Shown here: in pieces, positions 1 to 64,000 of the stretch
How positions within the stretch are numbered: the stretch's first letter is position 1
Layout: each line of letters begins with the position of its first letter
DNA from: an uncultured Bacilli bacterium
Lineage (GTDB): Bacteria > Bacillota_I > Bacilli_A > RF39 > UBA660
NCBI GenBank assembly: GCA_934148015.1
Contig: CAKPCU010000004.1
Location: forward strand, 10,800 to 74,799
Length of the DNA stretch: 64,000 nt
Direction: 5' to 3'
The notes under the pieces: generated by a model
What the model saw: only the letters and a program-made list of their open reading frames with translations
What the model was told of the DNA's origin: nothing
Databases searched by the model: none
Made by a program: the position numbers and the translations under genes

Positions 1-291
1 TTTATTTGAGAATGTATCTATACCTTTGATTAATCCAATTGTTCCTATACTAATTAGGTCATCTAGTTCCTCCTTATTATTATCGTATTTTTTAACTATA
101 TGTGCTACTAATCTTAAATTATGTTCTACTAGTTTATTTCTAGCTTCCTTATCTTTATTTAATAATCTTTTTATTAATTCATCTTCTTCCTCCTTAGAAA
201 GAGGATCTGGAAACGTTTTGCTTCCATAACTTCCAGTTGCAAAAATAAATCCTTTTATTATTTCTGCAATAATACTTAAAAACAAATTCAT
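1..291 (-). CDS. sigK: Sporulation sigma factor, 5' part only (pro-sigma-K-like; continues beyond window edge)
   Basis: Absent from the ORF track because the stop lies outside the window. Reverse-strand translation from ATG 291..289 (RBS GGAGTGA upstream) gives MNLFLSIIAEIIKGFIFATGSYGSKTFPDPLSKEEEDELI..LVEHNLRLVAHIVKKY..DLISIGTIGLIKGI. This is a hydrophobic pro-sequence followed by sigma-70 region 2 in the SigK form; SigE is the alternative. Confidence 0.75.
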   Translation of the reverse strand, partial: MNLFLSIIAEIIKGFIFATGSYGSKTFPDPLSKEEEDELIKRLLNKDKEARNKLVEHNLRLVAHIVKKYDNNKEELDDLISIGTIGLIKGIDTFSNK

Positions 292-382
292 CACTCCTAC
301 AAAATTATATGAAAAATTATAGTGAATTTATGTTATAATATTAAACATATGAATAGAAATCTATTTCTCAAGGTGGTACGCT

Positions 383-1276
383 ATGATAAATTTTAAGTTT
401 GAATTTAATTTATTCAATGATAGTTATTATTTTTATGAACGTTTGATTGTCTTGGCCTTTTCTTTAATACCAACAATTATTCTTGCATGGTTTATTTTAT
501 ATACTGATAGAAAGAATAAAGAACCTGCTAAAAATATTATAATTTGTTTATTATCTGGTTTTCTTACAACAGCTTTAGCAAGTTATTTTGAAGGAATAGT
601 AGCTAAATACATCTCAAATGATGTTGCTTTAACATATATCTGGGCTTTGGTAGAAGAGGTGTCTAAAATAGCTATATTCTTCTTATTTATATTTGATAAT
701 AAGCACTATGATGAAATTTATGATGGTATTATTTACATGACATTAATAGCACTTTCTTTTGCGGGTATTGAAAATATAATGTATGCATTTTCAGAAAATA
801 CTGTATCTAATAGTATTGGACTTGCTTTGATGCGTGATTTTACAACCATTCCTCTTCATGTTATTTGTGGAGTTGTAATTGGTTATTTTCTATCACTGGG
901 TAATTTTAGTAAAGATAAAAATAAAAGAATTAAAAATTTTATTTTAGCTGTAGTCATGTCAACCATTATTCATGGAACATTTAATTACTCTATGACTTTA
1001 ATTAGTGGGTTTACAGGTGCTAATAGTAGTTTTGGACACATATTATTATTTCAAACATTGCCACTTATTTTAATAATGTGCATATTATTTTATGTAGCAA
1101 TTAAGTTTTCTAGAAAAACACTTATGCTAAATAAAACGTTTGCAAACAATGGAACATTTAATGATAAGTATAAATATCTGATGAATTATAATGAGTACGT
1201 AAGAAGCTATATTAAAAATAAAAGAGATATTCTTTATGAAAAGACAAGATTAGGAATAAAAAAGAAAAATAAGTAA
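383..1276 (+). CDS. PrsW-family intramembrane protease (polytopic membrane protein)
   Basis: Multiple TM segments plus PrsW-type motifs: EEVSKIAIFF (EExxK), FAGIENIMY, HGTFN. Confidence 0.55.
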   Translation: MINFKFEFNLFNDSYYFYERLIVLAFSLIPTIILAWFILYTDRKNKEPAKNIIICLLSGFLTTALASYFEGIVAKYISNDVALTYIWALVEEVSKIAIFFLFIFDNKHYDEIYDGIIYMTLIALSFAGIENIMYAFSENTVSNSIGLALMRDFTTIPLHVICGVVIGYFLSLGNFSKDKNKRIKNFILAVVMSTIIHGTFNYSMTLISGFTGANSSFGHILLFQTLPLILIMCILFYVAIKFSRKTLMLNKTFANNGTFNDKYKYLMNYNEYVRSYIKNKRDILYEKTRLGIKKKNK

Positions 1277-1291
1277 AGAATGGAGAATTAT

Positions 1292-1813
1292 ATGAAAAAA
1301 AGGTTTTTACCTAGTATGTATAAAAAAAATATATTTGAAATAAATTATGAATTATTAAAGAAAAACGGAATTAAGTGTTTACTCTTTGATGTTGATAACA
1401 CTATTTCTCCTGCAAAGGAAAGAAAATTATGTGATAAAACTAAAAAACTATTTGATAAACTTAAAAATGATTTTAAGATAATTTTATTTTCTAATAATAT
1501 TGAGAAAAGAATAAGAAAGTTTTCATCGTTTTATGATGTAGAGTTTGAATCATTATCATTAAAGCCGTTATACTTTAAATACAGTAAAATATTAAGAAAA
1601 AGTGGGTTTAAAAAGTCAGAAATAGCTGCTATTGGAGATCAAATAGTAACTGATATTTATGGTGGTAATAAGGCTGGAATAACAACTATTTTAGTTGATC
1701 CTATGAGTAAAGTAGAAGGTAAAACAACTTCTATAAATAGAGTTATAGAAAGACAAATAATTAATAATTATAAGAAAAAAAATATTTTTGTAAAGGGAAA
1801 ATATTATGAATAG
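1292..1813 (+). CDS. yqeG: YqeG-family HAD-IIIA phosphatase
   Basis: DVDNT (DxDxT) and GDQIVTDIYGGNKAGITTILV motifs; sits upstream of yqeH as in Bacillus. ORF track starts at 1280, but ATG 1292 has better spacing to GGAGA. Confidence 0.8.
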   Translation: MKKRFLPSMYKKNIFEINYELLKKNGIKCLLFDVDNTISPAKERKLCDKTKKLFDKLKNDFKIILFSNNIEKRIRKFSSFYDVEFESLSLKPLYFKYSKILRKSGFKKSEIAAIGDQIVTDIYGGNKAGITTILVDPMSKVEGKTTSINRVIERQIINNYKKKNIFVKGKYYE

Positions 1814-2816
1814 AAAATGTATTGGTTGTGGAGTTATACTACAAAGTACTGATCCTAATAAGGTGGGTTATATAGAAAAAAGCATATTAAGTGATGCCTT
1901 TGTATGTAAAAGATGTTTTAGAATTAAGAATTATGGTGAGTATAAAATCGTTAAAAAAAATACTTTGGATTATAAAAAAATATTTGATGAGATTAAAGAT
2001 AAAAAAGAATTAGTTTTATTTATATGTGATATTTTAAAACTTGATGATACTTTAAATAGCATAAATGATTTTAATTGCAAAGTAATTTTAGTTATAACTA
2101 AAAAGGATTTGTTACCTAAGTCAGTTAAAGATACTAAAATAATAAATTACATAAAAAATAATTATCATTTAAATTTAGTTGATATTATATTAGTTAGTAG
2201 TAATAATAACTATAATTTAGATTTGCTATATAATTTAATTAATAAATATAAGACTTCTTCTAATGTTTATTTGGTTGGAAGCTCTAATGCTGGAAAAAGT
2301 ACTTTAATTAATGCTCTTATAAAGTCTTATTCTAACACTAGGCCTTATATTACAACTAGTATACTACCAGCTACTACACTTGATACTATAAGTGTTAAAT
2401 TAAATGATAACCTTACTTTTATAGATACGCCTGGGCTTGTATTTGATGATGATTTTATTTCATTTTTAACACCAAATGAAATAAAAGAAGTGTCTTGCAA
2501 AAAAGAAATTAAACCTAGAACTTATCAAATTAAGCCTAATCAATCTATTTTAATTGGAAACTACGCTAGATTAGATTATCTATCAGATAAGAAAAATAGC
2601 ATAACAATATATATTTCTAATAATGTAAAAATTTCTAGAATAAATATCAATACTAATAATAAACTAAAAAGTTTAAAAACGACTAAATTTGATTTAAAAA
2701 ATAATCAAGATATAGTAATAAATGGTCTATGTTTTTGCAAAATAGTTGATTCTTGTAGAATTTTTGTGTATACTAATGAACATGCTAAAGTTTTTAGTAG
2801 AAATAATTTGATATAA
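1806..2816 (+). CDS. yqeH: Ribosome biogenesis GTPase YqeH (circularly permuted GTPase)
   Basis: N-terminal CxxC..CxxC zinc motif (CIGCG..CKRCF) and Walker A GSSNAGKSTLINAL after the G4 region. Start overlaps the yqeG stop. Confidence 0.85.
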   Translation: MNRKCIGCGVILQSTDPNKVGYIEKSILSDAFVCKRCFRIKNYGEYKIVKKNTLDYKKIFDEIKDKKELVLFICDILKLDDTLNSINDFNCKVILVITKKDLLPKSVKDTKIINYIKNNYHLNLVDIILVSSNNNYNLDLLYNLINKYKTSSNVYLVGSSNAGKSTLINALIKSYSNTRPYITTSILPATTLDTISVKLNDNLTFIDTPGLVFDDDFISFLTPNEIKEVSCKKEIKPRTYQIKPNQSILIGNYARLDYLSDKKNSITIYISNNVKISRININTNNKLKSLKTTKFDLKNNQDIVINGLCFCKIVDSCRIFVYTNEHAKVFSRNNLI

Positions 2817-2834
2817 TTAGGTGGTGTTTAAACT

Positions 2835-3698
2835 ATGTTTCATGAAGAAAAATTAGAAGAATTTTTGAATATAGGAACGTATAATAAGTTTAAAAAGGAC
2901 GCAAAAATTCAATTTAAAGATGGAAGTTATACTGATAATTGGTTTATAAATAACAAAGATGTAATATTGAATTCAGATGAAGGAACTTGTAATTTAATAA
3001 AAAAACAATTTTATGAGTACAAAAAAAATTCTTTGAGTGTAATAAAAAAAGAATCTGATCTTAGTTATAAAGCTATGCTTGCTATGATAAAAAAGGCAGA
3101 GGAATTTTTAAATTGCGATAACTTAGACAAATTTAATTATAACTCTTCTGTAACGTTTAAAAATGGTGATAAAATGTATTTATGGTATTTGGATAATATA
3201 ATTACAATAAATACATCTCAAAAAGAAGTATTTCAAAAGATAAGAAAACAACTTGAAAAAAGAAATGAATTAAATAAAAAAAGAAAAATTTTAGAATATA
3301 ATAAAAGAAGATTATATTTTTATAAAGAAAACAGTTTAGAAAAGTTCAATCCTAAAAGTTCTATAGTTTTTAAAGATGGATACAGAATGGGTCTTTGGTA
3401 TAAAGAAAATAGAGAAAATATATCTATCTCTAATAACCCAGTTGATGAACTTATAGAGGAACAAAAAAATTTATATTATGAGTATGAATGGTTAAAAAAA
3501 GAATTTATGAAATGCAGATCAAATGAGAAGTTTAATTCATATGGTAATGAAAGATTTAAAAGTGGTGCTTTGATGTATTTTTTCTTTGAAGTACATAAAG
3601 AAGATATATTACTTTCAAATGATGAAGTTAGTAATTTAATTAAAGAGCAATACTATGAATATACTGACAGTTTAAATAACAATAAAAAAGTAAAATAA
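2835..3698 (+). CDS. Hypothetical protein with four ~70-aa internal tandem repeats
   Basis: Repeat unit KFN..S.v.FKdG..m.LWY..N...i......v..LI.eQ...YyEY occurs four times along the 287 aa. No family recognised. Confidence 0.6.
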   Translation: MFHEEKLEEFLNIGTYNKFKKDAKIQFKDGSYTDNWFINNKDVILNSDEGTCNLIKKQFYEYKKNSLSVIKKESDLSYKAMLAMIKKAEEFLNCDNLDKFNYNSSVTFKNGDKMYLWYLDNIITINTSQKEVFQKIRKQLEKRNELNKKRKILEYNKRRLYFYKENSLEKFNPKSSIVFKDGYRMGLWYKENRENISISNNPVDELIEEQKNLYYEYEWLKKEFMKCRSNEKFNSYGNERFKSGALMYFFFEVHKEDILLSNDEVSNLIKEQYYEYTDSLNNNKKVK

Positions 3699-3781
3699 GA
3701 ATTAGTCATTATTATGTGACTAGTTCTTTTTTTCGACATATATCTTATTTTTTTTGTTTTATTATGTATTTAGGTGATTTT

Positions 3782-4231
3782 ATGAAGAAAATTATTCTTA
3801 GTATATTTCTAGCTATTTTACTAGGTGCTATTTTAGGAAAAATAACATTTGATAAATATGATCAAAATAATATAAGAAAAGTTATAAAACTAGACGGCAA
3901 TTTATACATGCTAAAATATAGTAGCTATAAATCATACGATGACATGGTAAAAGGTACTTATGAATTTGATAGATATGTTTATATTAAAAAAAATAATGGA
4001 TATACGGTATACACTGCTATATCAAAAACAAGAGAAAATATAGATAAAATTAACAAACTATATGACAATAAATATATTGTTCAAAAAGTAAACGTATCAA
4101 ATGATGAATTTATACAAAATTTGGATGAGTATGAGAAACTTCTTACTCTTGCTAATGATAAGGAAACTATTATGGTAATTGAAAATCAAATATTATCTTG
4201 TTATGAAAAGATGGTGGTTAATAATGAGTAA
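3782..4231 (+). CDS. Hypothetical membrane-anchored protein
   Basis: MKKIILSIFLAILLGAILG signal anchor. ATG 3782 follows AGGTGA; the ORF-track start at 3716 adds an implausible extension. Confidence 0.55.
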   Translation: MKKIILSIFLAILLGAILGKITFDKYDQNNIRKVIKLDGNLYMLKYSSYKSYDDMVKGTYEFDRYVYIKKNNGYTVYTAISKTRENIDKINKLYDNKYIVQKVNVSNDEFIQNLDEYEKLLTLANDKETIMVIENQILSCYEKMVVNNE

Positions 4232-4925
4232 TACTTTAATAAAGCAAATTCCAAGAGATGAAAGACCAAGAGAAAGATTAGTTAAATATGGAGCTAAAAA
4301 CTTATCTACGGAGGATTTAATAGCAATAATACTTAAGACTGGTACTAAGGATTATTCTTCAAGATTCTTAGCAAGTCAAATACTAAAAAAGGTAAAGAAT
4401 GTTTCTGAACTTAAAAAACTTTCTTTATCAAATTTAATTGGTATAAATGGTATTGGGGCTGTTAAAGCAATTGAATTTTTGGCAGCATTAGAACTTGGAA
4501 GGAGGGTTTACGAAGCTAAAATGCTTGATAATGATCTTAAATGTAACAGTGCAAATAAAATATTTAATTATTTTAGGTCTGAATTATCTGATGTGCAGCA
4601 AGAATATTTTTACTGTTTATACTTAGATCAACATAAAAGATTGATAGATAAAAAATTATTATTCAAAGGTACATTAAATAAAAGCTATATTCATCCAAGA
4701 GAAATATTTAAAGAAGCATATCTTGCGTCAGCAGCTTCAATTATATGTGTTCATAATCACCCGTCTGGAAATGTTATTCCATCCAGGGATGATATTATAG
4801 TTACTGAAAATTTAGTTAAAATAGGTATTCTTCAAGGAATTCCCATATTAGACCATATAATAATAGGAGAGAATAATTATTATAGTTTTTATGAAAATAA
4901 CATGATAGGAGGAAAAAAAGGATGA
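4224..4925 (+). CDS. radC: RadC-family JAB-domain protein
   Basis: HhH region (GINGIGAVKAIE) and JAMM motif HNHPSGNVIPSRDD. ATG 4224 follows GGTGG. Confidence 0.9.
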   Translation: MSNTLIKQIPRDERPRERLVKYGAKNLSTEDLIAIILKTGTKDYSSRFLASQILKKVKNVSELKKLSLSNLIGINGIGAVKAIEFLAALELGRRVYEAKMLDNDLKCNSANKIFNYFRSELSDVQQEYFYCLYLDQHKRLIDKKLLFKGTLNKSYIHPREIFKEAYLASAASIICVHNHPSGNVIPSRDDIIVTENLVKIGILQGIPILDHIIIGENNYYSFYENNMIGGKKG

Positions 4926-5695
4926 AAAAGCCATTAAATAATAGTAGTGGTAAGAAAAAGAATATATTAATAAAAATAATAGTAATTTTTGTATTTATCT
5001 TTTTCTTTGTAAGCGTAATTGTTTTATCTGATAGAAAATACTTTTATATAGAAAAAACTTTTAAATGCATCACAAAAAAAATAAATTATTCTTTAGTTAG
5101 AAAATTATATAATAAAGAAAATAGTATTGGTAACGACGGATATATTAGTAAAATTAAGACATTAGAAAAGGAAAATAATGAACTTAAAGATATAATTGAT
5201 TTAAAAGGAAAAAATACGAATTATATGCCAGAAGTTGTAATAAGTAGAGCTAGCTATAATTGGTATAAAAAAATAGAAATTACTAATAATAATCACAATG
5301 ATAAAGAAAAGGTGCCCGTTATAAACCAATATGGATTAGTAGGTTTTGTTAGTAAGACTTCTAAAAGTGTTAATGAAGTTGAACTTTTAACAAATATGAA
5401 AAATAATTTAATTTCTGTTTTAATAGAAACTGATAATAAAGAAATATCTGGTGTTTTAAAATATTATGATAGTAAGAAAGGACTATTTATAGTGTCTGAT
5501 ATAATAGATAAAAATGAAATAAAAGATGGAGATAGGGTTGTTTTAAGTGGATATCAAAGTAATTATAAAGGAATTTTCGTTGGAAATGTTGCTAGTCAAG
5601 AAATTAATGACTATGGACTTACTAAAACAGTTTTGGTTAAATCAAATGTTAATTTTGATGATATAATGTATGTTTTTATGGTTGGTGAAAAATGA
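4922..5695 (+). CDS. mreC: Rod shape-determining protein MreC
   Basis: N-terminal TM, coiled coil (KIKTLEKENNELKDIIDLK), beta-rich C-terminal domain (GLVGFVSKTSKSVNEVELLT). ATGA overlap with radC. Confidence 0.75.
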   Translation: MKKPLNNSSGKKKNILIKIIVIFVFIFFFVSVIVLSDRKYFYIEKTFKCITKKINYSLVRKLYNKENSIGNDGYISKIKTLEKENNELKDIIDLKGKNTNYMPEVVISRASYNWYKKIEITNNNHNDKEKVPVINQYGLVGFVSKTSKSVNEVELLTNMKNNLISVLIETDNKEISGVLKYYDSKKGLFIVSDIIDKNEIKDGDRVVLSGYQSNYKGIFVGNVASQEINDYGLTKTVLVKSNVNFDDIMYVFMVGEK

Positions 5696-6165
5696 TTTTA
5701 ATGATAATTTTACTTATACTTTCATCATTTTTAGATGGCATATTACAAGTTATATTTAAAGATGTATTGCCTTTATTTTTTTTGGCTACTATAGTAGTTT
5801 TTTCTATAAAAAATAATAATAAATTATTTTATTATGTTATTATATTTTTATTTGGATTAATATATGGCCTATCATATACGTCTTTATTTTTTCTATATGC
5901 ATTTATATATGTATTTATAGCATACATACTAAGCTTTATAAGTAATAAAAATAATTATATAAAATTATTTTTTACTTATAATTTATCCATTTTAATGTAT
6001 ATAGTATTAATGTTTATTTTTTCATTTTATACTAATTATAATTTAATGAATATTATTTATTTATATTTTAAAAACTTACCATTAAATTATATATATTTTA
6101 CTATTATGTATCTGTTTATTAATACTTTATGTAATAATAGGAATAGATTAAATAAATATTCATAA
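5692..6165 (+). CDS. mreD: MreD-like polytopic membrane protein
   Basis: Small, very hydrophobic, translationally coupled to mreC (ATGA overlap). Call is mainly positional. Confidence 0.5.
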   Translation: MILMIILLILSSFLDGILQVIFKDVLPLFFLATIVVFSIKNNNKLFYYVIIFLFGLIYGLSYTSLFFLYAFIYVFIAYILSFISNKNNYIKLFFTYNLSILMYIVLMFIFSFYTNYNLMNIIYLYFKNLPLNYIYFTIMYLFINTLCNNRNRLNKYS

Positions 6166-6186
6166 AAATAAAATAGGTGATAAGAA

Positions 6187-6783
6187 ATGATTGATCAAAA
6201 TTCATTTAATTTGGATAAAAAAAAAGAGAAGAAATCATTAATAAAAAATTTAGTTTTTAGCATGATAATTAAAAGTTTAATTGTTGTGGTACTTTTTCTT
6301 GGATCACTAATATATATAAAACAAAGTAATGATAATAAAAATAAATTTAAAAATGTTGTATATAACAATTCTTTATCTTTTGCAAAAATATATGATGTTT
6401 ATAAAAAATATTTAGGTGATGTAATTCCATTTAAAAATATATTTAAAGACAATACCAAATTAGTATCTAGTGAAAAACTATCATATGAACAAATAAAAAA
6501 AGAAGATAATGGTTATATACTTAGTGTATCTAAAGATTATATAACACCTTCTATTACTAGTGGTATTATAGTAGAAAAAAAAGTAAGTTCAAAATATGAA
6601 AATGTAATTACTGTGCAAGATAAAAATGGGCTAAACATTACTTATGGATTAATAAAAAATACAAATGTTAAATTATATGATTATATAGAAAAAGGGGAAA
6701 TTATAGGACAAGCAAGTGAAGAATTATATTTAAGTTTTAAAAAGGATAATAAGTATTTATCTTATGAAAAAGTGCTTAAGTAA
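6187..6783 (+). CDS. Membrane-anchored degenerate LytM/M23-like protein (SpoIVFA-like position)
   Basis: TM anchor plus C-terminal segment GIIVEKK..ITVQDKNGLNITYGLIKNTNVKLYDYIEKGEIIGQ resembling a LytM fold. Overlaps the start of the M50 protease gene, as spoIVFA-spoIVFB do. Confidence 0.5.
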   Translation: MIDQNSFNLDKKKEKKSLIKNLVFSMIIKSLIVVVLFLGSLIYIKQSNDNKNKFKNVVYNNSLSFAKIYDVYKKYLGDVIPFKNIFKDNTKLVSSEKLSYEQIKKEDNGYILSVSKDYITPSITSGIIVEKKVSSKYENVITVQDKNGLNITYGLIKNTNVKLYDYIEKGEIIGQASEELYLSFKKDNKYLSYEKVLK

Positions 6784-7540
6784 AATAAATATATCACCTA
6801 TACTTTATATAGTGGTATTTTTTTCTTTAATATGTGGATTATTTAGAGAGATAATTGTATTTATATTGACGATAGTTATTCATGAATTAGGTCATGTTTT
6901 TGTATCGTATTTGTTTGGGTGGAATATTAAGAAAATTTCTTTTAATGTTTATGGAGGCTTTATTTCATATGATGAGGTTATTGATAAACCATTTATAGAA
7001 GAGTTATTAATAGCATTGGCAGGTTTTCTATTTCAAACAATATTTTTAATTTCATCTGCTTTTTTATACAAATTTAATATTATAGATGATAATATATTGT
7101 TTTTAGTTAAAAAATATTTTTTATCACTTTTTTTATTTAACTTAATACCAATTATTCCTTTAGATGGTTCTAAGATTTTAAGTGTTTTATTGAACATATT
7201 TTTTTCATATAAAAAGTCTCTTAAAATATTAAATTATATTTCTTTAGTATCATTAATTATAATATCTATTTTGATTATATATTATCATTTTACAATAGAA
7301 ATTAGTTATATAATAATATTTTCATTTTTAGTGAAAAATATAGTAGAAGGTTTTTATGAAGAAAAATATCTTTTTGCAAAGTTTTTGTTTCAAAGATATT
7401 CATTACCATCAAATTATTCAGAAAAAAATTATATTAATAATTATGATTTAGGAAAAATTAAAAGACAAAAAAATACTTATTTTTTAATTAATGGAAGATA
7501 CTTCAAAGAAGAAAATATTTTAAAGAAACTATTTGACTAA
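6764..7540 (+). CDS. spoIVFB: M50 site-2 metalloprotease (SpoIVFB-like, pro-sigma-K processing type)
   Basis: HELGH in a TM helix (VIHELGHVFVSY) and NLIPIIPLDGSKIL (NxxPxxxLDG). Position immediately upstream of rplU as in B. subtilis. Confidence 0.7.
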   Translation: MKKCLSKINISPILYIVVFFSLICGLFREIIVFILTIVIHELGHVFVSYLFGWNIKKISFNVYGGFISYDEVIDKPFIEELLIALAGFLFQTIFLISSAFLYKFNIIDDNILFLVKKYFLSLFLFNLIPIIPLDGSKILSVLLNIFFSYKKSLKILNYISLVSLIIISILIIYYHFTIEISYIIIFSFLVKNIVEGFYEEKYLFAKFLFQRYSLPSNYSEKNYINNYDLGKIKRQKNTYFLINGRYFKEENILKKLFD

Positions 7541-7559
7541 AATATGATTATATGATAAA

Positions 7560-7660
7560 CTATTAACGTTTGAATGAACTTCTTGTTCTTCAACCACACA
7601 GAAAAGGTTTAAAACATTTATATGTACCTTAATGGTGAGTCTAAGATTTTAAAAAAGGAG
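7560..7660 (+). promoter_or_regulatory. Possible L21 ribosomal-protein leader (5' UTR of rplU-prp-rpmA)
   Basis: 129-nt non-coding gap with a hairpin at 7571..7592 (TGAATGAAC..GTTCTTCA). An L21 leader is known upstream of rplU in Firmicutes, but this cannot be confirmed without a covariance model. Confidence 0.3.
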
Positions 7661-7669
7661 GAATAAAAG

Positions 7670-7969
7670 ATGAAAGCAGTTATAGAAACTGGTGGTAAAC
7701 AATACCGTGTTAGTGAAGGTTCTGTAATTTATGTTGAAAAATTAGATTGCGAAGCTGGAAAAACTTATACTTTTGATAAAGTTGTAATGGCTGATAATAA
7801 AGTTGGAACTCCATATATAAATGGTGCAACTGTTGAAGCTAAAGTTTTAAAACAAGGTAAAAATAAGAAGATAATAATCTTTAAATATTTACCTAAGAAA
7901 AGTTCTCATAAGAAACAAGGACATCGTCAACCATATACTAAGCTTGAAATTACTAAAATTAATGCTTAA
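7670..7969 (+). CDS. rplU: 50S ribosomal protein L21
   Basis: [17 protein letters not shown].. is the canonical L21 N-terminus. Strong RBS AAGGAGG. Confidence 0.95.
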
Positions 7970-7979
7970 TTGGTGATGT

Positions 7980-8282
7980 ATGATAAAAATAAAAATAAAT
8001 TATGATGATAATTTTATTAAAAGCTTTTCTATTAAAGGACATGCTAATTATGATACTATAGGAAAAGATATAGTATGTGCTTCAGTAAGTTCTATTGCTA
8101 TTTCTAGTATTAATTTAGCTTTAAGGTTTGATAAAGATTCACTTAAAGTAGTAGAAAAAGAAGGATTACTTGATGTAGAAGTTTTAAAAAAAGATAAGAT
8201 TATCAATGAAATATTTCTAAACATGGAAGATATGTTTAAGGAATTATCTCTGGATTATACAAAATACGTTAAAATTATATAG
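7980..8282 (+). CDS. prp: Ribosomal-processing cysteine protease Prp (YsxB family)
   Basis: [19 protein letters not shown] contains the conserved His and Cys. Located between rplU and rpmA. Confidence 0.9.
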
Positions 8283-8296
8283 AGGAGGTGCTTTTA

Positions 8297-8578
8297 ATGT
8301 TAAAGTTAAACATCCAATTATTTGCACACGTTAAGGCGCAAGGTTCAACTCATAACGGACGTGATAGTGAAGGTAGAAGATTAGGTGCTAAAGCTGCTGA
8401 TGGAGAATTAATAAGTGCTGGATCTATTATCTATCGTCAAAGAGGAACTAAGATTTATCCTGGAACAAACGTTGGTATGGGTAAGGATCACACATTATTC
8501 GCTAAAATTACTGGGTATGTTAAATTTGAACGCCTAGGAAGAGATAAAAAGCAAGTTAGTGTATATGAAGCTAAATAA
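8297..8578 (+). CDS. rpmA: 50S ribosomal protein L27 with N-terminal Prp-cleavable propeptide
   Basis: [10 protein letters not shown]|[25 protein letters not shown] 8297 lies 8 nt after GGAGG; the ORF-track GTG 8288 is inside the RBS. Confidence 0.95.
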
Positions 8579-8604
8579 TATCATCTTATGATGGTATTTT
8601 TTTT
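8579..8604 (+). terminator. Rho-independent terminator after rpmA
   Basis: Stem TATCATC/GATGGTA, 4-nt loop, then a T8 run. Confidence 0.6.
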
Positions 8605-8663
8605 AAATTAATATATTTTATTATTTTATTTTATATGGTAAAATTAGTTAGAGGTGATTTATT

Positions 8664-9302
8664 ATGCGTTATAATATTGTAAAAGATGCAGATGAGATTT
8701 TAAAAAATAGTACATATTTAGTAAAAAATCCTAGTGAATATAAAAATAAATGGAATACTTTATTTGCTAACAATAATCCTATTAATTTGGAACTTGGTAT
8801 GGGACGTGGTAGTTTTATTATAGAAATGGCTAAGAAAAATCCTAAAATTAATTATATAGGATTAGAACTAGATAAAAATCAAACAGCTTATGCTATTAAA
8901 ACGATAGGCAGTCAAAAGATTAATAATTTAAAAATAATTTGTGCAAGTGCAGATGATATAGTAAACTTTTTTGGAAAGGAAATAAATACTATTTATTTAA
9001 CATTTTCAGAACCATGGCCAAAAAGACATGATGCAAATAAAAGATTTACTCATGTTAATTATTTAAAATTATATGATAGAATTTTTAAGAAAAATAAACA
9101 CATAATATTAAAAACTGATAATAAAATATTATTTGCTTCAGCTCTAGAAAGTTTAAGTGATTACTGGTACATATTTGATAAGGTGAGTTTAGATTTACAT
9201 AATGATGAAAGAAAAATAGATAATGTTATGACTGATTTTGAAAAGCAATATTTTAAAGAAAGAAGACCTATATATTATCTAGAAGCTTCTTTTAAGAGTT
9301 AA
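8664..9302 (+). CDS. trmB: tRNA (guanine46-N7)-methyltransferase
   Basis: ELGMGRGSFIIEMAKKNP SAM motif and FSEPWPKRHDANKRF (the FxDPWxKxRHxKRR block). Confidence 0.85.
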   Translation: MRYNIVKDADEILKNSTYLVKNPSEYKNKWNTLFANNNPINLELGMGRGSFIIEMAKKNPKINYIGLELDKNQTAYAIKTIGSQKINNLKIICASADDIVNFFGKEINTIYLTFSEPWPKRHDANKRFTHVNYLKLYDRIFKKNKHIILKTDNKILFASALESLSDYWYIFDKVSLDLHNDERKIDNVMTDFEKQYFKERRPIYYLEASFKS

Positions 9303-9327
9303 TTATTTTTGTTTAGGGGTGATTTAT

Positions 9328-10596
9328 ATGTTTGTAGATGAGGTTATAATAAAGGTTAAAGCTGGAAACGGTGGTGATGGTTGTACTGCTTTTAGAAGAG
9401 AAAAATACATTCCAGATGGAGGACCGTTTGGTGGTAATGGTGGCAGGGGTGCTAACATTATATTTAAGACAGATTTAGGACTTAGAACACTTCTTGATTT
9501 AAGATATCAAAAGTTAATTAAAGCACCTAAGGGTGCTAATGGGTCTGGTAAAAATAAAAATGGGCGTGGTGCAGAAGATGTTGTTATTAAAGTACCTATT
9601 GGAACTACTGTTAAGGATTTAGATACTGGACTAATAATTGCTGATTTAACACGAGAAGGTGATAGCTGCATAGTGGCTAGTGGTGGTAGAGGTGGTCGTG
9701 GTAACACTGCTTTTGCAACAGCAACTAATCCAGCTCCAAACTTTTCAGAACATGGTGAACCAGGAGAAGAAAAAACACTAAAAGTTGAACTTAGATTACT
9801 TGCAGACGTAGGTTTTGTTGGAATGCCATCTGTTGGTAAATCAACGCTTATTTCAAAAATATCAGCTTCTAAGCCTAAAATAGCAGAGTATCATTTTACT
9901 ACGCTTGTGCCTAATTTAGGAGTTGTAAAAACAATTGATGGAAGAAGTTTTGTTGCAGCAGATTTGCCTGGTTTAATAAAGGGTGCATCACTTGGTGAAG
10001 GACTTGGAGATAGGTTTTTAAAACATATAGAAAGAACTCGCGTTATAGCACATATCATAGATATGTCAGGATGTGAAGGAAGAGATCCATTAGATGATTA
10101 TGAGGTAATTAATAAAGAACTTAAAGATTTTAATGAAAAAATTATTTTAAAGCCACAGATTATAATAGCAAATAAGATGGATTTAGATGGTGCTTTAGAA
10201 AATTTAGAAAGATTTAAAGCTAAATATAAATTACCAGTTTATGAGATTAGTGCTCTAACGGGTGAAGGTATTGATAAAGTATTAGTTAAGATAGCTGATG
10301 AATTAGATAAAATAAAAGAAGAACCATTATTTGATGAAGATTCATTTGAATCACATGTATTATACAAATTTAAAAAAGAGCAACCATTTACAATTACAAG
10401 AGATAATGATATCTATGTAATAAAAGGAAAAGAAATAGAAAAGTTATTCCGTATGACTAAGTTTACTGATGAAGGAGCTCTTCGTTTTGCAAGAAAACTT
10501 CGTGCCATGGGAATTGATGATAAGCTTTTAGAAATGGGAGCTAAGTATGGTGATAAGGTTCAGATAATGGACTTAATATTTGAATTTAAAGAGTAA
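9328..10596 (+). CDS. obg: GTPase Obg/CgtA
   Basis: MFVDEVIIKVKAGNGGDGCTAFRREKY Obg fold, G1 GMPSVGKST, C-terminal OCT domain. ATG 9328 follows AGGGGTGA. Confidence 0.95.
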   Translation: MFVDEVIIKVKAGNGGDGCTAFRREKYIPDGGPFGGNGGRGANIIFKTDLGLRTLLDLRYQKLIKAPKGANGSGKNKNGRGAEDVVIKVPIGTTVKDLDTGLIIADLTREGDSCIVASGGRGGRGNTAFATATNPAPNFSEHGEPGEEKTLKVELRLLADVGFVGMPSVGKSTLISKISASKPKIAEYHFTTLVPNLGVVKTIDGRSFVAADLPGLIKGASLGEGLGDRFLKHIERTRVIAHIIDMSGCEGRDPLDDYEVINKELKDFNEKIILKPQIIIANKMDLDGALENLERFKAKYKLPVYEISALTGEGIDKVLVKIADELDKIKEEPLFDEDSFESHVLYKFKKEQPFTITRDNDIYVIKGKEIEKLFRMTKFTDEGALRFARKLRAMGIDDKLLEMGAKYGDKVQIMDLIFEFKE

Positions 10597-10616
10597 TAAA
10601 AAAGGTAAGTGATTGT

Positions 10617-10928
10617 ATGTATTGCATGATAGAAACTGCTTTTGATAATATTGATGAAGCTAAACAGGTGGTATCTAAGTTATTAGATAAAAAATTAGTT
10701 GCTAGTTGTCAAGTAATTGAAAGTAATAGTAAATGGAATTGGAAGTTTAAGCTAGAAGAAAGTAAAGAGTTCTTAGTTCTTATGAAAACAAAGAAATCTT
10801 TGCAAGAAAAAATTTATAATGTAATAAGAGAAATTCATAGCTATGATTGTTTTGAATTTGCTGTATTTGATTTAACTAGTTGTAATAAGGAGTATTTAAA
10901 TTGGATTGAGGAAGAAACTAATGAGTAA
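10617..10928 (+). CDS. cutA: Divalent-cation tolerance protein CutA
   Basis: About 100 aa with the CutA1 pattern (KLVASCQV..W.WK..LEES.E..LLMKT..IHSYD.FE...DL....YLNWI). Confidence 0.75.
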   Translation: MYCMIETAFDNIDEAKQVVSKLLDKKLVASCQVIESNSKWNWKFKLEESKEFLVLMKTKKSLQEKIYNVIREIHSYDCFEFAVFDLTSCNKEYLNWIEEETNE

Positions 10929-11147
10929 TCAATTATTCATCATCTATGTTCTAAGAAAATTATAAAAAACTTAATAAATTTAGAAAGTGATAAGTTTTGA
11001 AAAACATAATTTATAGATTAGCAATCATGATTTTTTAAATAATATATGTTGCTTACTAAACTCTTGTTATGTTAGTATTGATAAAATATATTTGGAGCAT
11101 TATATTGCTATTTAAGTGGATATAATGAATAAAAAGAAGGTGGAAAA

Positions 11148-11687
11148 ATGATTTTGTATGTGGTAAGACATGGTCAAACAAATATTAATTTAGAAGATAA
11201 AATTAATTCCTTAAATGATGATGATTTAAATCAAACTGGAGTAAAACAAGCTATAGAACTTAGAAATTATTTTGCAAAAATAGATTATGATTTAATCATT
11301 TCTTCACCACTTACAAGAACTTCTCATACTTCAAAATTACTGAATATAAAAAATAGAAATATTATATATGATAAAAGATTATTAGAAAGAGATGCTGGAA
11401 TTTTTACTAAAAAAGAAATTAAATTATTAGATAAAAATGACTGGTGGAATGTATATCCTTTAAACAATTATAAAAATGCAGAACCGGTTAAAAATGTGAT
11501 AAAAAGAGTATATTTATTTTTAGATGAAATAAAAGAAAAATATAGTGATAAAAGCATAATTTTAGTAACTCATGGGGGAATTAGTAAGGTAATTAGTTGT
11601 TATTTTTATGGTATACCATCTGATGGTAATTTGGAATGTTATAGTTTAAATAATTGTGAAATTAAAAAATTTGAACTAATTAAATAA
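11148..11687 (+). CDS. Histidine phosphatase family protein (phosphoglycerate mutase-like)
   Basis: LYVVRHGQTNIN (RHG catalytic motif) and downstream VTHGG. Confidence 0.8.
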   Translation: MILYVVRHGQTNINLEDKINSLNDDDLNQTGVKQAIELRNYFAKIDYDLIISSPLTRTSHTSKLLNIKNRNIIYDKRLLERDAGIFTKKEIKLLDKNDWWNVYPLNNYKNAEPVKNVIKRVYLFLDEIKEKYSDKSIILVTHGGISKVISCYFYGIPSDGNLECYSLNNCEIKKFELIK

Positions 11688-11718
11688 TACTAGAAATTTT
11701 AGTAATTTCTAGTATTTT
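11688..11718. terminator. Bidirectional terminator between convergent genes
   Basis: Perfect stem ACTAGAAATT/AATTTCTAGT with loop TTAG, flanked by A/T runs. Confidence 0.65.
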
Positions 11719-12287
11719 TATAATAATTGTTTTATTTCTTTTTTAAGTATTAAACCATCTATTTCTTCTGGGTAGTTATCATCATTTATAATGAATTCAT
11801 AAATTACATTATTATCAAATTCTTTATACGTTATATTATAGTCTTTTAAAATATAATTAATTTTATTTAGATTATTATAAATAAACTCTATTTTAACTTT
11901 GTATTCCTTTTTAATAATAGTTAAGTTATCATCACTAATTACTAAACTAGCACTGTTTGAGTATGCTCTTAAAAGTCCCCCAGCACCAAGTTTTATACCA
12001 CCAAAATATCTTACAACAACTATTAATATATTATCTAATTTCTTATTTTCTATTATGTTTAAAATTGGCATACCAGCAGTACCTTTAGGTTCATTATCAT
12101 CATTAAATCTTTTAATATTTCCTATTTTATATGCATAACATATGTGCGTTGCATCTTTGTATTCTTTTTTTAATTTATCTAATACTTCATTAGCCATTTG
12201 AACATTACTTATATAGATTGCAAAAGATATGAACTTTGATTTATTAATTATTAATTCATCTTTTACATTGTTAATTATTTTATACAA
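11718..12287 (-). CDS. yigZ: YigZ/IMPACT-family protein (UPF0029)
   Basis: INKSKFI..THICYAY..DDNEPKGTAGMPIL..VVRYFGGIKLGAGGL are characteristic of the family. Confidence 0.8.
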   Translation of the reverse strand: MYKIINNVKDELIINKSKFISFAIYISNVQMANEVLDKLKKEYKDATHICYAYKIGNIKRFNDDNEPKGTAGMPILNIIENKKLDNILIVVVRYFGGIKLGAGGLLRAYSNSASLVISDDNLTIIKKEYKVKIEFIYNNLNKINYILKDYNITYKEFDNNVIYEFIINDDNYPEEIDGLILKKEIKQLL

Positions 12288-12395
12288 ATTTCATCACCTT
12301 ACATACATTATAAAATATAAAATTATTACAATCAAGTTAAAAAAGTATTAAGAAAAATTGCTACTTATATGATATACTTATTATTGGTGGTTAAT

Positions 12396-14189
12396 ATGAA
12401 AAGAGAAAACATAAGAAATTTTAGTATTATTGCACATATAGATCATGGTAAGAGTACTTTAGCTGATAGAATTTTAGAAAGAACTAATGCTGTTACTAAA
12501 AGAGAGTTAAAAGATCAACTTCTTGATTCTATGGATTTAGAAAGAGAAAGAGGAATAACAATTAAACTTAATGAAGCATCTTTAACTTATCATTATAATA
12601 ATGAAGATTATATGCTTAATTTAATAGATACTCCAGGTCATGTAGACTTTTCATATGAAGTATCTAGATCGCTTGCAGCATGTGAAGGAGCTATATTAGT
12701 AGTTGATGCTGCTCAAGGAATAGAAGCTCAGACATTAGCAAATTTATATTTAGCAATGGAGAATAATTTAACTATAATACCAGTTATTAATAAGATTGAT
12801 TTACCTAATGCAGATATAGAAAAGGTAAAAAATGAAATAATAGAAACATTTGGATTTAATGAAGATGATATAATTCTTACATCTGCTAAAACTGGTGTTG
12901 GTATAGATGAATTATTAAAGGCAATAGTAGAAAAAATTCCTTGTCCTAAAAAAAGTGATACAAATAAATTACAAGCTTTAATATTTGATAGTTTATATGA
13001 ATCTTATAGGGGCGCAATTATATTTATAAGAGTAGTTAGTGGTAGTGTACGTGTTGGAGATACTATTAAGATGATTACAACAGGTACTTGTTATGAAGTA
13101 GTAGAGCTTGGTGTTCATAATCCATATGAGGTTAAAAAGGATATATTAAAAGAAGGAGAGGTGGGATATTTATGTGCATCTATTAAAAGTGTTAGTGATG
13201 TGCGTGTTGGAGATACTATTACTCTAAAAAATGACGAAGCACCTCTTCTTATGGGATATAAACCAATGAAGCCTATGGTTTTTTGTGGGTTATATCCTAC
13301 TGAAACTAATAAATATGATGAACTTAAGGATGCACTTGAAAAATTAAAATTAAATGATGCATCACTTACGTTTGAACCAGAGGTATCAGTTGCACTAGGA
13401 TTTGGTTTTAGATGTGGTTTTTTAGGAATGCTTCATATGGATGTTACAGAAGAACGAATAGAGCGTGAATTTAATATTCCTATAATAGCTACTAGTCCAT
13501 CAGTTGTATATGAAGCTAAACTAACTTCTGGTGATACAGTTATGATTGATAATCCAAACGAAATGCCAGATAGAACTAAAATATCTTCTATTAGTGAACC
13601 TTATATTAAGACTAATATATTTGTTCCAACTGAATATATAGGTAGTGTTATGGAACTATGTCAGAATAAAAGAGGTAACTATATTAATATGGATTATATT
13701 AATAAAACTAGGGTAAATATTCACTATGAAATGCCATTATCTGAGGTAGTATATGACTTTTTTGATAAATTAAAATCTTATACTAAAGGGTATGCTTCTT
13801 TTGATTATGAAGTAATTGGATATAAAGAAAGTAACTTAGTTAAGATGGATATATTAATTAATAAGGAAGTAGTTGATGCTTTATCTGTTATAGTACATAA
13901 AGATTTTGCTTATCAAAGAGGTAAATTAATAGTAGATAATTTAAAGAAATTAATACCAAGACAGTTATTTGAAGTACCAATACAAGCTGTAATAGGTACT
14001 AAAGCTATAGCAAGAAGTGATATTAGTGCATTAAAAAAGAATGTACTAGCAAAATGTTATGGTGGTGATATTACTCGTAAAAGAAAGCTTTTAGATAAAC
14101 AAAAAGAAGGTAAAAAAAGAATGAAAAGAGTAGGTAACGTTGAGATACCTCAAGAAGCATTTTTATCAATTTTAAAAGTTGATGAATAA
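12396..14189 (+). CDS. lepA: Elongation factor 4 (LepA)
   Basis: [21 protein letters not shown]1, DTPGHVDF, and a LepA-specific C-terminal domain. ATG 12396 follows GGTGG. Confidence 0.97.
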
Positions 14190-14229
14190 TTATTTATAAA
14201 ATAATAATATTAAAAGGCAGGTTTATATT

Positions 14230-15315
14230 ATGATAGAAAGTATTTATTTTCATATACCTTTTTGTAAAAAAATATGTTCATATTGTGACTTTTGCAAAAA
14301 TTATTATAAAGAAGATATTGTAAGTAAATATTTAATTGCATTAAAAAATGAGTTTTTAAATAATTATAAAAATGAAAAAATAAAGACAGTATATATAGGT
14401 GGTGGAACTCCTAGCTGTCTTAGTTATGATAATTTAAATTGCTTATTTTCTATTACTAATAAGATAAATTTAAGTGATAGATACGAGTTTACTTTTGAGT
14501 GTAACTATGATGATATAACAGAGGAATTACTTAAAATATTAAAAGAAAATAAAGTAAATAGAATAAGTATTGGAATAGAAAGTTTTAATAAAAAATTTGA
14601 AGATATACTAGGTAGAAAAATAGATAAAGAAGAAATGATAAAAAGTATTAATTTATGTAAGAAATACTTCGATAATATAAATATAGATTTAATGTATGCT
14701 CTATATGGTCAAACAATGGAAGATATAGTTTCTGATTTAAATATTATTAGTAATTTAGATATTAAACATGTTAGTATATATGCACTTATTATAGAAGATA
14801 ATACTATGCTTAAGATAAAAAATATAAAAGAAGTGGATAGCCAGATGCAAAGTGCTATGTATGATTTAATAAGAAATACGTTAGAAAAAAATGGGTTTAC
14901 TCAGTATGAAATAAGTAATTTTGCTCTTAAAGGATTTGAGTCTAAACATAATTTAACTTATTGGAATAACAATAATTATTATGGTTTTGGATCTGGTGCA
15001 TCTGGTTTTATTAATAATATTAGATATGATAATACTAAAAGTATATTTAAATATATAGATGGAATAACAAAAACATATACTGAAAAATTAGATAAAAATA
15101 TGTTAATTAACGATGAAGTTATGCTTAATCTTAGAAAAACTACTGGAATAAATAAAAAGAATTTTTTAAATAAGTATGGTAAAAAGATAAATGATTTATA
15201 TAATTTAAATGAACTAATTAAAGATGGATATTTAAAAGAGTCTAAAGAAAATATATATATTCCTAAAAAATATTTATTTGTATCTAATGAAATTATATTA
15301 AAAGTTCTTGAATAA
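14230..15315 (+). CDS. hemW: Radical SAM heme chaperone HemW (HemN-like)
   Basis: HIPFCKKICSYCDF (CxxxCxxC) and position after lepA. Confidence 0.9.
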   Translation: MIESIYFHIPFCKKICSYCDFCKNYYKEDIVSKYLIALKNEFLNNYKNEKIKTVYIGGGTPSCLSYDNLNCLFSITNKINLSDRYEFTFECNYDDITEELLKILKENKVNRISIGIESFNKKFEDILGRKIDKEEMIKSINLCKKYFDNINIDLMYALYGQTMEDIVSDLNIISNLDIKHVSIYALIIEDNTMLKIKNIKEVDSQMQSAMYDLIRNTLEKNGFTQYEISNFALKGFESKHNLTYWNNNNYYGFGSGASGFINNIRYDNTKSIFKYIDGITKTYTEKLDKNMLINDEVMLNLRKTTGINKKNFLNKYGKKINDLYNLNELIKDGYLKESKENIYIPKKYLFVSNEIILKVLE

Positions 15316-15360
15316 AGTTTTAAAGTAATGTATACTAATAGTATAGTAGGAGGACTTATC

Positions 15361-15705
15361 ATGGAAAATAAAGATGAAGTATTAGATGAAATGAATGATG
15401 TTAGTGAAATAAGTGATATAAAGCCTAGCGTTGATTTAACAAGTGAAGATAGTATGCCAGCAGATGATAAAAATTCTAAAGTGGATGATGATACACTTAT
15501 TATGGAAGATGTTAAAACTGATAATAATGATGCTAATGAAGCTTTAAAACTTGATTTAAATATTGATAATGTTCCAACAGAACCTGTTAAAACTAAAAGT
15601 AAAGCTCCTATAATAATTATATTATCTTTCTTACTTTTTCTTGATATTGTAGCTTTAGTTATATATATAATAGGTGTAGATAAAGTAATTCAATTCCTAA
15701 TGTAG
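15361..15705 (+). CDS. Hypothetical acidic protein with C-terminal TM anchor
   Basis: ATG 15361 follows AGGAGGA. D/E-rich N-terminal ~85 aa, then IIIILSFLLFLDIVALVIYIIGV. Confidence 0.5.
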   Translation: MENKDEVLDEMNDVSEISDIKPSVDLTSEDSMPADDKNSKVDDDTLIMEDVKTDNNDANEALKLDLNIDNVPTEPVKTKSKAPIIIILSFLLFLDIVALVIYIIGVDKVIQFLM

Positions 15706-15749
15706 AATAATTTCTACATTTTTTCTTTTTAATAAATTTTAATTATTTT

Positions 15750-15776
15750 TTAGCACTCATGTATTGACATTGCTAA
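15750..15776 (+). promoter_or_regulatory. CIRCE operator (HrcA binding site), right arm degenerate
   Basis: TTAGCACTC-ATGTATTGA-CATTGCTAA versus consensus TTAGCACTC-N9-GAGTGCTAA: left arm 9/9, right arm 7/9. Directly upstream of hrcA. Confidence 0.75.
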
Positions 15777-15792
15777 AATTGAATACTATAAT
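15764..15792 (+). promoter_or_regulatory. SigA-type promoter of the hrcA-grpE-dnaK operon
   Basis: TTGACA-N17-TATAAT, both hexamers consensus, overlapping the CIRCE. Confidence 0.7.
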
Positions 15793-15824
15793 AGTAGTGT
15801 ACTAATAAGAAAGAAGGTGAATGT

Positions 15825-16823
15825 GTGTTAACTGATAGACAAAATACACTTCTTAAATTAATAATTGAAGAGTACATTAAGAGTGCTAATCCAGTTGGGT
15901 CTAAAGGGCTTTGTGATAGTCTTAATTGTTCTTCTGCAACTATTAGAAATGAAATGGCACAATTAGAAGATTATGGATTTCTAGAAAAAACACATACATC
16001 TTCTGGAAGAGTTCCAAGTGAATTAGGGTACAGATATTATGTTGATAATTTAATGGAACCTAAGAAAATGACTGGTGAGGATGTATTAAAACTTCAAACT
16101 ATCTTTGATAATAAATCATTAGTGTTAACTGATGCTATTTCTAAAAGTTTAGAGATAATATCAGAAATTACTAATTGTACATCTGTTGTTTTAGGAACTA
16201 GTAGTTCTGAAAATAAATTAAAGCAAGTTGAAGTAGTTCCATTAAATGATACTAATGTAATTGCAATAGTAGTAACTGATAAGGGACATATTGAGCATAA
16301 AGAACTTAATATAGGACCTAATGTTCTTCCAGATGAAATTAAGAAAACTACTGAATTAATTAACAAACTTTTAGTTGGTACGCCGCTTGATGAGGTTAAT
16401 CAAAAATTAGAGTTTGAAATTAAACCTAAAATTGGTAGTTATGTTAAACATCATGAAATATTATATCAAGCTTTTTATAATGCATTTAGTGAGTTTGCTC
16501 TTAAAAGCAATATGCAAATGAAGGGTAGAACAAAGCTTTTAGATTATAGGGAATTTGATAGTGTTAGTAAAATAAAGGAAGTATTAAATAAGTTTGATGA
16601 TGATAATATGATTAAAAATATAAAGGCTGAGGATAATAATATTAGTGTTTATATTGGTCATGAGAGTAAGTTTGATGATGATGTATCTGTTATTAAGACT
16701 AAGTTTAATACTGGTGGAAGTGAAGGCACTATTGCTATTGTAGGACCTAAGAGAATGGATTATGAAAAAGTAGTATCATTACTAGATTTTCTAAAGCATA
16801 ATATAGAAAGGAACGAAAAATGA
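15825..16823 (+). CDS. hrcA: Heat-inducible transcription repressor HrcA
   Basis: LTDRQNTLLKLIIEEYIKSANPVGSK winged-helix N-terminus; GTG start; operon context. Confidence 0.93.
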   Translation: MLTDRQNTLLKLIIEEYIKSANPVGSKGLCDSLNCSSATIRNEMAQLEDYGFLEKTHTSSGRVPSELGYRYYVDNLMEPKKMTGEDVLKLQTIFDNKSLVLTDAISKSLEIISEITNCTSVVLGTSSSENKLKQVEVVPLNDTNVIAIVVTDKGHIEHKELNIGPNVLPDEIKKTTELINKLLVGTPLDEVNQKLEFEIKPKIGSYVKHHEILYQAFYNAFSEFALKSNMQMKGRTKLLDYREFDSVSKIKEVLNKFDDDNMIKNIKAEDNNISVYIGHESKFDDDVSVIKTKFNTGGSEGTIAIVGPKRMDYEKVVSLLDFLKHNIERNEK

Positions 16824-17362
16824 AGGAAACAAAAGATAAAAATAGTAAGATAAAGAAAAATAAGTCAGAAGAAAAAGAAATTGCTAAAGATAAAGTAGAA
16901 CTTACTAATGAAGAAATAGAAGCTATGAACAAAAGAGTAAGTGAAGCTGAAGAAAAAGCATTAAGATATCAAGCTGAACTTATTAATTATCGTAAAAGAA
17001 AAGATGAAGAGACTGAAAAAAAACTTAAGTATGCAAATGAAGATTTAATACTTGAAATACTTCCAGTTTTAGATAATTTCGAAAGAGCCATTAAGATGGA
17101 TGATGATAATCTAGAAGATGAAGTATCACAGTTCTTAAGTGGTATGAAAATGATTTATGCATCTCTTACTAAAGCTATTGAAAAATATGGCGTTAAAGAA
17201 ATAGATGCACTTGGTAAAGTGTTTGATGCAACTTATCATCAAGCTGTTATGACTGAAGAAGTTAAAGATAAAGATAAAGATATTGTTTTAGAGGTATATC
17301 AAAAAGGATATATTCTTAAAGATAAAGTAATTAGACCAGCGATGGTTAAGGTAAATAAATAA
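16820..17362 (+). CDS. grpE: Nucleotide exchange factor GrpE
   Basis: Coiled-coil N-terminus, YRKRKDEE, LPVLDNFERA, GYILKDKVIRPAMVKV. Confidence 0.93.
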   Translation: MKETKDKNSKIKKNKSEEKEIAKDKVELTNEEIEAMNKRVSEAEEKALRYQAELINYRKRKDEETEKKLKYANEDLILEILPVLDNFERAIKMDDDNLEDEVSQFLSGMKMIYASLTKAIEKYGVKEIDALGKVFDATYHQAVMTEEVKDKDKDIVLEVYQKGYILKDKVIRPAMVKVNK

Positions 17363-17377
17363 GAAAAGGAGAGATAA

Positions 17378-19213
<1,836 letters not shown>

Positions 19214-19218
19214 TATGT

Positions 19219-19243
19219 AAAGTTCTAGTTTATCTAGAACTTT
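19219..19243 (+). other. Perfect 10-bp hairpin between dnaK and pepF (attenuator or mRNA processing/stability element)
   Basis: AAAGTTCTAG-TTTAT-CTAGAACTTT. It has no long T run, so it is not a classical strong terminator. Confidence 0.45.
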
Positions 19244-19264
19244 ATGTTTAATAAAGGAGAAACT

Positions 19265-21070
19265 ATGCCAGATAATAAAGAAAAACTTAGAAGTGAAATA
19301 GATGATAAATATAAATGGGATTTAACTTTAATATATAAAACTATAGAAGACTTTGAAAAAGACTATAAAAAAGCTAAAGAGAAAATAGAAAAAGTATCTT
19401 CATATAAAGATAAGTATTTAAATAATGGAAAAGAATTATACAAGTTATTAAAATATGATGATGATACATCTAGATTACTTGATAAATTGTATTCTTATGC
19501 ACATTTAAATTATGATGCTGATACTTTAAATGAAAAGTATATGACTATGACAAATAAAGTATCTGATTTATATTCTAGATATTCAGTCCTTAGTTCTTTT
19601 GTAGTTCCAGGAATAATAAAATTAGATAAAGAAAAACTTAATTCATTTTATAATGATGAAAAAGGTTTAGAAGAATATAGGTTTTGTTTAGATGATATAT
19701 ATCGTTTTAAAGAGCATACACTAGATGAAGATAAAGAAAAAATGCTATCTAGTTTTGGTAACATTTTAAGTTCTCCAGAGGAGACTTACGAAGTTTTAAC
19801 TGATTCTGACTTTGAATATGATAATATAACAGATGAAAATAAAAAAGAAGTTAAATTTAATGAAAGTAATTATTCTATATTTATAAAGTCTCGTGATAGA
19901 AGAGTTAGAAAGGATGCTTTTAATCTTTTATATAATAAATATGCTTCTTTTAAAAGAACAATAGCATCTACTTATAAATCACAAGTAGAAATAGATGTAG
20001 TAGCAGCTAGATTAAAGAATTATGATAGTTCACTTGCAGCATCATTATTTGAAGATAATATTGATATTAGTGTTTATGATAATTTAATTAAAACTGTTAA
20101 TGATAATTTAGATGGTTTATATAAATATTATGATTTAAAAAAGAAAATACTTAAACTAGATGATTTACATTTATATGATACATATGTTGATATAATTGAT
20201 AAAGAAAAAAGTAAATATACATTTATTGAAGCTAAAGATATTGTAATAAAGGCATTATCCATTTTAGGAGATGATTATGTTAAATTACTTAATAAGGCAT
20301 TTGATGAAAAATGGATAGATGTATATCATAGTAAAGGTAAAAGGTCTGGAGCTTATTCATCTGGTAGTTATGATGTAAATCCTTATGTATTATTAAACTT
20401 TGAGGGCTCATTAAATGATGTATCAACAATAGCTCATGAGTTAGGACACTCTATGCATACATATTTATCTTGCAAAAACAATCCATATTGTACTTCATCA
20501 TATAAGATATTTGTTGCAGAAGTAGCATCTTTAGTTAATGAACTTTTACTAGCTAATTATATGCTTAATAATTCAAATGATAAAAATGAAAAACTAAATA
20601 TTATAAATCATATATTAGAATTATATAAGTCAACATTATTTAGACAAACTATGTTTGCTGAATTTGAAAAAATAACACATGAAAAAAGAGAAGAAGGCGT
20701 TATATTAACAAGTGATTATTTATCTAATGTATATTATGATTTAGTTAAAAAGTATTTTGGAGAAAACGTAATATGTGATGAATTAATTAAATATGAATGG
20801 GCAAGAATTCCACATTTTTATTATAATTTTTATGTATATAAATATGCAACTGGTATATCAGCAGCTAGTTATATAGTAGATGGTATATTAAATAATAGAC
20901 AAGGTGCTCTTGAAAATTACTTTAAGTTTTTAAAATCTGGAGGAAGTAAATATCCAATTGATGAGTTAAAGTTAGCAGGTGTTGATATGAATGATAAAAC
21001 TGTTATTTTATCAGCAACTAAAACATTTGAAAAATATTTAGAGGAGTTTTGTGAAATATATAATAGTTAA
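19265..21070 (+). CDS. pepF: Oligoendopeptidase F (M3B)
   Basis: HELGHSMH zinc motif and a length of ~600 aa. ATG 19265 follows AAAGGAGA. Confidence 0.9.
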   Translation: MPDNKEKLRSEIDDKYKWDLTLIYKTIEDFEKDYKKAKEKIEKVSSYKDKYLNNGKELYKLLKYDDDTSRLLDKLYSYAHLNYDADTLNEKYMTMTNKVSDLYSRYSVLSSFVVPGIIKLDKEKLNSFYNDEKGLEEYRFCLDDIYRFKEHTLDEDKEKMLSSFGNILSSPEETYEVLTDSDFEYDNITDENKKEVKFNESNYSIFIKSRDRRVRKDAFNLLYNKYASFKRTIASTYKSQVEIDVVAARLKNYDSSLAASLFEDNIDISVYDNLIKTVNDNLDGLYKYYDLKKKILKLDDLHLYDTYVDIIDKEKSKYTFIEAKDIVIKALSILGDDYVKLLNKAFDEKWIDVYHSKGKRSGAYSSGSYDVNPYVLLNFEGSLNDVSTIAHELGHSMHTYLSCKNNPYCTSSYKIFVAEVASLVNELLLANYMLNNSNDKNEKLNIINHILELYKSTLFRQTMFAEFEKITHEKREEGVILTSDYLSNVYYDLVKKYFGENVICDELIKYEWARIPHFYYNFYVYKYATGISAASYIVDGILNNRQGALENYFKFLKSGGSKYPIDELKLAGVDMNDKTVILSATKTFEKYLEEFCEIYNS

Positions 21071-21084
21071 GGAGGTAAATATTT

Positions 21085-22221
21085 ATGAATAAGAAAGATT
21101 ATTATGAAGTCTTAGGTGTGTCTAAAGATGCTAGTGAAGCTGAAATAAAAAGTGCTTTTAGAAAATTAGCTAAAAAATACCATCCTGATGTATCTAAAGA
21201 AGAAAATGCAGCAGAAAAGTTTAAAGAAGCACAGGAAGCTTATGCTGTTTTATCTGATAAAGAAAAAAGAAGTAAATATGATAGATTAGGTCATGCTGCA
21301 TTTGATGCTAATGGTGGATTTGGTGCATCAGGTTTTGACTTTGAAGATTTTGACATGTCAGATATATTAAAAGATATATTTGGAGGTAGTTTTGGTTTCT
21401 CATCTGGTTCATCATTCTTTGGTGGAAATGGTAGAAGTACTAATAATAGAGCATCTAAAGGACCAGATATTAGCGTAATATTTGAAATGGACTTTATGGA
21501 AGCTGCTTTTGGTACATCTACTAAAATAGAATTAAATATAATGGATACTTGTGATGAATGTGATGGAATGGGTGGAACAGGTATTAAAACTTGTCCTACA
21601 TGTAATGGGTCAGGATATGTTAAAGAACAACAAAGAAGTTTATTTGGTGCATTTATAACACAAAGAACTTGCCCTACATGTAATGGGACAGGTAAAACTT
21701 ATACTACTAAATGCTCATCATGTAAAGGAACAGGTAAGAAAAAAGTTAAGAAAAATATAATAGTAAACGTTCCAGCAGGAGTTGCAACAGGAGATCACTT
21801 ACGTGTTACAGGTAAAGGTCCAGCTGGTGAAAATGGAGGACCTAATGGAGATGTTTATATTGAAATAAAAGTAAAAGAACATCCATTATTTAGAAGAGAT
21901 GATAATGATTTATATTTAACTTTACCTCTTACTATAACAGAAGGTGCACTAGGTTGTAAAAAGGAAGTGCCAACACTTGATGGTAAAACTGTTATAAGCA
22001 TACCATCTGGTAGTCAAACAGGTGATAGAATAAGAATTAAATCAAAAGGGCTTAAGAGTCCTAAAGGAAGGCAAGCTGGAGATATGTTTGTTATATTAAA
22101 AGTAATAACTCCAACTAAATTAGATAGAAATCAAAAGAAACTATTAGAAGAATTAAATGAAACTAATTTAAAAAATAGTGAGTTTGACTTATACGAAAAA
22201 TATCTAAAAAGTAATAGCTAG
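21085..22221 (+). CDS. dnaJ: Co-chaperone DnaJ
   Basis: J domain ([11 protein letters not shown]), G/F region, four CxxCxGxG zinc repeats. Confidence 0.96.
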
Positions 22222-22241
22222 AATCTATATTTCTAGCTTTT
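22216..22241 (+). terminator. Rho-independent terminator after dnaJ
   Basis: AGCTAGAA-TCTATAT-TTCTAGCT followed by TTTT. Confidence 0.65.
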
Positions 22242-22248
22242 ATTATAC

Positions 22249-22323
22249 AAAAATGTGATAAAAAGGCAAAAAAATACTGTAAAAATGTGATAATATGGTG
22301 AATATTTCTTGCAAAAATGTGAT
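22249..22323 (+). repeat. Three exact copies of AAAAATGTGAT spaced exactly 32 bp apart (candidate regulator sites upstream of proS)
   Basis: Copies at 22249-22259, 22281-22291 and 22313-22323. Confidence 0.6.
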
Positions 22324-22437
22324 TTACGCTATATATATATTTTGTTGCAAGAGAAAAAATAAATGATTAATTGTTTAAAATATAGTATAATGATATTATA
22401 TTAAATAATTATTAGTAAAAATAATTTGAGGTGAAAA

Positions 22438-24129
22438 ATGAGATTAAAACATAGTTATTTTTATACTTTAAGAGAAGAAGTAAAGGATGAAGAGTCTGTA
22501 AGTGGTAACTTATTAGTTAGATCGGCAATGATTAAAAAAGTATCTAGCGGGGTATATATGTATTTACCGTTAGGATATAAAGTTATTAAAAATATAGAAA
22601 AAATAATAAGAGAAGAGATGGAAAATATATCTAGTGGTGAACTTTTAATGCCATCTTTGATACCTGAAGATATTTATATGTCATCTAAAGAAAATGTATC
22701 ACACTTGGATATATTTACGTTAAATGATAGATATGATAAAAGATATGTTCTAGCACCTACTCATGAAAGATTATTCATGCAAGCTGCTTCTTTAAAAATA
22801 AAATCTTATAAAGATTTACCTTTTAGTATATATCAAGTGCAAAATAAATTTAGAGATGAAGAAAAAATAAGATATGGACTTATTAGAATAAGAGAGATAT
22901 TAATGAAAGATGCATATTCTTTTGATATGGATGAAAAAGGATTAGATAATTCTTATAATGAAATGTATAATGCATATAAAAAAATATTTTCTAGAATAGG
23001 TATTAATTATGAAATAGTTAAATCTGCAACCGGATTAACTGGTGGAAGTTTATCTGAAGAGTTTCAAGCTATAACTGATATAGGGGAAGATAAACTAGTT
23101 ATATGTGATAGTTGCTCTTATAAGGTTAACTTTAACATAGCTAAATGTACATTACTAACTAATAAATCTTTAGAAGAAGAAAAAACAAGGGAACTTGTTA
23201 AAACTCCAAATGTCGGTACTATAGATGATGTATCTAATTTTCTTAATGTAAGTAAAGATAAAATAGTAAAAACCTTAATATACGAGATAGATGATAGTTA
23301 TTATGCTGCCTTAGTTAAGGGAGATAATGAAGTTAACGAAGCAAAGTTAAAGAAATTACTTAATGCAAATAAAGTTTCTTTAGCTTCATTTGAAAAGGTA
23401 GAAGAACTAACTAATGCTAATATAGGTTTTGCTGGACCAATTGGACTTTCAATTCCTGTTGTTATAGATAATGAAGTTGCTAATATGACCAATTTCGTAG
23501 TTGGTGCTAATAAAACTGATTATCATTATATAAATGTTAATTTAAGTGATTTTACCTTTGTATTATCAGCAGATATTAGAAATATTACAAAAGATGATGT
23601 TTGTCCTAAGTGTGGGAGAGAAATTAACTTTAAAAATGGTATAGAAATAGGTAATATTTATAAACTTGGAACAGAATACTCAGAAAAATTAAATTTAACT
23701 TATTTAGATAAAGATAATGAAAGTAAATATGTACATATGGGTAGTTATAGTATAGGACTTGATAGGGTGCTTGCAGCAGTAGTTGAACAAAATCATGATG
23801 ATAAAGGTATTGTTTGGCCAATATCAATTGCTCCATTTAAAGTAGCTATAATAGTTGTAAATACTAATGATGAAAAACAAAGTGATTCTGCAAATTACTT
23901 ATATGAGGAACTTAGAAAAAATAATATTTCTACTATTTTAGATGATAGAGATGAAAGAGTTGGTGTTAAATTTAATGATATGGATTTAATTGGAATACCA
24001 ATTAGAATTACTATTGGTAATAAAATAAGTGATGGTATGGTTGAAATTAAGGAAAGAAAAAAAGACACATTTGAAGAAATATCACTATATGATGCATTAA
24101 ATAAAATAGAAGATATAATTGAAATATAG
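22438..24129 (+). CDS. proS: Prolyl-tRNA synthetase (bacterial type with editing insertion)
   Basis: Class II motifs, INS domain, C-terminal anticodon-binding domain. 563 aa. Confidence 0.95.
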   Translation: MRLKHSYFYTLREEVKDEESVSGNLLVRSAMIKKVSSGVYMYLPLGYKVIKNIEKIIREEMENISSGELLMPSLIPEDIYMSSKENVSHLDIFTLNDRYDKRYVLAPTHERLFMQAASLKIKSYKDLPFSIYQVQNKFRDEEKIRYGLIRIREILMKDAYSFDMDEKGLDNSYNEMYNAYKKIFSRIGINYEIVKSATGLTGGSLSEEFQAITDIGEDKLVICDSCSYKVNFNIAKCTLLTNKSLEEEKTRELVKTPNVGTIDDVSNFLNVSKDKIVKTLIYEIDDSYYAALVKGDNEVNEAKLKKLLNANKVSLASFEKVEELTNANIGFAGPIGLSIPVVIDNEVANMTNFVVGANKTDYHYINVNLSDFTFVLSADIRNITKDDVCPKCGREINFKNGIEIGNIYKLGTEYSEKLNLTYLDKDNESKYVHMGSYSIGLDRVLAAVVEQNHDDKGIVWPISIAPFKVAIIVVNTNDEKQSDSANYLYEELRKNNISTILDDRDERVGVKFNDMDLIGIPIRITIGNKISDGMVEIKERKKDTFEEISLYDALNKIEDIIEI

Positions 24130-24134
24130 AAGTA

Positions 24135-24160
24135 AAAGTGGATATTATGCCACTTTTTTT
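24135..24160 (+). terminator. Rho-independent terminator after proS
   Basis: AAGTGG-loop-CCACTT followed by T7. Confidence 0.6.
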
Positions 24161-24229
24161 AAATTTTATTAATAAAAAACGAGGGTTTTAATTATTTTTG
24201 TCGAATAATTATATTGGGAGGATGTTTTT

Positions 24230-25987
24230 ATGGAGAAAATACCATATGATGTGATATCTGATGTTCAAAAAAAAGTCAATATAGTAGATGTTATATCAAA
24301 GTATTTACCTATAGAAAAAAAAGGAAAAAATTATTTTGCTATATGTCCTTTTCATGATGACCACAATCCTAGTATGAGTATATCACCAGAAAAACAAATA
24401 TATACGTGTTTCGTTTGTGGGGCATCTGGTAATGTATTTACATTTGTTCAAAATTATGAAAATATAAGTTTTACAAGTGCTGTCAAAAAAGTTGCTTCCT
24501 TTGTATCTATAGATATTGATGTATCTTTTAATTCGCATATAAAAGAAAATGTATCATCTGCATATGATAAATATTATAAAATGTTTTCTTTGGTTAATAA
24601 AATTTATCAAAATAATATTAAAACTGTTTATGGTAAGAAAGCGATTAATTATTTAAAAAATAGAAATATAACAGATGATATTATAGAAGAATTTAAAATT
24701 GGTTTATCTCTTAATGATAACTCAGTCTCAAAATTATTAGAGTCTAAAAAGTATCAAAAAGAAGAGATGGTAGACATTGGATTATGTGGCATTAAAGATA
24801 ATTTTACTTATGATATATTTAGAGGCAGAATAATGTTTCCACTAGAAGATGATAATGGAAGAATAGTTGGATTTTCTGGAAGAATATATGATAGTTCTTC
24901 TGATAATAAGTATGTTAATTCTAAAGAGTCTGTCATATTTAAAAAGGGTAAGCTATTATATAATTATAAAAGGGCATTGGCGTATGCAAGAGAAAAAGAT
25001 TATGTAATAGTTGTTGAAGGTTTTATGGATGTTATAAGACTTTATACAATAGGAATTAAAAACGTAGTAGCTACAATGGGAACTGCTATTACTAGTTACC
25101 ATGCTAAACTAATTAGAAGGTTATCTAAAAACATAATATTATGTTTTGATGGAGATAAAGCTGGAGCTAAAGCAACAAAATCTGCTCTAAAAGAACTAGA
25201 AAAAATAGACTTAGTTCCTAAAATAATTAGATTAGAAGATGATTTAGATCCAGATGATTATATTATTAAAAAGGGTAAGGAATCATTTATAACGCATTTA
25301 AATAATCCGATGACTTCACTTGCATTTAAATTAGAATCTGATAAAAAAAATATAGATTTTAATGATTATAATGATATATCAAAATATATATCGAGTATAG
25401 CTAGTGAGTTAGAAAAAATAGATGATAAAGTTGTTTTAGAATTAACGTTAAAAAAAGTATCTAAAGAAACTAATGTTGATGTTGAAACGATAAGATCTTT
25501 AATAAAAAATAATGCAAAAGAAGAAAAAAAGATAATAGATAAGCCTAGAATGTTAAGAAAAAATAAATATGAGAAGGCTGAAGAATACTTAGTTTATTAC
25601 ATGCTAAGAGATACTAATGTAATAGATATATATATTAATAAAATATCTTATTTAAGTAATAAAGTTTTAGGAAGAATTGTTAATAAAATACTTGAATTTT
25701 ATGATAAAAAGCATTATATTAATGTAACTGATTTTACTTTGTATTTAGAAGATGATACCGAGCTAATAAATGAAGTATTAAGAATAGATTCTTATGAAAT
25801 GCCTTCCTTAGTAAATAACTCTGTAATAGATGATTATATAAATACTATAGATGATGGAATAATAAAAAGAGAAATTATTAAAACTAAAGAAAGTATTAAA
25901 ACTGAGGGAGATATTGCTAAAAAAATAATATTACTAGATAAATTGCAAAAACTAAAAAAGAAGGAGTATAATTATGGGAGAAATTAA
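24230..25987 (+). CDS. dnaG: DNA primase
   Basis: Zinc ribbon [34 protein letters not shown] and TOPRIM domain ([16 protein letters not shown]). Confidence 0.96.
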
Positions 25988-27062
25988 AACATTTGAGCAA
26001 AGAAAAAAAGAATTAATAGAAAAGGGTAAGAAAACTGGTATTTTAACTTATGAAGAGTTAGCTGAAAGCTTAAAAGGTCTAGAGTTAGATAGTGATTCAT
26101 TAGATGATTTATATAATGCTTTTCATGAGAATAATATTGAAATTATATCAGAGGATTTTTCTGATGAGGATGATGCAGCTGATGACGGAGATATGCTTGT
26201 AATAGAGGATGTTGAGTTACCTAAGAATGCTAATATAAATGATCCTGTTAGGATGTATTTAAAAGAAATTGGTAAAATAAGTTTACTTAGTCAAGATGAA
26301 GAACTTAAAATATCTAAAAGGGTAGAAGAAGGTGATGAAGAAGCTAAAAGACTTCTTGCTGAATCTAACTTAAGATTAGTTGTATCTATTGCAAAACGTT
26401 ATGTAGGAAGAAATTTATCATTTTTGGATTTAATTCAAGAAGGTAATATTGGACTTATGAAGGCAGTAGATAAGTTTGATGCATCTAAAGGTTATAAGTT
26501 CTCTACTTATGCAACATGGTGGATAAGACAAGCTATAACTCGTGCTATAGCAGACCAAGCTAAGACTATTCGTGTTCCTGTTCATATGGTTGAAACTATA
26601 AATAAATTAAAGAGAATACAAAGACAATTAACGCTAGAATTAAATAGAGAACCAACTGAAGAGGAAATAGCTAAGAAAATGGGTACTACTGAAGAAAAGG
26701 TAAGAGAAATATTTAAGATATCTCAAGATCCACTTTCTCTAGAAACACCTATTGGTGAAGAAGATGATTCTCACCTAGGAGACTTCCTTAAAGATGAAAG
26801 TTCTATGAGTCCTGAAGAATATGCTATAAATGAAGTATTAAAAGATGAAATAGAAGAAGTATTATGTACCCTTACTCCAAGGGAAGAAGAAGTGTTAAAA
26901 CTTCGTTTTGGTCTTAAAGGTGGAACTTGTCATACACTAGAAGAAGTTGGTAATATGTTTGGTGTAACAAGAGAAAGAATTAGACAAATAGAAGCTAAAG
27001 CCCTTAGAAAATTAAGACATCCTTCTAGATCTAGAAAGTTAAAGGATTATTTAAGTGATTAA
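25974..27062 (+). CDS. sigA: Primary sigma factor SigA/RpoD
   Basis: Regions 1.2-4.2 present, including [18 protein letters not shown] and [20 protein letters not shown]. Confidence 0.97.
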
Positions 27063-27729
27063 TTTATCAAAAAGATTATCTGTTATAGCAGATATGATAA
27101 CAGATAGTAATATTGTAAATGATATTGGGTGTGATCATGCACTTTTAGATATATATCTTTTACAAAGTAAAAAAGTAAAAAAGGTGGTAGCTTCTGATAT
27201 AACACCTGGAGCTTTAAATCAAGCTAAAAGTAATGTTAAAAAGTATGATGTAAAAGAAATAGATTTAAGATTAGGTGATGGGTTAAATACCATAAATGAT
27301 AGTGATAAAGTAGATACAGTTGTATTATCTGGTCTTGGTAATATTAAAATAAATAATATTTTAAATGAAAATAAAAAGCTACTTAATAATATTAATACTA
27401 TTATTATTCAGTCAAATACTATGCCTGATATGATAAGAAGTGAAGTTATAAAATTAGGTTATAAGATAGATGATGAAAGACTAGTTCTTGAAAATAATAT
27501 TATTTATGAAATAATTAAATTTACTAAAGGATTTAAAAAATATAGTAAAAAAGAAATATATTATGGACCTATTTTATTAAAAAATAAAAGTGAATTATTT
27601 TGTAAAAAGATAAATAAAGAAATAGAAAAGCAAGAAAATATATTAAATAGATTACCAAAGAATAAAAGATTAGAAAAATTAAAAATAAAAAGATTTATAA
27701 GAAAATTAAAAAAAGAAATAAAAAAATAG
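27055..27729 (+). CDS. trmK: tRNA (adenine22-N1)-methyltransferase TrmK (YqfN)
   Basis: [34 protein letters not shown] matches the YqfN pattern. Located downstream of sigA as in Bacillus. GTG start. Confidence 0.8.
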
Positions 27730-27759
27730 TATGCTTTTGATTAATAGCGTACTATTTTT

Positions 27760-28134
27760 TTAAATAAAGAATGTTGGATTAGGTACATTGTTATTAATAT
27801 TGTTACTAATATCATTACTTATTTCATTATTAATAGAAATTTCATTAGCTAAGTTAGTATCATTACTACTTATATTAGAATTACTATTTCCCATTTTAGT
27901 AAACTCTCTTCCTATTTTTCCTACCATCTTAATATTATTAATAACTGGTTTTACTTGTCTATAAAGGGGTATTGCTTGATTAGCAACATTAAGTGCTTTG
28001 CTAGCACCTGATAATATATTTGAAAAATTTAATTTACCAAGTAATCCAGTTATACCTGTTTTAGCACCAAGCATGTTGGATGCACCAACGTATGGATAAG
28101 GATTTGTCATCATATAAGGAATTTGTCCATACAT
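27760..28134 (-). CDS. YqfQ/VrrA-like low-complexity protein
   Basis: ATG 28134 follows AGAGGTGA. N/S-rich tail and a central ..AIPLYRQVKPVINNIKMVGKI.. segment resembling YqfQ. Weak call. Confidence 0.4.
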   Translation of the reverse strand: MYGQIPYMMTNPYPYVGASNMLGAKTGITGLLGKLNFSNILSGASKALNVANQAIPLYRQVKPVINNIKMVGKIGREFTKMGNSNSNISSNDTNLANEISINNEISNDISNNINNNVPNPTFFI

Positions 28135-28266
28135 ATAAATCACCTCTAGTATAATATATGTTTTTATCCTAAATAAGTTTAAAATTTACATAAATTATTT
28201 TTTAGTATTTAAATTTATTATATTTATGATATAATAAATTATAGAATAGAAGAGGATGTGAGTTAA

Positions 28267-30000
28267 ATGAACGGTGCACAAATACCAAATAATGGTAGTA
28301 ATTTAAATAATGTTAATAACATGAACAGTAGTGTAAATAGTAATAATGTTAATACATCTAATAATATAAGTAATACTCCAAATACTAACAACTTGGATAA
28401 AAGAGCACTTGAAGAACAAAAAAGAAGAGAAAATATTGCTAAAAAACAAGCTGAATTTAATAAATATGTTCAAAAAGCTAGACAAGATGAAGCTAGAAGA
28501 TTTGAAGAACAAAAGAAAATTATCGCTGAAATGCAAAAGAAACAGCTTGAAGTAAATAAAAAAGAAGAAGAAAAAAAGAAGAAAATAGCCGAGATAGATG
28601 CTAAAAGTAAGAAAAGACAAAAACAATTGGAAGAAAGTGCCTCATCTAGTAAATTTAGTGATAAACTAAAAGCTTGGTATTTAAAAGCTTCTACACCTAA
28701 ATATAATGAACTTGAACTTAAGGCTAAAAAAGCTGTTTTAGAAGAACAATTTAAAGATGATAAAAATAATTTAGCTAGATTAAAAACACCAATACTATTT
28801 AAGTATAAAGCTAAAACACCAGATGGTAAGATAGTAACTGGTACTATGGATGCACTATCTAGAGTAGATATACATTCCTTTTTAACTCAGGAAGGTTATG
28901 AAGTATATGAAATATATGCCGTTAAGAATTCTTCTAATATAAACATAATGTCATTTAAGTTTAAAATATCTAAGCTTATATTCTGCTTATCTCAGTTATC
29001 TGCTTATTTAAAAGCTGGTATTGCTCTTGCTGATGCTGTTAAGTTAATTGAAAATCAAACTAAAAGCATGAAAGAAAAGAGAGTATGGAGAGCTGTTTAT
29101 TATGATTTATCAATGGGTGATAATTTATCTTCTGCTCTTGAAAAAAGAGGTAATGCTTATCCTAAGTTACTAATTAACATGATTAAAACAGCAGAGATGA
29201 CTGGTAATTTACCTGAAACTTTAGATGATATGATAGATTATTATACTGAAACTGAAACTACTAGAAAGCAAATGATTTCAGCTTTAATGTATCCTACAAT
29301 AGTTGTTATATTCGCAATAGCTGTTATAGTATTTATGCTTATATATATAGTTCCTAGTTTTGCTGGTATATTTAAAGATATGGGAACTGATGAAATTCCA
29401 GCTATTACTACATTCTTACTTAATTTAAGTGACTTTTTAGGTAAATATATACTTCAAATATCTATAGGTGTATTTTCAGTACTTCTTATATTTACACTTT
29501 TATATAAATACTATAAACCAGTTAGAAAAGTTCTTCAAATATTTGCAATGAAACTTCCTGTAATAGGTAATATAATTATATATAATGAAGTTACAATGTT
29601 TTCTAAGACATTTGCTAACCTTTTAAATCATAATGTATTTATAACAGATTCAATAGATGTATTATCTAAAATTACATCAAACGAAGTTTATAAGAAACTA
29701 ATTCATGATACTTCTGTTAATTTAACTAAGGGTGAATCTATTTCAGCATCATTTAAAGATCACTGGGCTTTTCCTTATATAGCATACCAAATGATATTAA
29801 CTGGTGAAAAAACTGGTAGGTTAGGACAAATGATGGAAAAAGTATCACAGTATTATCAAGAACAACATAGGACTTTAGTTAACCGTTTAAAGACTTTAAT
29901 TGAGCCTATATTAATAGTTGGTCTTGCTGTTATAGTTGGTGGTATACTTCTTGCAATAGTAGTTCCAATGTTCTCATTATATGATCAAGTATCATCATAG
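28267..30000 (+). CDS. pilC: Type IV pilus/T2SS platform protein (GspF/PilC family) with ~175-aa N-terminal extension
   Basis: Two GspF repeats and three TM segments from about aa 178 (FKYKAKTPDGKIVTG..). Residues 1-177 are Asn-rich, then K/E-rich coiled coil. Confidence 0.9.
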   Translation: MNGAQIPNNGSNLNNVNNMNSSVNSNNVNTSNNISNTPNTNNLDKRALEEQKRRENIAKKQAEFNKYVQKARQDEARRFEEQKKIIAEMQKKQLEVNKKEEEKKKKIAEIDAKSKKRQKQLEESASSSKFSDKLKAWYLKASTPKYNELELKAKKAVLEEQFKDDKNNLARLKTPILFKYKAKTPDGKIVTGTMDALSRVDIHSFLTQEGYEVYEIYAVKNSSNINIMSFKFKISKLIFCLSQLSAYLKAGIALADAVKLIENQTKSMKEKRVWRAVYYDLSMGDNLSSALEKRGNAYPKLLINMIKTAEMTGNLPETLDDMIDYYTETETTRKQMISALMYPTIVVIFAIAVIVFMLIYIVPSFAGIFKDMGTDEIPAITTFLLNLSDFLGKYILQISIGVFSVLLIFTLLYKYYKPVRKVLQIFAMKLPVIGNIIIYNEVTMFSKTFANLLNHNVFITDSIDVLSKITSNEVYKKLIHDTSVNLTKGESISASFKDHWAFPYIAYQMILTGEKTGRLGQMMEKVSQYYQEQHRTLVNRLKTLIEPILIVGLAVIVGGILLAIVVPMFSLYDQVSS

Positions 30001-30011
30001 GAGGTTATAAT

Positions 30012-30794
30012 TTGACTTTAGAAGTTTTAATAGGAACCATAATATTTATATTTGGACTAGTATTTGGTTCCTTTTATAATGTAGTAGGGTATAGACTACC
30101 TAACAATATGTCTTTAATATATCCTAATTCACACTGTCCAAAATGTAATCATGAACTTAAGTTTTATGAATTAGTTCCTGTTTTGTCTTATATATTTTTA
30201 GGTGGTAGATGTAAAAAATGTAAAGATAAAATATCTATAAAATATCCTATATTTGAACTTTTAACAGGTATATTGTTTTTATTATCATACATAGTATTTG
30301 GTTTAAATATAAAGTTTTTTATAGCAATAACATTTATATCAGTTTTAATAGTTATAACAATTAGTGATATAGAAAGCTTTATAATTCCAGATGAGGTTTT
30401 AATAACTGGGGTAATACTAATTATAATAGAATTAATTATTAAAATGCGTTTAGAAAATCTAAATGTATTAGAAGGACTTATTTATCCAGTATTAAATGGT
30501 ATTGCATCATTTACATTATTATATTTATTTAAATTATTTGGAGATAAAGTATTTAAAAAAGAAAGTTTAGGTGGGGGAGATATTAAATTATTGTTTGTTA
30601 TAGGTTTAGTATTAGGTTTTGATATGTCTATAGCATCAGTTTTTTTAGCTTCATTTATAGCACTACCATTATCTATTGTAAGCTTAATAAAAAATGATAA
30701 TAATATAATACCATTTGGACCATACTTATCACTTGCAAGCGTTATAATACTTCTTTTGGAATTAAATATAGATAAAATACTTATGTTTATATAA
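30012..30794 (+). CDS. pilD: Prepilin peptidase (A24 family, PilD/ComC)
   Basis: N-terminal CPKCNH..CKKCKD zinc motif, polytopic, catalytic GGGDIKL. TTG start. Confidence 0.9.
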   Translation: MTLEVLIGTIIFIFGLVFGSFYNVVGYRLPNNMSLIYPNSHCPKCNHELKFYELVPVLSYIFLGGRCKKCKDKISIKYPIFELLTGILFLLSYIVFGLNIKFFIAITFISVLIVITISDIESFIIPDEVLITGVILIIIELIIKMRLENLNVLEGLIYPVLNGIASFTLLYLFKLFGDKVFKKESLGGGDIKLLFVIGLVLGFDMSIASVFLASFIALPLSIVSLIKNDNNIIPFGPYLSLASVIILLLELNIDKILMFI

Positions 30795-30821
30795 AGTTCT
30801 ATTTTTAAAATAGAGCTTTTT
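30794..30821 (+). terminator. Terminator after pilD
   Basis: AAGTTCTATTT-TTA-AAATAGAGCTT (one G-T pair) followed by T run. Confidence 0.55.
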
Positions 30822-30859
30822 AAATTGTAACTCTAGTAACTGTTTTTAAAAAATAAAAA

Positions 30860-30883
30860 ATGCCCAATTTTTTACTAGGGCAT
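30860..30883 (-). terminator. Terminator after pilB (minus strand)
   Basis: ATGCCC..GGGCAT stem; on the minus strand it is followed by a long T run (complement of 30846-30860). Confidence 0.55.
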
Positions 30884-30889
30884 TTCTTT

Positions 30890-32308
30890 TTATATATCTA
30901 ACATTTCTGCATCAGAATTATTTCTTATATTACTAGGTGTTTGTTGCATATTTATATTATTATTAATCTGATTATTTAAAGTAGGAGTATTTCCTATGGC
31001 TGCATTATTATTTGTTGCTATATTAATATTAGGTACTGTATTAGTATTTGCTGCTATATTAGTAGTTCCATTATTATTTGCATTAGATGCCTTTATTTCT
31101 CCTTCTAGTACTATTTTTGTTGAAGAATCATCTAAATCTACAATTCTAAGTATTTCTTCTATAGTAGTAACATTTTGAAGTACTTTAGCTAAACCATCTT
31201 GAAGAAGAGTTTTAGTATCACCTGTATAAACAAGTTTTCTTAATTCTTCTTTAGGTACTTCATTTGCTATAGCATCTCTTATTTCTTGATTAATAACTAA
31301 TACCTCATGTATAGCGATACGACCTTTATAACCACCAACACATTCAGGACATCCTTCAGCGTAAGCAAGTTCATTTATATCTATACCTAAATTAGCTTTA
31401 ATTAGCTTTTTTTCATATTCAATAGCAGGTCTTTTTTTCATACAATGTGGACAAATTCTTCTAGCTAATTTTTGTGATACTATACCATTTAATGAACTAG
31501 CTAAAAGATAAGTTTCAACTTCCATATCAGTTAAACGTTCAATTGTATTTAATGCATTATTAGTATGAAGTGTAGATAGTACTAAGTGACCAGTAATAGA
31601 TGCTCTAACTGCTATTTTAGCTGTTTCATCATCTCTTATTTCTCCGATCATTATTATATCAGGGTCTTGTCTTAAAATAGAACGAAGTACGTTAGCAAAC
31701 GTAAGACCAATTTCACTATTAACTTGTATTTGGTTAATACCATCAATACCCATTTCAACTGGATCTTCAACGGTAACTAGATTAACTTCAGGAGTGTTAA
31801 GTAACTGTAAAAGAGAGTATACAGTAGTAGATTTACCAGAACCAGTAGCACCAGTTACTAATATAATTCCATTTGGTTCTTTAATTAAATCTTTCATTTT
31901 TCTTAAATTATCAGGAGAAAATCCTAAACTTTCAAGACCTTTAAGTGAAGCTGTATAATCAAGTATACGAATAACTATTTTTTCTCCTTCATTAGTAGGA
32001 AGAGAAGATACACGCATATCTAAATTTATATCACGAATAGTAGTTTTAATAGCACCATCTTGAGGAAGTCTAGACTCTGTAATATCCATACCAGATATTA
32101 TTTTTAATCTAGCTACTAGATTTTTTCTTATGTTTTCTGGAATAATTGCATAATCTATTAAAATACCATCTATTCTAAATCTAACCTTTATATGATCTTC
32201 ATATGGATCAAAGTGTATATCACTAGCACCAGATTCAGCAGCACTATATAATATTTCAGTAACTACATCTGTTATTGGTAATTTAGTAAAATCTATTTGT
32301 TTTAACAT
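30890..32308 (-). CDS. pilB: Type IV pilus assembly ATPase (GspE/PilB/ComGA family) with Asn-rich C-terminal tail
   Basis: Walker A GATGSGKST, Asp/His boxes, tetracysteine CPHC..CPEC. The last ~80 aa are N/T/I low complexity. Confidence 0.92.
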   Translation of the reverse strand: MLKQIDFTKLPITDVVTEILYSAAESGASDIHFDPYEDHIKVRFRIDGILIDYAIIPENIRKNLVARLKIISGMDITESRLPQDGAIKTTIRDINLDMRVSSLPTNEGEKIVIRILDYTASLKGLESLGFSPDNLRKMKDLIKEPNGIILVTGATGSGKSTTVYSLLQLLNTPEVNLVTVEDPVEMGIDGINQIQVNSEIGLTFANVLRSILRQDPDIIMIGEIRDDETAKIAVRASITGHLVLSTLHTNNALNTIERLTDMEVETYLLASSLNGIVSQKLARRICPHCMKKRPAIEYEKKLIKANLGIDINELAYAEGCPECVGGYKGRIAIHEVLVINQEIRDAIANEVPKEELRKLVYTGDTKTLLQDGLAKVLQNVTTIEEILRIVDLDDSSTKIVLEGEIKASNANNNGTTNIAANTNTVPNINIATNNNAAIGNTPTLNNQINNNINMQQTPSNIRNNSDAEMLDI

Positions 32309-32447
32309 AAATACCTCCCCTTATTATTCCTTTATACTTTTATAAAAATAAAATCATTATTATTCTTATCTTTACTCTAGATTTTATTATAATAATATTA
32401 TATAATATATTTTAGAAGATATCAAGTATTTGAAAGGGTGATAACTA

Positions 32448-33005
32448 GTGAAAAAGAATAATAAAGGTTTTTTCTTAGCAGAAACAATAGTAGTATTAGC
32501 TCTTGTTACAACAGTAGTAGTCTTTGTATCTGCAAACGTACCTAATCTTTATAAAAATTATAAATTACAAATAGAAAGTTATGATAGAACAGAAGATATA
32601 TATTTACTTAAGGCTATATATGAAGCTAATGAAGAAAAAATAAAGAAAGCTACAGAAAGTGATTGTTCCGGCACTGAAATAGGAGCTAAAATTTATAATA
32701 ATGGAGAGTTGCCATCTTCAGGTGGAGATAGCACTGGTGCTGGATATTATTTTGAGAATGATGATTTGAAACTACCAAACGACTATAAATTCGACAGTAA
32801 ATTTTATCTTACTAGTTATTTAGTTACACCTTCTGTATCTGGAGATTATAACTTTAACAAATATTTAAAAAGAGTGAGGAAGACATCTAACTTTCAAACT
32901 GATTATAGATTAATTGGAAAACTAGTAAATGGTGGTAAAATTACTTATGCATCAATAAGGATTGATAATCCAAATCCTAATAGAAGATGTAATCTTGGAG
33001 GCTAA
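32448..33005 (+). CDS. Minor pilin-like protein (prepilin-type N-terminus)
   Basis: MKKNNKG|FFLAETIVVLALV has Gly-1 and Glu+5. GTG start after AAGGGTGA. Confidence 0.7.
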   Translation: MKKNNKGFFLAETIVVLALVTTVVVFVSANVPNLYKNYKLQIESYDRTEDIYLLKAIYEANEEKIKKATESDCSGTEIGAKIYNNGELPSSGGDSTGAGYYFENDDLKLPNDYKFDSKFYLTSYLVTPSVSGDYNFNKYLKRVRKTSNFQTDYRLIGKLVNGGKITYASIRIDNPNPNRRCNLGG

Positions 33006-33007
33006 TT

Positions 33008-34156
33008 ATGAAGAAATTAAATAAAAAAGGTGTTACATTAATAGAATTAATAGTTAGTTTTGCGATAGTTAGTGTTGCTATGATATATTTTTATCAAACT
33101 ATAGTTGATTTACATAGAATGTATAAAAATTCAAATAAAGCAACTGATGAATTTGTAAATAAAGATTATGCTTTAAGAGTACTTGATGCCTGGGCTACTA
33201 AATCAGGTAATAATTTAGACAATATTAAATCTACTGCAAGCGTTCAAACTAAAATTTGTGAAAAATACAGTATGTTTTGTGCTGATACTAAAACAGATGT
33301 AGATAGTACTAATATTGATTTTAAAAAAGTTACATTAAAAGATGAAGATGAAAAAATTGAAGTTATATACTATAAGTATAATAAATCTTTAATTACTGAA
33401 CAACTTGAATATTTAGGTGCATTAGTAGATGGTAATATCACGGATGTGTCAAAATTTGACAGTATAAAAGATAAAACTGATGTTTTGGAAGTTACTGTTG
33501 ACTCAGACACCAAAAAAATAAATTATATTATTAAAGATAGTGTTGGTAATGAAAAATACAGTATAACAAATAAAGATACAATAAATGAAATAATAAAAAA
33601 TAATGTGAAAGATAAACAAGAAACAAACATAAATACAGAAGTTCAAAAGTTAATGGGTCAAAATTATAACATTATAGAAAGCATTGAAATTGTTAAAGAA
33701 GATAGCGATGAATCAAAAAAAGAATATGCAAGAGTATATAATGTAGTAGATTCCTCAGGTAACGTGATAGCTAAAAATATTTATCAGATAGAAATAGTAG
33801 TAAATTTAGAGAATATGAATACTGAAGAGCTTAATAAAGAGCACATAATAAATGGAGTTAATGTGAAATCTATTAAATTTAATAAAGAAGGTTTATACAA
33901 ATTAAAATATTTAGTTTCAGCAGAGGATAAAAAATGTATGATTAGGTTAGATAGTACTACAAGCATACATTTTAATAAAGATAAGATTATTCAATTAGAT
34001 GGATTAACTATAAGTGATGTAAGCCGTGAAATAGAAGATAAAAATGTATATATAACACTTAATAAAATAAAATTAGAACAAACATCTGAGCTAAATTATA
34101 TGTCTTTTGGTGGAAAATGTACAATTAAACTAGTAGAAGCCTACAAATATAAATAA
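33008..34156 (+). CDS. Large minor pilin-like protein (prepilin-type N-terminus)
   Basis: MKKLNKKG|VTLIELIVSFAIVSV followed by a 350-aa unrecognised domain. Confidence 0.7.
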   Translation: MKKLNKKGVTLIELIVSFAIVSVAMIYFYQTIVDLHRMYKNSNKATDEFVNKDYALRVLDAWATKSGNNLDNIKSTASVQTKICEKYSMFCADTKTDVDSTNIDFKKVTLKDEDEKIEVIYYKYNKSLITEQLEYLGALVDGNITDVSKFDSIKDKTDVLEVTVDSDTKKINYIIKDSVGNEKYSITNKDTINEIIKNNVKDKQETNINTEVQKLMGQNYNIIESIEIVKEDSDESKKEYARVYNVVDSSGNVIAKNIYQIEIVVNLENMNTEELNKEHIINGVNVKSIKFNKEGLYKLKYLVSAEDKKCMIRLDSTTSIHFNKDKIIQLDGLTISDVSREIEDKNVYITLNKIKLEQTSELNYMSFGGKCTIKLVEAYKYK

Positions 34157-34166
34157 TTGATTTTTA

Positions 34167-34194
34167 GGATAGCAAACCTTTTGCTGTCCTTTTG
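34167..34194 (+). terminator. Rho-independent terminator after the minor pilin pair
   Basis: GGATAGCAA-ACCT-TTGCTGTCC (one G-T pair) then TTTT. Confidence 0.6.
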
Positions 34195-34298
34195 TTATGA
34201 AGAAATAAAATAAAATTTATATGTCTAGACTTGATGTTAAACATAATTTATTGTAAACTAGTATTGTTTATACTTGTTAGAGTAGTTAGAAGAAGTGG

Positions 34299-37200
34299 GT
34301 GATTAAAGTGCATGATAAATTGAAATTACTACTTAGTAAAATTAATTTGCCTGATAATTATTATGAAGCATTTAATAACGGAAAAATACTTAAATTAAGG
34401 TTAGATAATGCAAGACGTAATGGTACATTTGTTGTTGAATTAGATAATATATTACCTAGTAATATACTATTGTTTGTTAATGAAAATATTAAAAATGGGT
34501 TTCCTGATATGGATTCTATGAAAATAGAGTTTGTTATTAAAAATATTAATTATAATGACTCAGTTAATTTTTATAAAGAAGCTATAGATAGTAGTACTTT
34601 AGCTAAACCTATGAAAGAGTTATTTATAGAAAAGAAAGTTTTATATGATGATAATTATTTAGTTATTGAAATAGATAATGTTGCAGAAAAGAGTATATTA
34701 GAAAATCATTTAGATAGTATTATTTCTTATTATAAAAAATTAGGATTTAATGATATTAAGATTAAGACTTTTATTAATAAAGAAAATTCTTTAAAGGTAA
34801 AAAAAGAGTTAGAAGATGAAATAAAAAATGAAACTATTACACCTATTAAAAAAGAAGAAAGTAATATACTTTATGGGGATGAAATAAAAGCTAGTACTAT
34901 TACTAGTATTAAAGATATTATTGCAGAAGATGGTAATGTAACTGTTGAAGCTTTTGTATTTGGAGTAGAAGAGTTTGAGTCTAGTAAAAGTAATTTTAAG
35001 ATATTAACTTTTAAAATTAGTGATAAGACTGATAGTATTTTTGCTAAACTTTTTACTAAGGAAGCTGATGTATTTAAAAAATTATCTAAGTCTATGAAGT
35101 CTGGATGGTTTAGAATAAATGGTTATGTTAAGCAAGATATATATTCTCATGATTTAGTTTTAAATATAAGACATGTTAATAAAATAGCATCGAAAGATGT
35201 AAAAGTAGTGGATGATGCCGAAATAAAAAGAGTAGAACTTCATGCTCATACTATGATGAGTCAAATGGATGGAGTAACTAAACTTGATCTTGGTAAACAT
35301 ACTTGTGAACTTGTATCGCGTGCAATTGATATGGGATACCGTGGTGTTGCTATAACTGACCATAATGGATGTCAAGCATTTCCTATAGCATATTCTATTA
35401 TCAAAGCTCATAATAAAAAAATAGAAGATAAATCTAAACATTTTAAAGGACTTTATGGTACAGAGCTTACTTTAGTTGATGATACTGTAAATATTGTTAT
35501 AAGACCTACTAATAAAAAATTACTTGAAGAAACTTATGTTGTTTTTGATACTGAGACAACTGGTTTTAATGCTGCAACTAATGATCAAATGATTGAAATT
35601 GGTGCTGTAAAACTTAAAAAAGGGGAAATTATAGATTCATTTGATGAGTTAATTGATCCTAAAAGACATATTCCAGAAAAGATTACCAATTTAACTTGTA
35701 TTACTGATGCCATGGTAGCAGGTCATGATACAGAAGATGTAGTAACTAAAAAGTTTTTAGAATGGATAGGAGATGCTACTTTAGTTGCACATAATGCTAA
35801 GTTTGATATATCATTTTTAGAAATGGCTATGAAAAAATATAACTTAGGCACATTAACTAATACGGTAGTTGATACATTAGAGTTATCAAGAGTATTAGAT
35901 CAAGGTTATGCAAGACATGGACTTTCTGCATTAGTTAAAAGATACAATGTACCATGGGAAGAAGATGCTCACCATAGAGCAGATTATGATGCTAAAGGAA
36001 CAGCACTTGTTTTTGCTAAAATGCTAGATAAATTAGATTCTCAAAACTATGAAATAATAAGTGATTTAGAAAGACTAATACCTAAAGATGAAATTCATAA
36101 GTTTGGTAGAACTTATCATTTTAATGCAATAGCTAAAAATAAAACTGGTCTTAAAAACTTATTTAAGATAATATCACTTGCTAATACAGTTTACTTATAT
36201 AAAACTCCTAGAATATTAAGAAGTAAATTAGAAGAGTTAAGAGAGGGTTTATTAATTGGTAGTGGTTGTTATGAATCAGAAGTATTTACGTTAGCTAGAA
36301 GTAAAGAAGGGGAAGAGTTAAATAACATAATTAATTTTTATGATTATGTAGAAGTACAACCTCCAGAAGTTTATTCTCATCTATTACAAATGAGTGATTT
36401 TAAAGATGAAGAAGAACTTAAAAATCATATTAGAAAAGTAATTGAAGAAACTAAAGCAGCTGGTAAATTAATTGTTGCAACAGGTGATGTACATCATTTC
36501 TTAAGAGAAGATAAAATATATAGACAAATTATTGTTAATCAAAAAGTACCTGGTGGTGGAAGACATCCTTTAGCAAGAGAAGCAATAAAAGAAATTCCAT
36601 CACAACATTTTAGAACTACAAATGAAATGTTAAGTGATTTTGACTTTTTAGGAAAAGAACTTGCTAATGAAATAGTTGTTACTAATACTAATAAATTTCT
36701 TGATTTAGTTGATGAATTAGAAGTTATTATAGATACTGGTGGTGTACCTTTTTCTCCTAGAATTAAAAGTGATGATGGCCTATCTTACCTAGATTGCCCA
36801 CGTGTTGTAACAGACTTAGTATATGAAAAAGCAGCTTCTTGGTATGGAAAACCTCTTCCACATAATATAGAAGAGAGAATTGCAATAGAGTTATATGGTA
36901 ATATTGTATATACTGCTTGTAGTTATAAAATAAAAGAAGAAAAGCCTGATATAGATGATGATACTTTAACTAATGAAACATTTGATATGATGCATGAGGT
37001 AATAGTAAATGGTTTTGATTCTGTTAAAAGTTTATTAAAAGAATATTTAACTAAAACTTGGGATAGTAAGGAAGAATTAACTGAAGAATTATTAGAAAAA
37101 AAGATGAAAAATGAATTAGGTGGTGTTATAGGAGCAGGGTTTGATCCTATATATCTAATTGCTCAAAGGTTAGTTAAACACTCTAATGATGATGGCTATT

Positions 37201-38906
37201 TAGTTGGTTCTCGTGGTTCTGTAGGTTCATCATTTGTTGCTACAATGATGGGTATAACAGAAGTTAATCCACTTCCAGCTCATTATAGATGTTTAAATTG
37301 CAAGCATAGTATATTTGATTTTGACGATGGTACTCCTTTAGGTAAACAGTATTCAACAGGATTTGACCTTCCTGATAAATTATGTCCTTGTTGTGGACAG
37401 AAGTTATATAAAGATGGACAAGATATGCCGTTTGCAACATTCCTTGGATTTAATGCTGATAAAGTTCCTGATATAGATCTTAACTTTAGTGATTTAAACC
37501 AAGCTTCTGCTCATGCTTATACCAAAGTATTATTTGGAGCTGATAACGTATATAGAGCAGGAACAATTGGTACTGTTGCAGAAAAAACAGCTTATGGATT
37601 TGTCAAAGGATATTTAGAAGATAAAGGGATAAATAAAAGGGGAGCTGAAGTAGAACGTTTGGCACTTGGTTGTACTGGAGTTAAAAGAACAACAGGACAG
37701 CATCCTGGTGGTATTGTTGTTATTCCAGATTATAAAGAAGTATTTGATTTTACACCATTCCAATATCCAGCAGAAGATGCTAAAAGTGCATGGAGAACAA
37801 CACACTTTGATTATCACTCTATAGAAGAGTGCGTACTTAAGCTTGATATATTAGGACACTCTGATCCAACTCAGCTTAGAATGATACAAGATTTAACACA
37901 TACTGATATTACTAAAGTACCATTAGATGATAAAGATACTATGAGTATTTTTACATCTACTAAGGCACTTGGTGTTACAAATGAACAAATAATGAATAAA
38001 ACAGGTACTTTAGGTATTCCAGAATTTGGTACTAATTTTACTATTGGAATGGTTTATGAAACAAAACCTACAACCTTTGCCGAATTAATTAAAATATCAG
38101 GTTTATCTCATGGTACTGATGTTTGGCTTGGTAATGCTCAAGAGTTAATTAAAAATAATATAGTACCATTTAAAGATGTTATAGGGTGTCGTGATGATAT
38201 AATGGTATATTTAATGTATCATGGTGTAAAGCCTATTAAAGCATTTAAAATAATGGAGTTTGTTCGTAAAGGAAAAGCTTCTAAAGATCCAGAAACATGG
38301 AAAGAACACAAGCAAACTATGATTGATGCTAATATACCAGATTGGTTTATTGATTCTTGTGGTAAGATTAAGTACATGTTCCCAAAAGCTCATGCTGCTG
38401 CATATGTTATATCGGCATTTAGAATAGCATGGTATAAGGTTCATATGCCTGTATACTTTTATGCTTCATGGCTTACTTCTAAGGCAACTGATGTTGATGT
38501 AGATGCTATGATAAAAGGTTATGAAGCTATTAAAAGTAAAATTATAGATATACAAAATAAAGGTTTTGATGCAACTAATAAAGAGATGGGACAATTAGAA
38601 AGTCTTAAAGTATGCTTAGAAGCTTGTGCAAGAAAAATTAACTTCTTACCAATAGATTTATATAAAAGCGAGGCAACTATTTGGAAAGTAAAAGATGATA
38701 ATAATGTATATCCTCCATTTTCTTCAATAGATGGATTAGGTGATACAGTAGCTCTTAAAATAGTTGAAGAAAGAAAAAAAGGAGAGTTTATTAGTATAGA
38801 AGATTTACAAGTAAGAGCTAAAATATCTGCTACGTTAATTGATAAGATGCGTATGATGGGTATTTTAGATAATATGCCAGAGTCTAGTCAGTTATCACTT
38901 TTTTAA
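34299..38906 (+). CDS. polC: DNA polymerase III PolC-type
   Basis: PHP (HAHTMMSQMDG), exonuclease (VVFDTETTGF), Zn finger and polymerase core (DGYLVGSRGSVGSSF). The true start may be GTG 34308, downstream of AAGTGGGTGA. Confidence 0.97.
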   Translation: MIKVHDKLKLLLSKINLPDNYYEAFNNGKILKLRLDNARRNGTFVVELDNILPSNILLFVNENIKNGFPDMDSMKIEFVIKNINYNDSVNFYKEAIDSSTLAKPMKELFIEKKVLYDDNYLVIEIDNVAEKSILENHLDSIISYYKKLGFNDIKIKTFINKENSLKVKKELEDEIKNETITPIKKEESNILYGDEIKASTITSIKDIIAEDGNVTVEAFVFGVEEFESSKSNFKILTFKISDKTDSIFAKLFTKEADVFKKLSKSMKSGWFRINGYVKQDIYSHDLVLNIRHVNKIASKDVKVVDDAEIKRVELHAHTMMSQMDGVTKLDLGKHTCELVSRAIDMGYRGVAITDHNGCQAFPIAYSIIKAHNKKIEDKSKHFKGLYGTELTLVDDTVNIVIRPTNKKLLEETYVVFDTETTGFNAATNDQMIEIGAVKLKKGEIIDSFDELIDPKRHIPEKITNLTCITDAMVAGHDTEDVVTKKFLEWIGDATLVAHNAKFDISFLEMAMKKYNLGTLTNTVVDTLELSRVLDQGYARHGLSALVKRYNVPWEEDAHHRADYDAKGTALVFAKMLDKLDSQNYEIISDLERLIPKDEIHKFGRTYHFNAIAKNKTGLKNLFKIISLANTVYLYKTPRILRSKLEELREGLLIGSGCYESEVFTLARSKEGEELNNIINFYDYVEVQPPEVYSHLLQMSDFKDEEELKNHIRKVIEETKAAGKLIVATGDVHHFLREDKIYRQIIVNQKVPGGGRHPLAREAIKEIPSQHFRTTNEMLSDFDFLGKELANEIVVTNTNKFLDLVDELEVIIDTGGVPFSPRIKSDDGLSYLDCPRVVTDLVYEKAASWYGKPLPHNIEERIAIELYGNIVYTACSYKIKEEKPDIDDDTLTNETFDMMHEVIVNGFDSVKSLLKEYLTKTWDSKEELTEELLEKKMKNELGGVIGAGFDPIYLIAQRLVKHSNDDGYLVGSRGSVGSSFVATMMGITEVNPLPAHYRCLNCKHSIFDFDDGTPLGKQYSTGFDLPDKLCPCCGQKLYKDGQDMPFATFLGFNADKVPDIDLNFSDLNQASAHAYTKVLFGADNVYRAGTIGTVAEKTAYGFVKGYLEDKGINKRGAEVERLALGCTGVKRTTGQHPGGIVVIPDYKEVFDFTPFQYPAEDAKSAWRTTHFDYHSIEECVLKLDILGHSDPTQLRMIQDLTHTDITKVPLDDKDTMSIFTSTKALGVTNEQIMNKTGTLGIPEFGTNFTIGMVYETKPTTFAELIKISGLSHGTDVWLGNAQELIKNNIVPFKDVIGCRDDIMVYLMYHGVKPIKAFKIMEFVRKGKASKDPETWKEHKQTMIDANIPDWFIDSCGKIKYMFPKAHAAAYVISAFRIAWYKVHMPVYFYASWLTSKATDVDVDAMIKGYEAIKSKIIDIQNKGFDATNKEMGQLESLKVCLEACARKINFLPIDLYKSEATIWKVKDDNNVYPPFSSIDGLGDTVALKIVEERKKGEFISIEDLQVRAKISATLIDKMRMMGILDNMPESSQLSLF

Positions 38907-38920
38907 GAAAGAGGAACTAT

Positions 38921-39472
38921 ATGAAAATAATAAGTGGAAAATATAAAGGAAAAGTACTAAAAGGATTTGATATTAATGGTACTAGACCTACAATGGATAG
39001 AGTAAAAGAATCAGTATTTGCAATGATACAAGATTATATAAGGGATAGTATAGTATTAGACTTATATTCTGGAAGTGGTAATTTAGCTATTGAATCTATT
39101 AGTAATAATTGTAAATATGCATACTTAGTAGATATAAATAAAAAAGCTATTAATATTATCAATGATAATATTAATAGCCTTAAAATAGATAATTGTAAAA
39201 TGATAAATGATAGTGCTATAAGTTCTTTAAATAATTTTATAAATAATAATATATCATTTGATATTATCTTTTTAGATCCACCATATAATACTGATGAAAT
39301 AGATAAAACATTAACTATAATAAATAGTAATATATGCTTATTAAATGATAATGCAATTATAATATGTGAAACTACTATAAATATAGACTATACTAAATAT
39401 AATAATTTAACTATATATAAACAAAGAAAATATGGACAAAAAAATGTTACTATATTAAAGAATGTAAATTAA
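38921..39472 (+). CDS. rsmD: 16S rRNA (guanine966-N2)-methyltransferase RsmD
   Basis: RPTMDRVKESVFAMI, DLYSGSGNLAIES, IFLDPPY. Confidence 0.85.
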   Translation: MKIISGKYKGKVLKGFDINGTRPTMDRVKESVFAMIQDYIRDSIVLDLYSGSGNLAIESISNNCKYAYLVDINKKAINIINDNINSLKIDNCKMINDSAISSLNNFINNNISFDIIFLDPPYNTDEIDKTLTIINSNICLLNDNAIIICETTINIDYTKYNNLTIYKQRKYGQKNVTILKNVN

Positions 39473-39485
39473 AAGATAATAATAA

Positions 39486-39514
39486 TTGAATAATTAATAA
39501 TTAAATGTTATTAT
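39486..39514 (+). promoter_or_regulatory. Candidate SigA promoter of the 306-aa pilin gene
   Basis: TTGAAT-N17-TATTAT with TG at -15/-14. Confidence 0.45.
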
Positions 39515-39535
39515 TATAATACAAGGAGTGTTTTT

Positions 39536-40456
39536 ATGAAGAGAAAAAGTAATGGATTTACACTGATAGAATTATTAGCAGTAATAGTAATACTTGGTAT
39601 TATAATAACAATTGTAGTAACAAATGTAGTTAAATATATTGGAAAAGCAAGAGAAGGTGCATTTAAAGATACTTATTCTAAAGTACTTAGAGATGTAAAA
39701 AATAAAATAGCTTTAAAGAATTTAGGAGATACTACAGAAGAAGTGGAGTGTAGAGATTATTCAGAATGTGCTAGTTTATATGATGTATCAACAAATGATG
39801 TAAATCTTATAGTAACTAAAGTAAATGAAAATTACATAGTTAATATGGAAGGAAAAGGTAGCTATGCTGGTATATCAATGGAAGAATCTACTTGTCCTAA
39901 GAATTCATATTGTAGTACAAATTCTATCTCCTCAAATATTTCATCAAATGGAGAAGAAAAAGAAACTAATATAGGAAGTTTACTAGTTTTAAATGTAAAG
40001 AATAAAAATCCTATAAATTGTAGTAGTGGTGAAGCTTGTAGTAAGTATGGAGAAAAAATTACAGAAATAATATCTAGTACTGGTGGATATGCGGTAACTC
40101 AAGAGAGTGAAATAATAATATATGATAAAAATGGAAATATATTAACTACTACTGATCAAGCCAAAGCTCAAAAGTATAAGAATTTGATAAGTTTGACTAG
40201 AGGTGCAGATAATGATAAAGTTTATAATGATAATACACGTATTACATGTGATAATGAAAATGCTTATTATAAAAGAAGCTCGAAATATAATAACATTGAT
40301 GAAGTTTATTTATATAATGAGAAATTGATTAATTCCGAATATAAATATTTATATTATCTTAACGAAGATAAAACTAAAAAAACACGATTGTTTATATTTA
40401 AATGTGCTGGAAAATTTTCAAATACTCATAGTAATTATAAAGAATGGACTAGCTAG
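39536..40456 (+). CDS. Type IV pilin-like protein, 306 aa (large C-terminal domain)
   Basis: MKRKSNG|FTLIELLAVIVILGIIITIVVTNVVKYI. The N-terminal protein sequence matches the downstream cassettes but uses different codons. Confidence 0.85.
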   Translation: MKRKSNGFTLIELLAVIVILGIIITIVVTNVVKYIGKAREGAFKDTYSKVLRDVKNKIALKNLGDTTEEVECRDYSECASLYDVSTNDVNLIVTKVNENYIVNMEGKGSYAGISMEESTCPKNSYCSTNSISSNISSNGEEKETNIGSLLVLNVKNKNPINCSSGEACSKYGEKITEIISSTGGYAVTQESEIIIYDKNGNILTTTDQAKAQKYKNLISLTRGADNDKVYNDNTRITCDNENAYYKRSSKYNNIDEVYLYNEKLINSEYKYLYYLNEDKTKKTRLFIFKCAGKFSNTHSNYKEWTS

Positions 40457-40473
40457 AAAAACATAAATTAATA

Positions 40474-40501
40474 AACAGCATTTTAGTAATGTTGTTTTTT
40501 T
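40474..40501 (+). terminator. Rho-independent terminator after the 306-aa pilin gene
   Basis: AACAGCAT-TTTAGTA-ATGTTGTT (one G-T pair) followed by T7. It insulates cassette A from upstream transcription. Confidence 0.6.
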
Positions 40502-40521
40502 GTACTTTCTTTTCTTAATTC

Positions 40522-40690
40522 TATTTTTTAAGCAACTATCTTAAGGATAAAAAGTGTTTAAAAAATAAAAGAAAGAAGGAAAAAATTATGAAAAAAAATA
40601 AAAAAGGTTTTACTTTAATTGAATTACTAGCTGTTATTGTTATACTTGGTATTATTATTACTATCGTTGTAAGTAACGTTGTTAAGTATA
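40522..40690 (+). repeat. Pilin 5' module copy L1 (leader + RBS + codons 1-34)
   Basis: ..AAGCAACTATCTTAAGGATAAAAAGTGTTTAAAAAATAAAAGAAAGAAGGAAAAAATTATGAAAAAAAATAAAAAAGGTTTTACTTTAATTGAATTACTAGCTGTTATTGTTATACTTGGTATTATTATTAC... Near-identical to L2-L4. The inner end is approximate. Confidence 0.9.
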
Positions 40691-41085
40691 TTAATAAAGC
40701 AAGAAAGGGTTCTTATGTTGATGCATACAAGGTTTTAGTAAAAGATATGCAAACACAATTAATGGCTAATGAGATGGACAATGGAACAGCTAGTTTAGCG
40801 ATATGTAATGATAATAGTACGGTTTCTGAAATTAAAAAACGTGTAAATAAAAATGATTATAAGGGTTCTTATAAAGAAGAAACTTTAAAAATGCAAGTAG
40901 AAGCATGGAAAACTGGTGAAAAATTAAATGGGTACACTGTTACTATTAATCCGGGAAGTAATTTTAGTTCTGTAACTAGTATTACATGTCCTGTTGTTAG
41001 TTCTTCGGGTGTTAAAAGTGCTTGTGCTGGAGCTGAAATTAGAATACACTTAGCATTAGATGGTACTATAACAAGTGGAAGATAA
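40588..41085 (+). CDS. Type IV pilin, variant cassette A (165 aa)
   Basis: MKKNKKG|FTLIELLAVIVILGIIITIVVSNVVKY constant N-terminus. Body about 90% identical to cassette A'. Confidence 0.9.
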   Translation: MKKNKKGFTLIELLAVIVILGIIITIVVSNVVKYINKARKGSYVDAYKVLVKDMQTQLMANEMDNGTASLAICNDNSTVSEIKKRVNKNDYKGSYKEETLKMQVEAWKTGEKLNGYTVTINPGSNFSSVTSITCPVVSSSGVKSACAGAEIRIHLALDGTITSGR

Positions 41086-41086
41086 T

Positions 41087-41132
41087 TAAAAAAATACTAT
41101 AATGAAGATCAATATTTCATTATAGTATTTTT
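41087..41132. terminator. Bidirectional terminator T1 shared by cassettes A and B
   Basis: A run, perfect 13-bp stem ATACTATAATGAA/TTCATTATAGTAT, loop GATCAATAT, T run. Same element as 43338..43383. Confidence 0.8.
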
Positions 41133-41143
41133 ATTTGTGTTTC

Positions 41144-41611
41144 TTATTCAGAATCTTTTAATTCTCCTTCTGGACTCATATACAAAATTACTGTGCCTTT
41201 AGCTATAGGACTACCATTACCACATTTCGCATGATTAGGACAATATTTTCCACTAATGTCTAAATCTTTAAAACTATTTGTACCTTTTATTGTAATTACA
41301 TGATTACTTTTACCAGTTTGAACAGCAGCAATTATTATATCCATGTTTGATGAATCATAATCATAGATTCCTTTGCATGCAGTAGCTGTAGTACATGTTG
41401 TTACAGTTCCATCGCCTCCTTCAACTGCTTCTGACATAAGGGAATTTTGAACATTTTTAACAAATACACCAACTGCATCTTTATAAGAACCCTGCCTAGC
41501 TTGTTTAACATACTTAACAACATTACTTACAACAATAGTAATAATAATACCAAGTATAACAATAACAGCTAGTAATTCAATTAAAGTAAAACCTTTTTTA
41601 TTTTTTTTCAT
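41144..41611 (-). CDS. Type IV pilin, variant cassette B (155 aa)
   Basis: Same 34-aa N-terminus; distinct C-terminal body related to B' (roughly half the residues shared by eye). Confidence 0.9.
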   Translation of the reverse strand: MKKNKKGFTLIELLAVIVILGIIITIVVSNVVKYVKQARQGSYKDAVGVFVKNVQNSLMSEAVEGGDGTVTTCTTATACKGIYDYDSSNMDIIIAAVQTGKSNHVITIKGTNSFKDLDISGKYCPNHAKCGNGSPIAKGTVILYMSPEGELKDSE

Positions 41612-41673
41612 ATTTTTTTCCTTCTTTCTTTTATTTTTTAAACACTTTTTATCCTTAAGATAGTTACTTAAAT
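41509..41673 (-). repeat. Pilin 5' module copy L2 (inverted relative to L1 and L3)
   Basis: The reverse complement reads TTTAAGTAACTATCTTAAGGATAAAAAGTGTTTAAAAAATAAAAGAAAGAAGGAAAAAAATATGAAAAAAAATAAAAAAGG... The inner end is approximate. Confidence 0.9.
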
Positions 41674-41683
41674 TTTATATAAT
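41655..41683 (+). promoter_or_regulatory. Candidate promoter of the recombinase gene, straddling the L2 boundary
   Basis: TTAAGA (inside repeat L2)-N17-TATAAT (unique DNA), 28 nt upstream of the int ATG. Confidence 0.4.
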
Positions 41684-41710
41684 AGCTTCCTAGAAAGGAG
41701 CAAATACTAT

Positions 41711-42649
41711 ATGTTAATAATTAAAAGAATAAAATATAAAGATTATTTATATGAATGGTTAATTAATAAAAAAAGTTTTATTAAAGAATCAACTTATGCA
41801 AATTATTCTAATATTGTATTTAGTTATATAACACCTAAACTTGGTAATTATTATATAAGTGAATTAAATAATAAAATAATACAAGATTATATATTATATC
41901 TACATAATACTAAAGGATTAGCGATTAAAACAATAAAGGATATAATTATGATAGTAAAAGAAAGTATAAAGTGTGCTATTAATAATAATATAATTAAAAA
42001 TTTTGATTTAAAATTTAACTATCCTAAAAGTAATAATATTAATCATATGTATGTATTAACAAAAAGAGAACAAAATATATTAATGGAATATGTATTAAAT
42101 AACATTAATAATAAAAGTATAGGTATTTTAATATCATTACTTTTAGGTATTAGAATTGGAGAATTATGTGCATTAAAGTGGGAAGATATAGACTTTAAAA
42201 AGAAAATATTACATGTTAATAAAACTTTACAAAGAATATATATAAAAGACATAGATAAAAATTTATCTAAGGTTATTGTATCTCTTCCTAAAACTAACAG
42301 CTCTAATAGGGATATTCCAATAAATAAAGAATTATTAGATATACTTAAAACATTAAAAACTAATAAAGAAGATTATATATTAACTGGAAATAATAAAAAT
42401 ACGGAACCTAGAGTATATAGAAGTTATTTTAATACAGTTTTAAAAAAGAATAGTATAAAACGTATTAAGTTTCATTCACTTAGACATACGTTTGCAACTA
42501 ATTGTATATCTCTTGGAATAGATTATAAAACTGTAAGTGAACTATTAGGACATTCTAACATAAATATCACTTTAAATTTATATGTACATCCAAGATTATC
42601 TCAAAAGAAAAAATGTATAGAAAAAATATATAAAAATGTTATTAAATAA
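41711..42649 (+). CDS. Tyrosine site-specific recombinase (phage-integrase/Xer family)
   Basis: N-terminal SAM-like core-binding domain. Catalytic signature R (GIRIGELCALKWEDID), HSLRHTFAT (HxxR), LGHSNINITLNLYVH (H..Y). Confidence 0.9.
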   Translation: MLIIKRIKYKDYLYEWLINKKSFIKESTYANYSNIVFSYITPKLGNYYISELNNKIIQDYILYLHNTKGLAIKTIKDIIMIVKESIKCAINNNIIKNFDLKFNYPKSNNINHMYVLTKREQNILMEYVLNNINNKSIGILISLLLGIRIGELCALKWEDIDFKKKILHVNKTLQRIYIKDIDKNLSKVIVSLPKTNSSNRDIPINKELLDILKTLKTNKEDYILTGNNKNTEPRVYRSYFNTVLKKNSIKRIKFHSLRHTFATNCISLGIDYKTVSELLGHSNINITLNLYVHPRLSQKKKCIEKIYKNVIK

Positions 42650-42690
42650 CGTAAAATTTACGTAAAATATATAATAAAAATTCAAACTAA

Positions 42691-42719
42691 TTGACAATGA
42701 AATTTATTGATGATATTAT
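42691..42719 (+). promoter_or_regulatory. Near-consensus SigA promoter inside the central segment, currently reading into cassette B'
   Basis: TTGACA (42691-42696)-N17-TATTAT (42714-42719). About 150 nt upstream of the B' ATG. Confidence 0.6.
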
Positions 42720-42807
42720 TAAATCAGAATATAAAGGAGGCGAGATTTGAAGTATAAGTTTTGTTTAATTAAGACAAAATAAATTAAATGGTTAACACAC
42801 ATATATC

Positions 42808-42972
42808 TTTAAGTAACTATCTTAAGGATAAAAAGTGTTTAAAAAATAAAAGAAAGAAGGAAAAAATTATGAAAAAAAATAAAAAAGGTTTTACTTTAAT
42901 TGAATTACTAGCTGTTATTGTTATACTTGGTATTATTATTACCATTGTTGTAAGTAATGTTGTTAAGTATAT
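42808..42972 (+). repeat. Pilin 5' module copy L3
   Basis: TTTAAGTAACTATCTTAAGGATAAAAAGTGTTTAAAAAATAAAAGAAAGAAGGAAAAAATTATGAAAAAAAATAAAAAAGG... The inner end is approximate. Confidence 0.9.
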
Positions 42973-43336
42973 AAGTCAATCAAAACAAGGTGCCTTTAAA
43001 GATGCAGTTGGTGTATTTATAAAGAATACACAAACCCAAGTACTGGCTTCTGATATAAGTGGTATAGGTAGTATGACAACATGTACTAAAAATTCTGAGT
43101 GTAAAAGTAAATATCAGTATGATACAGCGAATATGGATATAACAGTAAGTCAAAATACTGGTAAAAACTATAAAATAGTTATAACAGGAATAGGTGGTTT
43201 TAATAATGTTGATATGGCTGAAACAGATAAATATGGTAATAAAAAATATTGTCCAAAAGAAGCTGCCGAGTGTACTAAGAATGGTGTAATCACTTTATAT
43301 ATGAATAGCGACGCTGAAATAAAAGAAGCTGAATAA
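42869..43336 (+). CDS. Type IV pilin, variant cassette B' (155 aa)
   Basis: ATG 42869 sits behind the shared RBS. The ORF-track start at 42788 merely reads through the leader module. Same 34-aa N-terminus. Confidence 0.9.
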   Translation: MKKNKKGFTLIELLAVIVILGIIITIVVSNVVKYISQSKQGAFKDAVGVFIKNTQTQVLASDISGIGSMTTCTKNSECKSKYQYDTANMDITVSQNTGKNYKIVITGIGGFNNVDMAETDKYGNKKYCPKEAAECTKNGVITLYMNSDAEIKEAE

Positions 43337-43337
43337 T

Positions 43338-43383
43338 AAAAATACTATAATGAAGATCAATATTTCATTATAGTATTTTTTTT
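43338..43383. terminator. Bidirectional terminator T2 shared by cassettes B' and A'
   Basis: Identical 13-bp stem and loop to T1, in the same absolute orientation. Confidence 0.8.
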
Positions 43384-43385
43384 AA

Positions 43386-43856
43386 TTATCTTCCACTTGT
43401 TATAGTACCATCTAATGCTAAGTGTATTTTAATTTCAGCCCCAGAACAAGCATCTTCAACAGGACATGTAATACTAGTTACAGAACTAAAATTACTTCCT
43501 GGATTAATAGTAACAGTGTACCCATTTAATTTTTCACCGGTTTTCCATTCTTCTACTTGCATTTTTAAAGTTTCTTCTTTATAAGAACCCTTATAATCAT
43601 CTTCAACTACACATTTTTTAGTTGCCTCATTATCATTACATGTCACTAAACTAGCTGTTCCATTGTCCATCTCATTAGCCATTAATTGTGTTTGCATATC
43701 TTTTACTAAAACCTTGTATGCATCAACATAAGAACCCTTTCTTGCTTTATTAATATACTTAACAACGTTACTTACAACGATAGTAATAATAATACCAAGT
43801 ATAACAATAACAGCTAGTAATTCAATTAAAGTAAAACCTTTTTTATTTTTTTTCAT
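43386..43856 (-). CDS. Type IV pilin, variant cassette A' (156 aa)
   Basis: First 70 aa identical to cassette A. Differs in two short patches only. Confidence 0.9.
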   Translation of the reverse strand: MKKNKKGFTLIELLAVIVILGIIITIVVSNVVKYINKARKGSYVDAYKVLVKDMQTQLMANEMDNGTASLVTCNDNEATKKCVVEDDYKGSYKEETLKMQVEEWKTGEKLNGYTVTINPGSNFSSVTSITCPVEDACSGAEIKIHLALDGTITSGR

Positions 43857-43922
43857 AATTTTTTCCTTCTTTCTTTTATTTTTTAAACACTTTTTATCCT
43901 TAAGATAGTTGCTTAAAAAATA
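43754..43922 (-). repeat. Pilin 5' module copy L4 (inverted relative to L1 and L3)
   Basis: Reverse complement is identical to L1 from TATTTTTTAAGCAACTATC.. through codon 34 and beyond. The inner end is approximate. Confidence 0.9.
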
Positions 43923-44010
43923 AGAATGAATGTTATTTTTAGAGTTGTTTTACTTTCTTTTTCTTATTTATTACTGTATAATTAGATAGTAGGAAATGGA
44001 GGCGAGATAT

Positions 44011-44931
44011 ATGTTATTAATTGGTTCTCATGTATCTTTTAAAAAAGATGATCAATTGCTAGGTAGTTTAAAGGAAGCTTTAAGTTATGGATCTAATTGC
44101 TTTATGTTTTATACTGGGGCTCCTCAAAATACTAGTAGGTGTAATATAGATGATTCATTAACTAAGAAAGCTATTAAGTTAATGGAAGAAAATAATATTG
44201 ATATTAATAATTTAGTAGTTCATGCTCCTTATATTATTAACCTTGCTAATAATGAAAAAGAGCAAAATTATTTATTTGCTATCAATTTCTTAAAAGAGGA
44301 AATTAAAAGGGTAGAACATCTTGGTGTTAAAAGGCTTGTTTTACATCCAGGGAGCTTTGTTAAACTTGATTTGGTAACTGGTATTAATAATGTTATTAAT
44401 GCTTTAAATGAGGTAATAGATGCTAATACAAACGTAAATATATGTTTAGAGACTATGGCAGGTAAGGGTAGCGAGATATGTTTTAAATTAGAGCATATTA
44501 AGAAAATAATTGATGGGGTTAAATATAATGATAAATTAATGGTATGTTTAGATACTTGTCATTTAAATGATGCAGGTTATGATATGAGTAATTTTGATTC
44601 GTTTTTAGATGATTTTGATAAGTTAATTGGGATTAATAAAATAGGTTGTGTTCATGTTAATGATTCTAAAAATATTATTTATTCTAAAAAAGATAGGCAT
44701 GAAAATATAGGTTTTGGTACTATTGGTTTTGATTCATTAATTAATATTATATATAATAAAAAATTAGAAGATGTTCCTAAAATATTAGAAACACCTTATA
44801 TAAGTTTGGAAGATAATACAAAGGTAAGAAGTTTGGCACCTTATAAATTTGAAATTGAAATGATTAAGAATAGAGAGTTTAATCCTAATTTATATAGTGA
44901 TGTAAGAAGTTATTATAAAAAAAATAGTTAG
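44011..44931 (+). CDS. nfo: Endonuclease IV
   Basis: IGSHVS, HAPYIINLA, LHPGS, LETMAGKG, CLDTCH, HVNDSK metal-ligand blocks. ATG 44011 lies 8 nt after GGAGG. Confidence 0.9.
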   Translation: MLLIGSHVSFKKDDQLLGSLKEALSYGSNCFMFYTGAPQNTSRCNIDDSLTKKAIKLMEENNIDINNLVVHAPYIINLANNEKEQNYLFAINFLKEEIKRVEHLGVKRLVLHPGSFVKLDLVTGINNVINALNEVIDANTNVNICLETMAGKGSEICFKLEHIKKIIDGVKYNDKLMVCLDTCHLNDAGYDMSNFDSFLDDFDKLIGINKIGCVHVNDSKNIIYSKKDRHENIGFGTIGFDSLINIIYNKKLEDVPKILETPYISLEDNTKVRSLAPYKFEIEMIKNREFNPNLYSDVRSYYKKNS

Positions 44932-44977
44932 TTTACTTTGAATGTTTAATTTAGTATAATTGTAAAAGGTGATATAT

Positions 44978-46285
44978 ATGTTTGAAAGTTTAACGGAAAA
45001 ATTAGAAAATGCTGTTAGTAAGTTAAAAGGATATGGAACAATTACAGAGGATAATATCAGTGATGTTATAAGGGAAGTTAGGCTTGCTTTATTAGAAGCT
45101 GATGTTAATTACAAAGTTGTTAAAGAGTTTACTAATAAAGTAAAAGAAAAGGCTTTGGGCGAAGAGGTTAAAAAGTCTTTAAAACCTGGTGATGTGTTTT
45201 TAAAAATATTAAAAGATGAATTATTAGAATTACTAGGGAATAAAGAATCATCTATTGATTTATCTAGTAATCCTAGTATTATAATGTTAGTTGGTCTTCA
45301 AGGATCAGGTAAAACTACAACTATAGGAAAATTAGGTAATTTACTTAGAAAGAAAAATGCCAAAAAACCTATATTTATAGCAGCAGATGTATATAGACCA
45401 GCTGCAATTGATCAGTTAAAACAATTAGGACGTGAACTTAATATTGAGGTTTATGATGAGGGTCAAAATAACGCAGTTGATGTTGTTTGTAATGGTGTTA
45501 ATTATGCTAAAGAAAAAGGGTATGATTTAATTTTAGTAGATACTGCGGGACGTTTGCACGTTGATGATACTTTAATGAATGAATTAAAGGAAATAGAGGA
45601 AAAAGTAAAACCAAATGAGGTAATATTAGTAATTGATGCTATGATAGGTCAAGATGCAATAAACGTAATTAATGGTTTTAATGATTCTCTTAAACTAACT
45701 GGTACAATTTTAACTAAAATGGATGGTGATACTAAGGGTGGTGTTGCTTTATCTGTTAAGCATTTAACTGGTGTACCAATTAAATTTATTGGTGTATCTG
45801 AAAAATTAGATGGTCTTGATTATTTTGATCCAGAACGTATGGTATCTAGAATACTTGGTAATGGAGATATTATGTCTATAATAGAGAAGGCTGAAGCTGT
45901 TATTGATGAAAAAGAAGCTATGACTACAGCGAAGAAGATTCAGTCTGGTAAAATGGATTTAGAAGACTTCTTGTCTCAATTAAAGCAAATAAGAAAGCTT
46001 GGACCATTAGAAAACTTAATTAAACTTCTTCCAGGAGCTAGAAAGCTTGGACTTAATAATATTAGTATAGATCCAAAAGAGTTTGCTAAGTTAGAAGCTA
46101 TAATATCTTCTATGACATTAAAAGAAAGAAAAAATCCTGATATTATAAAAGCATCTAGAAAACAGAGAATTGCAAATGGAAGTGGTACATCTGTTCAAGA
46201 AGTTAATAAATTACTAAACCAATTTGAACAAATGAAAAAGATGATGAAGATGATGAAAAATGGTAGTTTTAAGATGCCGTTTTAA
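44978..46285 (+). CDS. ffh: Signal recognition particle protein Ffh
   Basis: MFESLTEKL.., GLQGSGKTTT, DTAGR, Met-rich M domain. ATG 44978. Confidence 0.97.
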   Translation: MFESLTEKLENAVSKLKGYGTITEDNISDVIREVRLALLEADVNYKVVKEFTNKVKEKALGEEVKKSLKPGDVFLKILKDELLELLGNKESSIDLSSNPSIIMLVGLQGSGKTTTIGKLGNLLRKKNAKKPIFIAADVYRPAAIDQLKQLGRELNIEVYDEGQNNAVDVVCNGVNYAKEKGYDLILVDTAGRLHVDDTLMNELKEIEEKVKPNEVILVIDAMIGQDAINVINGFNDSLKLTGTILTKMDGDTKGGVALSVKHLTGVPIKFIGVSEKLDGLDYFDPERMVSRILGNGDIMSIIEKAEAVIDEKEAMTTAKKIQSGKMDLEDFLSQLKQIRKLGPLENLIKLLPGARKLGLNNISIDPKEFAKLEAIISSMTLKERKNPDIIKASRKQRIANGSGTSVQEVNKLLNQFEQMKKMMKMMKNGSFKMPF

Positions 46286-46366
46286 TAAATAAATCAATTT
46301 ACCTAGCAATAACCTATTCAAACATTTAAAAAACTCATACTATAAAGTAGGTAAGGGGGATTTTAA

Positions 46367-46627
46367 ATGTTTTTTAACAAAAAATGTTGCTGTAATCAGC
46401 AAAATAATTGGCAAGAAAATTCTTGCGGATGTGATTCAATAATAGAACAACCTATAGAAAAATGTATTGAAAGAAATATATGTCATAAAGTAGAACATGT
46501 ATGCCCAATACATACTAGAATAATTAATAATCATATATATGAACATACATATAGACCAGAATATACTTGTTCAGAAGAAAATACTGTAACAAATATTGAT
46601 CCTGGTTGTTCTGGATTTAATTTTTAA
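46367..46627 (+). CDS. cotD: CotD-like Cys/His-rich spore coat protein
   Basis: 86 aa, with VEHVCPIHTRIINNHIYEHTYRPEY resembling the CotD H-x-H/HT repeats, and Cys clusters. Confidence 0.5.
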   Translation: MFFNKKCCCNQQNNWQENSCGCDSIIEQPIEKCIERNICHKVEHVCPIHTRIINNHIYEHTYRPEYTCSEENTVTNIDPGCSGFNF

Positions 46628-46748
46628 GAAGTATTAACTTCTTATGGAAGCTATTATCTGTTGATGATGGTTTCTTTTTTTCTAAAAATATATTAATTTT
46701 GATATTTTTATGATATAATTATTTTGTTACAAAAAGGAGATAAATGAA

Positions 46749-47456
46749 ATGAACTTATTAGATAAAGCTTATGACATATTAAAAGAAAAGATAGTTGAAT
46801 CTAGTTGTTATAATGATTATATATATCGTATTATGAATGATGAGGTAATTGGTAAAAAGTTTGACGAAGTAACATCATATGAAAAAGATGGAAAAGTCTC
46901 GTCATTTGCATCTAGTGCTGTAAAAAACGTGGATTTTATAAATGAATTTTCTAAGATATATGGTTTAGATAAAGAATTTTGTAGTATAATATTAAAGGCA
47001 TTTGATAGTAATACTATTACTGAAAAAATTATTAATACTAAATTTATCGAAACTTTATATGGTAATCCAAATAAGGAAGATTTAACAAACATTGATGCTT
47101 TGTTTACTATTTATGAGAGTGTTTTTGGACTTAATTGTTTAACTTTGTTCATTTTAGATGATAAAGCTCTTGATGATAGATTTAGAAGTGTATTTAATAC
47201 GTTTGATAAATCTTTAGAATATAATTTTTTAAATATTATAAACAAGGTATATGAGGAAACAAAGGACTTAAAAAATTATGATGATATAAAAGATGTATTT
47301 GCAAATTATGCTGATGACATTATGCCATTTGCATTACCTGGATTAATTAAACAGATAGATGAGCAGGCTAATAAAAATTGCAATTTTAGTAATACTGATA
47401 ATTTAAGAGATAGAGTTGTACAGTTGATTGGCCTAAATGTAAAGAAAAAAATGTAA
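46749..47456 (+). CDS. Hypothetical protein
   Basis: Clean 235-aa ORF with RBS AAGGAGA. No recognisable motifs. Confidence 0.55.
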   Translation: MNLLDKAYDILKEKIVESSCYNDYIYRIMNDEVIGKKFDEVTSYEKDGKVSSFASSAVKNVDFINEFSKIYGLDKEFCSIILKAFDSNTITEKIINTKFIETLYGNPNKEDLTNIDALFTIYESVFGLNCLTLFILDDKALDDRFRSVFNTFDKSLEYNFLNIINKVYEETKDLKNYDDIKDVFANYADDIMPFALPGLIKQIDEQANKNCNFSNTDNLRDRVVQLIGLNVKKKM

Positions 47457-47523
47457 AGTTTTGTATAATGTATTGATATATGTTTTTAATTAGTTATATA
47501 ATAAAAGTGGGAGTGTGATACGT

Positions 47524-47721
47524 ATGATTTATCCATCTATTGATAAGATTTTAACAAAGGTTGGTTCTAAGTATATGTTGGTTCATATTGCATCTAGAAG
47601 AGCAAAGGAAATGAATGAAACGAATTATTACCAAATGAAAGAATCAGAGTACAAATGTGAAAAGAACATTGGAAGAGCATTAGAAGAAATAATGAAAGAC
47701 TTAATACAAATTGAACAGTAA
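47524..47721 (+). CDS. rpoZ: RNA polymerase omega subunit
   Basis: MIYPSIDKILTKVGSKYMLVHIASRRAKEM. ATG 47524 follows GGGAGTG. Confidence 0.85.
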   Translation: MIYPSIDKILTKVGSKYMLVHIASRRAKEMNETNYYQMKESEYKCEKNIGRALEEIMKDLIQIEQ

Positions 47722-47789
47722 TTGTAATTAAGTTTTTTCTTTTTATTTACATTCGAACAAACGTATTGTATAATATTTATGGAGGTTAC

Positions 47790-48557
47790 ATGAAGATACT
47801 TAAATTTAAAAAAATATCAAATGATAAATATAAGTTGTACTTAGATAATAATGAGGAAGTTATTTTGTATGAAGATGTGATAATAAAAAATAACTTATTA
47901 TTAAAAAAAGAAATTGATGCTAAAGGTTTATGTAAGATTTCTAATGAAAATATATATATGGAAGCTTTAACTAAAGCTATTAATTATATTTCTATTAGAA
48001 TGAGAAGTAAAAAAGAAATAGAAGATTATTTAAAAAAGAATAATGTAGATGAAAAAAGCATTGATAAGATTATCATGACACTTATGAAAAAGGGATATAT
48101 AAATGATGTTTCTTTTACTAAATCTTATATAAATGATCAATTGCTATTAACTAATTATGGACCTTATAAAATAAAAAATAATTTAATTAAACTTGGTATT
48201 ACAACTGATATAATTGATGATGAAATAAATAAAATAGATAAGAATATAATAAAAGACAGAATAAAAAAAATAATAGAAAAACAATTAAAGATAAAAAAGG
48301 GTAGTAGTAATATGATTAAGATTAAGTTACTTAATTATATGAGTAATTTAGGTTATGATAAGTCTGATATATTGGTGGTACTTTCTTCTTTTTATATTAA
48401 AACTGATAAAAACATTTTGGAAAAAGAATATAGTAAATTATATAACAAGTATTCTAAAAAGTATGATAAAGAGAAACTTGAGTATTTTATTATTCAAAAA
48501 TTGTATAGCAAAGGGTATACAAAAGAGGAGATTTTGAGCATCAAAAAAAGTGCATAA
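47790..48557 (+). CDS. recX: RecX-family regulatory protein
   Basis: Three-repeat helical protein with KGYINDVSFTKSYI-type RecX repeats. ATG 47790 follows GGAGG. Confidence 0.65.
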   Translation: MKILKFKKISNDKYKLYLDNNEEVILYEDVIIKNNLLLKKEIDAKGLCKISNENIYMEALTKAINYISIRMRSKKEIEDYLKKNNVDEKSIDKIIMTLMKKGYINDVSFTKSYINDQLLLTNYGPYKIKNNLIKLGITTDIIDDEINKIDKNIIKDRIKKIIEKQLKIKKGSSNMIKIKLLNYMSNLGYDKSDILVVLSSFYIKTDKNILEKEYSKLYNKYSKKYDKEKLEYFIIQKLYSKGYTKEEILSIKKSA

Positions 48558-48570
48558 AACGCACCTTTAG

Positions 48571-50253
48571 TTAATCTTTTCTAACATCTAGTATAACAGG
48601 TAAGATAATAGGTCTTCTGCCTGTTTTTTCATATACAAATGTTAATATATCACTGATTAGAGCACCTTTTAATTCATTATAGTTAACTTGTTTTTTTGTT
48701 AATTCTTTGTTTACTGTAATTGTTGCAACGTGTTCTATTTCATTTAATAGAGCTTCGTTTTCATTAACTAAAATAAATCCTCTTGTAGTAATATTTATTT
48801 TACCAAGTAATATGTGTTTAGACATATCTATATTACATATAGCTACTAGTATTCCATCATTAGCCATTATTTTTCTATCTCTAATTACAATGTTTTTAAC
48901 ATCACCAATACGGTTACCATCAACGTATATATCATCTGCACCGATGTTTCCTATGCGTTTTGCACCTTTTTTATTAAGTAAAATAGCATCACCATTACCA
49001 AGTAAGAAAGTTTTTTCTTTAGGTATATCACAGTTAATAGCTAAATCTTGATGTTTTTTAAGCATTCTATACTCACCATGTATTGGCATAAAGTATTCTG
49101 GTTTAAATAATCTAATCATTAATTTTAATTCTTCTTGGTTAGCATGACCAGATGTATGTATTTCATTTTCTGGATTATTTACAAAAACTTCAACCCCTTG
49201 TAAATATAATTGATTAATTGTTTTAGCAACAGAAGCATTATTACCTGGTATTGGGTTAGATGAAAATATAACCGTATCATTTGGTCTTAATTTAATCTGT
49301 TTATGAGTGCCATTAGCTATTCTAGATAGTGCAGCAAGTGGCTCTCCTTGTGACCCTGTACAAAGTAAGCATATTTCTTCTGGTTTTAAAGTATTAGCAA
49401 CTTCTGGTGAAACAAATATTTTATCATCTTTAATGTATCCACCTTCAATAGATATTTCTATATTATTTTCCATACTTCTACCAAATAATGCTATTTTTCT
49501 ATTATTCTTTTTACATGTTTCAACAATGTGTTTAAGTCTGTATATATTAGATGCAAATGTTGCAAGTATTATTCTTCCTTTTTTCTTTTCAAATATTTCT
49601 TGCAATTCTTCTTCTACTTTTGATTCACTCATTGAAAAACCAGGTGATAGAGCATTAGTTGATTCGCTCATTAAAAGTTTAACTCCGCTTTTACCAACCT
49701 CGGCCATTTTATGTATATTTGACATAGGACCAATTGGAGTTAAATCAAATTTAAAGTCTCCTGTTTCGATTATTTTACCGTTAGGTGTTGTAATAATTAT
49801 TCCATGTGAATCTGGAATAGAGTGAGTTGTTGCAAAAAATTCTACCGTAAAATGCTTATATTTTACTTTTGTTTTTTCATCATATACTTTTAAGTTATCA
49901 TAGCTGATATTTTTATCTTGTAATTTTCTTTTAATTAAACCACAAGCTTGGTTTGGAGCATATATTACTGGTATGTTAACGCTTTGAAGTAAGTATGAGA
50001 TACCACCTATATGATCTTCGTGTCCATGAGTTATAAAAAGTGCCTTTATTTTATCTTCATTTTTCTTTAAAAAGGTAAAATCAGGTATAACGTAATCTAT
50101 ACCCATAAGTTCATCTTTAGGAAACATTACACCAGCATCTACTATAATTAACTCATCTTCATGCATGAAAGCATACATATTTTTACCGACTTCTCCTAAA
50201 CCTCCTAGTGCAACCACCAAAGTATCAGCATGATTCGTATCAAAAATTTTCAT
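48571..50253 (-). CDS. rnj: Ribonuclease J
   Basis: MBL motif THGHEDHIGG, beta-CASP, C-terminal domain. ATG 50253 (MKIFDTN..) follows AGGAG. Confidence 0.92.
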   Translation of the reverse strand: MKIFDTNHADTLVVALGGLGEVGKNMYAFMHEDELIIVDAGVMFPKDELMGIDYVIPDFTFLKKNEDKIKALFITHGHEDHIGGISYLLQSVNIPVIYAPNQACGLIKRKLQDKNISYDNLKVYDEKTKVKYKHFTVEFFATTHSIPDSHGIIITTPNGKIIETGDFKFDLTPIGPMSNIHKMAEVGKSGVKLLMSESTNALSPGFSMSESKVEEELQEIFEKKKGRIILATFASNIYRLKHIVETCKKNNRKIALFGRSMENNIEISIEGGYIKDDKIFVSPEVANTLKPEEICLLCTGSQGEPLAALSRIANGTHKQIKLRPNDTVIFSSNPIPGNNASVAKTINQLYLQGVEVFVNNPENEIHTSGHANQEELKLMIRLFKPEYFMPIHGEYRMLKKHQDLAINCDIPKEKTFLLGNGDAILLNKKGAKRIGNIGADDIYVDGNRIGDVKNIVIRDRKIMANDGILVAICNIDMSKHILLGKINITTRGFILVNENEALLNEIEHVATITVNKELTKKQVNYNELKGALISDILTFVYEKTGRRPIILPVILDVRKD

Positions 50254-50403
50254 TATTAAATTTAAACTCCTTTCATAAATTATTAACAAAAAAGAATTAA
50301 CTATAAGATTATACTATTTTTTTAATAGTTTGTCCATTGCCTTATTAACTAATCTTTGCATACTATGTAAAATTATAGTATAATAGCTAATAGGGTGATA
50401 TTA

Positions 50404-51375
50404 ATGGGAATATTTGATAAGATTAAAAATGTGTTTAAAAAAGAAGATAAATCCGTTGAAACATATGATAAGGGTTTATCTAAAACAAGAAAAAGTTTTG
50501 TTAATAAACTTGCTAATTTATCTAAAGAATATAATGAGATAAACGATAATTATTTTGAAGAATTAGAAGAATTACTTATTAATGCTGATATAGGTGTTAA
50601 TACCGTAATGAACTTTATGGATAAACTTCAAAAAAGAGTGTTAAAAGAAAAAATAACTGATCCTAATATGTTAACAGAAATAATAGTAGATGAATTATTT
50701 ATAATATATGTTAATGAAGATATCTTAATTAATAAGATTAATTATAATGATAATGGTCCAACTGTTCTTTTATTTGTTGGTGTAAATGGAGTTGGCAAAA
50801 CAACTACGATAGCAAAACTAGCTTCTAAATTTAAAGATGAAGGAAAAAAAGTTTTGTTAGTTGCAGCAGATACTTTTAGAGCAGGAGCTAAAGAACAATT
50901 AATATCTTGGGCTAAACGTATAGATTGCAGCGTTGTAAGTGATGATAAAACTTATGATCCTGCAAGCGTTGTATATCAAGGACTTGAAAAGGCTGTAAAT
51001 GATAAATATGATATGGTTTTAATTGATACTGCGGGACGTCTTCAAAATAAAGTTAATTTAATGAAAGAATTAGAAAAGATAAATAATGTTGCAAGTAAAA
51101 TAATTCCTGATGCACCACATGAAACTTTTTTAGTAATAGATGCAACAACGGGACAAAATGGTATTAGTCAAGCTAAATCTTTTAAGGAAATAACTAATTT
51201 AACAGGAATTATTTTAACAAAGTTAGATGGTACTGCAAAAGGTGGTATAGTTTTAGCAATAAAAGAAGAAGTTGGTGTTCCAGTTAGATATATTGGATTA
51301 GGTGAGAAAAAAGAGGATTTGCAAGTGTTTGATATAGAAAAATATATATATGGTTTATTTAAGGATATGATGTAA
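50404..51375 (+). CDS. ftsY: SRP receptor FtsY
   Basis: GVNGVGKTTTIAKLA, DTAGRL, TKLDGTAKGG. Confidence 0.95.
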   Translation: MGIFDKIKNVFKKEDKSVETYDKGLSKTRKSFVNKLANLSKEYNEINDNYFEELEELLINADIGVNTVMNFMDKLQKRVLKEKITDPNMLTEIIVDELFIIYVNEDILINKINYNDNGPTVLLFVGVNGVGKTTTIAKLASKFKDEGKKVLLVAADTFRAGAKEQLISWAKRIDCSVVSDDKTYDPASVVYQGLEKAVNDKYDMVLIDTAGRLQNKVNLMKELEKINNVASKIIPDAPHETFLVIDATTGQNGISQAKSFKEITNLTGIILTKLDGTAKGGIVLAIKEEVGVPVRYIGLGEKKEDLQVFDIEKYIYGLFKDMM

Positions 51376-51376
51376 T

Positions 51377-51688
51377 ATGGAAAGTAGACAAAGAATTATA
51401 ATTTTATATGATTATTATGGGGAATTATTAAGTGATGATAATAAAAAATATTTTGAAGACTATTATTTTGATAATTTATCATTAGGTGAGATTGCTGAAA
51501 ATAATTCTATTAGTAGAAATGCTATACATAAACATATAAAAAATGCTATAGAAAAATTAGAATTTTATGAAGAAAAACTTAAATTGTATGAAAAAGATAA
51601 GAAGATTGATGAATTAATAAAATGTATATCAAATGATGATGAGAAAGACATTGTAATTAAGTTTATAGAAAAGTATAAAATGATGTAA
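51377..51688 (+). CDS. ylxM: YlxM/UPF0122 putative DNA-binding protein
   Basis: LYDYYGELLSD..YYFDNLSLGEIAE..ISRNAIHKHIK. Immediately downstream of ftsY. Confidence 0.8.
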   Translation: MESRQRIIILYDYYGELLSDDNKKYFEDYYFDNLSLGEIAENNSISRNAIHKHIKNAIEKLEFYEEKLKLYEKDKKIDELIKCISNDDEKDIVIKFIEKYKMM

Positions 51689-51766
51689 ATTGTTGTAAAA
51701 AGTATATTAATAGAATAAATTTTATGATATAATATTATCGTAAGTTGAATAGAAAGGGTGTTATAT

Positions 51767-51994
51767 ATGGCAGAAGCAAAAAAAAATACTAGTTCAAAAA
51801 CTAAAAAGGTAAAAAGTACCAATCCAGTTGGAAGACCAAGAAAGAAACACGGTGCAGAAACGCTTTTAAGCAATAAAGATTCATTCAAGTTAAAAAAAGA
51901 TACTGTGTTTGATAGTGTTATTGATGCACTTATTTTATCTGTTATAATACTTGCAGAAGTATGTTTAATTGTTTATATGTTTGTTAATAAATAA
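51767..51994 (+). CDS. Small basic protein with AT-hook-like GRPRKK and C-terminal TM helix
   Basis: ATG 51767 follows AAAGGGTG. 75 aa. Confidence 0.45.
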   Translation: MAEAKKNTSSKTKKVKSTNPVGRPRKKHGAETLLSNKDSFKLKKDTVFDSVIDALILSVIILAEVCLIVYMFVNK

Positions 51995-52041
51995 AAAAGG
52001 GACTTGTTTAGTTCTTTTTTAAACAATTTTTAGGGGGTAAT

Positions 52042-52521
52042 ATGATTATAGATTTAACTAAGTTATTTAATAGTAATTTGTATAAAATAGATGTAAATGG
52101 TAAGATAGATGTAGATACATCACTTTTTAAGAATACTGATATCATTAGAATGTCTACGTTAGATGTTAGCGGGTTTATATCTTATGATGAAGAACTTCTT
52201 ATGTTAAATGTTAATGTTAAGGGTGATATGACTCTTCCTTGTAGTCGTACTTTAAAGGAAGTTAAAGTACCTATTAATATAGATATTGAAGAAGAAATAG
52301 ATGAAAATAATGAAAAAGTAGTAGAAATTGTGCAAAATAGGGTTGATATTTTTCCAATTATATGGCAATATATATTAATGGATATTCCTTTAAGAGTTCT
52401 TGCACCTGATGCACAAAATTCTATAAATGGTGGAGAAGGATGGCGTCTTATAGAAGAAGAGGACGATGAAAAGGAAGAAATTGATCCAAGGCTCATGGCT
52501 TTAAGTAAATTTAAAGAGTAA
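52042..52521 (+). CDS. yceD: YceD/DUF177 family protein
   Basis: Acidic ~160-aa protein with a CSRTL motif. Canonical position upstream of rpmF. Confidence 0.8.
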   Translation: MIIDLTKLFNSNLYKIDVNGKIDVDTSLFKNTDIIRMSTLDVSGFISYDEELLMLNVNVKGDMTLPCSRTLKEVKVPINIDIEEEIDENNEKVVEIVQNRVDIFPIIWQYILMDIPLRVLAPDAQNSINGGEGWRLIEEEDDEKEEIDPRLMALSKFKE

Positions 52522-52536
52522 GGAAGGAGTGATACT

Positions 52537-52743
52537 ATGTTAAAGTTAGATATACAATTATTTGCAGTTCCATTTAGAAAAGTAAGTAAGACTAGAAAAA
52601 GAATGCGTCGTACTCACTATAAAATAGAAGCAAATGGTACAGTTAAATGTCCAAAATGTGGTGAAGCTATAAGACCACATAGAGTATGCCCAAAATGTGG
52701 TAATTACAAAGGAAAAGAAGTAATAAAGAAAGAAGAAGCTTAA
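52537..52743 (+). CDS. rpmF: 50S ribosomal protein L32 with an N-terminal L27-type propeptide
   Basis: [10 protein letters not shown] + [35 protein letters not shown] 52537 lies 7 nt after AAGGAG, and there is no alternative start before AVPFRK. Confidence 0.93.
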
Positions 52744-52757
52744 TTAAGCTTTTTTTT
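52736..52757 (+). terminator. Rho-independent terminator after rpmF
   Basis: AAGCTT-AATT-AAGCTT followed by T7. Confidence 0.6.
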
Positions 52758-52799
52758 ATGCTATTATACGTGGTATACTTATTATAGGAGTTGGTTTAT

Positions 52800-53732
52800 A
52801 TGAAAAAGAAAAATAAGTCTATAACAAGTTTAATATTATTTATAGGTTTGTTAGTTTATTTATTTACTTCTAGTTCTTTTAGAACTTCTATTTCAAATGT
52901 AAAGGCAAATATTGATAATATATCTAATAAAAGAGATGAGACAAAAAAAGTAGTAAGTAATTCTGATACGTTAAAGGTTTACATAACTGATGTTGGACAA
53001 GCTGATTCTATATTAATTAGAGATGGTAATTATAATGCTTTAATTGATGCTGGTAATAACAGTGATGGAGAAAGATTAGTTAAATATTATAAAGAACTTG
53101 GAATAACGAATTTTAAGTATGTTTTTGCAAGCCACCCTCATGAAGATCATATAGGTGGTATGGATGATATAATTAATAATTTTGATATAGAAAACTTTTA
53201 TATGCCTGATAAATTGTCTACAACAAATACTTTTGAAGATATGTTAGATGCACTAGAAAGAAAGAATTTAAAATATATTGTTCCAAAAGTAAATGACAAG
53301 TTATCATTAAATAATAGTAATATAGACGTTATTTATGTAGGTAGTGATGTAACTGATATAAATGATAGTTCTATAGTACTTAAGTTAAATTATTTTTCTA
53401 ATTCATTTTTATTTACTGGTGATTTAGGTTCTAATAAAGAAAAGGAGATATTAAATAGTGGTGCTAATATAAAAGCTGATGTATTAAAAGTAGGTCATCA
53501 TGGTTCTAGTTATAGTACTGCATCTTCATTTTTAGACAAGGTAAATCCGTCTTTTGCAGTGATTAGTGTTGGAAAGGACAATATTTATAAGCATCCAGCA
53601 TCTTCTACCTTAGAAAAATTAAATAAAAGGGGAATAAAGGTTTATAGAACTGATTTAGATGGAACTATTTTATTTGAAAGTAATGGAAAGGATATAAGTG
53701 TAAGTACATTTGATACTTTAACTAATGGTTAA
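52800..53732 (+). CDS. Membrane-anchored MBL-fold hydrolase (ComEC C-terminal-domain-like)
   Basis: Signal anchor, then ASHPHEDHIGG and VGHHGS motifs. Confidence 0.8.
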   Translation: MKKKNKSITSLILFIGLLVYLFTSSSFRTSISNVKANIDNISNKRDETKKVVSNSDTLKVYITDVGQADSILIRDGNYNALIDAGNNSDGERLVKYYKELGITNFKYVFASHPHEDHIGGMDDIINNFDIENFYMPDKLSTTNTFEDMLDALERKNLKYIVPKVNDKLSLNNSNIDVIYVGSDVTDINDSSIVLKLNYFSNSFLFTGDLGSNKEKEILNSGANIKADVLKVGHHGSSYSTASSFLDKVNPSFAVISVGKDNIYKHPASSTLEKLNKRGIKVYRTDLDGTILFESNGKDISVSTFDTLTNG

Positions 53733-53736
53733 TATT

Positions 53737-53955
53737 ATGACATATACAGTTGATTTAATAGATAATGATATAATAAAACTTATAAATGATAAAGATGAAA
53801 GTATAGTATACATAAATAAAAATAGTCTTAACTTTGATGTAAAAGAAAATGATGTTCTATTATTTGATGGCATGGATTATGTTAAAGATGATAGTAAAAG
53901 AAAGGAAAAAATTGACAGAATTAGAAGAAAAATGGAAAGTCTTAAAAGTAAATAG
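53737..53955 (+). CDS. Small DUF3006-like protein
   Basis: About 70 aa, beta-rich N-terminus (..VDLIDNDIIKLI..ENDVLLFDG). Typical partner of ComEC-like MBL genes. Weak call. Confidence 0.4.
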   Translation: MTYTVDLIDNDIIKLINDKDESIVYINKNSLNFDVKENDVLLFDGMDYVKDDSKRKEKIDRIRRKMESLKSK

Positions 53956-54019
53956 GGCAATTTGTTGCATTTTGACTAAAATTTTAATATAATTGTTATG
54001 TTAAAGAAGGTGCTATGGT

Positions 54020-54619
54020 ATGGATTATGAATATGTAATTAAAAGAATGGAAAAATATGCTGATGAAAAAGGTATTCCTATAATGGAAGAAGAGGGTATT
54101 AATTTTTTAACTGAGTTTATTAGATTAAATAAAGTTAAGAACATTCTTGAAATTGGTAGTGCAATTGGTTATTCTGCAATAAGAATGGCACTAGTTGACA
54201 AAGACATTACCGTAACTACCATAGAAAGGGATAAAGATAGATACATAGAAGCTGTTAAAAACATTAAAAATTTAGAATTAGATGATAGAATAACGCTTAT
54301 ACTTACTGATGCTTTTGATTTTAAAGTTAAAGAAAAGTTTGATCTTATATTTATCGATGCTGCTAAAAGTCAGTATTTAAAATTCTTTAATAAATTTTCA
54401 CCTAATCTTACTAAGAAAGGTTATATAATTACTGATAATATTAAATTTCATGGGTTAACATTTTCAGATAAGACTAAGTTATCTAGAAATTTAAGAGGAC
54501 TTATTACTAAATTAGAAACATATATTTCTTTTTTAGAAAATAATAAAGACTTTAAAACAAGGTTTTTTGATATAGGAGATGGCATTGCTATATCAACTAG
54601 AAAGGATAGAAATGAATAA
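54020..54619 (+). CDS. trmR: Class I SAM-dependent O-methyltransferase (YrrM/TrmR-like)
   Basis: ILEIGSAIGYSAI SAM motif and IFIDAAK. Followed by two U32 genes as in the B. subtilis yrrM-yrrN-yrrO cluster. Confidence 0.7.
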   Translation: MDYEYVIKRMEKYADEKGIPIMEEEGINFLTEFIRLNKVKNILEIGSAIGYSAIRMALVDKDITVTTIERDKDRYIEAVKNIKNLELDDRITLILTDAFDFKVKEKFDLIFIDAAKSQYLKFFNKFSPNLTKKGYIITDNIKFHGLTFSDKTKLSRNLRGLITKLETYISFLENNKDFKTRFFDIGDGIAISTRKDRNE

Positions 54620-55442
54620 AAAAATAATACTTAAAATAAATGATCCTAATAATATGCAATACCCAGTTAATGGGTTTATTTTAGGTATAGATGATTTTTC
54701 AGTTGGTTTTAATAAGACAGTAGATGTTAGTAGTATAAAAAAAATAAGGAAAGAATATATTGATAAAGAAATTTTTGTAAGTTTAAATAGAGTTGTTTTT
54801 AATCATGAATTAGAAACTTACAAAAGTATTTTAAAAGAGTTAGATAATATAGGATTAGATGGAATAATAGCTGGTGATGTATCTATATTAACTTATAATC
54901 TTAAAACTAATATAATATTAGATCAGATGCATTTAAATAATAGTTATTTATCTATTAATCATTATTATAATAATGGTTGCTATGGTGCGTATTTAACTGA
55001 TGATATAACTTTATCTGAAATAAATGAAATAAAGAAAAATACTAAGGCTAAATTGTTTAAATTGGTATTTGGTTATAGTATATTATCTTTATCTAAAAGA
55101 AAGTTAGTTAGTAATTATAAAGAGTTTTTTAATAAAAATTATGATAGTAGTTCTTATTTTATTTGTGAAAATAATTCTAGTAATTATTACCCTATAGTAG
55201 AAAATAATTTTGGTACTATTATACTTTCTAGTAAGCCAATTAACTTACTTAGTATAATAGATACACTTGATGTAGATTATATGGTTATAGATGATTATAA
55301 AATTAATAAAGATATTAGTTATGTTATAGAAGCTTTTGTAAAGCAAGATAAATCTCTTAATAAAAAAATAGATGATGATTTTTTGTGTGATAGAGGTTTT
55401 ATTGATAAAGAAACAATATATAAGGTGAAATATGATGAATAA
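54612..55442 (+). CDS. U32-family protein (YrrN-like)
   Basis: Position and length match yrrN. The U32 core is diverged. Confidence 0.55.
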   Translation: MNKKIILKINDPNNMQYPVNGFILGIDDFSVGFNKTVDVSSIKKIRKEYIDKEIFVSLNRVVFNHELETYKSILKELDNIGLDGIIAGDVSILTYNLKTNIILDQMHLNNSYLSINHYYNNGCYGAYLTDDITLSEINEIKKNTKAKLFKLVFGYSILSLSKRKLVSNYKEFFNKNYDSSSYFICENNSSNYYPIVENNFGTIILSSKPINLLSIIDTLDVDYMVIDDYKINKDISYVIEAFVKQDKSLNKKIDDDFLCDRGFIDKETIYKVKYDE

Positions 55443-56652
55443 TGGTAGAAAAAAAGTAGAATTACTTGCACCAGCTGGAAGCTTAGAAAAGCTTAGATGG
55501 GCTATTTTATATGGTGCAGATGCAGTATATATTGGAGGATTAAATTATAGTTTAAGGGCTAATGCTAAGAATTTTTCTTTAGATGAAATAAAAGAGGGAG
55601 TATCTTTTGCTCATGAAAATAATTGTAAGGTATATGTAACTATTAATATAGTATTTCATAATGAAGATACTAAAGATTTATTATCTTACTTAAAACAGTT
55701 AGAGAAAATAGAAGTTGATGCAATAATAATTAGTGATCCTTTAGTAATAGATTTAGTTAAAAAGAATAATATTAAATTAGCACTTCACTTAAGTACTCAA
55801 GCTTCAGTACTTAATAAAGATGCTCTTAAGTATTATGAAAAATTAGGGGTAGAAAGAATTGTTTTGGCAAGAGAGTGTTCTAAAGCTGATATAGAAGATA
55901 TAATTAAAAATACTAATATGGAAATAGAATGTTTTATGCATGGTGCTATGTGTACTAATATATCTGGTAGATGTGTTTTATCTAATTATTTTACTAATCG
56001 TGATGCTAATAGAGGTGGATGCTGTCAGGTATGTAGATTTAACTTTAATTTATATGATAAAGATAAGAATAAATTATCGGTAGAAGATAACTTTTCTATA
56101 GCACCTAAAGATTTGTCTTTAGTAGAATATTTAAGTGATATGATAGATATTGGTGTTAAGTCTTTTAAGTTGGAAGGTAGAATGCGTTCTATATATTATA
56201 TTGCAACTGTAGTTAGTACTTATAGAAGATTAATTGATATGTATTTATCTGGTAAAATAGATGATAAGTATGTAAAAAAAGCAATAAAAATCTTATATAG
56301 ATGTTGTAATAGAAGTGTTGCACCTCAGTTTTATGAAAAAGAAGCAGGTAAAAATGAACAGTATTATATTGGAAGACAAGAAGATTCTAATCAAGACTTT
56401 TTAGGTGTTGTTATATGGTATGATAAATATTTAAAACAAGCTGTTATAGAGCAAAGAAACTTTTTTAAAGTTGGAGATAAGGTTACGATTTTTGGTCACA
56501 ATATAGAAGATTATTCATTTAATATTAATGAAATACTTGATGAAAATGGTGTATTAATTGATGCTGCAAGGCATCCAAGAGAATTTGTTAGAATAAATTG
56601 TGAAAGACCAGTTCCTATGAATTCAATTATGCGTGTCAACTTTTTAGATTGA
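55432..56652 (+). CDS. Peptidase U32 family protein (YrrO-like, tRNA ho5U-synthesis type)
   Basis: ELLAPAGS.., ECFMHGAMCTNISGRCVLSNY U32 signature. Confidence 0.8.
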   Translation: MMNNGRKKVELLAPAGSLEKLRWAILYGADAVYIGGLNYSLRANAKNFSLDEIKEGVSFAHENNCKVYVTINIVFHNEDTKDLLSYLKQLEKIEVDAIIISDPLVIDLVKKNNIKLALHLSTQASVLNKDALKYYEKLGVERIVLARECSKADIEDIIKNTNMEIECFMHGAMCTNISGRCVLSNYFTNRDANRGGCCQVCRFNFNLYDKDKNKLSVEDNFSIAPKDLSLVEYLSDMIDIGVKSFKLEGRMRSIYYIATVVSTYRRLIDMYLSGKIDDKYVKKAIKILYRCCNRSVAPQFYEKEAGKNEQYYIGRQEDSNQDFLGVVIWYDKYLKQAVIEQRNFFKVGDKVTIFGHNIEDYSFNINEILDENGVLIDAARHPREFVRINCERPVPMNSIMRVNFLD

Positions 56653-56709
56653 CAAAACTAAATTTTTGTAGTATTATTATAACCAGTTCAATTTACGAGG
56701 TGATTTAAT

Positions 56710-57180
56710 ATGAAAAAAGATCTTAAAGAAATATATTTAACTAGTGAAGGTTTTTTAAAGTTAGAGGAAGAATTAAATGAAGCTAAAACAGTTAAACGTC
56801 CTCAAATAATTAAAGACCTTAAAGAAGCTAGAGCACAAGGCGATTTATCTGAAAATGCTGAATATTCAGCTGCAAGAGATGCACAAGGTAAATTAGAAGC
56901 TAGAATAAAAGAAATAGAATATACTTTAGAGCATGCAACTATTATAGAAAATAATAATGATGGTAAGGTAAAAGTTGGTTCTGTTGTTACTATTTTATAT
57001 GATGATGAGGAGGAAGAAGAATATTCTATAGTAGGGACTAATGAAGCAGATCCTTTTGAAAATAAAATTTCTAATGAATCTCCTATAGCAGTAGCGGTAA
57101 TGGGAAGAAAAGAAGGGGATACTGTTTTAGTAGAAAGCCCTAATGGAAGTTTTTCTGTTAAGATAGTTAAGGTAGCATAA
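56710..57180 (+). CDS. greA: Transcription elongation factor GreA
   Basis: LTSEGFLKLEEEL..RPQI..AR.QGDLSENAEY. Confidence 0.95.
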   Translation: MKKDLKEIYLTSEGFLKLEEELNEAKTVKRPQIIKDLKEARAQGDLSENAEYSAARDAQGKLEARIKEIEYTLEHATIIENNNDGKVKVGSVVTILYDDEEEEEYSIVGTNEADPFENKISNESPIAVAVMGRKEGDTVLVESPNGSFSVKIVKVA

Positions 57181-57278
57181 CTTTTTGCTATCTTTTTAAA
57201 TACACATCTATATTAAATTAATACTTGTAAAAGAACTTTAAATAAGTTATAATACTAATGTTTTAGGAGGAATTAATA

Positions 57279-58544
57279 ATGGAAGAAAAGAAAGCTAAAA
57301 ACATCCATGAAGTAACTGTTACAATAGATGGTGATGAATGGAAAAAGAAATTAGATGAAACATTTAAGAAAGTAATTAAAACTGTTAAAATTGATGGCTT
57401 TAGACCTGGTAAAGCTCCAAGAGATGTTTATGAGAAAAAATATGGTAAGCAAGCTTTAGTTGTAGAAGCTGTTGATTCTTACATGAATGAAGCTTATAAA
57501 AAGGCACTAGATGATTTTAAAGGAGATATAAATGAAATTATTATGCAACCTTCTGTTAGTTTAGATAAAGCAGATACAGATGGTGTAACTTATAAGTTTA
57601 TATTTACTACTAAACCAGAGATTAAGTTTAACAAATATACTGATTTAAAAGTTAAAAAACCAAGTGTTAAGGTAACTGATAAAGACGTTGAAGAAGAAAT
57701 AGAAAAGTTAAAGAAAGAATATGCTGATTTATCTGTAAAAGACGGAAAAATAGAAAAAGGTGATACAGCTGTTATCGACTTTGAAGGTTTTGATGGAGAT
57801 AAAGCTTTTGAAGGTGGTAAGGGTGAAAATTACTCTCTTGAAATAGGCAGTAATTCATTTATACCAGGTTTTGAAGATGCACTAATTGGTCTTAAAGCCG
57901 GTGATAAAAAGGATGTAAAAGTTACATTCCCTAAAGATTATCATGCTGAAGAATTAAAGGGTAAACCTGTTACATTTAAAGTTTTAGTTCATGAAGTTAA
58001 AACTAAAGTATATCCAGAATTAAATGAAGAGTTCTTTAAAGATTTAGGATTAGATGATGTAAAAACATTAGATGATTTAAAAAAGACTATTAAAGATACT
58101 ATGACTAGTAGCAAAGAATTTGAAGCAGAAAATAAATATGTTGATGATTTATTTGAAGCACTTCTTAAAGAAACTAGTGTTGAAGTTCCTCATGAATTAG
58201 TTCATGAAGAAATAGATAGAATGATAAAACAATATGAAGAAAGATTAAAGATGCAAGGTGTTACATTAGACCAATTCTTTAAGTTTACTAATTCAAATAT
58301 TGAAGCTTTAGAAGCTCAAATGCATGAAGAAGCAGAAAAAAGAGTTAAATTGCGTTTTGCAATCGATGAAATAATTAAATTAGAAAAGATTAGCGTAACT
58401 GATGAAGAAGCAGAAAAAGATGCTATAGAAAAGGCTAAAAAACATAATATGGATAAAGATGAATATGTTAAAGCTTTTGGTGGATTAGATATGCTTAAAT
58501 ATGATTTAATGGTTAGTAAGGTAATTGAGATAATCAAGAAATAA
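57279..58544 (+). CDS. tig: Trigger factor
   Basis: GFRPGKAPR ribosome-binding motif and FKBP domain. Confidence 0.95.
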   Translation: MEEKKAKNIHEVTVTIDGDEWKKKLDETFKKVIKTVKIDGFRPGKAPRDVYEKKYGKQALVVEAVDSYMNEAYKKALDDFKGDINEIIMQPSVSLDKADTDGVTYKFIFTTKPEIKFNKYTDLKVKKPSVKVTDKDVEEEIEKLKKEYADLSVKDGKIEKGDTAVIDFEGFDGDKAFEGGKGENYSLEIGSNSFIPGFEDALIGLKAGDKKDVKVTFPKDYHAEELKGKPVTFKVLVHEVKTKVYPELNEEFFKDLGLDDVKTLDDLKKTIKDTMTSSKEFEAENKYVDDLFEALLKETSVEVPHELVHEEIDRMIKQYEERLKMQGVTLDQFFKFTNSNIEALEAQMHEEAEKRVKLRFAIDEIIKLEKISVTDEEAEKDAIEKAKKHNMDKDEYVKAFGGLDMLKYDLMVSKVIEIIKK

Positions 58545-58565
58545 CATCATTTTGATGTTTTTTTC
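58543..58565 (+). terminator. Rho-independent terminator after tig
   Basis: AACATC-ATTTT-GATGTT followed by a T run. Confidence 0.6.
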
Positions 58566-58616
58566 TTGCATTTTTTCTTATTCAATGGTAGCATATAAAC
58601 CTAATAGAGGTGTCTT

Positions 58617-59321
58617 ATGAAAAATAACTGGTTAAAGATAATTAATTTTGATAATAGTTTTAATTATTCATATGATAATTTAGCTATTGTACTTGATTTT
58701 TTCTTTAGAGATTTCATCTTTGTAGGATATGATAAAGATAATATTGTTGTAAGAAATATTTATTCTAATAAAGAATTTTTAGTAAAAAGAAATAATGATT
58801 TAAGAATTAAAGCTTCATTTAAAGATGCTGATGGTAAAAGAATAATAAATAGAAATCTTAAATTATATAGATATAATTATAAAGATATATCATTTAATCA
58901 AATGGGATTACAATTATTTTATAAAGATTCTGATAAGCTTAAACTTGATAAAACAACAATAAATTTAACCAAAAATAGAATGTGTTTGTGGGATTTACAA
59001 GTTGCTACTTTAGATCAAATAAAAAGAAAATCATCTTTGTCTGTCCATTCAGATATGTTTATTGATTATGATATAAATGCTAAATATAGATATCCTGATT
59101 TATCTTTCGGTTTAAATATATTTAGAAATAATAAAAATACAATTAAAAGCGAAGGATATTATAATGATGGAACTACATGTTTTGATGGATATAAAGTTAT
59201 TAATAATACCATTCCTATAACAGAGTTAGCTATTAGTGGTATGAATAATTTATATGAACATAAAAAGCATTTATTAGAGAGGAAAAGTGTTAATAAAACA
59301 AATAAAATTGGCTTTGTATAA
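58617..59321 (+). CDS. Hypothetical protein
   Basis: 234-aa ORF with RBS AGAGGTG. No recognisable motifs. Confidence 0.5.
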   Translation: MKNNWLKIINFDNSFNYSYDNLAIVLDFFFRDFIFVGYDKDNIVVRNIYSNKEFLVKRNNDLRIKASFKDADGKRIINRNLKLYRYNYKDISFNQMGLQLFYKDSDKLKLDKTTINLTKNRMCLWDLQVATLDQIKRKSSLSVHSDMFIDYDINAKYRYPDLSFGLNIFRNNKNTIKSEGYYNDGTTCFDGYKVINNTIPITELAISGMNNLYEHKKHLLERKSVNKTNKIGFV

Positions 59322-59381
59322 ACTACTTTTTTAAATGTAAAAATTTTCCAAAAATTACTTAAATTAAATTTCTTAAATTTC

Positions 59382-59409
59382 TTGACTTTTAAGATACATA
59401 GTTTATAAT
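59382..59409 (+). promoter_or_regulatory. SigA-type promoter of lon
   Basis: TTGACT-N16-TATAAT. Confidence 0.55.
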
Positions 59410-59447
59410 AAAAGATAAATTTTGTTAATTGCATATGGAGGTTTTTT

Positions 59448-61784
59448 ATGAATAAAACAGATTTACCAGTAATACTATTAAGAGGAATTGTTGTGCTTCC
59501 TTACGCAGAGTTAAAAATAGATTTAATGGATGAACTTGATACAAAGATAATAGAACTTGCAAATGAAAATCATGATGGTTTAGTTATACTAATATCACCT
59601 AGAGATTTTTCAGATGAAAGTGTTCAAATAGATAAATTACCAAGACTTGGAGTAGTTGGAAAAGTAACCAAAAAAACTGTTTTGCCTAATGGTTGTATAA
59701 GAGTTACCATAGAAGGAATTAAAAGGGCTAAAATAGATTCTTATATGCAATATAAAGGAGTAGATGATGTATTTGCATGCAAAGTATCTAGTCCAACTAA
59801 ATATGCAATAGATAAAAGTGATGAAGAAATATTAGTTAGAAAATTAAAAAGAGAATTAGAAAACTATATTAATAAAGTTCCTTATGCATCAAATAGTATA
59901 TTATCTAGTATTGTAAATATTGACGGAGTAAGTAAATTAGCAGATGTTATTGCAAATTATATGCCATCTACTTTTGAAAGAAAACATGAATTTTTAGAAA
60001 CTATTAATCCTCATACTAGGGTTATGATGTGTTTAGAAGATATACAAAAAGAATTAGATGTATTTGAAATAGAAAAATCAATAGATAAAAAACTTAAAAC
60101 AGAACTTGATAAAAATCAAAAAGAATTTATTTTAAGAGAGAAAATAAGATTAATTAAAGAAGAATTAGGAGATGTTTCTTCTAAAGATGATGATGCAGAA
60201 GAAATAAGAAATAAAATTGCTAAATTAAAGGCTCCAAGTAACATTATAGAAAAGTTAAATAAAGAATTGAAAAAATATGAGTCAACTCCATCAGCTTCTC
60301 CTGAAGTTGGTATAATCAGAAATTACATTGATGTTTTACTTAGTCTTCCTTGGAATAAATATACAAAAGATAATACTAACTTAAATGAAGTTAAGGAAAA
60401 ATTAGATGAAAGTCATTATGGATTAGAGGATATAAAAGAAAGAATTATAGAATACTTAGCTGTTAAGAAAAGAAGTGTATCTAATAAATCTCCTATTATC
60501 TGTTTAGTAGGTCCTCCAGGTGTTGGTAAAACATCACTTGCATCTTCTATTGCAAATGCGATTAATAGAAAATTTGTTAAAATATCAGTAGGTGGAGTAA
60601 ATGATCCAGCTGAAATAATAGGACACAGAAGAACTTATATGGGAGCTAATCCAGGTAGAATTATTAATGCACTTAAAAAGTGTGGTTCTAATAATCCTGT
60701 ATTCTTAATAGATGAAGTAGATAAGATGACAAAGGATATTAAAGGTGATCCTGCAAGTAGTTTGCTTGAAGTATTAGACCCACAGCAAAATAATAAGTTC
60801 TATGATAACTATGTTGAAGAAGCATATGACTTATCTAAAATTATGTTTATATTAACAGCAAATTATGAAGAACAAATTCCATCAGAGTTAAGAGATAGAT
60901 TAGAAATCATTAATTTATCTAGTTATACTGAATATGAAAAGTTATTTATTGCAAAAGAACATTTAATTAAACTTTGCTTGCAAGATTATAAGTTAACTTC
61001 TGATAATATTAAATTTAGTAATGAAATAATATTAAAAATAATTAGAAATTATACTAAAGAAGCAGGCGTAAGAGAATTAGATAGAGTAATTAATAAGATA
61101 ATTAGAAGATATGTTAAAGATATGTTAAGTAAGAACTTAGATACTATAAATACTAAAGTAACTGATAAAAAGTTAGAAGAGTATTTAGGAAAGATAAAGT
61201 ATGAAGATAGTAGTATTTTAGATACTCCATCTTATGGTGTTGTAAATGGACTTGCTTATACTAAGTTTGGTGGTGAAGTGCTTCCAATAGAAGTTGTAAC
61301 ATATGAATCTAAAGAAAAATTTATTGCAACTGGTAATTTAGGTGATGTTATGATGGAAAGTACAAAAATAGCACTTGGTCATATAAAAAGTCATGCTAAA
61401 GATTATAAAGTGGATTTAGAAGCTTTAGATAAGGTTTGTATACATATAAATGCACTTGATGCTGCTGTACCTAAAGATGGCCCATCAGCAGGATGTGCTC
61501 TTGTAACTGCAATTATAAGTTCTGTAACAAAAAGATGTGTAGATAAGACCTATGCTATGACAGGAGAAATATCATTAACTGGTAAGGTTCTTCCTATAGG
61601 AGGATTAAAAGAAAAGTCTATAGGAGCTTATAGATCTGGTGTTAAAACTATATTTATACCAAAGAAAAATGAACATGACGTATCAGACATACCAAAAGAA
61701 GTAAGAGATAATATAAATATTATACTAGTTGATGATTATAAAGAAATATATGATGTAATATTTAAAAAAAGTAAGAAAAGCTAA
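59448..61784 (+). CDS. lon: ATP-dependent protease Lon
   Basis: LON N domain, Walker A GPPGVGKTS, protease domain PKDGPSAG (catalytic Ser). Confidence 0.97.
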   Translation: MNKTDLPVILLRGIVVLPYAELKIDLMDELDTKIIELANENHDGLVILISPRDFSDESVQIDKLPRLGVVGKVTKKTVLPNGCIRVTIEGIKRAKIDSYMQYKGVDDVFACKVSSPTKYAIDKSDEEILVRKLKRELENYINKVPYASNSILSSIVNIDGVSKLADVIANYMPSTFERKHEFLETINPHTRVMMCLEDIQKELDVFEIEKSIDKKLKTELDKNQKEFILREKIRLIKEELGDVSSKDDDAEEIRNKIAKLKAPSNIIEKLNKELKKYESTPSASPEVGIIRNYIDVLLSLPWNKYTKDNTNLNEVKEKLDESHYGLEDIKERIIEYLAVKKRSVSNKSPIICLVGPPGVGKTSLASSIANAINRKFVKISVGGVNDPAEIIGHRRTYMGANPGRIINALKKCGSNNPVFLIDEVDKMTKDIKGDPASSLLEVLDPQQNNKFYDNYVEEAYDLSKIMFILTANYEEQIPSELRDRLEIINLSSYTEYEKLFIAKEHLIKLCLQDYKLTSDNIKFSNEIILKIIRNYTKEAGVRELDRVINKIIRRYVKDMLSKNLDTINTKVTDKKLEEYLGKIKYEDSSILDTPSYGVVNGLAYTKFGGEVLPIEVVTYESKEKFIATGNLGDVMMESTKIALGHIKSHAKDYKVDLEALDKVCIHINALDAAVPKDGPSAGCALVTAIISSVTKRCVDKTYAMTGEISLTGKVLPIGGLKEKSIGAYRSGVKTIFIPKKNEHDVSDIPKEVRDNINIILVDDYKEIYDVIFKKSKKS

Positions 61785-61834
61785 CATTTTCTCACTTTTT
61801 TTTCATATATATATAACTAGAAAGGATGGTATGT

Positions 61835-62557
61835 ATGAAACAAATAATACCTTTTGTTAAAGATATTAACTTAAATTCTAATATATTTGAAATCACCTCA
61901 ATAGCACTTGAACATAATTTAAAAATGGAAAATAATGATTCTATAGTAGGAGTATTTACAGTAAGTGGTAAATATAAAATAAATGAAATAAGTCTTAATG
62001 AAGAATCTTTTGAAAACAATATTAATTTTGATATAACACTTGATGATAAATATGATGCATCTAAAGTAAAAATAGATATAGATGATTTTTATTATGAAAT
62101 AGTTGATGATGTATATCTTAGGGTACATATTGATGTATTAGTAGATAATTTAGTTTATGTTAAAAAGCCTTTACTTGAAGAGAAAAAGGAAGAAAAAGTA
62201 AATATAGAAGATGTTATACCTAGTATAAAAAAAATAGATGAAAGAAGTTCATCTACAAATAATATAGAAGAAGAGGTGATTGATATTAAAGAAGATGTTA
62301 AAGATATAGATAATGAAAAAACTGAAGAAAGAGATGAAAACTTTAATAAAGAAGAAATAGTTAATAATATTAGTTCTAGTTTTTTATCAGAAGAAAACTC
62401 TTTTGCAACATATAAAGTTCATATTGTAAGAGAAAGTGAGACTATAGATACTATTATAGAAAAATATAATACTACTAAAGAAGAATTGGAAAAATATAAT
62501 AGTTTAGATAATATAATATTGGGTTCTAAAATAATAGTACCAGTAAGTAATGAATAA
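61835..62557 (+). CDS. LysM-domain sporulation protein (SpoVID-like)
   Basis: C-terminal LysM (YKVHIVRESETIDTIIEKYNTTKEELEKYNSL..IIVP), acidic middle region, N-terminal domain. Followed by a CotS/YsxE-like gene, as in spoVID-ysxE. Confidence 0.55.
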   Translation: MKQIIPFVKDINLNSNIFEITSIALEHNLKMENNDSIVGVFTVSGKYKINEISLNEESFENNINFDITLDDKYDASKVKIDIDDFYYEIVDDVYLRVHIDVLVDNLVYVKKPLLEEKKEEKVNIEDVIPSIKKIDERSSSTNNIEEEVIDIKEDVKDIDNEKTEERDENFNKEEIVNNISSSFLSEENSFATYKVHIVRESETIDTIIEKYNTTKEELEKYNSLDNIILGSKIIVPVSNE

Positions 62558-63473
62558 TTGTTTGATTAAAGAAGTAGTAAGAAATTATTCTAGGGGTATT
62601 AAAAAGTGTAAATTATATTCCTCATCTGTTATATATACCGATGATAATGATAAAAAATTTGTAGCTAAAGAAAATAGTAACAATATATTAGAAATTTATA
62701 ATTATTTAAATTCTAGGGGGTTTAATTATTTACCTAAATTAGTTTATCTAAATGATAAGGGATATATTTATGAATATGAAGAAAATACTAATATGCCTGA
62801 TGAACAAAGAATAAGTGATTTAATTAAGATGGATGCATTACTTCATAATAAAACAGTGTATTATAAAGATACATCTTTAGATGAGATAAAAGAGATGTAT
62901 GAAAAGTTAAATGAACAAATAAATGATACATTTACATATTATGATAAATTGTTAAATGAAATTGAACAAAACGTATATATGTCTCCATCTTTTTATATGT
63001 TAGCAAGAAACTCATCTAGTATATTTTCATGTCTTAATTTTTGTCATAATTCTTTAGAAAAATGGTATGAAATAATGAGTAAAAAAAGAAAAAAAAGAGT
63101 AGTTCTTCTTCATAATAATTTGGATGTAGATCATATATTAAGATCTGATGATAATGTATTAATAAGTTGGAATAAATCATATAGAGATATACCAATATAT
63201 GATTTCATTAAATTATATAAAGAAAATTATAGCAAATACGATTTTAATGAGTTATATAAAGAGTATAATAAAAAATTTCCATTATTAGAAGAAGAAAAAA
63301 TGCTTCTTTTTATACTCCTTTTTATACCTGATAAAATAAAGTTTAATACTAAAGAGCTATTATCTACTATAGATGTAGGTAAGTTATGTAATTATTTATA
63401 TATAACAGATAATTTATTTATGGAAAATGAGGCAAAATATTCCAAAGAACAAGATAAGAATATCAATAAATAA
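62550..63473 (+). CDS. CotS/YsxE-family spore coat kinase-like protein
   Basis: About 300 aa with the kinase-like loop LLHNNLDVDHIL. Context with the SpoVID-like gene. Confidence 0.5.
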   Translation: MNNCLIKEVVRNYSRGIKKCKLYSSSVIYTDDNDKKFVAKENSNNILEIYNYLNSRGFNYLPKLVYLNDKGYIYEYEENTNMPDEQRISDLIKMDALLHNKTVYYKDTSLDEIKEMYEKLNEQINDTFTYYDKLLNEIEQNVYMSPSFYMLARNSSSIFSCLNFCHNSLEKWYEIMSKKRKKRVVLLHNNLDVDHILRSDDNVLISWNKSYRDIPIYDFIKLYKENYSKYDFNELYKEYNKKFPLLEEEKMLLFILLFIPDKIKFNTKELLSTIDVGKLCNYLYITDNLFMENEAKYSKEQDKNINK

Positions 63474-63602
63474 AAGAAATACCTGAAATCTTGCACATAG
63501 TATTAATGTTAATATAGCTTGATAAAATGTTATAAAGCAAAAAGCAATAACTAATATTAAATACTTGGCAAGTTTACCTCCAAATAAATTGTTAAAACGC
63601 AT
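63414..63602 (-). CDS. Possible small hydrophobic protein
   Basis: MRFNNLFGGKLAKYLILVIAFCFITFY.. has two predicted TM helices. It overlaps the 3' end of the convergent gene by 60 nt, which lowers confidence. Confidence 0.25.
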   Translation of the reverse strand: MRFNNLFGGKLAKYLILVIAFCFITFYQAILTLILCARFQVFLLFIDILILFFGIFCLIFHK

Positions 63603-63798
63603 ATTAATCACCTTTACAGTATTTTATGTAAAAGTTTATTATGTGTGTCGAACTATGTCGTACGATTTTTAAAATTGTGAAAATAGTAAAATAACATGCA
63701 GAAAATAAAATTCTGCATTTTTTTGTTGTACAAAAATTAATAAATCTGCTATAGCAAAAATTAATAATTTGTAAATAAAGGCATGCAGAAAATATCAT

Positions 63799-63827
63799 TT
63801 GCATTAAAAATTAAATTAGTATATAGT
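63799..63827 (+). promoter_or_regulatory. Candidate promoter of the dinD-like gene
   Basis: TTGCAT-N17-TATAGT. Confidence 0.4.
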
Positions 63828-63852
63828 GCATAACTGGAAAGGACTGATATAT

Positions 63853-64000
63853 ATGAATGAAATAAAGATGTGTACAAGTAAAATGTTTGAAGATATTAAG
63901 CATGTGGATGAAAGTGGTAATGAATACTGGTTAGCCCGTGAACTACAAAAAACATTAGAATATAAAGAATGGAGAAAATTTTCTGGTGTAATAGATAAAG
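63853..64000 (+). CDS. dinD: DNA damage-inducible protein D-like, 5' part (runs off window)
   Basis: MNEIKMCTSKMFEDIKHVDESGNEYWLARELQKTLEYKEWRKFSGVIDK matches the FE.IKH.DE.G.E.W.AREL...L.Y..W..F..VI.KA N-terminus as I recall it for DinD-family proteins. Absent from the ORF track because no stop lies in the window. Confidence 0.5.
   Translation, partial: MNEIKMCTSKMFEDIKHVDESGNEYWLARELQKTLEYKEWRKFSGVIDK

Follow-up and report, generated by a model that had tools for sequence, protein, structure and literature searches.

Four type IV pilin genes of an uncultured human-gut bacterium, each preceded by the same short non-coding leader, very probably form a multi-inversion pilin switch, in which crossover takes place in the leader and the 5′ ends of the genes are kept homogeneous. 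The locus occupies positions 39536–43917 of the window, as we call the whole 64,000-nt stretch of DNA that was analysed; the coordinates given in an earlier note on this DNA covered no more than the gene for a 306-aa pilin and the 5′ end of the first cassette. The host has a reduced genome of 25.6% GC and is found in Hadza and other cohorts. Since the genes flanking the locus are housekeeping genes (polC, an rsmD-like gene, nfo and ffh), it is chromosomal and not part of a mobile element.

Pilin cassettes, recombinase and promoters

Cassettes A (40588–41085, plus strand, 165 aa) and B (41144–41611, minus strand, 155 aa) are convergent, as are cassettes C (42869–43336, plus strand, 155 aa) and D (43386–43856, minus strand, 156 aa). 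A recombinase gene followed by a predicted promoter lies between the two pairs, and the unique DNA outside the outermost repeats is referred to as upA on the side of the 306-aa pilin gene and as upD on the side of nfo. From end to end, the locus reads upA–site–A> ter <B–site–recombinase> promoter>–site–C> ter <D–site–upD, with cassette C proximal to the promoter; cassette A is a complete open reading frame with its own ribosome-binding site. All five pilins match PF07963 and TIGR02532 above the cut-off. Their prepilin N-terminus (MKKNKKG/FTLIELL…) has the short basic leader, the G−1/F+1/E+5 residues and the hydrophobic α1-N helix of class III signal peptides, as expected of type IV pilins. Genes for a PilD-like A24 prepilin peptidase, a T2SSE ATPase and a T2SSF platform protein are found at 28–32 kb of the window.

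The alignment and codon tables give the four cassettes a common 163-nt block, made up of a 61-nt non-coding leader (−61 to −1) and codons 1–34 (102 nt). Its copies lie at 40527–40689 (A, plus strand), 41510–41672 (B, minus strand), 42808–42970 (C, plus strand) and 43755–43917 (D, minus strand), and the pairs A/B, A/D, C/B and C/D are mutually inverted. A candidate core motif, TTTAAG-CAACTAT-CTTAAGGAT, is found at 40527–40548 in copy A, and at 41651–41672, 42808–42829 and 43896–43917 in copies B, C and D. Only five of the 163 nucleotides vary: position −55 is C in A and D and T in B and C, position −2 is A in B only, codon 25 is ACC in C only, and in A and D codon 26 is ATC and codon 30 is AAC. 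The earlier note had described the constant N-terminus as nucleotide-identical among the cassettes, which is nearly but not strictly the case: cassette pairs agree at 99–102 of the 102 nt of codons 1–34, and three synonymous sites differ, grouping A with D and B with C. The shared leader, put at about 60 nt, was confirmed at 61 nt.

At codon 35, the block ends abruptly. Among A/D, B and C, the 163 nt are 97–100% identical, and the variable parts (codon 35 to the end) have only 19–36% protein identity. A and D resemble each other further, being 99% identical across 294 nt from the 5′ end and 89% identical in the protein encoded by the variable part. How many codons would two independent genes share if they encoded the same peptide? 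With the window's own codon usage, about 14.3 of 28 are expected, and the cassettes share 25–28; the probability of at least 25 shared codons is 1.5e-5 per pair, which bears out the earlier contention that selection on the protein alone is insufficient to account for the identity at synonymous sites.

The 306-aa pilin gene (39536–40456, plus strand) presents a different case. Over codons 7–34, it encodes the same residue as the cassettes at 27 of 28 positions, and 15–17 of these 27 codons differ; the 10–12 that are shared are what would be expected at random. Upstream of the gene, 23–25 of 70 nt match the cassette leader, which is the random level for this base composition; the two leaders are unrelated. 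Both observations are as the earlier note had them: almost the same helix with more than half of its codons synonymously different, and an upstream region of its own. The gene stands outside the repeat set; its helix would be held by protein-level selection only, leaving its synonymous sites free to randomise. Presumably the helix is kept because all of the pilins must pack in the same filament core, an argument drawn from type IV pilus structure. The idea that selection has driven the 306-aa gene away from similarity to the cassettes was considered and is not supported: both the overall identity (76/102) and the longest exact run (14 nt) lie within the distribution obtained from random synonymous recodings.

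The gene between the cassette pairs (41711–42649, plus strand) encodes a 312-aa protein with PF00589 (2.6e-28) and PF14659 matches, the latter being an N-terminal SAM-like domain. Residues R148, K194, H255, R258, H281 and Y291 are invariant in an alignment of 13 homologues and correspond to the R-K-H-R-H/W-Y set, which identifies the protein as a tyrosine recombinase of the phage-integrase family and the presumed invertase. Its predicted promoter (41655–41683, plus strand, 10/12 consensus match) has its −35 element, TTAAGA, inside the recombination-site motif and its −10 element, TATAAT, in unique DNA, so that inversion would regenerate the promoter; a −10-like box is kept at this position in related loci. 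Between the recombinase stop codon and the leader of cassette C lies a strong sigma-70-type promoter (42691–42719, plus strand; TTGACA-17-TATTAT with an extended TG; 11/12 consensus match), which points at C in the window. By consensus prediction, this is the best of 36 sites and the only strong one in 4.8 kb, and cassette C is accordingly the only cassette with a recognisable promoter in the window arrangement. An equivalent TTGACA-17-TATCAT is found at the same position in one of the related pilin loci (L035).

The default, GC-demanding terminator scan of the locus returned no matches because the stems in this 25% GC genome contain fewer than three G-C pairs, and terminators were instead called by folding. 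Convergent cassettes A and B are separated by a predicted bidirectional terminator hairpin at 41090–41132 (z = −4.3 and −6.0 on the two strands), and C and D by another at 43338–43380 (z = −6.2 and −5.9); both are AU-rich, with stems of 17–18 bp and A and U runs alongside. Folding of 40450–40590 also placed a hairpin and U7 tail downstream of the 306-aa pilin gene (40474–40501, plus strand), which probably serves as an intrinsic terminator and shields cassette A. With this hairpin and tail in place, expression of cassette A by read-through from the 306-aa pilin gene is unlikely.

Natural rearrangements and the position of the crossover

Public assemblies were searched for proteins identical to the recombinase and pilins, yielding contigs of the same strain from about 21 human-gut metagenome samples, Hadza included. 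Most of these have the window arrangement. Three kinds of variant were found, in which the individual segments are 100% identical to those of the window. In the first (L008; D> <C rec> P> B> <A <P306), the recombinase–promoter module, with its 11/12-consensus predicted promoter, is inverted between copies B and C, and the promoter faces cassette B. The second (L092/L111; P306> D> <C nfo>) has the C–D block flipped, giving upA–D> <C–upD, and lacks cassettes A and B and the recombinase. This arrangement would take two events, unless the assembly took a shortcut via the 294-nt A/D repeat; the gap itself may reflect a true deletion between direct sites or, again, such a shortcut. The third (L124 and L125; nfo< D> terAB <B) pairs D with B, and comes from two separate samples with contig names that suggest different assemblers. 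A scan of JGI metagenome contigs for the promoter-side junction returned only a 1,245-nt contig consisting of the recombinase–promoter module alone (L126), and no additional isomers. With four repeat copies, an embedded recombinase and three kinds of isomer, the locus has what is expected of a programmed multi-inversion system, or shufflon in the broad sense. The isomers were recovered from different samples, and may represent differences fixed between strains instead of rapid switching.

The few variable sites of the block allow the crossover to be placed. In L008, the promoter-side leader carries the −2 variant of cassette B, so that the crossover must lie upstream of −2. At the nfo-side junction of L092/L111, the C at −55 that belongs to the flank is kept and is followed by the codon-25 ACC of cassette C, which places the crossover downstream of −55. 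Throughout the approximately 21 samples, −55 always goes with the flank and −2 with the gene, and the site-specific crossover thus falls in the leader between −54 and −3, an interval that rests on two junctions. Both mappable site-specific junctions are in the non-coding leader, outside the codons of the constant N-terminus. In L008 as in L092, the informative junction is less than 141 nt long, and the contig names indicate assembly at k141, which argues that real reads carry them. The possibility that the C/T at −55 lies in the crossover spacer and defines two compatible site pairs, and hence two nested switches, was rejected, since on the nfo side of L092 cassette C is joined to a flank of the C type, and −55 stays with the flank.

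Not every rearrangement can be explained in this way. The order in L124 and L125 is impossible by exchange at the leader sites and requires inversion, by homologous recombination, via the approximately 60 nt of identical A/D 3′ end and terminator. The P306-side cassette of L092 is itself chimeric within the coding N-terminus, combining an A-type codon 18 (ATT) with a D-type codon 30. The proposal in the earlier note that recombination or gene conversion between the modules is ongoing is supported by the rearranged contigs L008, L092/L111 and L124/L125, which encode identical proteins. Its suggestion that the modules are active recombination sites holds for the leader, where the crossover lies; the N-terminal codons are better described as adjoining, homogenised sequence.

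The start of the mapped interval falls within the motif TTAAG-N7-CTTAAGGAT, a candidate for the core site. Tyrosine recombinases usually act on a core of two short inverted elements around a 7-nt spacer. The motif, TTAAG-N7-CTTAAGGAT(A), is present at the outer edge of the repeat in all seven Bacilli-type pilin loci. In relatives flanked by hsdS genes, the 5′ repeat opens with CTTAAGGAC in the corresponding place, and AAACTTAAGGAC occupies the motif position downstream of a promoter located after the recombinase gene; CTCCTTAA-N-TTAAGGAG is found at the site in the Ruminococcus loci.

How would such a switch operate? The four cassettes would be alternative genes of a shufflon-like type IV pilin switch, with the tyrosine recombinase exchanging DNA in the leader between any two oppositely oriented copies, and a single strong promoter riding on the recombinase module. 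Inversion of this module, presumably catalysed by the recombinase that it encodes, would move the promoter from C to B (as in L008), and a flip of the C–D block would make it face D (the inversion seen in L092); a second inversion, of the A–B block, would bring A before the promoter. Only the promoter-proximal cassette would be expressed, and the other three are probably silenced by terminators, two of them between convergent genes and one downstream of the 306-aa pilin gene. The outcome would be antigenic, adhesive or phage-receptor variation of the pilus.

Homogenisation of the 5′ ends

Conservative site-specific exchange is reciprocal and involves no copying of sequence. The identity of the approximately 110 nt downstream of the crossover, comprising the ribosome-binding site and the helix codons, must consequently have another cause. 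Gene conversion or homologous exchange among the 160–290-nt repeats is suggested by the chimeric haplotypes, by the exchange at the A/D 3′ ends and by the homogenisation seen within genomes alongside divergence between them, and would keep this stretch identical. Most likely, then, the identity of the coding part is that of homogenised sequence lying next to the site.

Related loci provide the broader view. A profile search with the recombinase yielded 80 loci in MAGs of uncultured gut Bacilli, "Tenericutes" and Clostridia. In 42 of these, hsdS adjoins the recombinase gene (on both sides and divergent in 32), and the nearest relatives of the recombinase (approximately 65% identity) are encoded between divergent hsdS genes in MAGs of uncultured gut Bacilli. 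Ten loci have divergent pilin genes on both sides of the recombinase. The pilin-flanked loci include that of a sister species with 89% recombinase identity (L011), those of L035, L038, Clostridium sp. CAG:594 (L064), L066 and L069, and three in Ruminococcus MAGs (L079, L087 and L089). The remaining loci have other neighbours, including very large secreted proteins.

In eight of the ten species loci, the cassettes that flank the recombinase differ from each other at 0–3 of the 28 codons after the cleavage site (17–28 codons being comparable in L011 and all 28 in the other loci). The exceptions, L035 and L087, have 7–10 synonymous differences between their own cassettes, so homogenisation is not universal. 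Pilin genes outside the cassettes drift as the 306-aa gene does: the 265-aa pilin of L011 and the 258- and 274-aa pilins of L064 differ from the respective cassettes at 11–19 of 17–27 same-residue codons. All four cassettes of the window differ from all three cassettes of L011 by a 4-nt indel in the leader and by CTA versus CTT at Leu14, these two events making up all of the fixed, species-specific differences. With repeats closer within than between genomes, L035 and L087 excepted, the 5′ repeats undergo concerted evolution, in keeping with the expectation that the cassettes would stay homogeneous within a genome while other pilins drift.

An alternative is that the DNA or RNA of all 163 nt is directly selected without any gene conversion, for binding of the recombinase or accessory factors, as a regulatory 5′ UTR or as a translation-initiation region. 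This has some appeal for the outer leader, where the motif is kept across species and supplies the −35 element of the predicted recombinase promoter, and a common ribosome-binding site with common early codons would equalise the expression of the alternatives. However, the same peptide is encoded with 7–13 different codons, of about 26, in different species, so that no intrinsic constraint acts on the synonymous sites. The leader RNA also folds into no predicted structure (z = +0.68), and the chimeric haplotypes and the 3′-end exchange show that homologous exchange between copies does occur. Direct selection as the whole explanation is accordingly improbable.

Could the cassettes simply be recent duplicates, with no ongoing exchange and with an identity that will decay? 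A and D, which are alike over their full length, could have arisen in this way. For the set as a whole, a recent origin is hard to reconcile with variable parts that have diverged so far on one side of a sharp edge and a 5′ block that has hardly diverged on the other. Furthermore, the same pattern recurs in at least eight other species, with repeats that differ between the species. Cassette C is a case in point: its variable part is 80% identical to that of the 149-aa cassette of L011, of which it is an orthologue (paralogues being 22–36% identical), yet its 5′ block has the states specific to the window. We therefore consider recent duplication very unlikely.

Least credible of all is that metagenome assembly, through repeat collapse or chimeric paths, produced both the identity and the isomers: many contigs do end within repeats (L004, L005, L099 and L126) and L092 may hold a shortcut through the A/D repeat, but the same cassette-specific variants are found in more than 15 independent assemblies, with names suggestive of at least two assemblers, the junctions that are informative in L008 and L092 are shorter than a single 141-mer, and L124 and L125 cross an exact repeat of only 43 nt.

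Relation to known inversion systems

The homogenised, multi-inversion pilin switch proposed here can be placed in a wider setting. We incline slightly towards the view that the recombinase gene and its outward-facing promoter, together with TTAAG-N7-CTTAAGGA sites in the 5′ UTRs of the targets, are a portable flip module that has been recruited in uncultured gut Firmicutes to at least two unrelated kinds of target (hsdS genes and complete type IV pilin genes, possibly also large surface proteins), and that has been expanded here so that one promoter selects among four mutually exclusive full-length pilins, with site-specific recombination doing the switching and homology-driven conversion acting on the 5′ ends. 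If so, this would be the first inversion-based system of pilin variation to be described in bacteria of the Gram-positive type. The locus also links pilin variation to the recombinase lineage of phase-variable restriction systems. A literature search for pilin inversion switches in Firmicutes, Clostridia or RF39 found no description of one; "Pilin" is among the product annotations enriched in the predicted inversion targets of Milman et al. 2023 (PMC9881135), where such a locus is not described.

What would the bacterium gain? Within one locus, site-specific recombination would do the switching and homologous recombination would keep the cassettes interchangeable. Type IV pili serve in adhesion, DNA uptake and motility, and are phage receptors and immune targets. 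A reversible and heritable choice among four pilins would provide an uncultured gut bacterium with the kind of surface variation known from pathogens. Loci of this kind also explain the recurrent contig breaks, and the orphan recombinase contigs of approximately 1.1–1.2 kb, in gut metagenomes.

The closest relatives by recombinase lineage are the phase-variable hsdS inversion loci. One of these is the hsd locus of Mycoplasma pulmonis. Another is SpnD39III/ivr of S. pneumoniae, with its embedded tyrosine recombinase CreX/PsrA (PMC4948785). The hsdS loci retrieved here have a related recombinase, the same rec> promoter> layout and a 5′ repeat that opens with the CTTAAGGAC motif; in both systems, identity is maintained between long inverted repeats in coding DNA. 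The targets at the pilin locus, on the other hand, are complete pilin genes and not half-gene target-recognition domains, and with the crossover in the 5′ UTR whole proteins are swapped and no chimeras are formed. No hsdM or hsdR gene was found near the pilin locus, which, being flanked by pilins, has only the recombinase lineage and the site motif in common with this class.

In the shufflon of R64 and other IncI plasmids, the tyrosine recombinase Rci acts on sfx repeats to vary PilV (PMC9045228; references in PMC9881135). As in our locus, a tyrosine recombinase and several invertible segments provide a choice among type IV pilin variants. The R64 shufflon, however, is located on a conjugative plasmid, where short sfx sites allow different C-terminal segments to be joined to the fixed N-terminal exon of one minor pilin, the tip adhesin. 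The locus described here is chromosomal and has four full-length genes of major-pilin size, with their own ribosome-binding sites and one predicted, mobile promoter; since the crossover is in the 5′ UTR and whole ORFs move, it is not a shufflon of the Rci/sfx/PilV type.

Pilin inversion is also known from Moraxella, where the recombinase, Piv, is a DEDD, transposase-like enzyme and not a tyrosine recombinase. In M. bovis and M. lacunata, inversion by Piv chooses between tfpQ and tfpI (Marrs et al. 1988, as cited in PMC5903667). There, too, inversion determines which type IV pilin is expressed, and the alternatives have a constant N-terminal region in common. As described, though, the Moraxella system has two genes rather than four, its crossover falls within coding sequence, and neither the promoter nor the N-terminus moves, both lying outside the invertible segment.

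Invertible promoters, such as fimS of E. coli (inverted by FimB/FimE) and the invertons of Bacteroides and C. difficile (PMC5903667, PMC11892184), rely on a promoter on a segment flanked by inverted repeats that is flipped by a tyrosine recombinase, as is proposed for the pilin locus. They are ON/OFF switches with short repeats, whereas the arrangement here would be ON/ON between alternative genes, the predicted promoter travels with the recombinase gene, and additional blocks, the gene pairs, are invertible as well.

The vsa system of Mycoplasma pulmonis (with HvsR) and the SusC/SusD shufflons of Bacteroides combine one expression site with several silent alternatives for a surface protein, joined to it by site-specific inversion in a conserved 5′ region. 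Both concern a different protein family, and the silent vsa genes lack a 5′ end and a promoter, while the pilin cassettes all have an entire ORF, a leader and a ribosome-binding site. The logic of the switch is thus already known from shufflons and invertible promoters. New with respect to known pilin systems are the exchange of complete genes, the crossover in the 5′ UTR, the mobility of both the predicted promoter and the recombinase gene, and the use of a recombinase from the lineage that switches hsdS.

Rearranged contigs of the same strain

In two contigs from independent samples of the same strain (L124, positions 1806-2637, and L125, positions 1175-1954), pilin cassette D lies tail-to-tail with cassette B across an A-type terminator. 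This pairing indicates that the entire interior of the switch has been inverted by homologous exchange, and implies that the site of exchange was the approximately 60-nt identical 3' ends, together with the terminator, of cassettes A and D. Another contig of this strain (L092, identical to L111; ERZ27287105 k141_438131) carries the 306-aa pilin and D in forward orientation, followed by C in reverse and then by the chromosomal gene nfo in forward orientation; the recombinase, the promoter, A and B are all absent from it. Either this is a deletion derivative in a locked state, left after direct sites recombined and the DNA between them was excised, or the assembler took a shortcut through the 294-nt repeat shared by A and D.

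Recombinase promoter, sister-species locus and codon usage

In the predicted promoter of the recombinase (41655-41683), the -35 box, TTAAGA, falls within the conserved motif of the recombination site, and the -10 box, TATAAT, in unique DNA. Any adjacent repeat copy would thus supply the -35 after inversion, so that the same predicted promoter would be restored. The related pilin loci conserve a comparable -10-like box.

The sister species has a locus in the same chromosomal slot, from the rsmD-like gene to nfo (L011, CAKPIS010000011.1, 1-6100), with three cassettes and with the long pilin on the nfo side. Its repeats are only 77-88% identical and its core motifs, the candidate recombination sites, are variant (CTTAGGGAT, CTTAATGAT); this switch may be decaying.

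Third codon positions in the N-terminal helix show opposite bias in the 306-aa pilin (39554-39637; A at 19, T at 8) and in the cassettes (40606-40689 and copies B, C and D; A at 6, T at 19-21), the mean for genes of the window being 41% A and 47% T. The A-ending style is kept in the sister-species orthologue of the 306-aa pilin (L011, 4268, forward strand). Long tails of low complexity, rich in Asn, are present on the PilC-like and PilB-like proteins (28267-28400 and 30890-31100), in keeping with the extreme GC content of the genome (25.6%).

Relatives of the recombinase

Matches to the recombinase included dozens of homologues whose contigs, about 1.13-1.25 kb long, hold the recombinase module alone and terminate within the repeats (for example L126, OIZL01026004.1, 1,245 nt), a recurrent assembly signature consistent with invertible segments. 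Other family members have as neighbours either very large proteins, secreted or on the cell surface (1,726 aa and 1,417 aa), or signal-peptide proteins of 550 aa (L058/L059, 663-5843; L074, 7229-11482; L068/L072, about 7010-8690), possibly further kinds of switched target.

What might the closest relatives switch? In a recombinase profile search, these were enclosed by divergent hsdS genes, which encode type I restriction specificity (L013, L019 and about 40 other loci). The recombinase is followed by an outward promoter, as in the window, CTTAAGGAC opens the 5' repeat, and additional repeats lie within hsdS. Given these features, the module of the pilin switch also appears to drive restriction-specificity switching.

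Follow-up and report, generated by a model that had tools for sequence, protein, structure and literature searches.

The pilin locus described here appears to be a programmed DNA-inversion switch for the subunit of a type IV pilus, in which a segment carrying a recombinase gene and a promoter would be flipped between core sites; we put the probability of this reading at roughly three in four. It draws on the anatomy of the locus, the conservation of its sites, the kinship of its recombinase with those of hsdS loci, and rearranged forms observed in natural populations. The part with direct sequence support is a two-way toggle of the promoter between the pilin genes B' and B; four-way antigenic variation is offered as a hypothesis. 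The window is the whole stretch analyzed, 64,000 nucleotides from an uncultured gut Bacilli bacterium (RF39; UBA660; assembly GCA_934148015.1, contig CAKPCU010000004.1, positions 10,800–74,799, forward strand).

Anatomy of the locus and its shared module

Four type IV pilin genes, A, B, B', and A', are arranged mirror-wise about a tyrosine recombinase gene, as the initial annotation had proposed and as the open reading frames and their Pfam matches bear out. The features of the locus and of the pilus assembly genes (28267–34156), which lie 6–12 kb from it, are as follows.

28267–30000, + strand: PilC-like T2SSF (Pfam)
30012–30794, + strand: prepilin peptidase (Pfam)
30890–32308, − strand: PilB-like ATPase (Pfam)
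33008–34156, + strand: N_methyl protein, 382 aa (Pfam)
39536–40456, + strand: fifth, longer pilin, outside the repeat family, 306 aa (PF07963)
40473–40504, + strand: terminator-like hairpin with U-run between the long pilin and L1, 10-bp stem
40527–40691, + strand: module L1, with core 40527–40548 (TTTAAGCAACTATCTTAAGGAT), leader with RBS, and A codons 1–34
40588–41085, + strand: pilin cassette A, 165 aa (open reading frame, PF07963 N_methyl)
41090–41132: hairpin hp1 between convergent A and B, −20.7 kcal/mol, z = −5.65 (repeat D4)
41144–41611, − strand: pilin cassette B, 155 aa (open reading frame, PF07963 N_methyl)
41508–41672, − strand: module L2, with core 41651–41672 (TTTAAGTAACTATCTTAAGGAT on the − strand)
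41655–41683, + strand: promoter-like site of the recombinase, −35 TTAAGA within the L2 core, −10 TATAAT 5 nt outside it
41673–42807: central flippable segment, 1135 bp, with the recombinase gene and downstream outward promoter P
41711–42649, + strand: tyrosine recombinase, 312 aa (PF00589, PF14659)
42691–42719, + strand: predicted promoter P, TTGACA-17-TATTAT with upstream TG
42734–42807, + strand: 5' UTR stretch between P and L3, AAAGGAGGCGAGATTTGA..., with an 11-codon mini-ORF and a short AT-rich palindrome
42808–42972, + strand: module L3, with core 42808–42829
42869–43336, + strand: pilin cassette B', 155 aa (open reading frame, PF07963 N_methyl)
43338–43380: hairpin hp2 between convergent B' and A', −21.9 kcal/mol, z = −7.41
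43386–43856, − strand: pilin cassette A', 156 aa (open reading frame, PF07963 N_methyl)
43753–43917, − strand: module L4, with core 43896–43917 (TTTAAGCAACTATCTTAAGGAT on the − strand)

Each cassette opens with a common 165-nt module made up of a 61-nt leader, which includes the RBS, and codons 1–34. A module of about this length with few mismatches had been described before; the length stands, and 6 of the 165 positions vary among the four copies, but the boundaries are corrected to 40527, 41672, 42808, and 43917. Homology sets in sharply at these positions, exactly at the palindromic 22-nt core TTTAAG[T/C]AACTATCTTAAGGAT that begins every module and is present in four copies in the window versus none in 100 shuffles. 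The inner core can be parsed as TTTAAGT-AACTA-TCTTAAGG. The base at the junction of arm and spacer is C in L1 and L4 and T in L2 and L3, a difference that may disfavor exchange between outer and inner sites.

Past codon 34, identity drops at once to about 55%, whether an A-type cassette is compared with a B-type one or B with B'; the B and B' proteins are 51% identical. Homology between A and A' extends farther, at 99% over 294 nt and then at 93–95% up to the 3' end; their proteins share 86% identity, with the differences confined to two segments. The repeats are:

I1, 40522–40815 with 43629–43922: 294 nt, 99%
I2, 42808–43056 with 43669–43917: 86%
I3, 41446–41672 with 42808–43034: 91%
I4, 40527–40753 with 41446–41672: 89%

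The fifth pilin serves as a control. It has 29 of 34 N-terminal residues in common with the cassettes, yet 16–18 of the 29 conserved codons are synonymously different and only 19–20 of the 61 upstream nucleotides match; among the four cassettes, 0–3 of 34 codons differ and 59–61 of 61 upstream nucleotides agree. Given the shuffles for the core and this control, the sameness of the module is neither chance nor protein constraint alone. The 100 nt of identical coding sequence past the core are left unexplained by a crossover confined to the core.

These identities bear on the view that the locus is a static cluster of major and minor pilins, derived by inverted duplication and all co-expressed, with rearranged contigs representing rare accidents or assembly errors. 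Type IV pilus loci do often carry several pilins with similar N-termini, but the agreement of leaders and synonymous sites at the nucleotide level, which the neighboring long pilin does not share, argues against it.

Predicted promoters, terminators, and expression

The predicted promoter P lies inside the flippable segment, directed toward L3 and B', and is the top promoter-like site of the region, with a consensus score of 11/12. The call combines consensus and conservation, in a genome of 25.6% G+C in which promoter-like hexamers abound (34 versus 39 expected from shuffles). The −35 element and the TGA upstream of the −10 element are identical in three species (the window, L031, and L062); the −10 element is the same in two of them and differs by one base in L062. 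Also conserved in all three is the stretch at 42734–42807, which matched no Rfam family and folds no better than its shuffles. Upstream of A and A', no promoter-like site scoring at least 9/12 was found, a further point against a co-expressed cluster.

Candidate terminators separate the cassettes. The hairpin at 40473–40504, within a 66-nt stretch that folds at −11 kcal/mol (z = −2.3), would shield cassette A from upstream transcription. Both hp1, which is flanked by an A-run on one side and a T-run on the other, and hp2 are probably bidirectional terminators. Because B' lies downstream of P, it is probably the pilin expressed in the window arrangement, and cassette A is probably silent because it has no promoter-like site upstream. 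B would be expressed once the central segment was flipped. P may be the only effective promoter, with A and A' probably kept in reserve as cassettes without promoters.

In the mechanism we propose, the recombinase would bind the two inverted palindromic cores that bound the central segment, each at the end of a pilin leader nearest the promoter, and invert 41673–42807, turning P, and hence transcription, toward B' (the state in the window) or B. The crossover would fall in the shared leader, and an identical RBS and codons 1–34 would follow it, so that a pilin made from either orientation would be complete and initiated in the same way but would differ in its globular domain. The outer cassettes, which carry the same core with C for T and lie behind hairpin terminators, are most likely held in reserve. 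They could join rarer exchanges (outer inversion, outer-by-inner recombination, deletion) and could exchange with each other by homologous recombination or gene conversion. The −10 element of the recombinase is kept beside the core in L031, L062, and other pilin loci, always 3–5 nt away, and a promoter that overlaps the core in this manner may allow the recombinase to regulate itself.

The recombinase and rearranged forms in natural populations

The PF00589 catalytic R-H-R-H-Y set is intact, and the alignment shows no variation at R148, H255, R258, H281, and Y291. The embedded recombinase is presumed to be the invertase of the locus and is the likely catalyst of the flips. Its closest abundant relatives, of which thousands exist, are about 65% identical; those examined, among them gut Bacilli and 'Tenericutes' MAG loci (L011–L030 and L063–L111), sit between inverted hsdS genes beside the type I restriction genes hsdM and hsdR. 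The recombinase shares a clade with these hsdS inversion-locus enzymes, a finding that strengthens the original proposal of an invertible pilin locus with an embedded recombinase. The hsdS-locus repeats begin at the same CTTAAGG motif as the pilin cores; inverted pairs of the motif occur at 26 of 36 hsdS loci and 6 of 10 pilin loci versus none of 25 other contexts.

The layout of pilin (−), recombinase (+), pilin (+) was found in 10 further loci from MAGs and metagenomes, Ruminococcus included. In seven (L031, L062, L086, L089, L115, L117, and L120), a TTAAG-type palindrome starts inverted repeats of 150–300 nt, and the Ruminococcus MAGs L127, L136, and L140 have a variant core. In at least eight loci the homology boundary coincides exactly with the conserved palindromic core, the leaders being otherwise different. 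The pilin loci are spread over three recombinase clades, and the catalytic residues are intact in those examined.

It is extremely improbable that the recombinase is merely the integrase of a small mobile element inserted by chance between pilin genes. The Pfam family is named 'Phage integrase', but the 1.1-kb segment carries no other mobile-element genes, related recombinases invariably lie amid inverted copies of a single target gene family, and the locus itself is flanked by the housekeeping genes rsmD and nfo, both in several strains and in one sister species.

Comparison of related assemblies for isomers, a course suggested with the initial annotation, yielded five rearranged forms (L008, L044, L045, L056, and L154), all in contigs of the same species. 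Each comes from a different sample's consensus assembly, in metagenomes of other people, so that fixed strain differences and ongoing switching look alike. The predicted flip between L2 and L3 is present in L008, from the same species, in which the recombinase is 100% identical to that of the window and the recombinase-promoter segment is inverted. A complete L3 module and B' follow on the recombinase side, a complete L2 module and B on the promoter side; the crossover is thereby placed at module positions 0–59, in the leader with its core. This is the only closely mapped crossover, and it contradicts the earlier placement in the constant N-terminal helix. A repeat-collapse artifact is unlikely in L008, because the longest exact match between L2 and L3 is about 75 nt versus an assembler k of 141. 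The segment is also flipped in the divergent strain L154, where the locus has decayed (the recombinase is 5'-truncated and an A-like cassette frameshifted).

Recombination between directly oriented modules had been expected to cause deletion, and L056 represents such a product: flankL-A'-B'-flankR, two cassettes without a recombinase. Its hybrid module, L4-type at position 6 and L3-type at 135–150, can only have arisen from an outer module recombining with an inner one. The body swaps predicted for L1 with L2 and L3 with L4 were not seen: among 14 contigs with exact A and 21 with exact A', with 13 distinct places listed, neither cassette was ever beside the recombinase or brought next to P.

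In L044 and L045, an inversion has paired A' with B; it crossed over within the final ~50 nt of A/A', with no core nearby. Thus homologous recombination is also at work in the locus, and the recombinase is not needed for every rearrangement. It is possible, if unlikely, that RecA-dependent recombination and gene conversion among pilin paralogues account for all the rearrangements, with the recombinase uninvolved, as in the sap system of Campylobacter fetus. The long A/A' homology would suffice for such exchange, the diagnostic positions polymorphic between strains (L1 position 150, C/T; L2 position 59, A/T) resemble patchy conversion, and the L008 interval also fits a random crossover within the module. 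This account is opposed by the exact coincidence of homology boundaries with the core, by the use of the same motif in hsdS loci with related recombinases, by the retention of catalytically intact recombinases in the pilin loci examined, by the spread of pilin loci over three recombinase clades, and by the constant spacing of the recombinase −10 element from the core.

The rearranged forms also weigh on the static cluster, which we regard as very unlikely. A single arrangement prevails in most assemblies, and short-read assembly across repeats can err, as it apparently did in L032. The five forms, however, come from different samples and assemblers, each junction has to be supported by reads at k = 141, and the layout with its recombinase recurs in distant taxa. 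One observation counts against the inversion switch that we favor: of the 15 same-strain contigs genotyped at a junction, 14 have B' next to the promoter side, as in the window. Flips may be infrequent, or selection may favor one of the two states.

Relation to known switches

The closest comparison is with phase-variable type I hsdS inversion loci that have an embedded tyrosine recombinase, as in Streptococcus pneumoniae (PMC4948785). Like the pilin locus, hsdS loci combine a same-clade recombinase, the order target (−), recombinase (+), target (+), and inverted repeats that comprise leader and first codons and start at a CTTAAGG-containing core; a TG-extended −10 element follows the recombinase gene in both hsdS loci read. 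The pilin locus differs in its targets, so that the product is a surface filament subunit rather than a methylation specificity, in lacking a second internal repeat by which half-genes (TRDs) could be shuffled, and in its four whole-gene cassettes, set in two convergent pairs with terminators. Mycoplasma pulmonis hsd is a further phase-variable hsdS inversion locus.

The C. fetus sap S-layer system, reportedly described by Dworkin and Blaser in the 1990s, is said to undergo nested inversions that are largely RecA-dependent, with no dedicated recombinase in the segment. It resembles the pilin locus in placing one promoter on an invertible segment between opposed cassettes that share a conserved 5' region, and in recruiting other cassettes by larger nested inversions; the pilin segment differs in its tyrosine recombinase and conserved core site. 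In Salmonella, the serine invertase Hin, with Fis and an enhancer, switches one operon (fljBA) on or off. There, too, the invertible segment contains both the recombinase gene and an outward promoter, whereas the pilin locus would choose between two alternative genes.

In the R64/IncI shufflon, the tyrosine recombinase Rci acts at several sfx sites in both orientations and varies the type IV pilin PilV (PMC9045228; PMC9881135). The shufflon, on a conjugative plasmid of Gram-negative bacteria, swaps C-terminal segments onto a fixed pilV 5' part with a fixed promoter; at the pilin locus whole genes would be selected by a moving promoter, and the Pfam search of the locus gave no Shufflon_N/PilV domain. 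DNA inversion by Piv also picks between two pilin genes, Q and I, in Moraxella bovis and M. lacunata, as cited in PMC5903667. The promoter and constant 5' coding part are there fixed outside the segment and the crossover falls inside the coding region, unlike the arrangement proposed here. Piv is not known to be a tyrosine recombinase.

The cell is thus probably able to change the pilus protein that it displays. The presumed benefit would be escape from antibody or from a pilus-specific phage, or changed adhesion.

The pilin cassettes and the pilus machinery

The locus is flanked by rsmD and nfo, with polC upstream, in a window of 25.6% G+C. The initial annotation had described four pilin genes in two convergent pairs around a tyrosine recombinase gene, and all five reading frames are confirmed. 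Each of these pilins begins with a module, L1 to L4, made up of a leader of 61 nt and codons 1–34.

Pilin genes, recombinase gene and modules
40588-41085, + strand, pilin A, 165 aa
41144-41611, - strand, pilin B, 155 aa
41711-42649, + strand, recombinase, 312 aa
42869-43336, + strand, pilin B', 155 aa
43386-43856, - strand, pilin A', 156 aa
40527-40691, + strand, module L1, 165 nt
41508-41672, - strand, module L2, 165 nt
42808-42972, + strand, module L3, 165 nt
43753-43917, - strand, module L4, 165 nt

Just six positions vary across the four copies of the module, and a repeat search recovers the module pairs as inverted repeats of 86-99% identity. A count of the module's first 22 nt gave four copies in the window and none in 100 shuffles. 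A fifth, longer pilin upstream of L1 (39536-40456, + strand, 306 aa) provides a control. It has 29 of 34 N-terminal residues in common with the cassettes, with synonymous differences at 16-18 of those 29 codons, and its upstream 61 nt match the cassette leaders at 19-20 positions; among the cassettes themselves 0-3 of 34 codons differ, and 59-61 of 61 upstream nucleotides match. Directly past codon 34, identity falls to about 55%, both between A-type and B-type genes and between B and B'. Such agreement of codons and leaders, unlike that of the long-pilin control, points to a module that is held uniform as DNA and is sharply bounded, to an extent that exceeds chance and protein constraint. If the locus were a static cluster of paralogous pilins, this nucleotide-level uniformity would be left unexplained, as would the five rearranged forms discussed below. 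A and A' form a repeat that is 99% identical over 294 nt and 93-95% identical over the remainder to the 3' end; their proteins are 86% identical, with differences confined to two short segments, and those of B and B' are 51% identical.

In profile searches all five pilins match N_methyl PF07963 and TIGR02532, in keeping with the class III signal peptide with G/FTLIE and the hydrophobic alpha-1 helix that characterize type IV pilins. A PDB sequence search with B' returned generic N-terminal pilin matches alone, none of them specific to a pilin subtype. Type IV pilus machinery, including a prepilin peptidase and an assembly ATPase, is encoded 6-12 kb upstream of the pilin locus; Peptidase_A24, T2SSE and T2SSF genes occupy 28267-32308 and would serve filament assembly.

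Pilus machinery genes (coordinates; length; product; basis)
28267-30000; 577 aa; T2SSF platform protein; Pfam
30012-30794; prepilin peptidase; Pfam Peptidase_A24
30890-32308; -; T2SSE ATPase; Pfam
33008-34156; 382 aa; N_methyl protein; sole Pfam match N_methyl

The 382-aa protein could be a tip or minor pilin. The machinery cluster (28267-34156) also holds a 185-aa ORF without a Pfam match and is separated from the pilin locus by polC and rsmD. At 46367-46627 lies a cysteine-rich 86-aa ORF (MFFNKKCCCNQQNNWQENSCGCDS...), again with no Pfam match, that is called as a gene in every same-species contig.

The long pilin gene adjoins rsmD in the window and is in tandem with A. Its homologue in a sister species (locus L062, 4268-5065) is beside nfo and divergent from an A-like cassette, and the long pilin of a further related locus, L031 (1-354), is likewise divergent from an A-like cassette. 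This difference in placement shows that the wider locus has been rearranged between species beyond what simple inversions at the L sites explain.

The recombinase, its relatives and its putative core site

The recombinase matches PF00589 (2.6e-28) and PF14659 alone, with no resolvase-type domain of the serine invertases Hin and Gin, and R148, H255, R258, H281 and Y291 are invariant in an alignment of nine sequences, as expected of a tyrosine site-specific recombinase. A protein search at E <= 1e-10 found 4691 relatives, three of them full-length at 84-91% identity and a large group at about 65%. Two relatives, P0053 and P0064, are about 65% identical to the recombinase over 97-99% of its length, and every contig fetched for them has the order hsdS(-)/recombinase(+)/hsdS(+) with hsdM and hsdR adjoining. 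This is the known layout of phase-variable type I restriction systems, and both identity and contig context make the recombinase close kin to enzymes that invert hsdS loci. Across the set of relatives 40 loci were classed as hsdS-flanked; among 80 genome loci with a recombinase alignment, 38 are hsdS-flanked and 9 pilin-flanked, the rest having other neighbours or being too short for classing.

With L031 counted, pilins flank the recombinase gene in ten loci outside this species: L031, L062, L086, L089, L115 ('Clostridium sp. CAG:594'), L117, L120, and L127, L136 and L140 from three Ruminococcus MAGs. The closest genome in the species collection is that of L062, a MAG labelled 'uncultured Bacilli bacterium' and derived from Hadza gut samples; its recombinase is 89% identical to that of the window, and the L031 enzyme is 84% identical. 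In all ten loci the pilin 5' ends and leaders are repeated on both sides of the recombinase gene, as inverted repeats of 150-300 nt or, in L031, as leader-plus-5'-coding regions identical on the two sides. In a rough neighbor-joining tree without support values, the pilin-associated recombinases form three clades among the hsdS ones; the window enzyme is 65-66% identical to hsdS-locus enzymes versus 55-59% to those of L086, L115 and L117. It might be supposed that the recombinase is the integrase of a mobile element, but that reading is at odds with the fixed chromosomal position of the gene, which moreover has no further element genes beside it.

In the Bacilli-type pilin loci, homology of the arms starts at or within a palindrome, TTTAAGT-N5-ACTTAAGGAT(A), and the remaining leader varies by species. 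The window core is TTTAAGTAACTATCTTAAGGAT in L2 and L3 and TTTAAGCAACTATCTTAAGGAT in L1 and L4, a difference of one base at the arm/spacer junction. The Ruminococcus loci have CCTTAAA-N7-TTTAAGG, overlapping the RBS. CTTAAGG(A) marks the recombinase-proximal end of the repeats in pilin loci and in hsdS loci alike, the hsdS repeats being 77-92 nt long. An inverted pair of CTTAAGG within 260 nt on each side of the recombinase gene was found in 26 of the 36 loci flanked by hsdS and in 6 of the 10 flanked by pilins, as against 0 of 25 in other contexts. Since tyrosine recombinase cores consist of short inverted arms about a 5-7-nt centre, the palindrome is taken as the putative crossover site. Mismatches in the central region reduce recombination in other tyrosine recombinase systems and, by analogy, the one-base difference between cores may make exchange of outer (L1, L4) with inner (L2, L3) modules rare here.

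More distant relatives at 40-60% identity (L097-L139) have neither hsdS nor pilin flanks and are without the paired CTTAAGG motif; examples are L109/L110, L119, L125, L126 (Peptoanaerobacter stomatis) and L137 (Mediterraneibacter glycyrrhizinilyticus). Several are neighbours of secreted or surface proteins of very large size (1400-1600 aa). These enzymes may control other targets or represent promoter invertons of another kind.

Two predicted promoter elements are associated with the segment between L2 and L3.

Predicted promoter elements
42691-42719, predicted promoter P, TTGACA-17-TATTAT with upstream TG, the region's best sigma-70-like site (11/12)
41678-41683, predicted recombinase -10, TATAAT, 5 nt from the L2 core, with its -35 within the core

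P lies between the recombinase stop codon and L3, within the segment, and faces B' in the window. Promoter-like hexamers are common in this AT-rich region (34 found, 39 expected), and the weight given to P therefore rests on its score and its conservation: the -35 and the TGA before the -10 are unchanged in L031 and L062, and one -10 base differs in L062. A hexamer scan found no promoter-like site scoring at least 9/12 upstream of A or A'. The placement of the recombinase -10 by the core recurs in other Bacilli-type pilin loci, and the overlap of this predicted promoter with the core suggests that the recombinase is autoregulated. Between the genes of either convergent pair a strong hairpin with A- and T-runs is predicted, with energies of -20.7 and -21.9 kcal/mol and z-scores of -5.7 and -7.4, and a weaker hairpin with a U-run is predicted downstream of the long pilin gene. 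The 5' UTR from P to L3 (42734-42807) is highly conserved across three species and contains a strong RBS-like AAAGGAGG followed by a TTG-initiated 11-codon mini-ORF, and also a short AT-rich palindrome. The 142-nt 5' UTR was considered as a riboswitch or other known RNA and rejected, there being no significant Rfam match and a fold no better than that of shuffles.

Natural isomers and the proposed inversion

Natural isomers were sought among public metagenome contigs with exactly the same recombinase or pilin proteins, the modules being genotyped at their six variable positions together with outer flank and gene body. Most contigs have the window arrangement and five are rearranged, which bears out the proposal that this is an invertible, recombinase-centred pilin locus. 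Fourteen of the 15 genotyped junction contigs are in the standard orientation. One of the rearranged contigs is L008 (ERZ27287274, MEGAHIT k141). Its recombinase side joins a complete L3-type module and B'; on its promoter side an L2-type module, likewise complete, leads into B and from there into A and the left flank. This arrangement is the inversion between L2 and L3, after which P would face B. The longest exact match between L2 and L3, about 75 nt, is shorter than k = 141, so the assembly graph should keep the copies apart and the junction presumably needs real reads. The L008 crossover falls at module positions 0-59, in the leader that contains the core, and not in the constant N-terminal helix where the initial annotation had placed it.

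A second flipped form, L154, comes from a divergent Hadza strain. Left flank and long pilin are followed by an A-like cassette with a frameshift; next come, all on the - strand, a different pilin of 151 aa, P and the recombinase gene. The recombinase gene is cut short at 41965, where a microhomology of a few bases joins it to the L4 leader and right flank; the locus has decayed and is locked in the flipped state. In L154 (1340-3520) the right flank is 99.7% identical to the window, compared with just 88.7% for the long pilin and left flank, and no relation to the window is left in the cassette bodies; the pilin locus appears, from these comparisons, to be a hotspot of strain-level replacement. 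The segment is a candidate promoter inverton of the fimS type: inverted repeats flank it, it holds a predicted promoter, and both orientations are seen, each in different samples (L008 and L154 versus the rest).

The outer inversion is seen solely through a deletion derivative, L056 (ERZ27287105, a 19.7-kb contig), which reads polC, rsmD, long pilin, A'(+), B'(-), nfo and has no recombinase gene. Its nfo-side module has the L4 type at position 6 but that of L3 at positions 135-150. At least two inter-module events would be needed to produce it, one between an outer and an inner module and one deletion between direct copies. The last two rearranged contigs, L044 and L045, come from two samples and two assemblers and have the order nfo, L4, full A' body, A 3' tail, hairpin 1, B. 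Their crossover lies in the last ~50 nt common to A and A', before the A-run after the stop codon. A search of the whole window found no core beyond the four, in this 3' region or elsewhere, and the event looks like homologous recombination between the long A/A' repeats.

A purely RecA-driven rearrangement system would account for L044 and L045, and also for conversion patches: the strain-variable diagnostic positions (C/T at L1 position 150, A/T at L2 position 59) fit patchy conversion between copies. It leaves unexplained why each boundary of homology carries the conserved core and why the recombinase has been kept intact, with its promoter tied to the core. We favor a mechanism in which the recombinase would invert a 1135-bp segment containing its own gene and P, the crossover taking place at the L2 and L3 cores, so that transcription would enter either B' or B. 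Since B and B' have leader, RBS, signal peptide and alpha-1 N-terminus in common, the pilus machinery would receive a like precursor with a different globular part. A and A' look like promoterless reserve copies that can be exchanged or lost through rarer site-specific events and homologous recombination. Swaps bringing A or A' behind the recombinase or promoter had also been predicted, but neither gene ever adjoins the recombinase or promoter side in the contigs that carry either protein exactly (14 and 21 of them, with 13 distinct places). Four-way shuffling is hypothetical.

Some contigs were set aside. L032 (ERZ28621234 scaffold_6005), in which an A-rich overlap of 16 nt links the nfo flank and the start of L4 to position 41765 in the recombinase gene, is probably a scaffold artefact, or else a deletion at microhomology, and was excluded as an isomer. 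Contigs ending within modules (L004, L005, L034, L035, L042, L043, L142 and others of ~1.1-1.2 kb) were rejected as evidence of mixed orientation because repeats alone break short-read assemblies and the ends missed the diagnostic SNPs. A scan of JGI metagenomes with a 38-nt leader pattern yielded two contigs, neither with a new arrangement. Many homologous recombinase genes lie on contigs of about 1.1-1.25 kb (L142 again among them), the size of a recombinase segment bounded by repeats; because such loci break short-read assemblies, they are probably under-represented in MAGs.

A proposed pilin switch among known inversion systems

By descent the locus is a sibling of the hsdS inversion loci. 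The target differs: that clade acts on hsdS, whereas the genes flanking the window recombinase encode PF07963 pilins without a Methylase_S domain. In logic it resembles the nested inversion of C. fetus sap, and in the placement of recombinase and promoter it resembles Salmonella Hin. Pilin variation by inversion is classic in a few Gram-negative bacteria and plasmids. The R64-type shufflon, with PilV and Rci, exchanges C-terminal segments onto a fixed 5' part, whereas the isomer observed here moves a promoter/recombinase segment between whole genes, and a profile search of the locus proteins gave no match to PF04917 (Shufflon_N). In Moraxella inversion the promoter is external and fixed and the 5' coding region is constant, and Piv is not a tyrosine recombinase; the window enzyme belongs to PF00589 and its candidate promoter lies inside the segment. 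A full-text literature search of incomplete coverage, and hence weak as evidence, turned up no account of an inversion locus of the pilin/recombinase/pilin kind in Bacillota, type IV pili included. A domain-wide survey reports 'Pilin' as one of the product names for which predicted inversion targets are enriched, at an odds ratio of 8.4, and does not describe the loci (PMC9881135). Programmed inversion by a tyrosine recombinase is known; target, layout and host lineage are new as far as checked.

The broadest reading is that a compact, portable toggle of recombinase and outward promoter, with TTAAG-type palindromic cores of about 21 bp, has moved several times between hsdS and type IV pilin targets in gut Bacillota, and has here grown into four-cassette, nested-inversion antigenic variation of the major pilin. 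We hold this tentatively, at a probability of about 0.4. If true, it would have no precedent among Gram-positive type IV pili, and it occurs in a lineage known solely from metagenomes. A recombinase clade behind hsdS epigenetic phase variation in gut Bacilli would here serve a surface structure, and the three separate pilin-associated clades of the rough tree point to a modular switch able to capture any gene family with a common 5' end. A practical use worth trying for the small recombinase/core pair is that of a genetic toggle. The locus also disrupts assemblies, many contigs terminating in its modules. Type IV pili have major roles as adhesins, as targets of antibodies and as receptors for phages; for a host lineage known from MAGs alone, the locus would offer a testable handle on host/phage interaction.

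Follow-up and report, generated by a model that had tools for sequence, protein, structure and literature searches.

A probable inversion switch for type IV pilus subunits, with four prepilin cassettes and one near-consensus promoter, in an uncultured gut member of the Bacilli

In the vpma locus of Mycoplasma agalactiae and the vsp locus of M. bovis, tyrosine recombinases (Xer1 and Mbr) are encoded within the locus and inversions put silent genes behind one promoter; at vpma the recombination site lies in the 5'UTR, at -1 to -72 (PMC2268961). Of the systems we have compared, these single-promoter shufflons are the closest in logic to the pilin locus described here. Both hold complete paralogous surface-protein genes that share a 5'UTR and a signal or N-terminal region, and both have their recombination site in the 5'UTR, in our case within ~59 nt upstream of the ATG. 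The pilin locus differs in its cargo, which is type IV prepilins rather than lipoproteins, in having its recombinase gene and promoter side by side at the centre, where they flip together, and in its host, which has the cell-shape protein MreC and in which TGA is a stop codon.

In the Salmonella Hin/fljBA system, a recombinase gene and a downstream, outward-facing promoter lie in an invertible segment of ~1 kb with inverted repeats at its ends. The enzyme, Hin, belongs to the serine invertases and requires Fis and an enhancer; its inversion switches one operon on or off. A sequence-only reading of the DNA analysed here had proposed a Hin-like promoter flip, and the topology agrees, in that the recombinase gene int and the promoter, which we call P, lie within a segment that inverts as a unit (Table 1). 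The enzyme and the on/off logic do not: the recombinase is a tyrosine recombinase, both orientations face a gene, such that the segment toggles between two genes, and further inversions exchange cassettes. The locus thus resembles Hin in topology but is not a member of the Hin family.

The sap locus of Campylobacter fetus is said, in work by Dworkin and Blaser from 1997, to have a single promoter on an invertible segment between opposed full-length cassettes, with conserved 5' regions that form the inverted repeats and nested inversions that can put any cassette behind the promoter. Inversion there is reportedly RecA-dependent, the segment reportedly has no dedicated recombinase gene, and the cargo is said to be S-layer protein. 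The pilin locus shares the promoter-bearing invertible segment, the opposed cassettes and the use of 5' regions as inverted repeats, yet differs in having a recombinase gene within the segment and a short conserved core at all sites. Type IV pilin is also diversified by DNA inversion in the R64/IncI shufflon (Rci) and by Moraxella Piv, the latter not being a tyrosine recombinase. In both of these the crossover falls within the coding region, and C-terminal segments are swapped behind a fixed N-terminus and promoter, whereas at the present locus the crossover is upstream of the ATG and whole genes move. The trick itself is known, and the locus adds a new case of it; pilin is among the families enriched at predicted programmed inversions (PMC9881135).

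The window, by which we mean the whole 64-kb stretch of DNA that was analysed, comes from an uncultured, low-GC gut member of the Bacilli. Four pilin cassettes, arranged as two tail-to-tail pairs, flank the int segment, and pilus machinery genes are located 8-12 kb upstream of the array (Table 1). Every cassette comes with a complete ORF, an RBS and a leader of its own, and almost all contigs keep the four reading frames intact. All four encode the class III signal peptide MKKNKKG/FTLIELL (G-1, F+1, E+5), with a match to the TIGR02532 domain; B, B' and A' have Cys pairs and A has three Cys. In this they fit type IV pilins, for which such a signal peptide, a hydrophobic N-terminal helix and a C-terminal disulfide loop are characteristic. 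The inverted repeats are 227-294 nt long at 86-99% identity; the four leaders are identical for about 60 nt, to which 135-230 nt of coding sequence are added. In the window orientation the gene behind P is B', and in every contig the neighbour of slot 1 is the 306-aa pilin-like gene. The palindromic terminator between A and B has an A-run and a T-run on its flanks. Cassette A had been described as preceded by a good terminator; there is indeed a hairpin ahead of L1 (40473-40497, a 10-bp stem of -8.5 kcal/mol, z = -2.2) followed by U7, but it is of only modest strength, and the consensus terminator scan made no call there.

Table 1. Features of the pilin locus, in window coordinates.
Feature	Position	Strand	Basis or remarks
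Type IV pilus machinery: PilC-like, prepilin peptidase, PilB-like ATPase, more pilin-like genes	28267..34156		T2SSF, Peptidase_A24, T2SSE, N_methyl
Fixed left-flank pilin-like gene, 306 aa, outside the shufflon	39536..40456	+	N_methyl motif
Hairpin and U-run ahead of L1, probable intrinsic terminator insulating slot 1	40473..40504	+	Fold
L1 repeat (cassette A 5'UTR and N-terminal coding region)	40522..40815	+	Inverted-repeat search
Cassette A, complete type IV prepilin gene, 165 aa	40588..41085	+	N_methyl, leader MKKNKKG/FTLIE
A/B intergenic palindromic bidirectional terminator	41090..41132		18-bp stem, -16.6 kcal/mol
Cassette B, complete type IV prepilin gene, 155 aa	41144..41611	-	N_methyl motif, prepilin leader
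L2 repeat (B 5'UTR and N-terminal coding region), core 41643-41659	41446..41672	-	Repeat and core searches
Candidate int promoter TTAAGA-N17-TATAAT, -35 in repeat core	41655..41683	+	10/12 match
Central invertible segment, 1,135 bp of unique DNA, with int and promoter P	41673..42807		Inverted in L008, L112
int, tyrosine recombinase gene, 312 aa	41711..42649	+	Phage_integrase 2.6e-28, SAM-like N-terminal domain
Palindrome ACGTAAAATTTACGT, 15 bp, probably non-functional	42649..42663		Present; weak fold; not conserved
Promoter P, TTGACA-N17-(TGA)TATTAT, extended -10	42691..42719	+	Consensus scan; kept in three lineages
SD-like AAAGGAGGCGAGATTT near predicted transcript 5' end	42733..42748	+	Invariant in four lineages
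Small hairpin TTTTGTTT...AAGACAAAA in 5'UTR	42759..42779	+	Alignment: arms conserved, loop variable
L3 repeat (B' 5'UTR and N-terminal coding region), core 42821-42837	42808..43056	+	Repeat and core searches
Cassette B', type IV prepilin gene, 155 aa	42869..43336	+	N_methyl motif, prepilin leader
B'/A' intergenic palindromic bidirectional terminator	43337..43385		-17 kcal/mol, z = -6.2
Cassette A', 156 aa, 86% identical to A	43386..43856	-	N_methyl motif, prepilin leader
L4 repeat, 99% identical to L1 across 294 nt, core 43888-43904	43629..43922	-	Repeat and core searches

P lies between L2 and L3, as had been claimed, and consists of TTGACA (42691-42696), a 17-nt spacer and TATTAT (42714-42719); a TG at 42711-42712, which the earlier account did not mention, makes it an extended -10 promoter, with a predicted transcription start near 42726. 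It is the sole 11/12 match to consensus in 39000-45200. Across the whole window, on both strands, 10 sites score at least 11/12 and only P has the TG, while the pattern TTGACA-N14-TGN-TAWWAT was found once against 0.02 occurrences expected by chance. Compared with the ORF list, most of the other high scorers fall immediately ahead of ORF starts, which suggests that the score reflects genuine promoters in this genome. The total of promoter-like sites in the region (48, with 52 expected) shows no excess over chance, and among them the top match alone is meaningful. The -35, 17-nt spacing, TG and -10 of P are kept in three diverged lineages in which int is 84-91% identical; identity is 86-90% over P and 83-87% from P to L3, as against 56-67% in the 41 nt just upstream. 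Being both the only 11/12 site of the array and footprinted across lineages, P upholds the proposal that the array has a single near-consensus promoter. The consensus scan found no candidate as good as P upstream of L1, L2 or L4. Weak -35/-10 candidates are present elsewhere in the array, sites of 9-10/12 being common in the AT-rich DNA of the locus, and the sequence upstream of slot 4 is not conserved between species, whereas P is. From these comparisons we infer that P is active and that slots 1, 2 and 4 are silent or weak.

Downstream of P, the SD-like AAAGGAGGCGAGATTT possibly acts as an mRNA stabiliser. The small hairpin in the 5'UTR is not significant by its energy alone. An 11-codon ORF behind the SD-like AAAGGAGG was considered as a conserved leader peptide and rejected, its start codon being lost in L011 and L103. 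An Rfam scan of 39300-44200 gave no credible hit to a known RNA element, c-di-GMP riboswitches included, in the 143-nt 5'UTR, and a resemblance of the P region to the region upstream of nfo, with which it shares GGAGGCGAGAT, was set aside, as the local alignment score (31) fell within the range given by shuffled sequences (maximum 37). Upstream of P, the 15-bp palindrome is where the sequence-only reading had placed it, but the role of operator or accessory site suggested for it is unsupported, since the palindrome is not conserved in the relatives (L011, L102 and L103), in which a loose direct repeat, YGTAAA, is all that remains.

The catalytic residues of a tyrosine recombinase are present in int (R148, H255-x-x-R258, H281 and Y291), and an NCBIfam scan of the protein returned generic Xer-like matches alone, all below cut-offs. 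Its candidate promoter is present as described, with the -35 within L2; across four lineages its -10 does not change, while the -35 varies. A core search of the window finds CTTAAGGATAAAAAGTG in the four leaders and nowhere else, the copy in L1 being at 40540-40556. The core is common to seven leaders in two species, with homology starting at the same TTTAAG in all, and the int gene lies inside the invertible unit in every lineage. As judged from sequence, int is the probable catalyst of the inversions.

Natural variants of the locus were found in short-read metagenome assemblies from independent samples and assemblers (contigs L008, L085, L096, L097 and L112). The predicted inversion of 41674-42807, moving P from B' to B, is seen in L008, and in that segment only: 41673-42807 alone is inverted, at 100% identity over its full length, and the P end abuts B. 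The crossover falls within 42808-42866, a 59-nt stretch of the 5'UTR that runs from the start of homology to -2 from the ATG and forms the first 59 nt of the 227-nt repeat, giving hybrid leaders. Among contigs in which the gene adjacent to P or the junction of B, slot 2 and int is visible, 13 of 14 are in the window state, and P adjoins B only in L008.

In L112, a naturally locked variant from a rearranged strain, the segment is flipped and int is truncated, with P still joined via a leader to an intact pilin gene of a different allele; the gene in slot 1 carries a frameshift. The deletion has fused the core, at its AAAGTGT, to a similar AAAGTGT within int. In L085, B' is joined to slot 4 (the outer right slot) across an identical stretch of 129 nt, below the k-mer of 141 that the contig name records, and the junction is compatible with a recombination site in the 5'UTR. 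This contig keeps intact A' and B' without P and without int, if it represents a real genome and not an assembly collapse. The body swaps that had been proposed between L1 and L2 and between L3 and L4 are borne out in part only, by the presence of B' in the L4 slot. A C/T difference between the outer (L1, L4) and inner (L2, L3) sites was considered as a barrier that would make two separate nested switches, an idea we reject because L085 joins B', of inner type, to slot 4, of outer type. The inversion in L096 and L097 runs via 3' repeats and terminators and cannot arise at the leader site, which indicates that general recombination also acts at the locus.

The nearest relatives of int, at 65-66% identity, belong to shufflons of the Type I restriction gene hsdS in related gut Bacilli (L012, L013 and L117-L126). 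These resemble the pilin locus in having a ~1.1 kb int segment between inverted repeats and two outward-facing genes, in repeats that cover the 5'UTR and first codons, in a related core (CTTAAGGAY...GTG) and in a TG-extended -10 downstream of int. Conversely, the pilin locus has int-flanking inverted repeats containing CTTAAGGA...GTG, as in the hsdS-shufflon recombinase clade. At the hsdS loci, the side of int on which a gene lies differs between samples. The cargo differs, being Type I R-M specificity genes in the one case and four N_methyl prepilins in the other, and the hsdS shufflons have extra mid-gene repeats that shuffle half-genes and repeats of 60-84 nt, unlike the pilin loci with their 60-nt leaders and four cassettes. 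More distant recombinase homologues, at no more than 55% identity (L014-L030), are uninformative on the module because none has closely flanking inverted repeats. It is possible, and we suggest it tentatively, that a portable toggle, made up of a tyrosine recombinase and an outward extended -10 promoter with inverted 5'UTR sites, is common to the hsdS and pilin loci and has been re-used from methylation-specificity to pilus-subunit switching. If so, the promoter flip would likewise select the expressed hsdS gene.

We think it likely that the pilin locus is a multi-cassette inversion switch for the type IV pilus subunit, catalysed by int and served by one strong promoter, P. Each of the two prepilin pairs would be insulated by its bidirectional terminator, and the leader shared by all cassettes would hold the target site of int, with the core CTTAAGGATAAAAAGTG and a crossover somewhere in the ~59 nt that precede the ATG. 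With the exchange point ahead of each start codon, every inversion would carry a whole gene from slot to slot. The slot downstream of int would be the only one with a strong sigma-A promoter. Inversion between L2 and L3 would flip the 1.1-kb segment of int and promoter, such that P reads B instead of B', and inversion between L1 and L2 or between L3 and L4 would exchange the members of a pair and bring A or A' next to P; the earlier count, by which at most two inversions bring any of the four bodies behind P, is correct. The outcome would be one dominant pilin per cell in a heterogeneous population, and the four pilins are probably alternative major subunits, the major role being judged from size alone. 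Since the segment occurs in both orientations across metagenomes, a cell can probably change which pilin it makes.

Each gene swap includes the RBS, so the phenotype changes only if the slots differ in transcription. It is conceivable that all four cassettes are transcribed, whether from weak promoters of their own, from flank promoters or by read-through, and that P boosts one of them or serves otherwise, in which case inversions would alter relative pilin levels or give no phenotype. The abundance of 9-10/12 promoter-like sites, the near-universal intactness of the four ORFs and the retention of A' and B' without P in L085 would all fit such an arrangement, and given the modest terminator ahead of L1, transcription of the 306-aa pilin gene may run on into slot 1. 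We nevertheless consider it unlikely, given that no site of similar quality to P lies upstream of L1, L2 or L4, that P is conserved between species and the sequence upstream of slot 4 is not, that whole-gene swaps would be without phenotype unless slot expression differed, and that in the locked L112 it is the gene behind P that is intact and the slot-1 gene that is frameshifted.

Nor does it seem probable that the inversions, like those of Campylobacter fetus sap, are the work of general, RecA-type homologous recombination acting on the long inverted repeats, with int not the catalyst. The length and identity of the repeats would allow it, and L096 and L097 show an inversion of this kind, but it would leave unexplained why the L008 crossover is confined to so short a part of the repeat, why a short core is kept across species and in hsdS-linked relatives with repeats of only 60-84 nt, why all lineages have a recombinase gene within the invertible unit, and why the L112 deletion joins the core to its look-alike within int. 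Very improbable, in our view, is a static locus in which the variant contigs are repeat-caused artefacts of metagenome assembly. Every variant does come from a short-read metagenome assembly, and L1 and L4 are identical beyond read length, such that the join of the left flank to A' in L085 could be an assembly collapse. Set against the k-mer of 141 in the names of L008 and L085, however, the uninterrupted identity of L2 and L3 is at most 75 nt and the bridge between B' and slot 4 is 129 nt; moreover, the variants come from independent samples and assemblers, and the hsdS relatives vary likewise.

We therefore retain the int-catalysed, single-promoter switch as our account of the locus. If it holds, switching would also affect how metagenome assemblies are read, since contigs break and differ at this locus. 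The link to hsdS suggests a compact module of recombinase and promoter that is movable between very different cargo genes, and such a module would help in the search for more phase-variable loci and offer a natural model from which two-state genetic switches could be built. Little work has been done on the type IV pili of Gram-positive gut commensals, and our literature searches turned up no programmed subunit variation among them. If our account is true, the host would be, in that literature and to our knowledge, the first Gram-positive-type bacterium with programmed antigenic variation of its type IV pili from multiple cassettes. An abundant uncultured lineage of the human and animal gut would then vary its pilus surface through DNA inversion, which would be relevant to adhesion and to immune or phage evasion.

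The array that carries the four prepilin cassettes (A, B, B' and A') lies in DNA of about 25% G+C across the window. All four are complete genes with the leader MKKNKKG/FTLIE; three encode two cysteine pairs, and A encodes three cysteines instead. Each begins within one of four long repeats (L1 to L4, 86–99% identical by the repeat finder) that comprise its 5'UTR and N-terminal coding region, and palindromic bidirectional terminators, both strong (−16.6 and −17 kcal/mol), split the two tail-to-tail pairs. A and A' are 86% identical overall and 99% identical across their first 294 nt, a pattern that suggests recent gene conversion. Pilus machinery is encoded 8–12 kb upstream, including a 577-aa PilC-like protein with a long N-terminal extension, a prepilin peptidase, a PilB-like ATPase on the opposite strand and pilin-like proteins of 185 and 382 aa; the simplest reading of the cassettes is accordingly that they encode alternative major subunits.

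Positions of the cassettes, int and associated elements in the window
Feature	Position	Strand	Remark
Type IV pilus gene set	28267–34156		upstream of polC
Pilin-like gene, 306 aa		+	first in the 39.5–44 kb array, left of A
L1 start	40522		repeat finder
Cassette A	40588–41085	+	
Cassette B	41144–41611	−	
int promoter candidate	41655–41683		TTAAGA-N17-TATAAT
L2 end	41672		repeat finder
int, tyrosine recombinase gene	41711–42649	+	Phage_integrase 2.6e-28
Palindrome, 15 bp	42649–42663		
Promoter P	42691–42719		TTGACA-N17-TATTAT
L3 start	42808		repeat finder
Cassette B'	42869–43336	+	
Cassette A'	43386–43856	−	
L4 end	43922		repeat finder
AP endonuclease gene (named nfo here)		+	right of A', end of array

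Exact-protein look-ups retrieved about two dozen same-species metagenome contigs from human gut samples, including Hadza samples, onto which we mapped segments of the window; all variants come from short-read assemblies. Thirteen contigs have the window arrangement at the junctions that each covers. Contig L008 (ERZ27287274) is identical save for the unique segment 41673–42807, all 1,135 bp of which lie in reverse orientation at 100% identity, so that B now borders the promoter end and B' the 5' end of int. This is the inversion of the central segment, moving the promoter from B' to B, that the sequence-only reading had predicted. The pure flip is seen in this contig only; that DNA inversion occurs at the locus is nonetheless, in our judgement, close to certain.

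The same contig locates the crossover. Across seven leader sites in two species, homology starts at the same TTTAAG and the core CTTAAGGATAAAAAGTG is common to all; within the window this core is confined to the four leaders. The first mismatch between L2 and L3 is 2 nt upstream of the ATG, and in L008 the L3-type base is on the leader joined to the int 5' side while the L2-type base is on the other. The crossover thus fell within the 59 nt that run from the start of homology to position −2, inside the 5'UTR; because this is upstream of the start codon, the whole gene moves with its ribosome binding site. From the position of int, the behaviour of its clade and the site-like crossover, we infer that int is the probable catalyst.

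Other contigs carry further rearrangements. In L085 (ERZ27287105 k141_438131; 3957–7040 of a 19.7 kb contig), B' occupies the outer right slot and A' adjoins the left flank; only these two cassettes lie between the flanks, and int is absent. B' and slot 4 meet across only 129 nt of identity, and because the k-mer stated in the contig name is longer (141), we take this junction as real evidence for an L3×L4 exchange; int may be missing because the strain has lost it by deletion, or because the assembly collapsed where L1 and L4 are identical over 294 nt. In L112 (300–2520; ERZ4559498 NODE_1914; equivalent to window 41965–42807 plus flanks), the central segment is flipped and a deletion leaves only the C-terminal 200 residues of int. 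The deletion junction lies in AAAGTGT, which the leader core and int (41968–41974) each contain, suggesting that the event was an aberrant site-specific one and giving a hint of where cleavage occurs. The promoter is unchanged and still joined through a leader to an intact 151-aa pilin allele, making L112 a natural locked variant. Its left-slot (slot-1) pilin has A7 rather than A8 after the ATG and is out of frame, at a coverage of 5x for which sequencing error is an equally possible explanation. ATG-A8-T-A6 opens every cassette (40588–40606, 41593–41611, 42869–42887 and 43838–43856), and given this frameshift, slipped-strand phase variation at the A-runs could add a second layer of control.

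Leader exchange is not the sole route. In L096 (2034–2636) and L097 (1403–1954), B lies tail-to-tail with A', next to the right flank (window 41010–41143 and 43337–43461), implying that the whole B-int-B' block inverted via the 3' ends of A and A' and the palindromic terminators, not the leaders. This is a second rearrangement path, independent of the leaders, and since it needs the 3' repeats or terminators, general recombination also acts at the locus.

Promoter P, the palindrome and the int promoter candidate are all present as the sequence-only reading described them. It had not mentioned a TG at 42711–42712, which gives P an extended −10. Promoter-like matches overall are not enriched (48, with 52 expected from shuffled sequence); the sole 11/12 match in the cassette array is the one at 42691, and of ten such sites on both strands of the 64-kb window only P has the TG. 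Most of the other nine, when set against the ORF list, lie directly upstream of ORF starts. The complete motif TTGACA-N14-TGN-TAWWAT has a single occurrence, where 0.02 would be expected. Upstream of L1, L2 and L4 there is nothing of comparable quality, which upholds P as the only near-consensus promoter of the array. The "good terminator" proposed ahead of L1 is a 10-bp hairpin followed by U7, plausible but modest at −8.5 kcal/mol.

Pilin cassettes surround int in three diverged lineages too, L011 (int 89% identical), L103 (91%) and L102 (84%), and all three retain the −35 TTGACA, the TG and a 17-nt spacer, with TATTAT or TATCAT as the −10. Pairwise identity is 90% over the last 20 nt of int, 56–67% in the 41 nt from its stop to the −35, 86–90% from −35 to −10 and 83–87% from P to L3; the contrast between the stretch upstream and P itself places the start of the conservation footprint at the −35. 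The palindrome, suggested earlier as a possible operator, sits in the drifting stretch and is lost in these relatives. Downstream of the −10 and close to where the transcript is predicted to start (within 42733–42779), an SD-like AAAGGAGGCGAGATTT is invariant across the compared lineages and a small hairpin has conserved arms and a variable loop; the 11-codon ORF behind AAAGGAGGCGAGATTT is not conserved. Both may be features of a predicted 5'UTR of about 143 nt, perhaps serving as an mRNA stabiliser. An in-frame ATG at 42788, in the unique DNA of slot 3, would extend the reading frame of B' to 182 aa, as the leader contains no stop codon (42788–42868); it is retained in relatives, lacks a Shine-Dalgarno sequence and is probably not used.

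Each inversion would thus move an entire gene and its ribosome binding site among four upstream slots, and such swaps would have consequences only where transcription is unequal between slots. Judged by sequence and conservation, a strong promoter appears to be present only in the slot downstream of int. L2×L3 would flip P between B' and B, L3×L4 would put A' behind P, and L1×L2 followed by L2×L3 would do so for A. The body swaps invoked earlier are borne out in part: the L3×L4 junction is that of L085, and L1×L2 then L2×L3 is not seen among the contigs. Whichever way the segment faces, the int promoter candidate should remain functional, since its −35 is part of the repeat core; this overlap, speculatively, could permit autoregulation. 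We consider expression from a single promoter the likely arrangement.

The R64 shufflon and Moraxella Piv inversion recombine inside the pilin coding region, unlike the locus here. Comparison with a Hin-like flip holds for topology, the invertible segment enclosing both the recombinase gene and the outward promoter, but not for enzyme class, as the recombinase here is a tyrosine recombinase. C. fetus sap has the same nested promoter-plus-cassette logic as the pilin locus. In the Mycoplasma vpma, vsp and vsa loci, a locus-encoded tyrosine recombinase inverts DNA at sites within a conserved 5'UTR and brings silent genes to a single promoter (PMC2268961), again the same logic. Pilins already figure among the families over-represented at predicted programmed inversions (PMC9881135), and the pilin switch is therefore a variation on a known theme and not a new principle.

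The next relatives of int (65–66% identity) lie in Type I restriction-modification loci, not pilin loci, in the order hsdR, hsdM, hsdS (reverse strand), int, hsdS. There, a segment of about 1.1 kb containing int is bounded by perfect inverted repeats that take in the 5'UTR and opening codons of two hsdS genes facing outward, with a related core (AACTTAAGGACTAGAAAAGTGG or AACTTAAGGATTGGAAAGTG) and a TG-extended −10 downstream of int, immediately ahead of the repeat on the right (TGATATAAT, TGGTACAAT or TGATATACT). One hsdS is convergent with hsdM (L012:4786–8228, L013:1–2373 and L117–L126). The more remote homologues (≤55% identity) had no flanking repeats of this kind. The hsdS genes, whole or as 5' halves, lie on one or the other side of int depending on the sample, and because of this and the shared layout the int-plus-promoter toggle looks like an ancestral module of the clade, with pilins as new cargo. 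The expressed hsdS of related gut Bacilli may likewise be chosen by promoter flip.

Follow-up and report, generated by a model that had tools for sequence, protein, structure and literature searches.

A Prp-type leader peptide on ribosomal protein bL32 of uncultured gut Bacilli and its predicted removal by the cysteine protease Prp

Prp has so far been regarded as a single-purpose protease of ribosomal protein L27 that phages have borrowed for their own use, and efforts are under way to exploit it as a target for antibiotics. The enzyme of Staphylococcus aureus, whose catalytic residues are His22, Asp31 and Cys34 (PMC9405229), cleaves the 11-mer KLNLQFF/ASKK (here and below a slash marks the cleavage site or the equivalent junction), and the peptide Ac-KLNLQFF is bound in the crystal; positions P1 to P3 are the main determinants, and mutation of the P3 Gln abolishes cleavage (PMC9261936). 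In Streptococcus pneumoniae, the change of the P1 Phe to Ala abolishes the binding of Prp, and the protease still cuts an L27 in which a SUMO domain has been placed before the leader (PMC12324487). Since both the 11-mer and the SUMO-fused L27 are cut, a short motif suffices for Prp. Escherichia coli has no Prp (PMC9405229).

Leaders of this type are also found on proteins other than L27. The capsid and scaffold proteins of phage 80alpha are documented substrates of Prp, as a preliminary description of the DNA studied here had stated, and the major tail protein of phi13 has a Prp-type leader; in the view of Christie and Dokland, Prp is associated with large complexes that assemble themselves, and proteins might be linked through the leader to a chaperone that they share (PMC5744158). 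For the cell itself, FlhB, whose N-terminus mimics the L27 leader, has been proposed from sequence alone as a second substrate (PMC9405229). No further cellular candidate was found in the literature: the 2022 review of Prp names L27 and the capsid and scaffold proteins of 80alpha as substrates, with FlhB as a proposed one, and bL32 is counted there merely as a protein lining the tunnel (PMC9405229). In a full-text literature search, with the primary papers of Wall et al. outside its scope, L32 was found neither as a substrate of Prp nor as a carrier of its leader, in agreement with the initial impression that no Prp-type propeptide had been described on this protein. A precedent of a different kind is provided by the mitochondrial orthologue bL32m, which must lose an N-terminal extension before ribosome assembly (PMC5438985; 2026 preprint). 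In yeast, this extension is 71 residues long and doubles as a targeting sequence, and it is cut by an ATP-dependent AAA protease (m-AAA), which is brought to a stop by the folded zinc domain rather than by a motif (PMC5438985).

Here, we report on a stretch of 64,000 nucleotides, hereafter the window, from an uncultured Bacilli bacterium, in which the genes for Prp, L27 and L32 are all present on the plus strand. The rplU-prp-rpmA operon spans positions 7670-8578 and is preceded by an L21 leader RNA at 7582-7652 (Rfam RF00559, 50 bits against a gathering score of 36). Its first gene, rplU, encodes L21 (7670-7969; PF00829, E = 1.9e-38) and is followed by prp (ysxB; 7980-8282; PF04327, E = 4e-20), which encodes a cysteine protease of 100 residues, the proposed processing enzyme, and lies between rplU and rpmA. 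Aligned to structure 2IDL, the window Prp retains the His, Asp and Cys of the family in the segments GHA and D.VCASVS, which correspond to His22, Asp31 and Cys34 of the S. aureus enzyme; the protein therefore shows the profile, the His/Cys dyad and the position between rplU and rpmA that define the Prp proteases (PF04327, MEROPS C108). Among the matches listed, prp lies directly upstream of the L27 gene in all 31 related loci for which upstream DNA was available. The rpmA gene starts at ATG 8297, 8 nt past GAGGAGG, and its product begins MLKLNIQLF/AHVKAQ, the propeptide being encoded by codons 1-9 (8297-8323), with position 1 of the PF01016 model falling on residue 10, and the predicted mature bL27 with its stop codon by 8324-8578, as delimited by the Pfam L27 model and by comparison with homologues. 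The mature L27 of this lineage has a sequence of its own, AHVKAQGST, at its start in 116 of 120 homologues (8324-8350 in the window), so that the tail reaching the peptidyl-transferase centre has Val for the first Lys and Ala-Gln for Gly-x; in other bacteria, the mature protein begins AHKK or ASKK (review table, PMC9405229).

The rpmF gene occupies 52537-52743 and follows yceD (DUF177; 52042-52521; PF02620, E = 1.4e-16), its usual upstream partner, which precedes the L32 gene in 68 related loci among the matches listed. A Shine-Dalgarno (SD) sequence, AAGGAG (52524-52529), is separated by a 7-nt spacer from ATG 52537. Codons 1-9 (52537-52563) encode MLKLDIQLF, positions P9 to P1, with the predicted cut after Phe9, and lie ahead of position 1 of the Pfam L32 model; 52564-52740 encode the predicted mature bL32, AVPFRK...KKEEA, with its zinc ribbon CPKC...CPKC, and the stop codon is at 52741-52743. 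The match to PF01783 (Ribosomal_L32p) covers the full model (89.6 bits against a cut-off of 21.3), model positions 1-56 corresponding to residues 10-65, and both pairs of zinc-ribbon cysteines are intact in the translation (residues 38-41 and 51-54). Therefore, both L32 and L27 carry nine extra N-terminal residues, as the two Pfam models begin at residue 10. Direct reading of the sequence thus bore out what the preliminary description had said of the coordinates of rpmF, of its leader and ribosome-binding site and of the lack of an alternative start, and the same applies to the related leader that it had placed on rpmA at 8297 and to the prp gene at 7980-8282, with its domain match and intact catalytic residues. 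The remaining genes of the window, among them those for Obg, PolC, RNase J and FtsY, are those of an ordinary chromosome. Two further features were observed upstream of rpmF. An ORF of 78 residues between ylxM and yceD (51758-51994, plus strand) encodes a protein that is very basic in its N-terminal half, has a hydrophobic segment towards the C-terminus and finds no match in Pfam, and ylxM is present in the window without ffh after it. In Firmicutes, ffh often comes after ylxM.

The leader of L32 resembles that of L27 at precisely the positions on which Prp depends. It stands at the extreme N-terminus, is nine residues long and ends in Phe followed by Ala, and its core, KLDIQLF, conforms to the recognition motif K-L-x-[LI]-Q-x-F, in which Gln at P3 and Phe at P1 are required; P2' and P3' of the predicted cut are Val-Pro. 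A wider search among L32 sequences, as the preliminary description had suggested, recovered the leader on 115 of the 120 nearest L32 clusters at 90% identity, in the form [ML]-K-L-[DN]-I-Q-[LM]-F followed by AVPFRK, to be compared with [LM]-K-L-[NQ]-I-Q-L-F/AHVKAQGS in 120 L27 homologues of the lineage. Leu at P6, Ile at P4, Gln at P3, Phe at P1 and Ala at P1' are common to the two leaders and invariant or nearly so. Furthermore, a degenerate DNA pattern of the shared motif has exactly two matches in the window, both at gene starts, and none in 100 shuffles, and a six-frame scan for the peptide motif retrieves only two real ORFs, L27 and L32.

We consider it probable, from these features of the sequence, that L32 is made as a precursor with a Prp-type leader of nine residues and is then cut by Prp between Phe9 and Ala10. 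Prp, encoded 44 kb upstream of rpmF, would bind P7 to P1 (KLDIQLF) of pre-L32 and cut it at that bond, releasing AVPFRK..., and it would likewise process L27 at MLKLNIQLF/AHVK; in this lineage, Prp probably matures two ribosomal proteins. The preliminary description had, with caution, spoken of L32 as a possible second substrate. That another protease removes the leader, either in place of Prp or as a redundant partner of it, appears unlikely to us, although Prp need not be the sole enzyme, given that in S. pneumoniae the deletion of prp is viable because L27 is cleaved by another protease (PMC12324487; 2026 preprint). Against such an enzyme stand the fit of the L32 motif to the Prp consensus at every determinant position, the presence of an intact prp in the window and the fact that the data point to no other candidate.

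Cleavage by Prp at F9/A10 is also predicted to give the canonical mature N-terminus of the carrier. The product, AVPFRK..., coincides with the start of the Pfam L32 model, and 30 out of 30 distinct solved bL32 sequences align from residue 10 or 11 of the query, at residues 1-5 of their chains; no Prp-type leader is found among these 30. The solved chains of B. subtilis begin AVPFRR, which confirms the early assertion that L32 of this type starts directly with (M)AVPFR, and, with the Pfam boundary and the structures, the expectation that an F/A cut would yield the usual L32 terminus has held. The lineage itself offers a second line of comparison, because 5 of the 120 nearest L32 clusters begin MAVPFRK. 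Three of these short clusters were checked in the DNA and all are truly short, each having its own SD sequence and an in-frame stop upstream, immediately so in one and five codons off in the other two, and their mature regions are 85-89% identical to those of the leader-bearing forms. When the short form, ...RGVKM/AVPF, is set against the long one, ...RGVTMMKLDIQLF/AVPF, the leader resembles a clean insertion of eight codons after the start codon; judged by this alignment, it looks like an eight-codon cassette placed between Met1 and Ala2. The existence of such truly short L32 proteins in close relatives means that the leader has repeatedly been acquired or lost and that, over evolutionary time, it is dispensable.

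These relatives bear directly on the possibility that the extension is translated and kept, as a permanent structural extension of the mature L32 N-terminus. Translation of the leader is well supported, and in Thermus and Deinococcus the bL32 chains align from residue 4-5 and so have a few extra N-terminal residues, both of which would suit a retained extension; nevertheless, we hold this explanation to be improbable for several reasons. The conserved positions are exactly those by which Prp recognizes the leaders of L27 and of phage proteins, a tail binding rRNA would be basic and the L32 leader is instead hydrophobic, and a retained extension on bL32m blocks the assembly of the mitoribosome. 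The leader comes and goes among close relatives while mature L32 is unchanged, which speaks against its having a structural function in mature ribosomes and fits a leader that is removed.

Translation of the leader was examined across species by scanning one genome per species with a pattern that matches both L27 and L32 genes, which gave at least 120 matches. Among the matches listed, 74 are L32 genes with the leader, 34 are long L27 genes and 12 are phage-like or chance matches; the leader on L32 is thus present in the genomes of at least 74 species. An SD-like motif precedes the extended in-frame start in 74 of the 74 L32 loci listed, and the leader measures 8-9 residues. Synonymous codons vary in these leaders (AAA/AAG, GAT/GAC, ATT/ATC/ATA, TTT/TTC, GCT/GCA) while the residues remain constant. 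The scanning pattern itself fixed several leader positions, but the set of nearest L32 clusters, found by homology and free of this bias, gives the same logo. It is very hard to see the leader as an annotation artefact, with a translation start at Ala10 or close to it, preceded by an untranslated stretch: the sole point in favour of this idea, that standard L32 proteins begin MAVPF, is opposed by the lack of any in-frame ATG, GTG or TTG from 52537 to the Ala10 codon at 52564, by the SD sequence 7 nt before ATG 52537 and the lack of an SD-like sequence within the leader, by the constancy of its residues in at least 74 species despite synonymous codon changes, and by the true short forms, which differ in having a stop 0-5 codons upstream and an SD sequence of their own. 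This account is effectively refuted. We conclude that L32 is translated from ATG 52537 as a precursor bearing MLKLDIQLF, which reproduces the portable module that Prp recognizes, and that, as far as genomic comparison can tell, the leader is a conserved, translated feature under selection and no artefact of start-codon choice.

Some leaders look degenerate. One of them reads MKLNITLF/GALPFRR, with both Gln at P3 and Ala at P1' lost, and in two clusters the P1 Phe is replaced by Leu. Such leaders may be in decay or resistant to cleavage, and, where P1 is encoded by TTG, this codon could serve as an alternative start.

The carriers of the leader are uncultured gut and rumen metagenome-assembled genomes (MAGs) labelled as Bacilli, Tenericutes or Mollicutes bacterium, together with others under the names Mycoplasma sp. 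CAG:877 and CAG:956, Clostridium sp. CAG:594 and CAG:628, Candidatus Fimihabitans and Candidatus Caccenecus, which we take to belong to the small-genome RF39-like Bacilli. Lineage-typical L32 or L27 genes also occur in MAGs labelled Muribaculaceae, Ignavibacteriales, Paratractidigestivibacter or Agathobacter, in which contigs have probably been mis-binned or assemblies mislabelled. In the best 150 representative clusters at 50% identity, 11 have a Prp-like leader, in every case KL[DN][IL]Q[LM]F on an L32 of the AVP[FA][RH][KR] type; the other apparent extensions in these clusters were set aside as over-called starts ending in ...M/AVPK. A scan of metagenomes with a pattern unbiased as to codons and allowing Leu or Phe at P4 retrieved, among the 120 matches listed, 18 L32 genes, the other 102 being noise; these 18 lie on contigs of 24-39% GC and belong to the THLKKE or THYKIS subtypes. 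Altogether, the leader is found on at least three divergent L32 subtypes, all from one low-GC gut group. No L32 leader was found outside this lineage in the best 150 clusters or in the metagenome matches listed, and none in the clusters and listed matches stands on an L32 of the Bacillus, Clostridium or Fusobacterium type.

The search for other carriers had different outcomes in cells and in viruses. In about 0.96 Mb of related DNA, no third cellular protein with a Prp-type leader was found; only L27, L32 and a few phage-like ORFs have one. On 82 viral contigs of IMG/VR, the motif KL[DN]IQxFA is present, nearly always at most a few residues from the N-terminus of a phage ORF. The ORFs are unrelated and range from 130 to more than 900 residues, and they appear to include tail-sized as well as capsid- and scaffold-like proteins; it seems that phages employ Prp-type leaders far more widely than the staphylococcal cases would indicate.

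Although the leaders of L32 and L27 share the determinants of recognition, they differ in a consistent manner, which argues against ongoing gene conversion between them. Among the matches listed from the species scan, P5 is Asp in 55 of 74 L32 leaders and Asn in 30 of 34 L27 leaders, and P2 is Met in 39 of 74 L32 leaders as opposed to Leu in all 34 of L27. P4 is mostly Ile and sometimes Leu in L32 (Leu in 7 of 74 L32 leaders against 0 of 34 L27 leaders among the matches listed), and for this reason co-variation of the two leaders is not demonstrated. One subgroup has Leu at P4, KLDLQLF/AVPARRVSKTAKRARRTHLKKE; it counts Clostridium sp. CAG:628 among its members and is frequent in metagenomes of the human gut. 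In two cases, the window and the assembly CAKPIS01, both the L27 and the L32 gene of one genome were obtained, and the Prp of the latter is 99% identical to that of the window, which makes CAKPIS01 essentially the same species. Being consistent and substrate-specific, the differences between the leaders may reflect different kinetics of cleavage.

At the nucleotide level, the first 30 nt of rpmF and rpmA are identical at 27 positions, as had been counted at the outset, yet this figure is of little weight: 24.5 of 30 are expected from the residues and the codon usage of the window, whose GC content is 25.6%. As evidence of recent copying, the nucleotide identity was rejected on this comparison of 27 observed with 24.5 expected. 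The regions upstream of the two leaders are unrelated and, with most of the identity already predicted, the signal lies in the peptide and not in the DNA. A recent and functionless accident, by which the 5' end of rpmA was converted or duplicated onto rpmF in one genome, can appeal to the 27 identical nucleotides but is contradicted by the distribution across species, at least 74 of them and at least three divergent L32 subtypes, as well as by the expected identity, the unrelated upstream regions and the consistent differences between the leaders, and can be given practically no credence.

Among the described systems, that of Prp and L27 is the closest. The two share an N-terminal leader of 8-9 residues with the sequence L-x-[IL]-Q-x-F/A and Ala at P1', a protease gene between rplU and rpmA, and a predicted product that has the canonical N-terminus of a large-subunit protein. 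They differ in the substrate, since bL32 joins beside uL22 before uL2 whereas bL27 acts at the peptidyl-transferase centre, and in the polymorphism of the L32 leader among close relatives. As in the phages and in SaPI elements, the same portable leader is found on unrelated proteins that build large assemblies (PMC5744158), but there the carriers are proteins of mobile elements, whereas L32 is one of the core ribosomal proteins of the cell. L32 has in common with FlhB that it is a cellular protein other than L27 with an L27-like leader and that its status as a substrate comes from sequence; unlike FlhB, a membrane protein of flagellar export, it is ribosomal and belongs to the same assembly pathway as L27. 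Lastly, bL32m is an orthologous protein that is also made with an N-terminal extension, and this extension has to be removed, as is predicted for the L32 leader. However, a sequence motif defines the latter, which is only 9 residues long, and this sets it apart from the bL32m processed by m-AAA; the resemblance is one of analogy only, with no common descent.

In the proposed scheme, two proteins of the large subunit, bL32 beside uL22 and the late-binding bL27, would depend on one protease. bL27 binds late in assembly. bL32 adjoins uL22, and both need to be in place before uL2 binds (PMC11723945); nothing was found in the literature on the position of the bL32 N-terminus, including work on L32 with troleandomycin. 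Given the position of bL32 and the precedent of bL32m, the leader would probably block or delay the insertion of L32 until Prp acts. It might, for example, prevent the basic N-terminal tail of L32 from entering the rRNA before assembly or, alternatively, hold this tail on Prp, which would then act as a chaperone until assembly; in either case, two steps of 50S assembly might be placed under one protease. The remarks of Christie and Dokland on self-assembling complexes and a shared chaperone agree with such a function (PMC5744158). Taking all these elements jointly, we incline, with slightly more confidence than doubt, to the view that Prp has gained a second essential ribosomal substrate in small-genome gut Bacilli, that 50S assembly would be gated twice, at bL32 and at bL27, that the leader behaves as a Met1/Ala2 cassette repeatedly gained or lost, and that the system converges on the processing requirement of bL32m.

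As read from the genomes, what is new is a second ribosomal carrier of the known Prp leader, restricted to one lineage and polymorphic within it. Should L32 be cut as predicted, a second ribosomal substrate would widen the cellular repertoire of Prp, and this would be a natural demonstration of a Prp leader moved onto core cellular proteins, a leader that any protein with Ala at the start of its mature form could receive; it would also be the first bacterial case of protease-dependent maturation of bL32. Near-identical L32 proteins with and without the leader form a natural set for comparing its possible functions as a chaperone handle, as an assembly checkpoint or as a protection of the basic tail. 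The echo of bL32m processing suggests that the N-terminus of bL32 is a generally sensitive point in the assembly of the large subunit.
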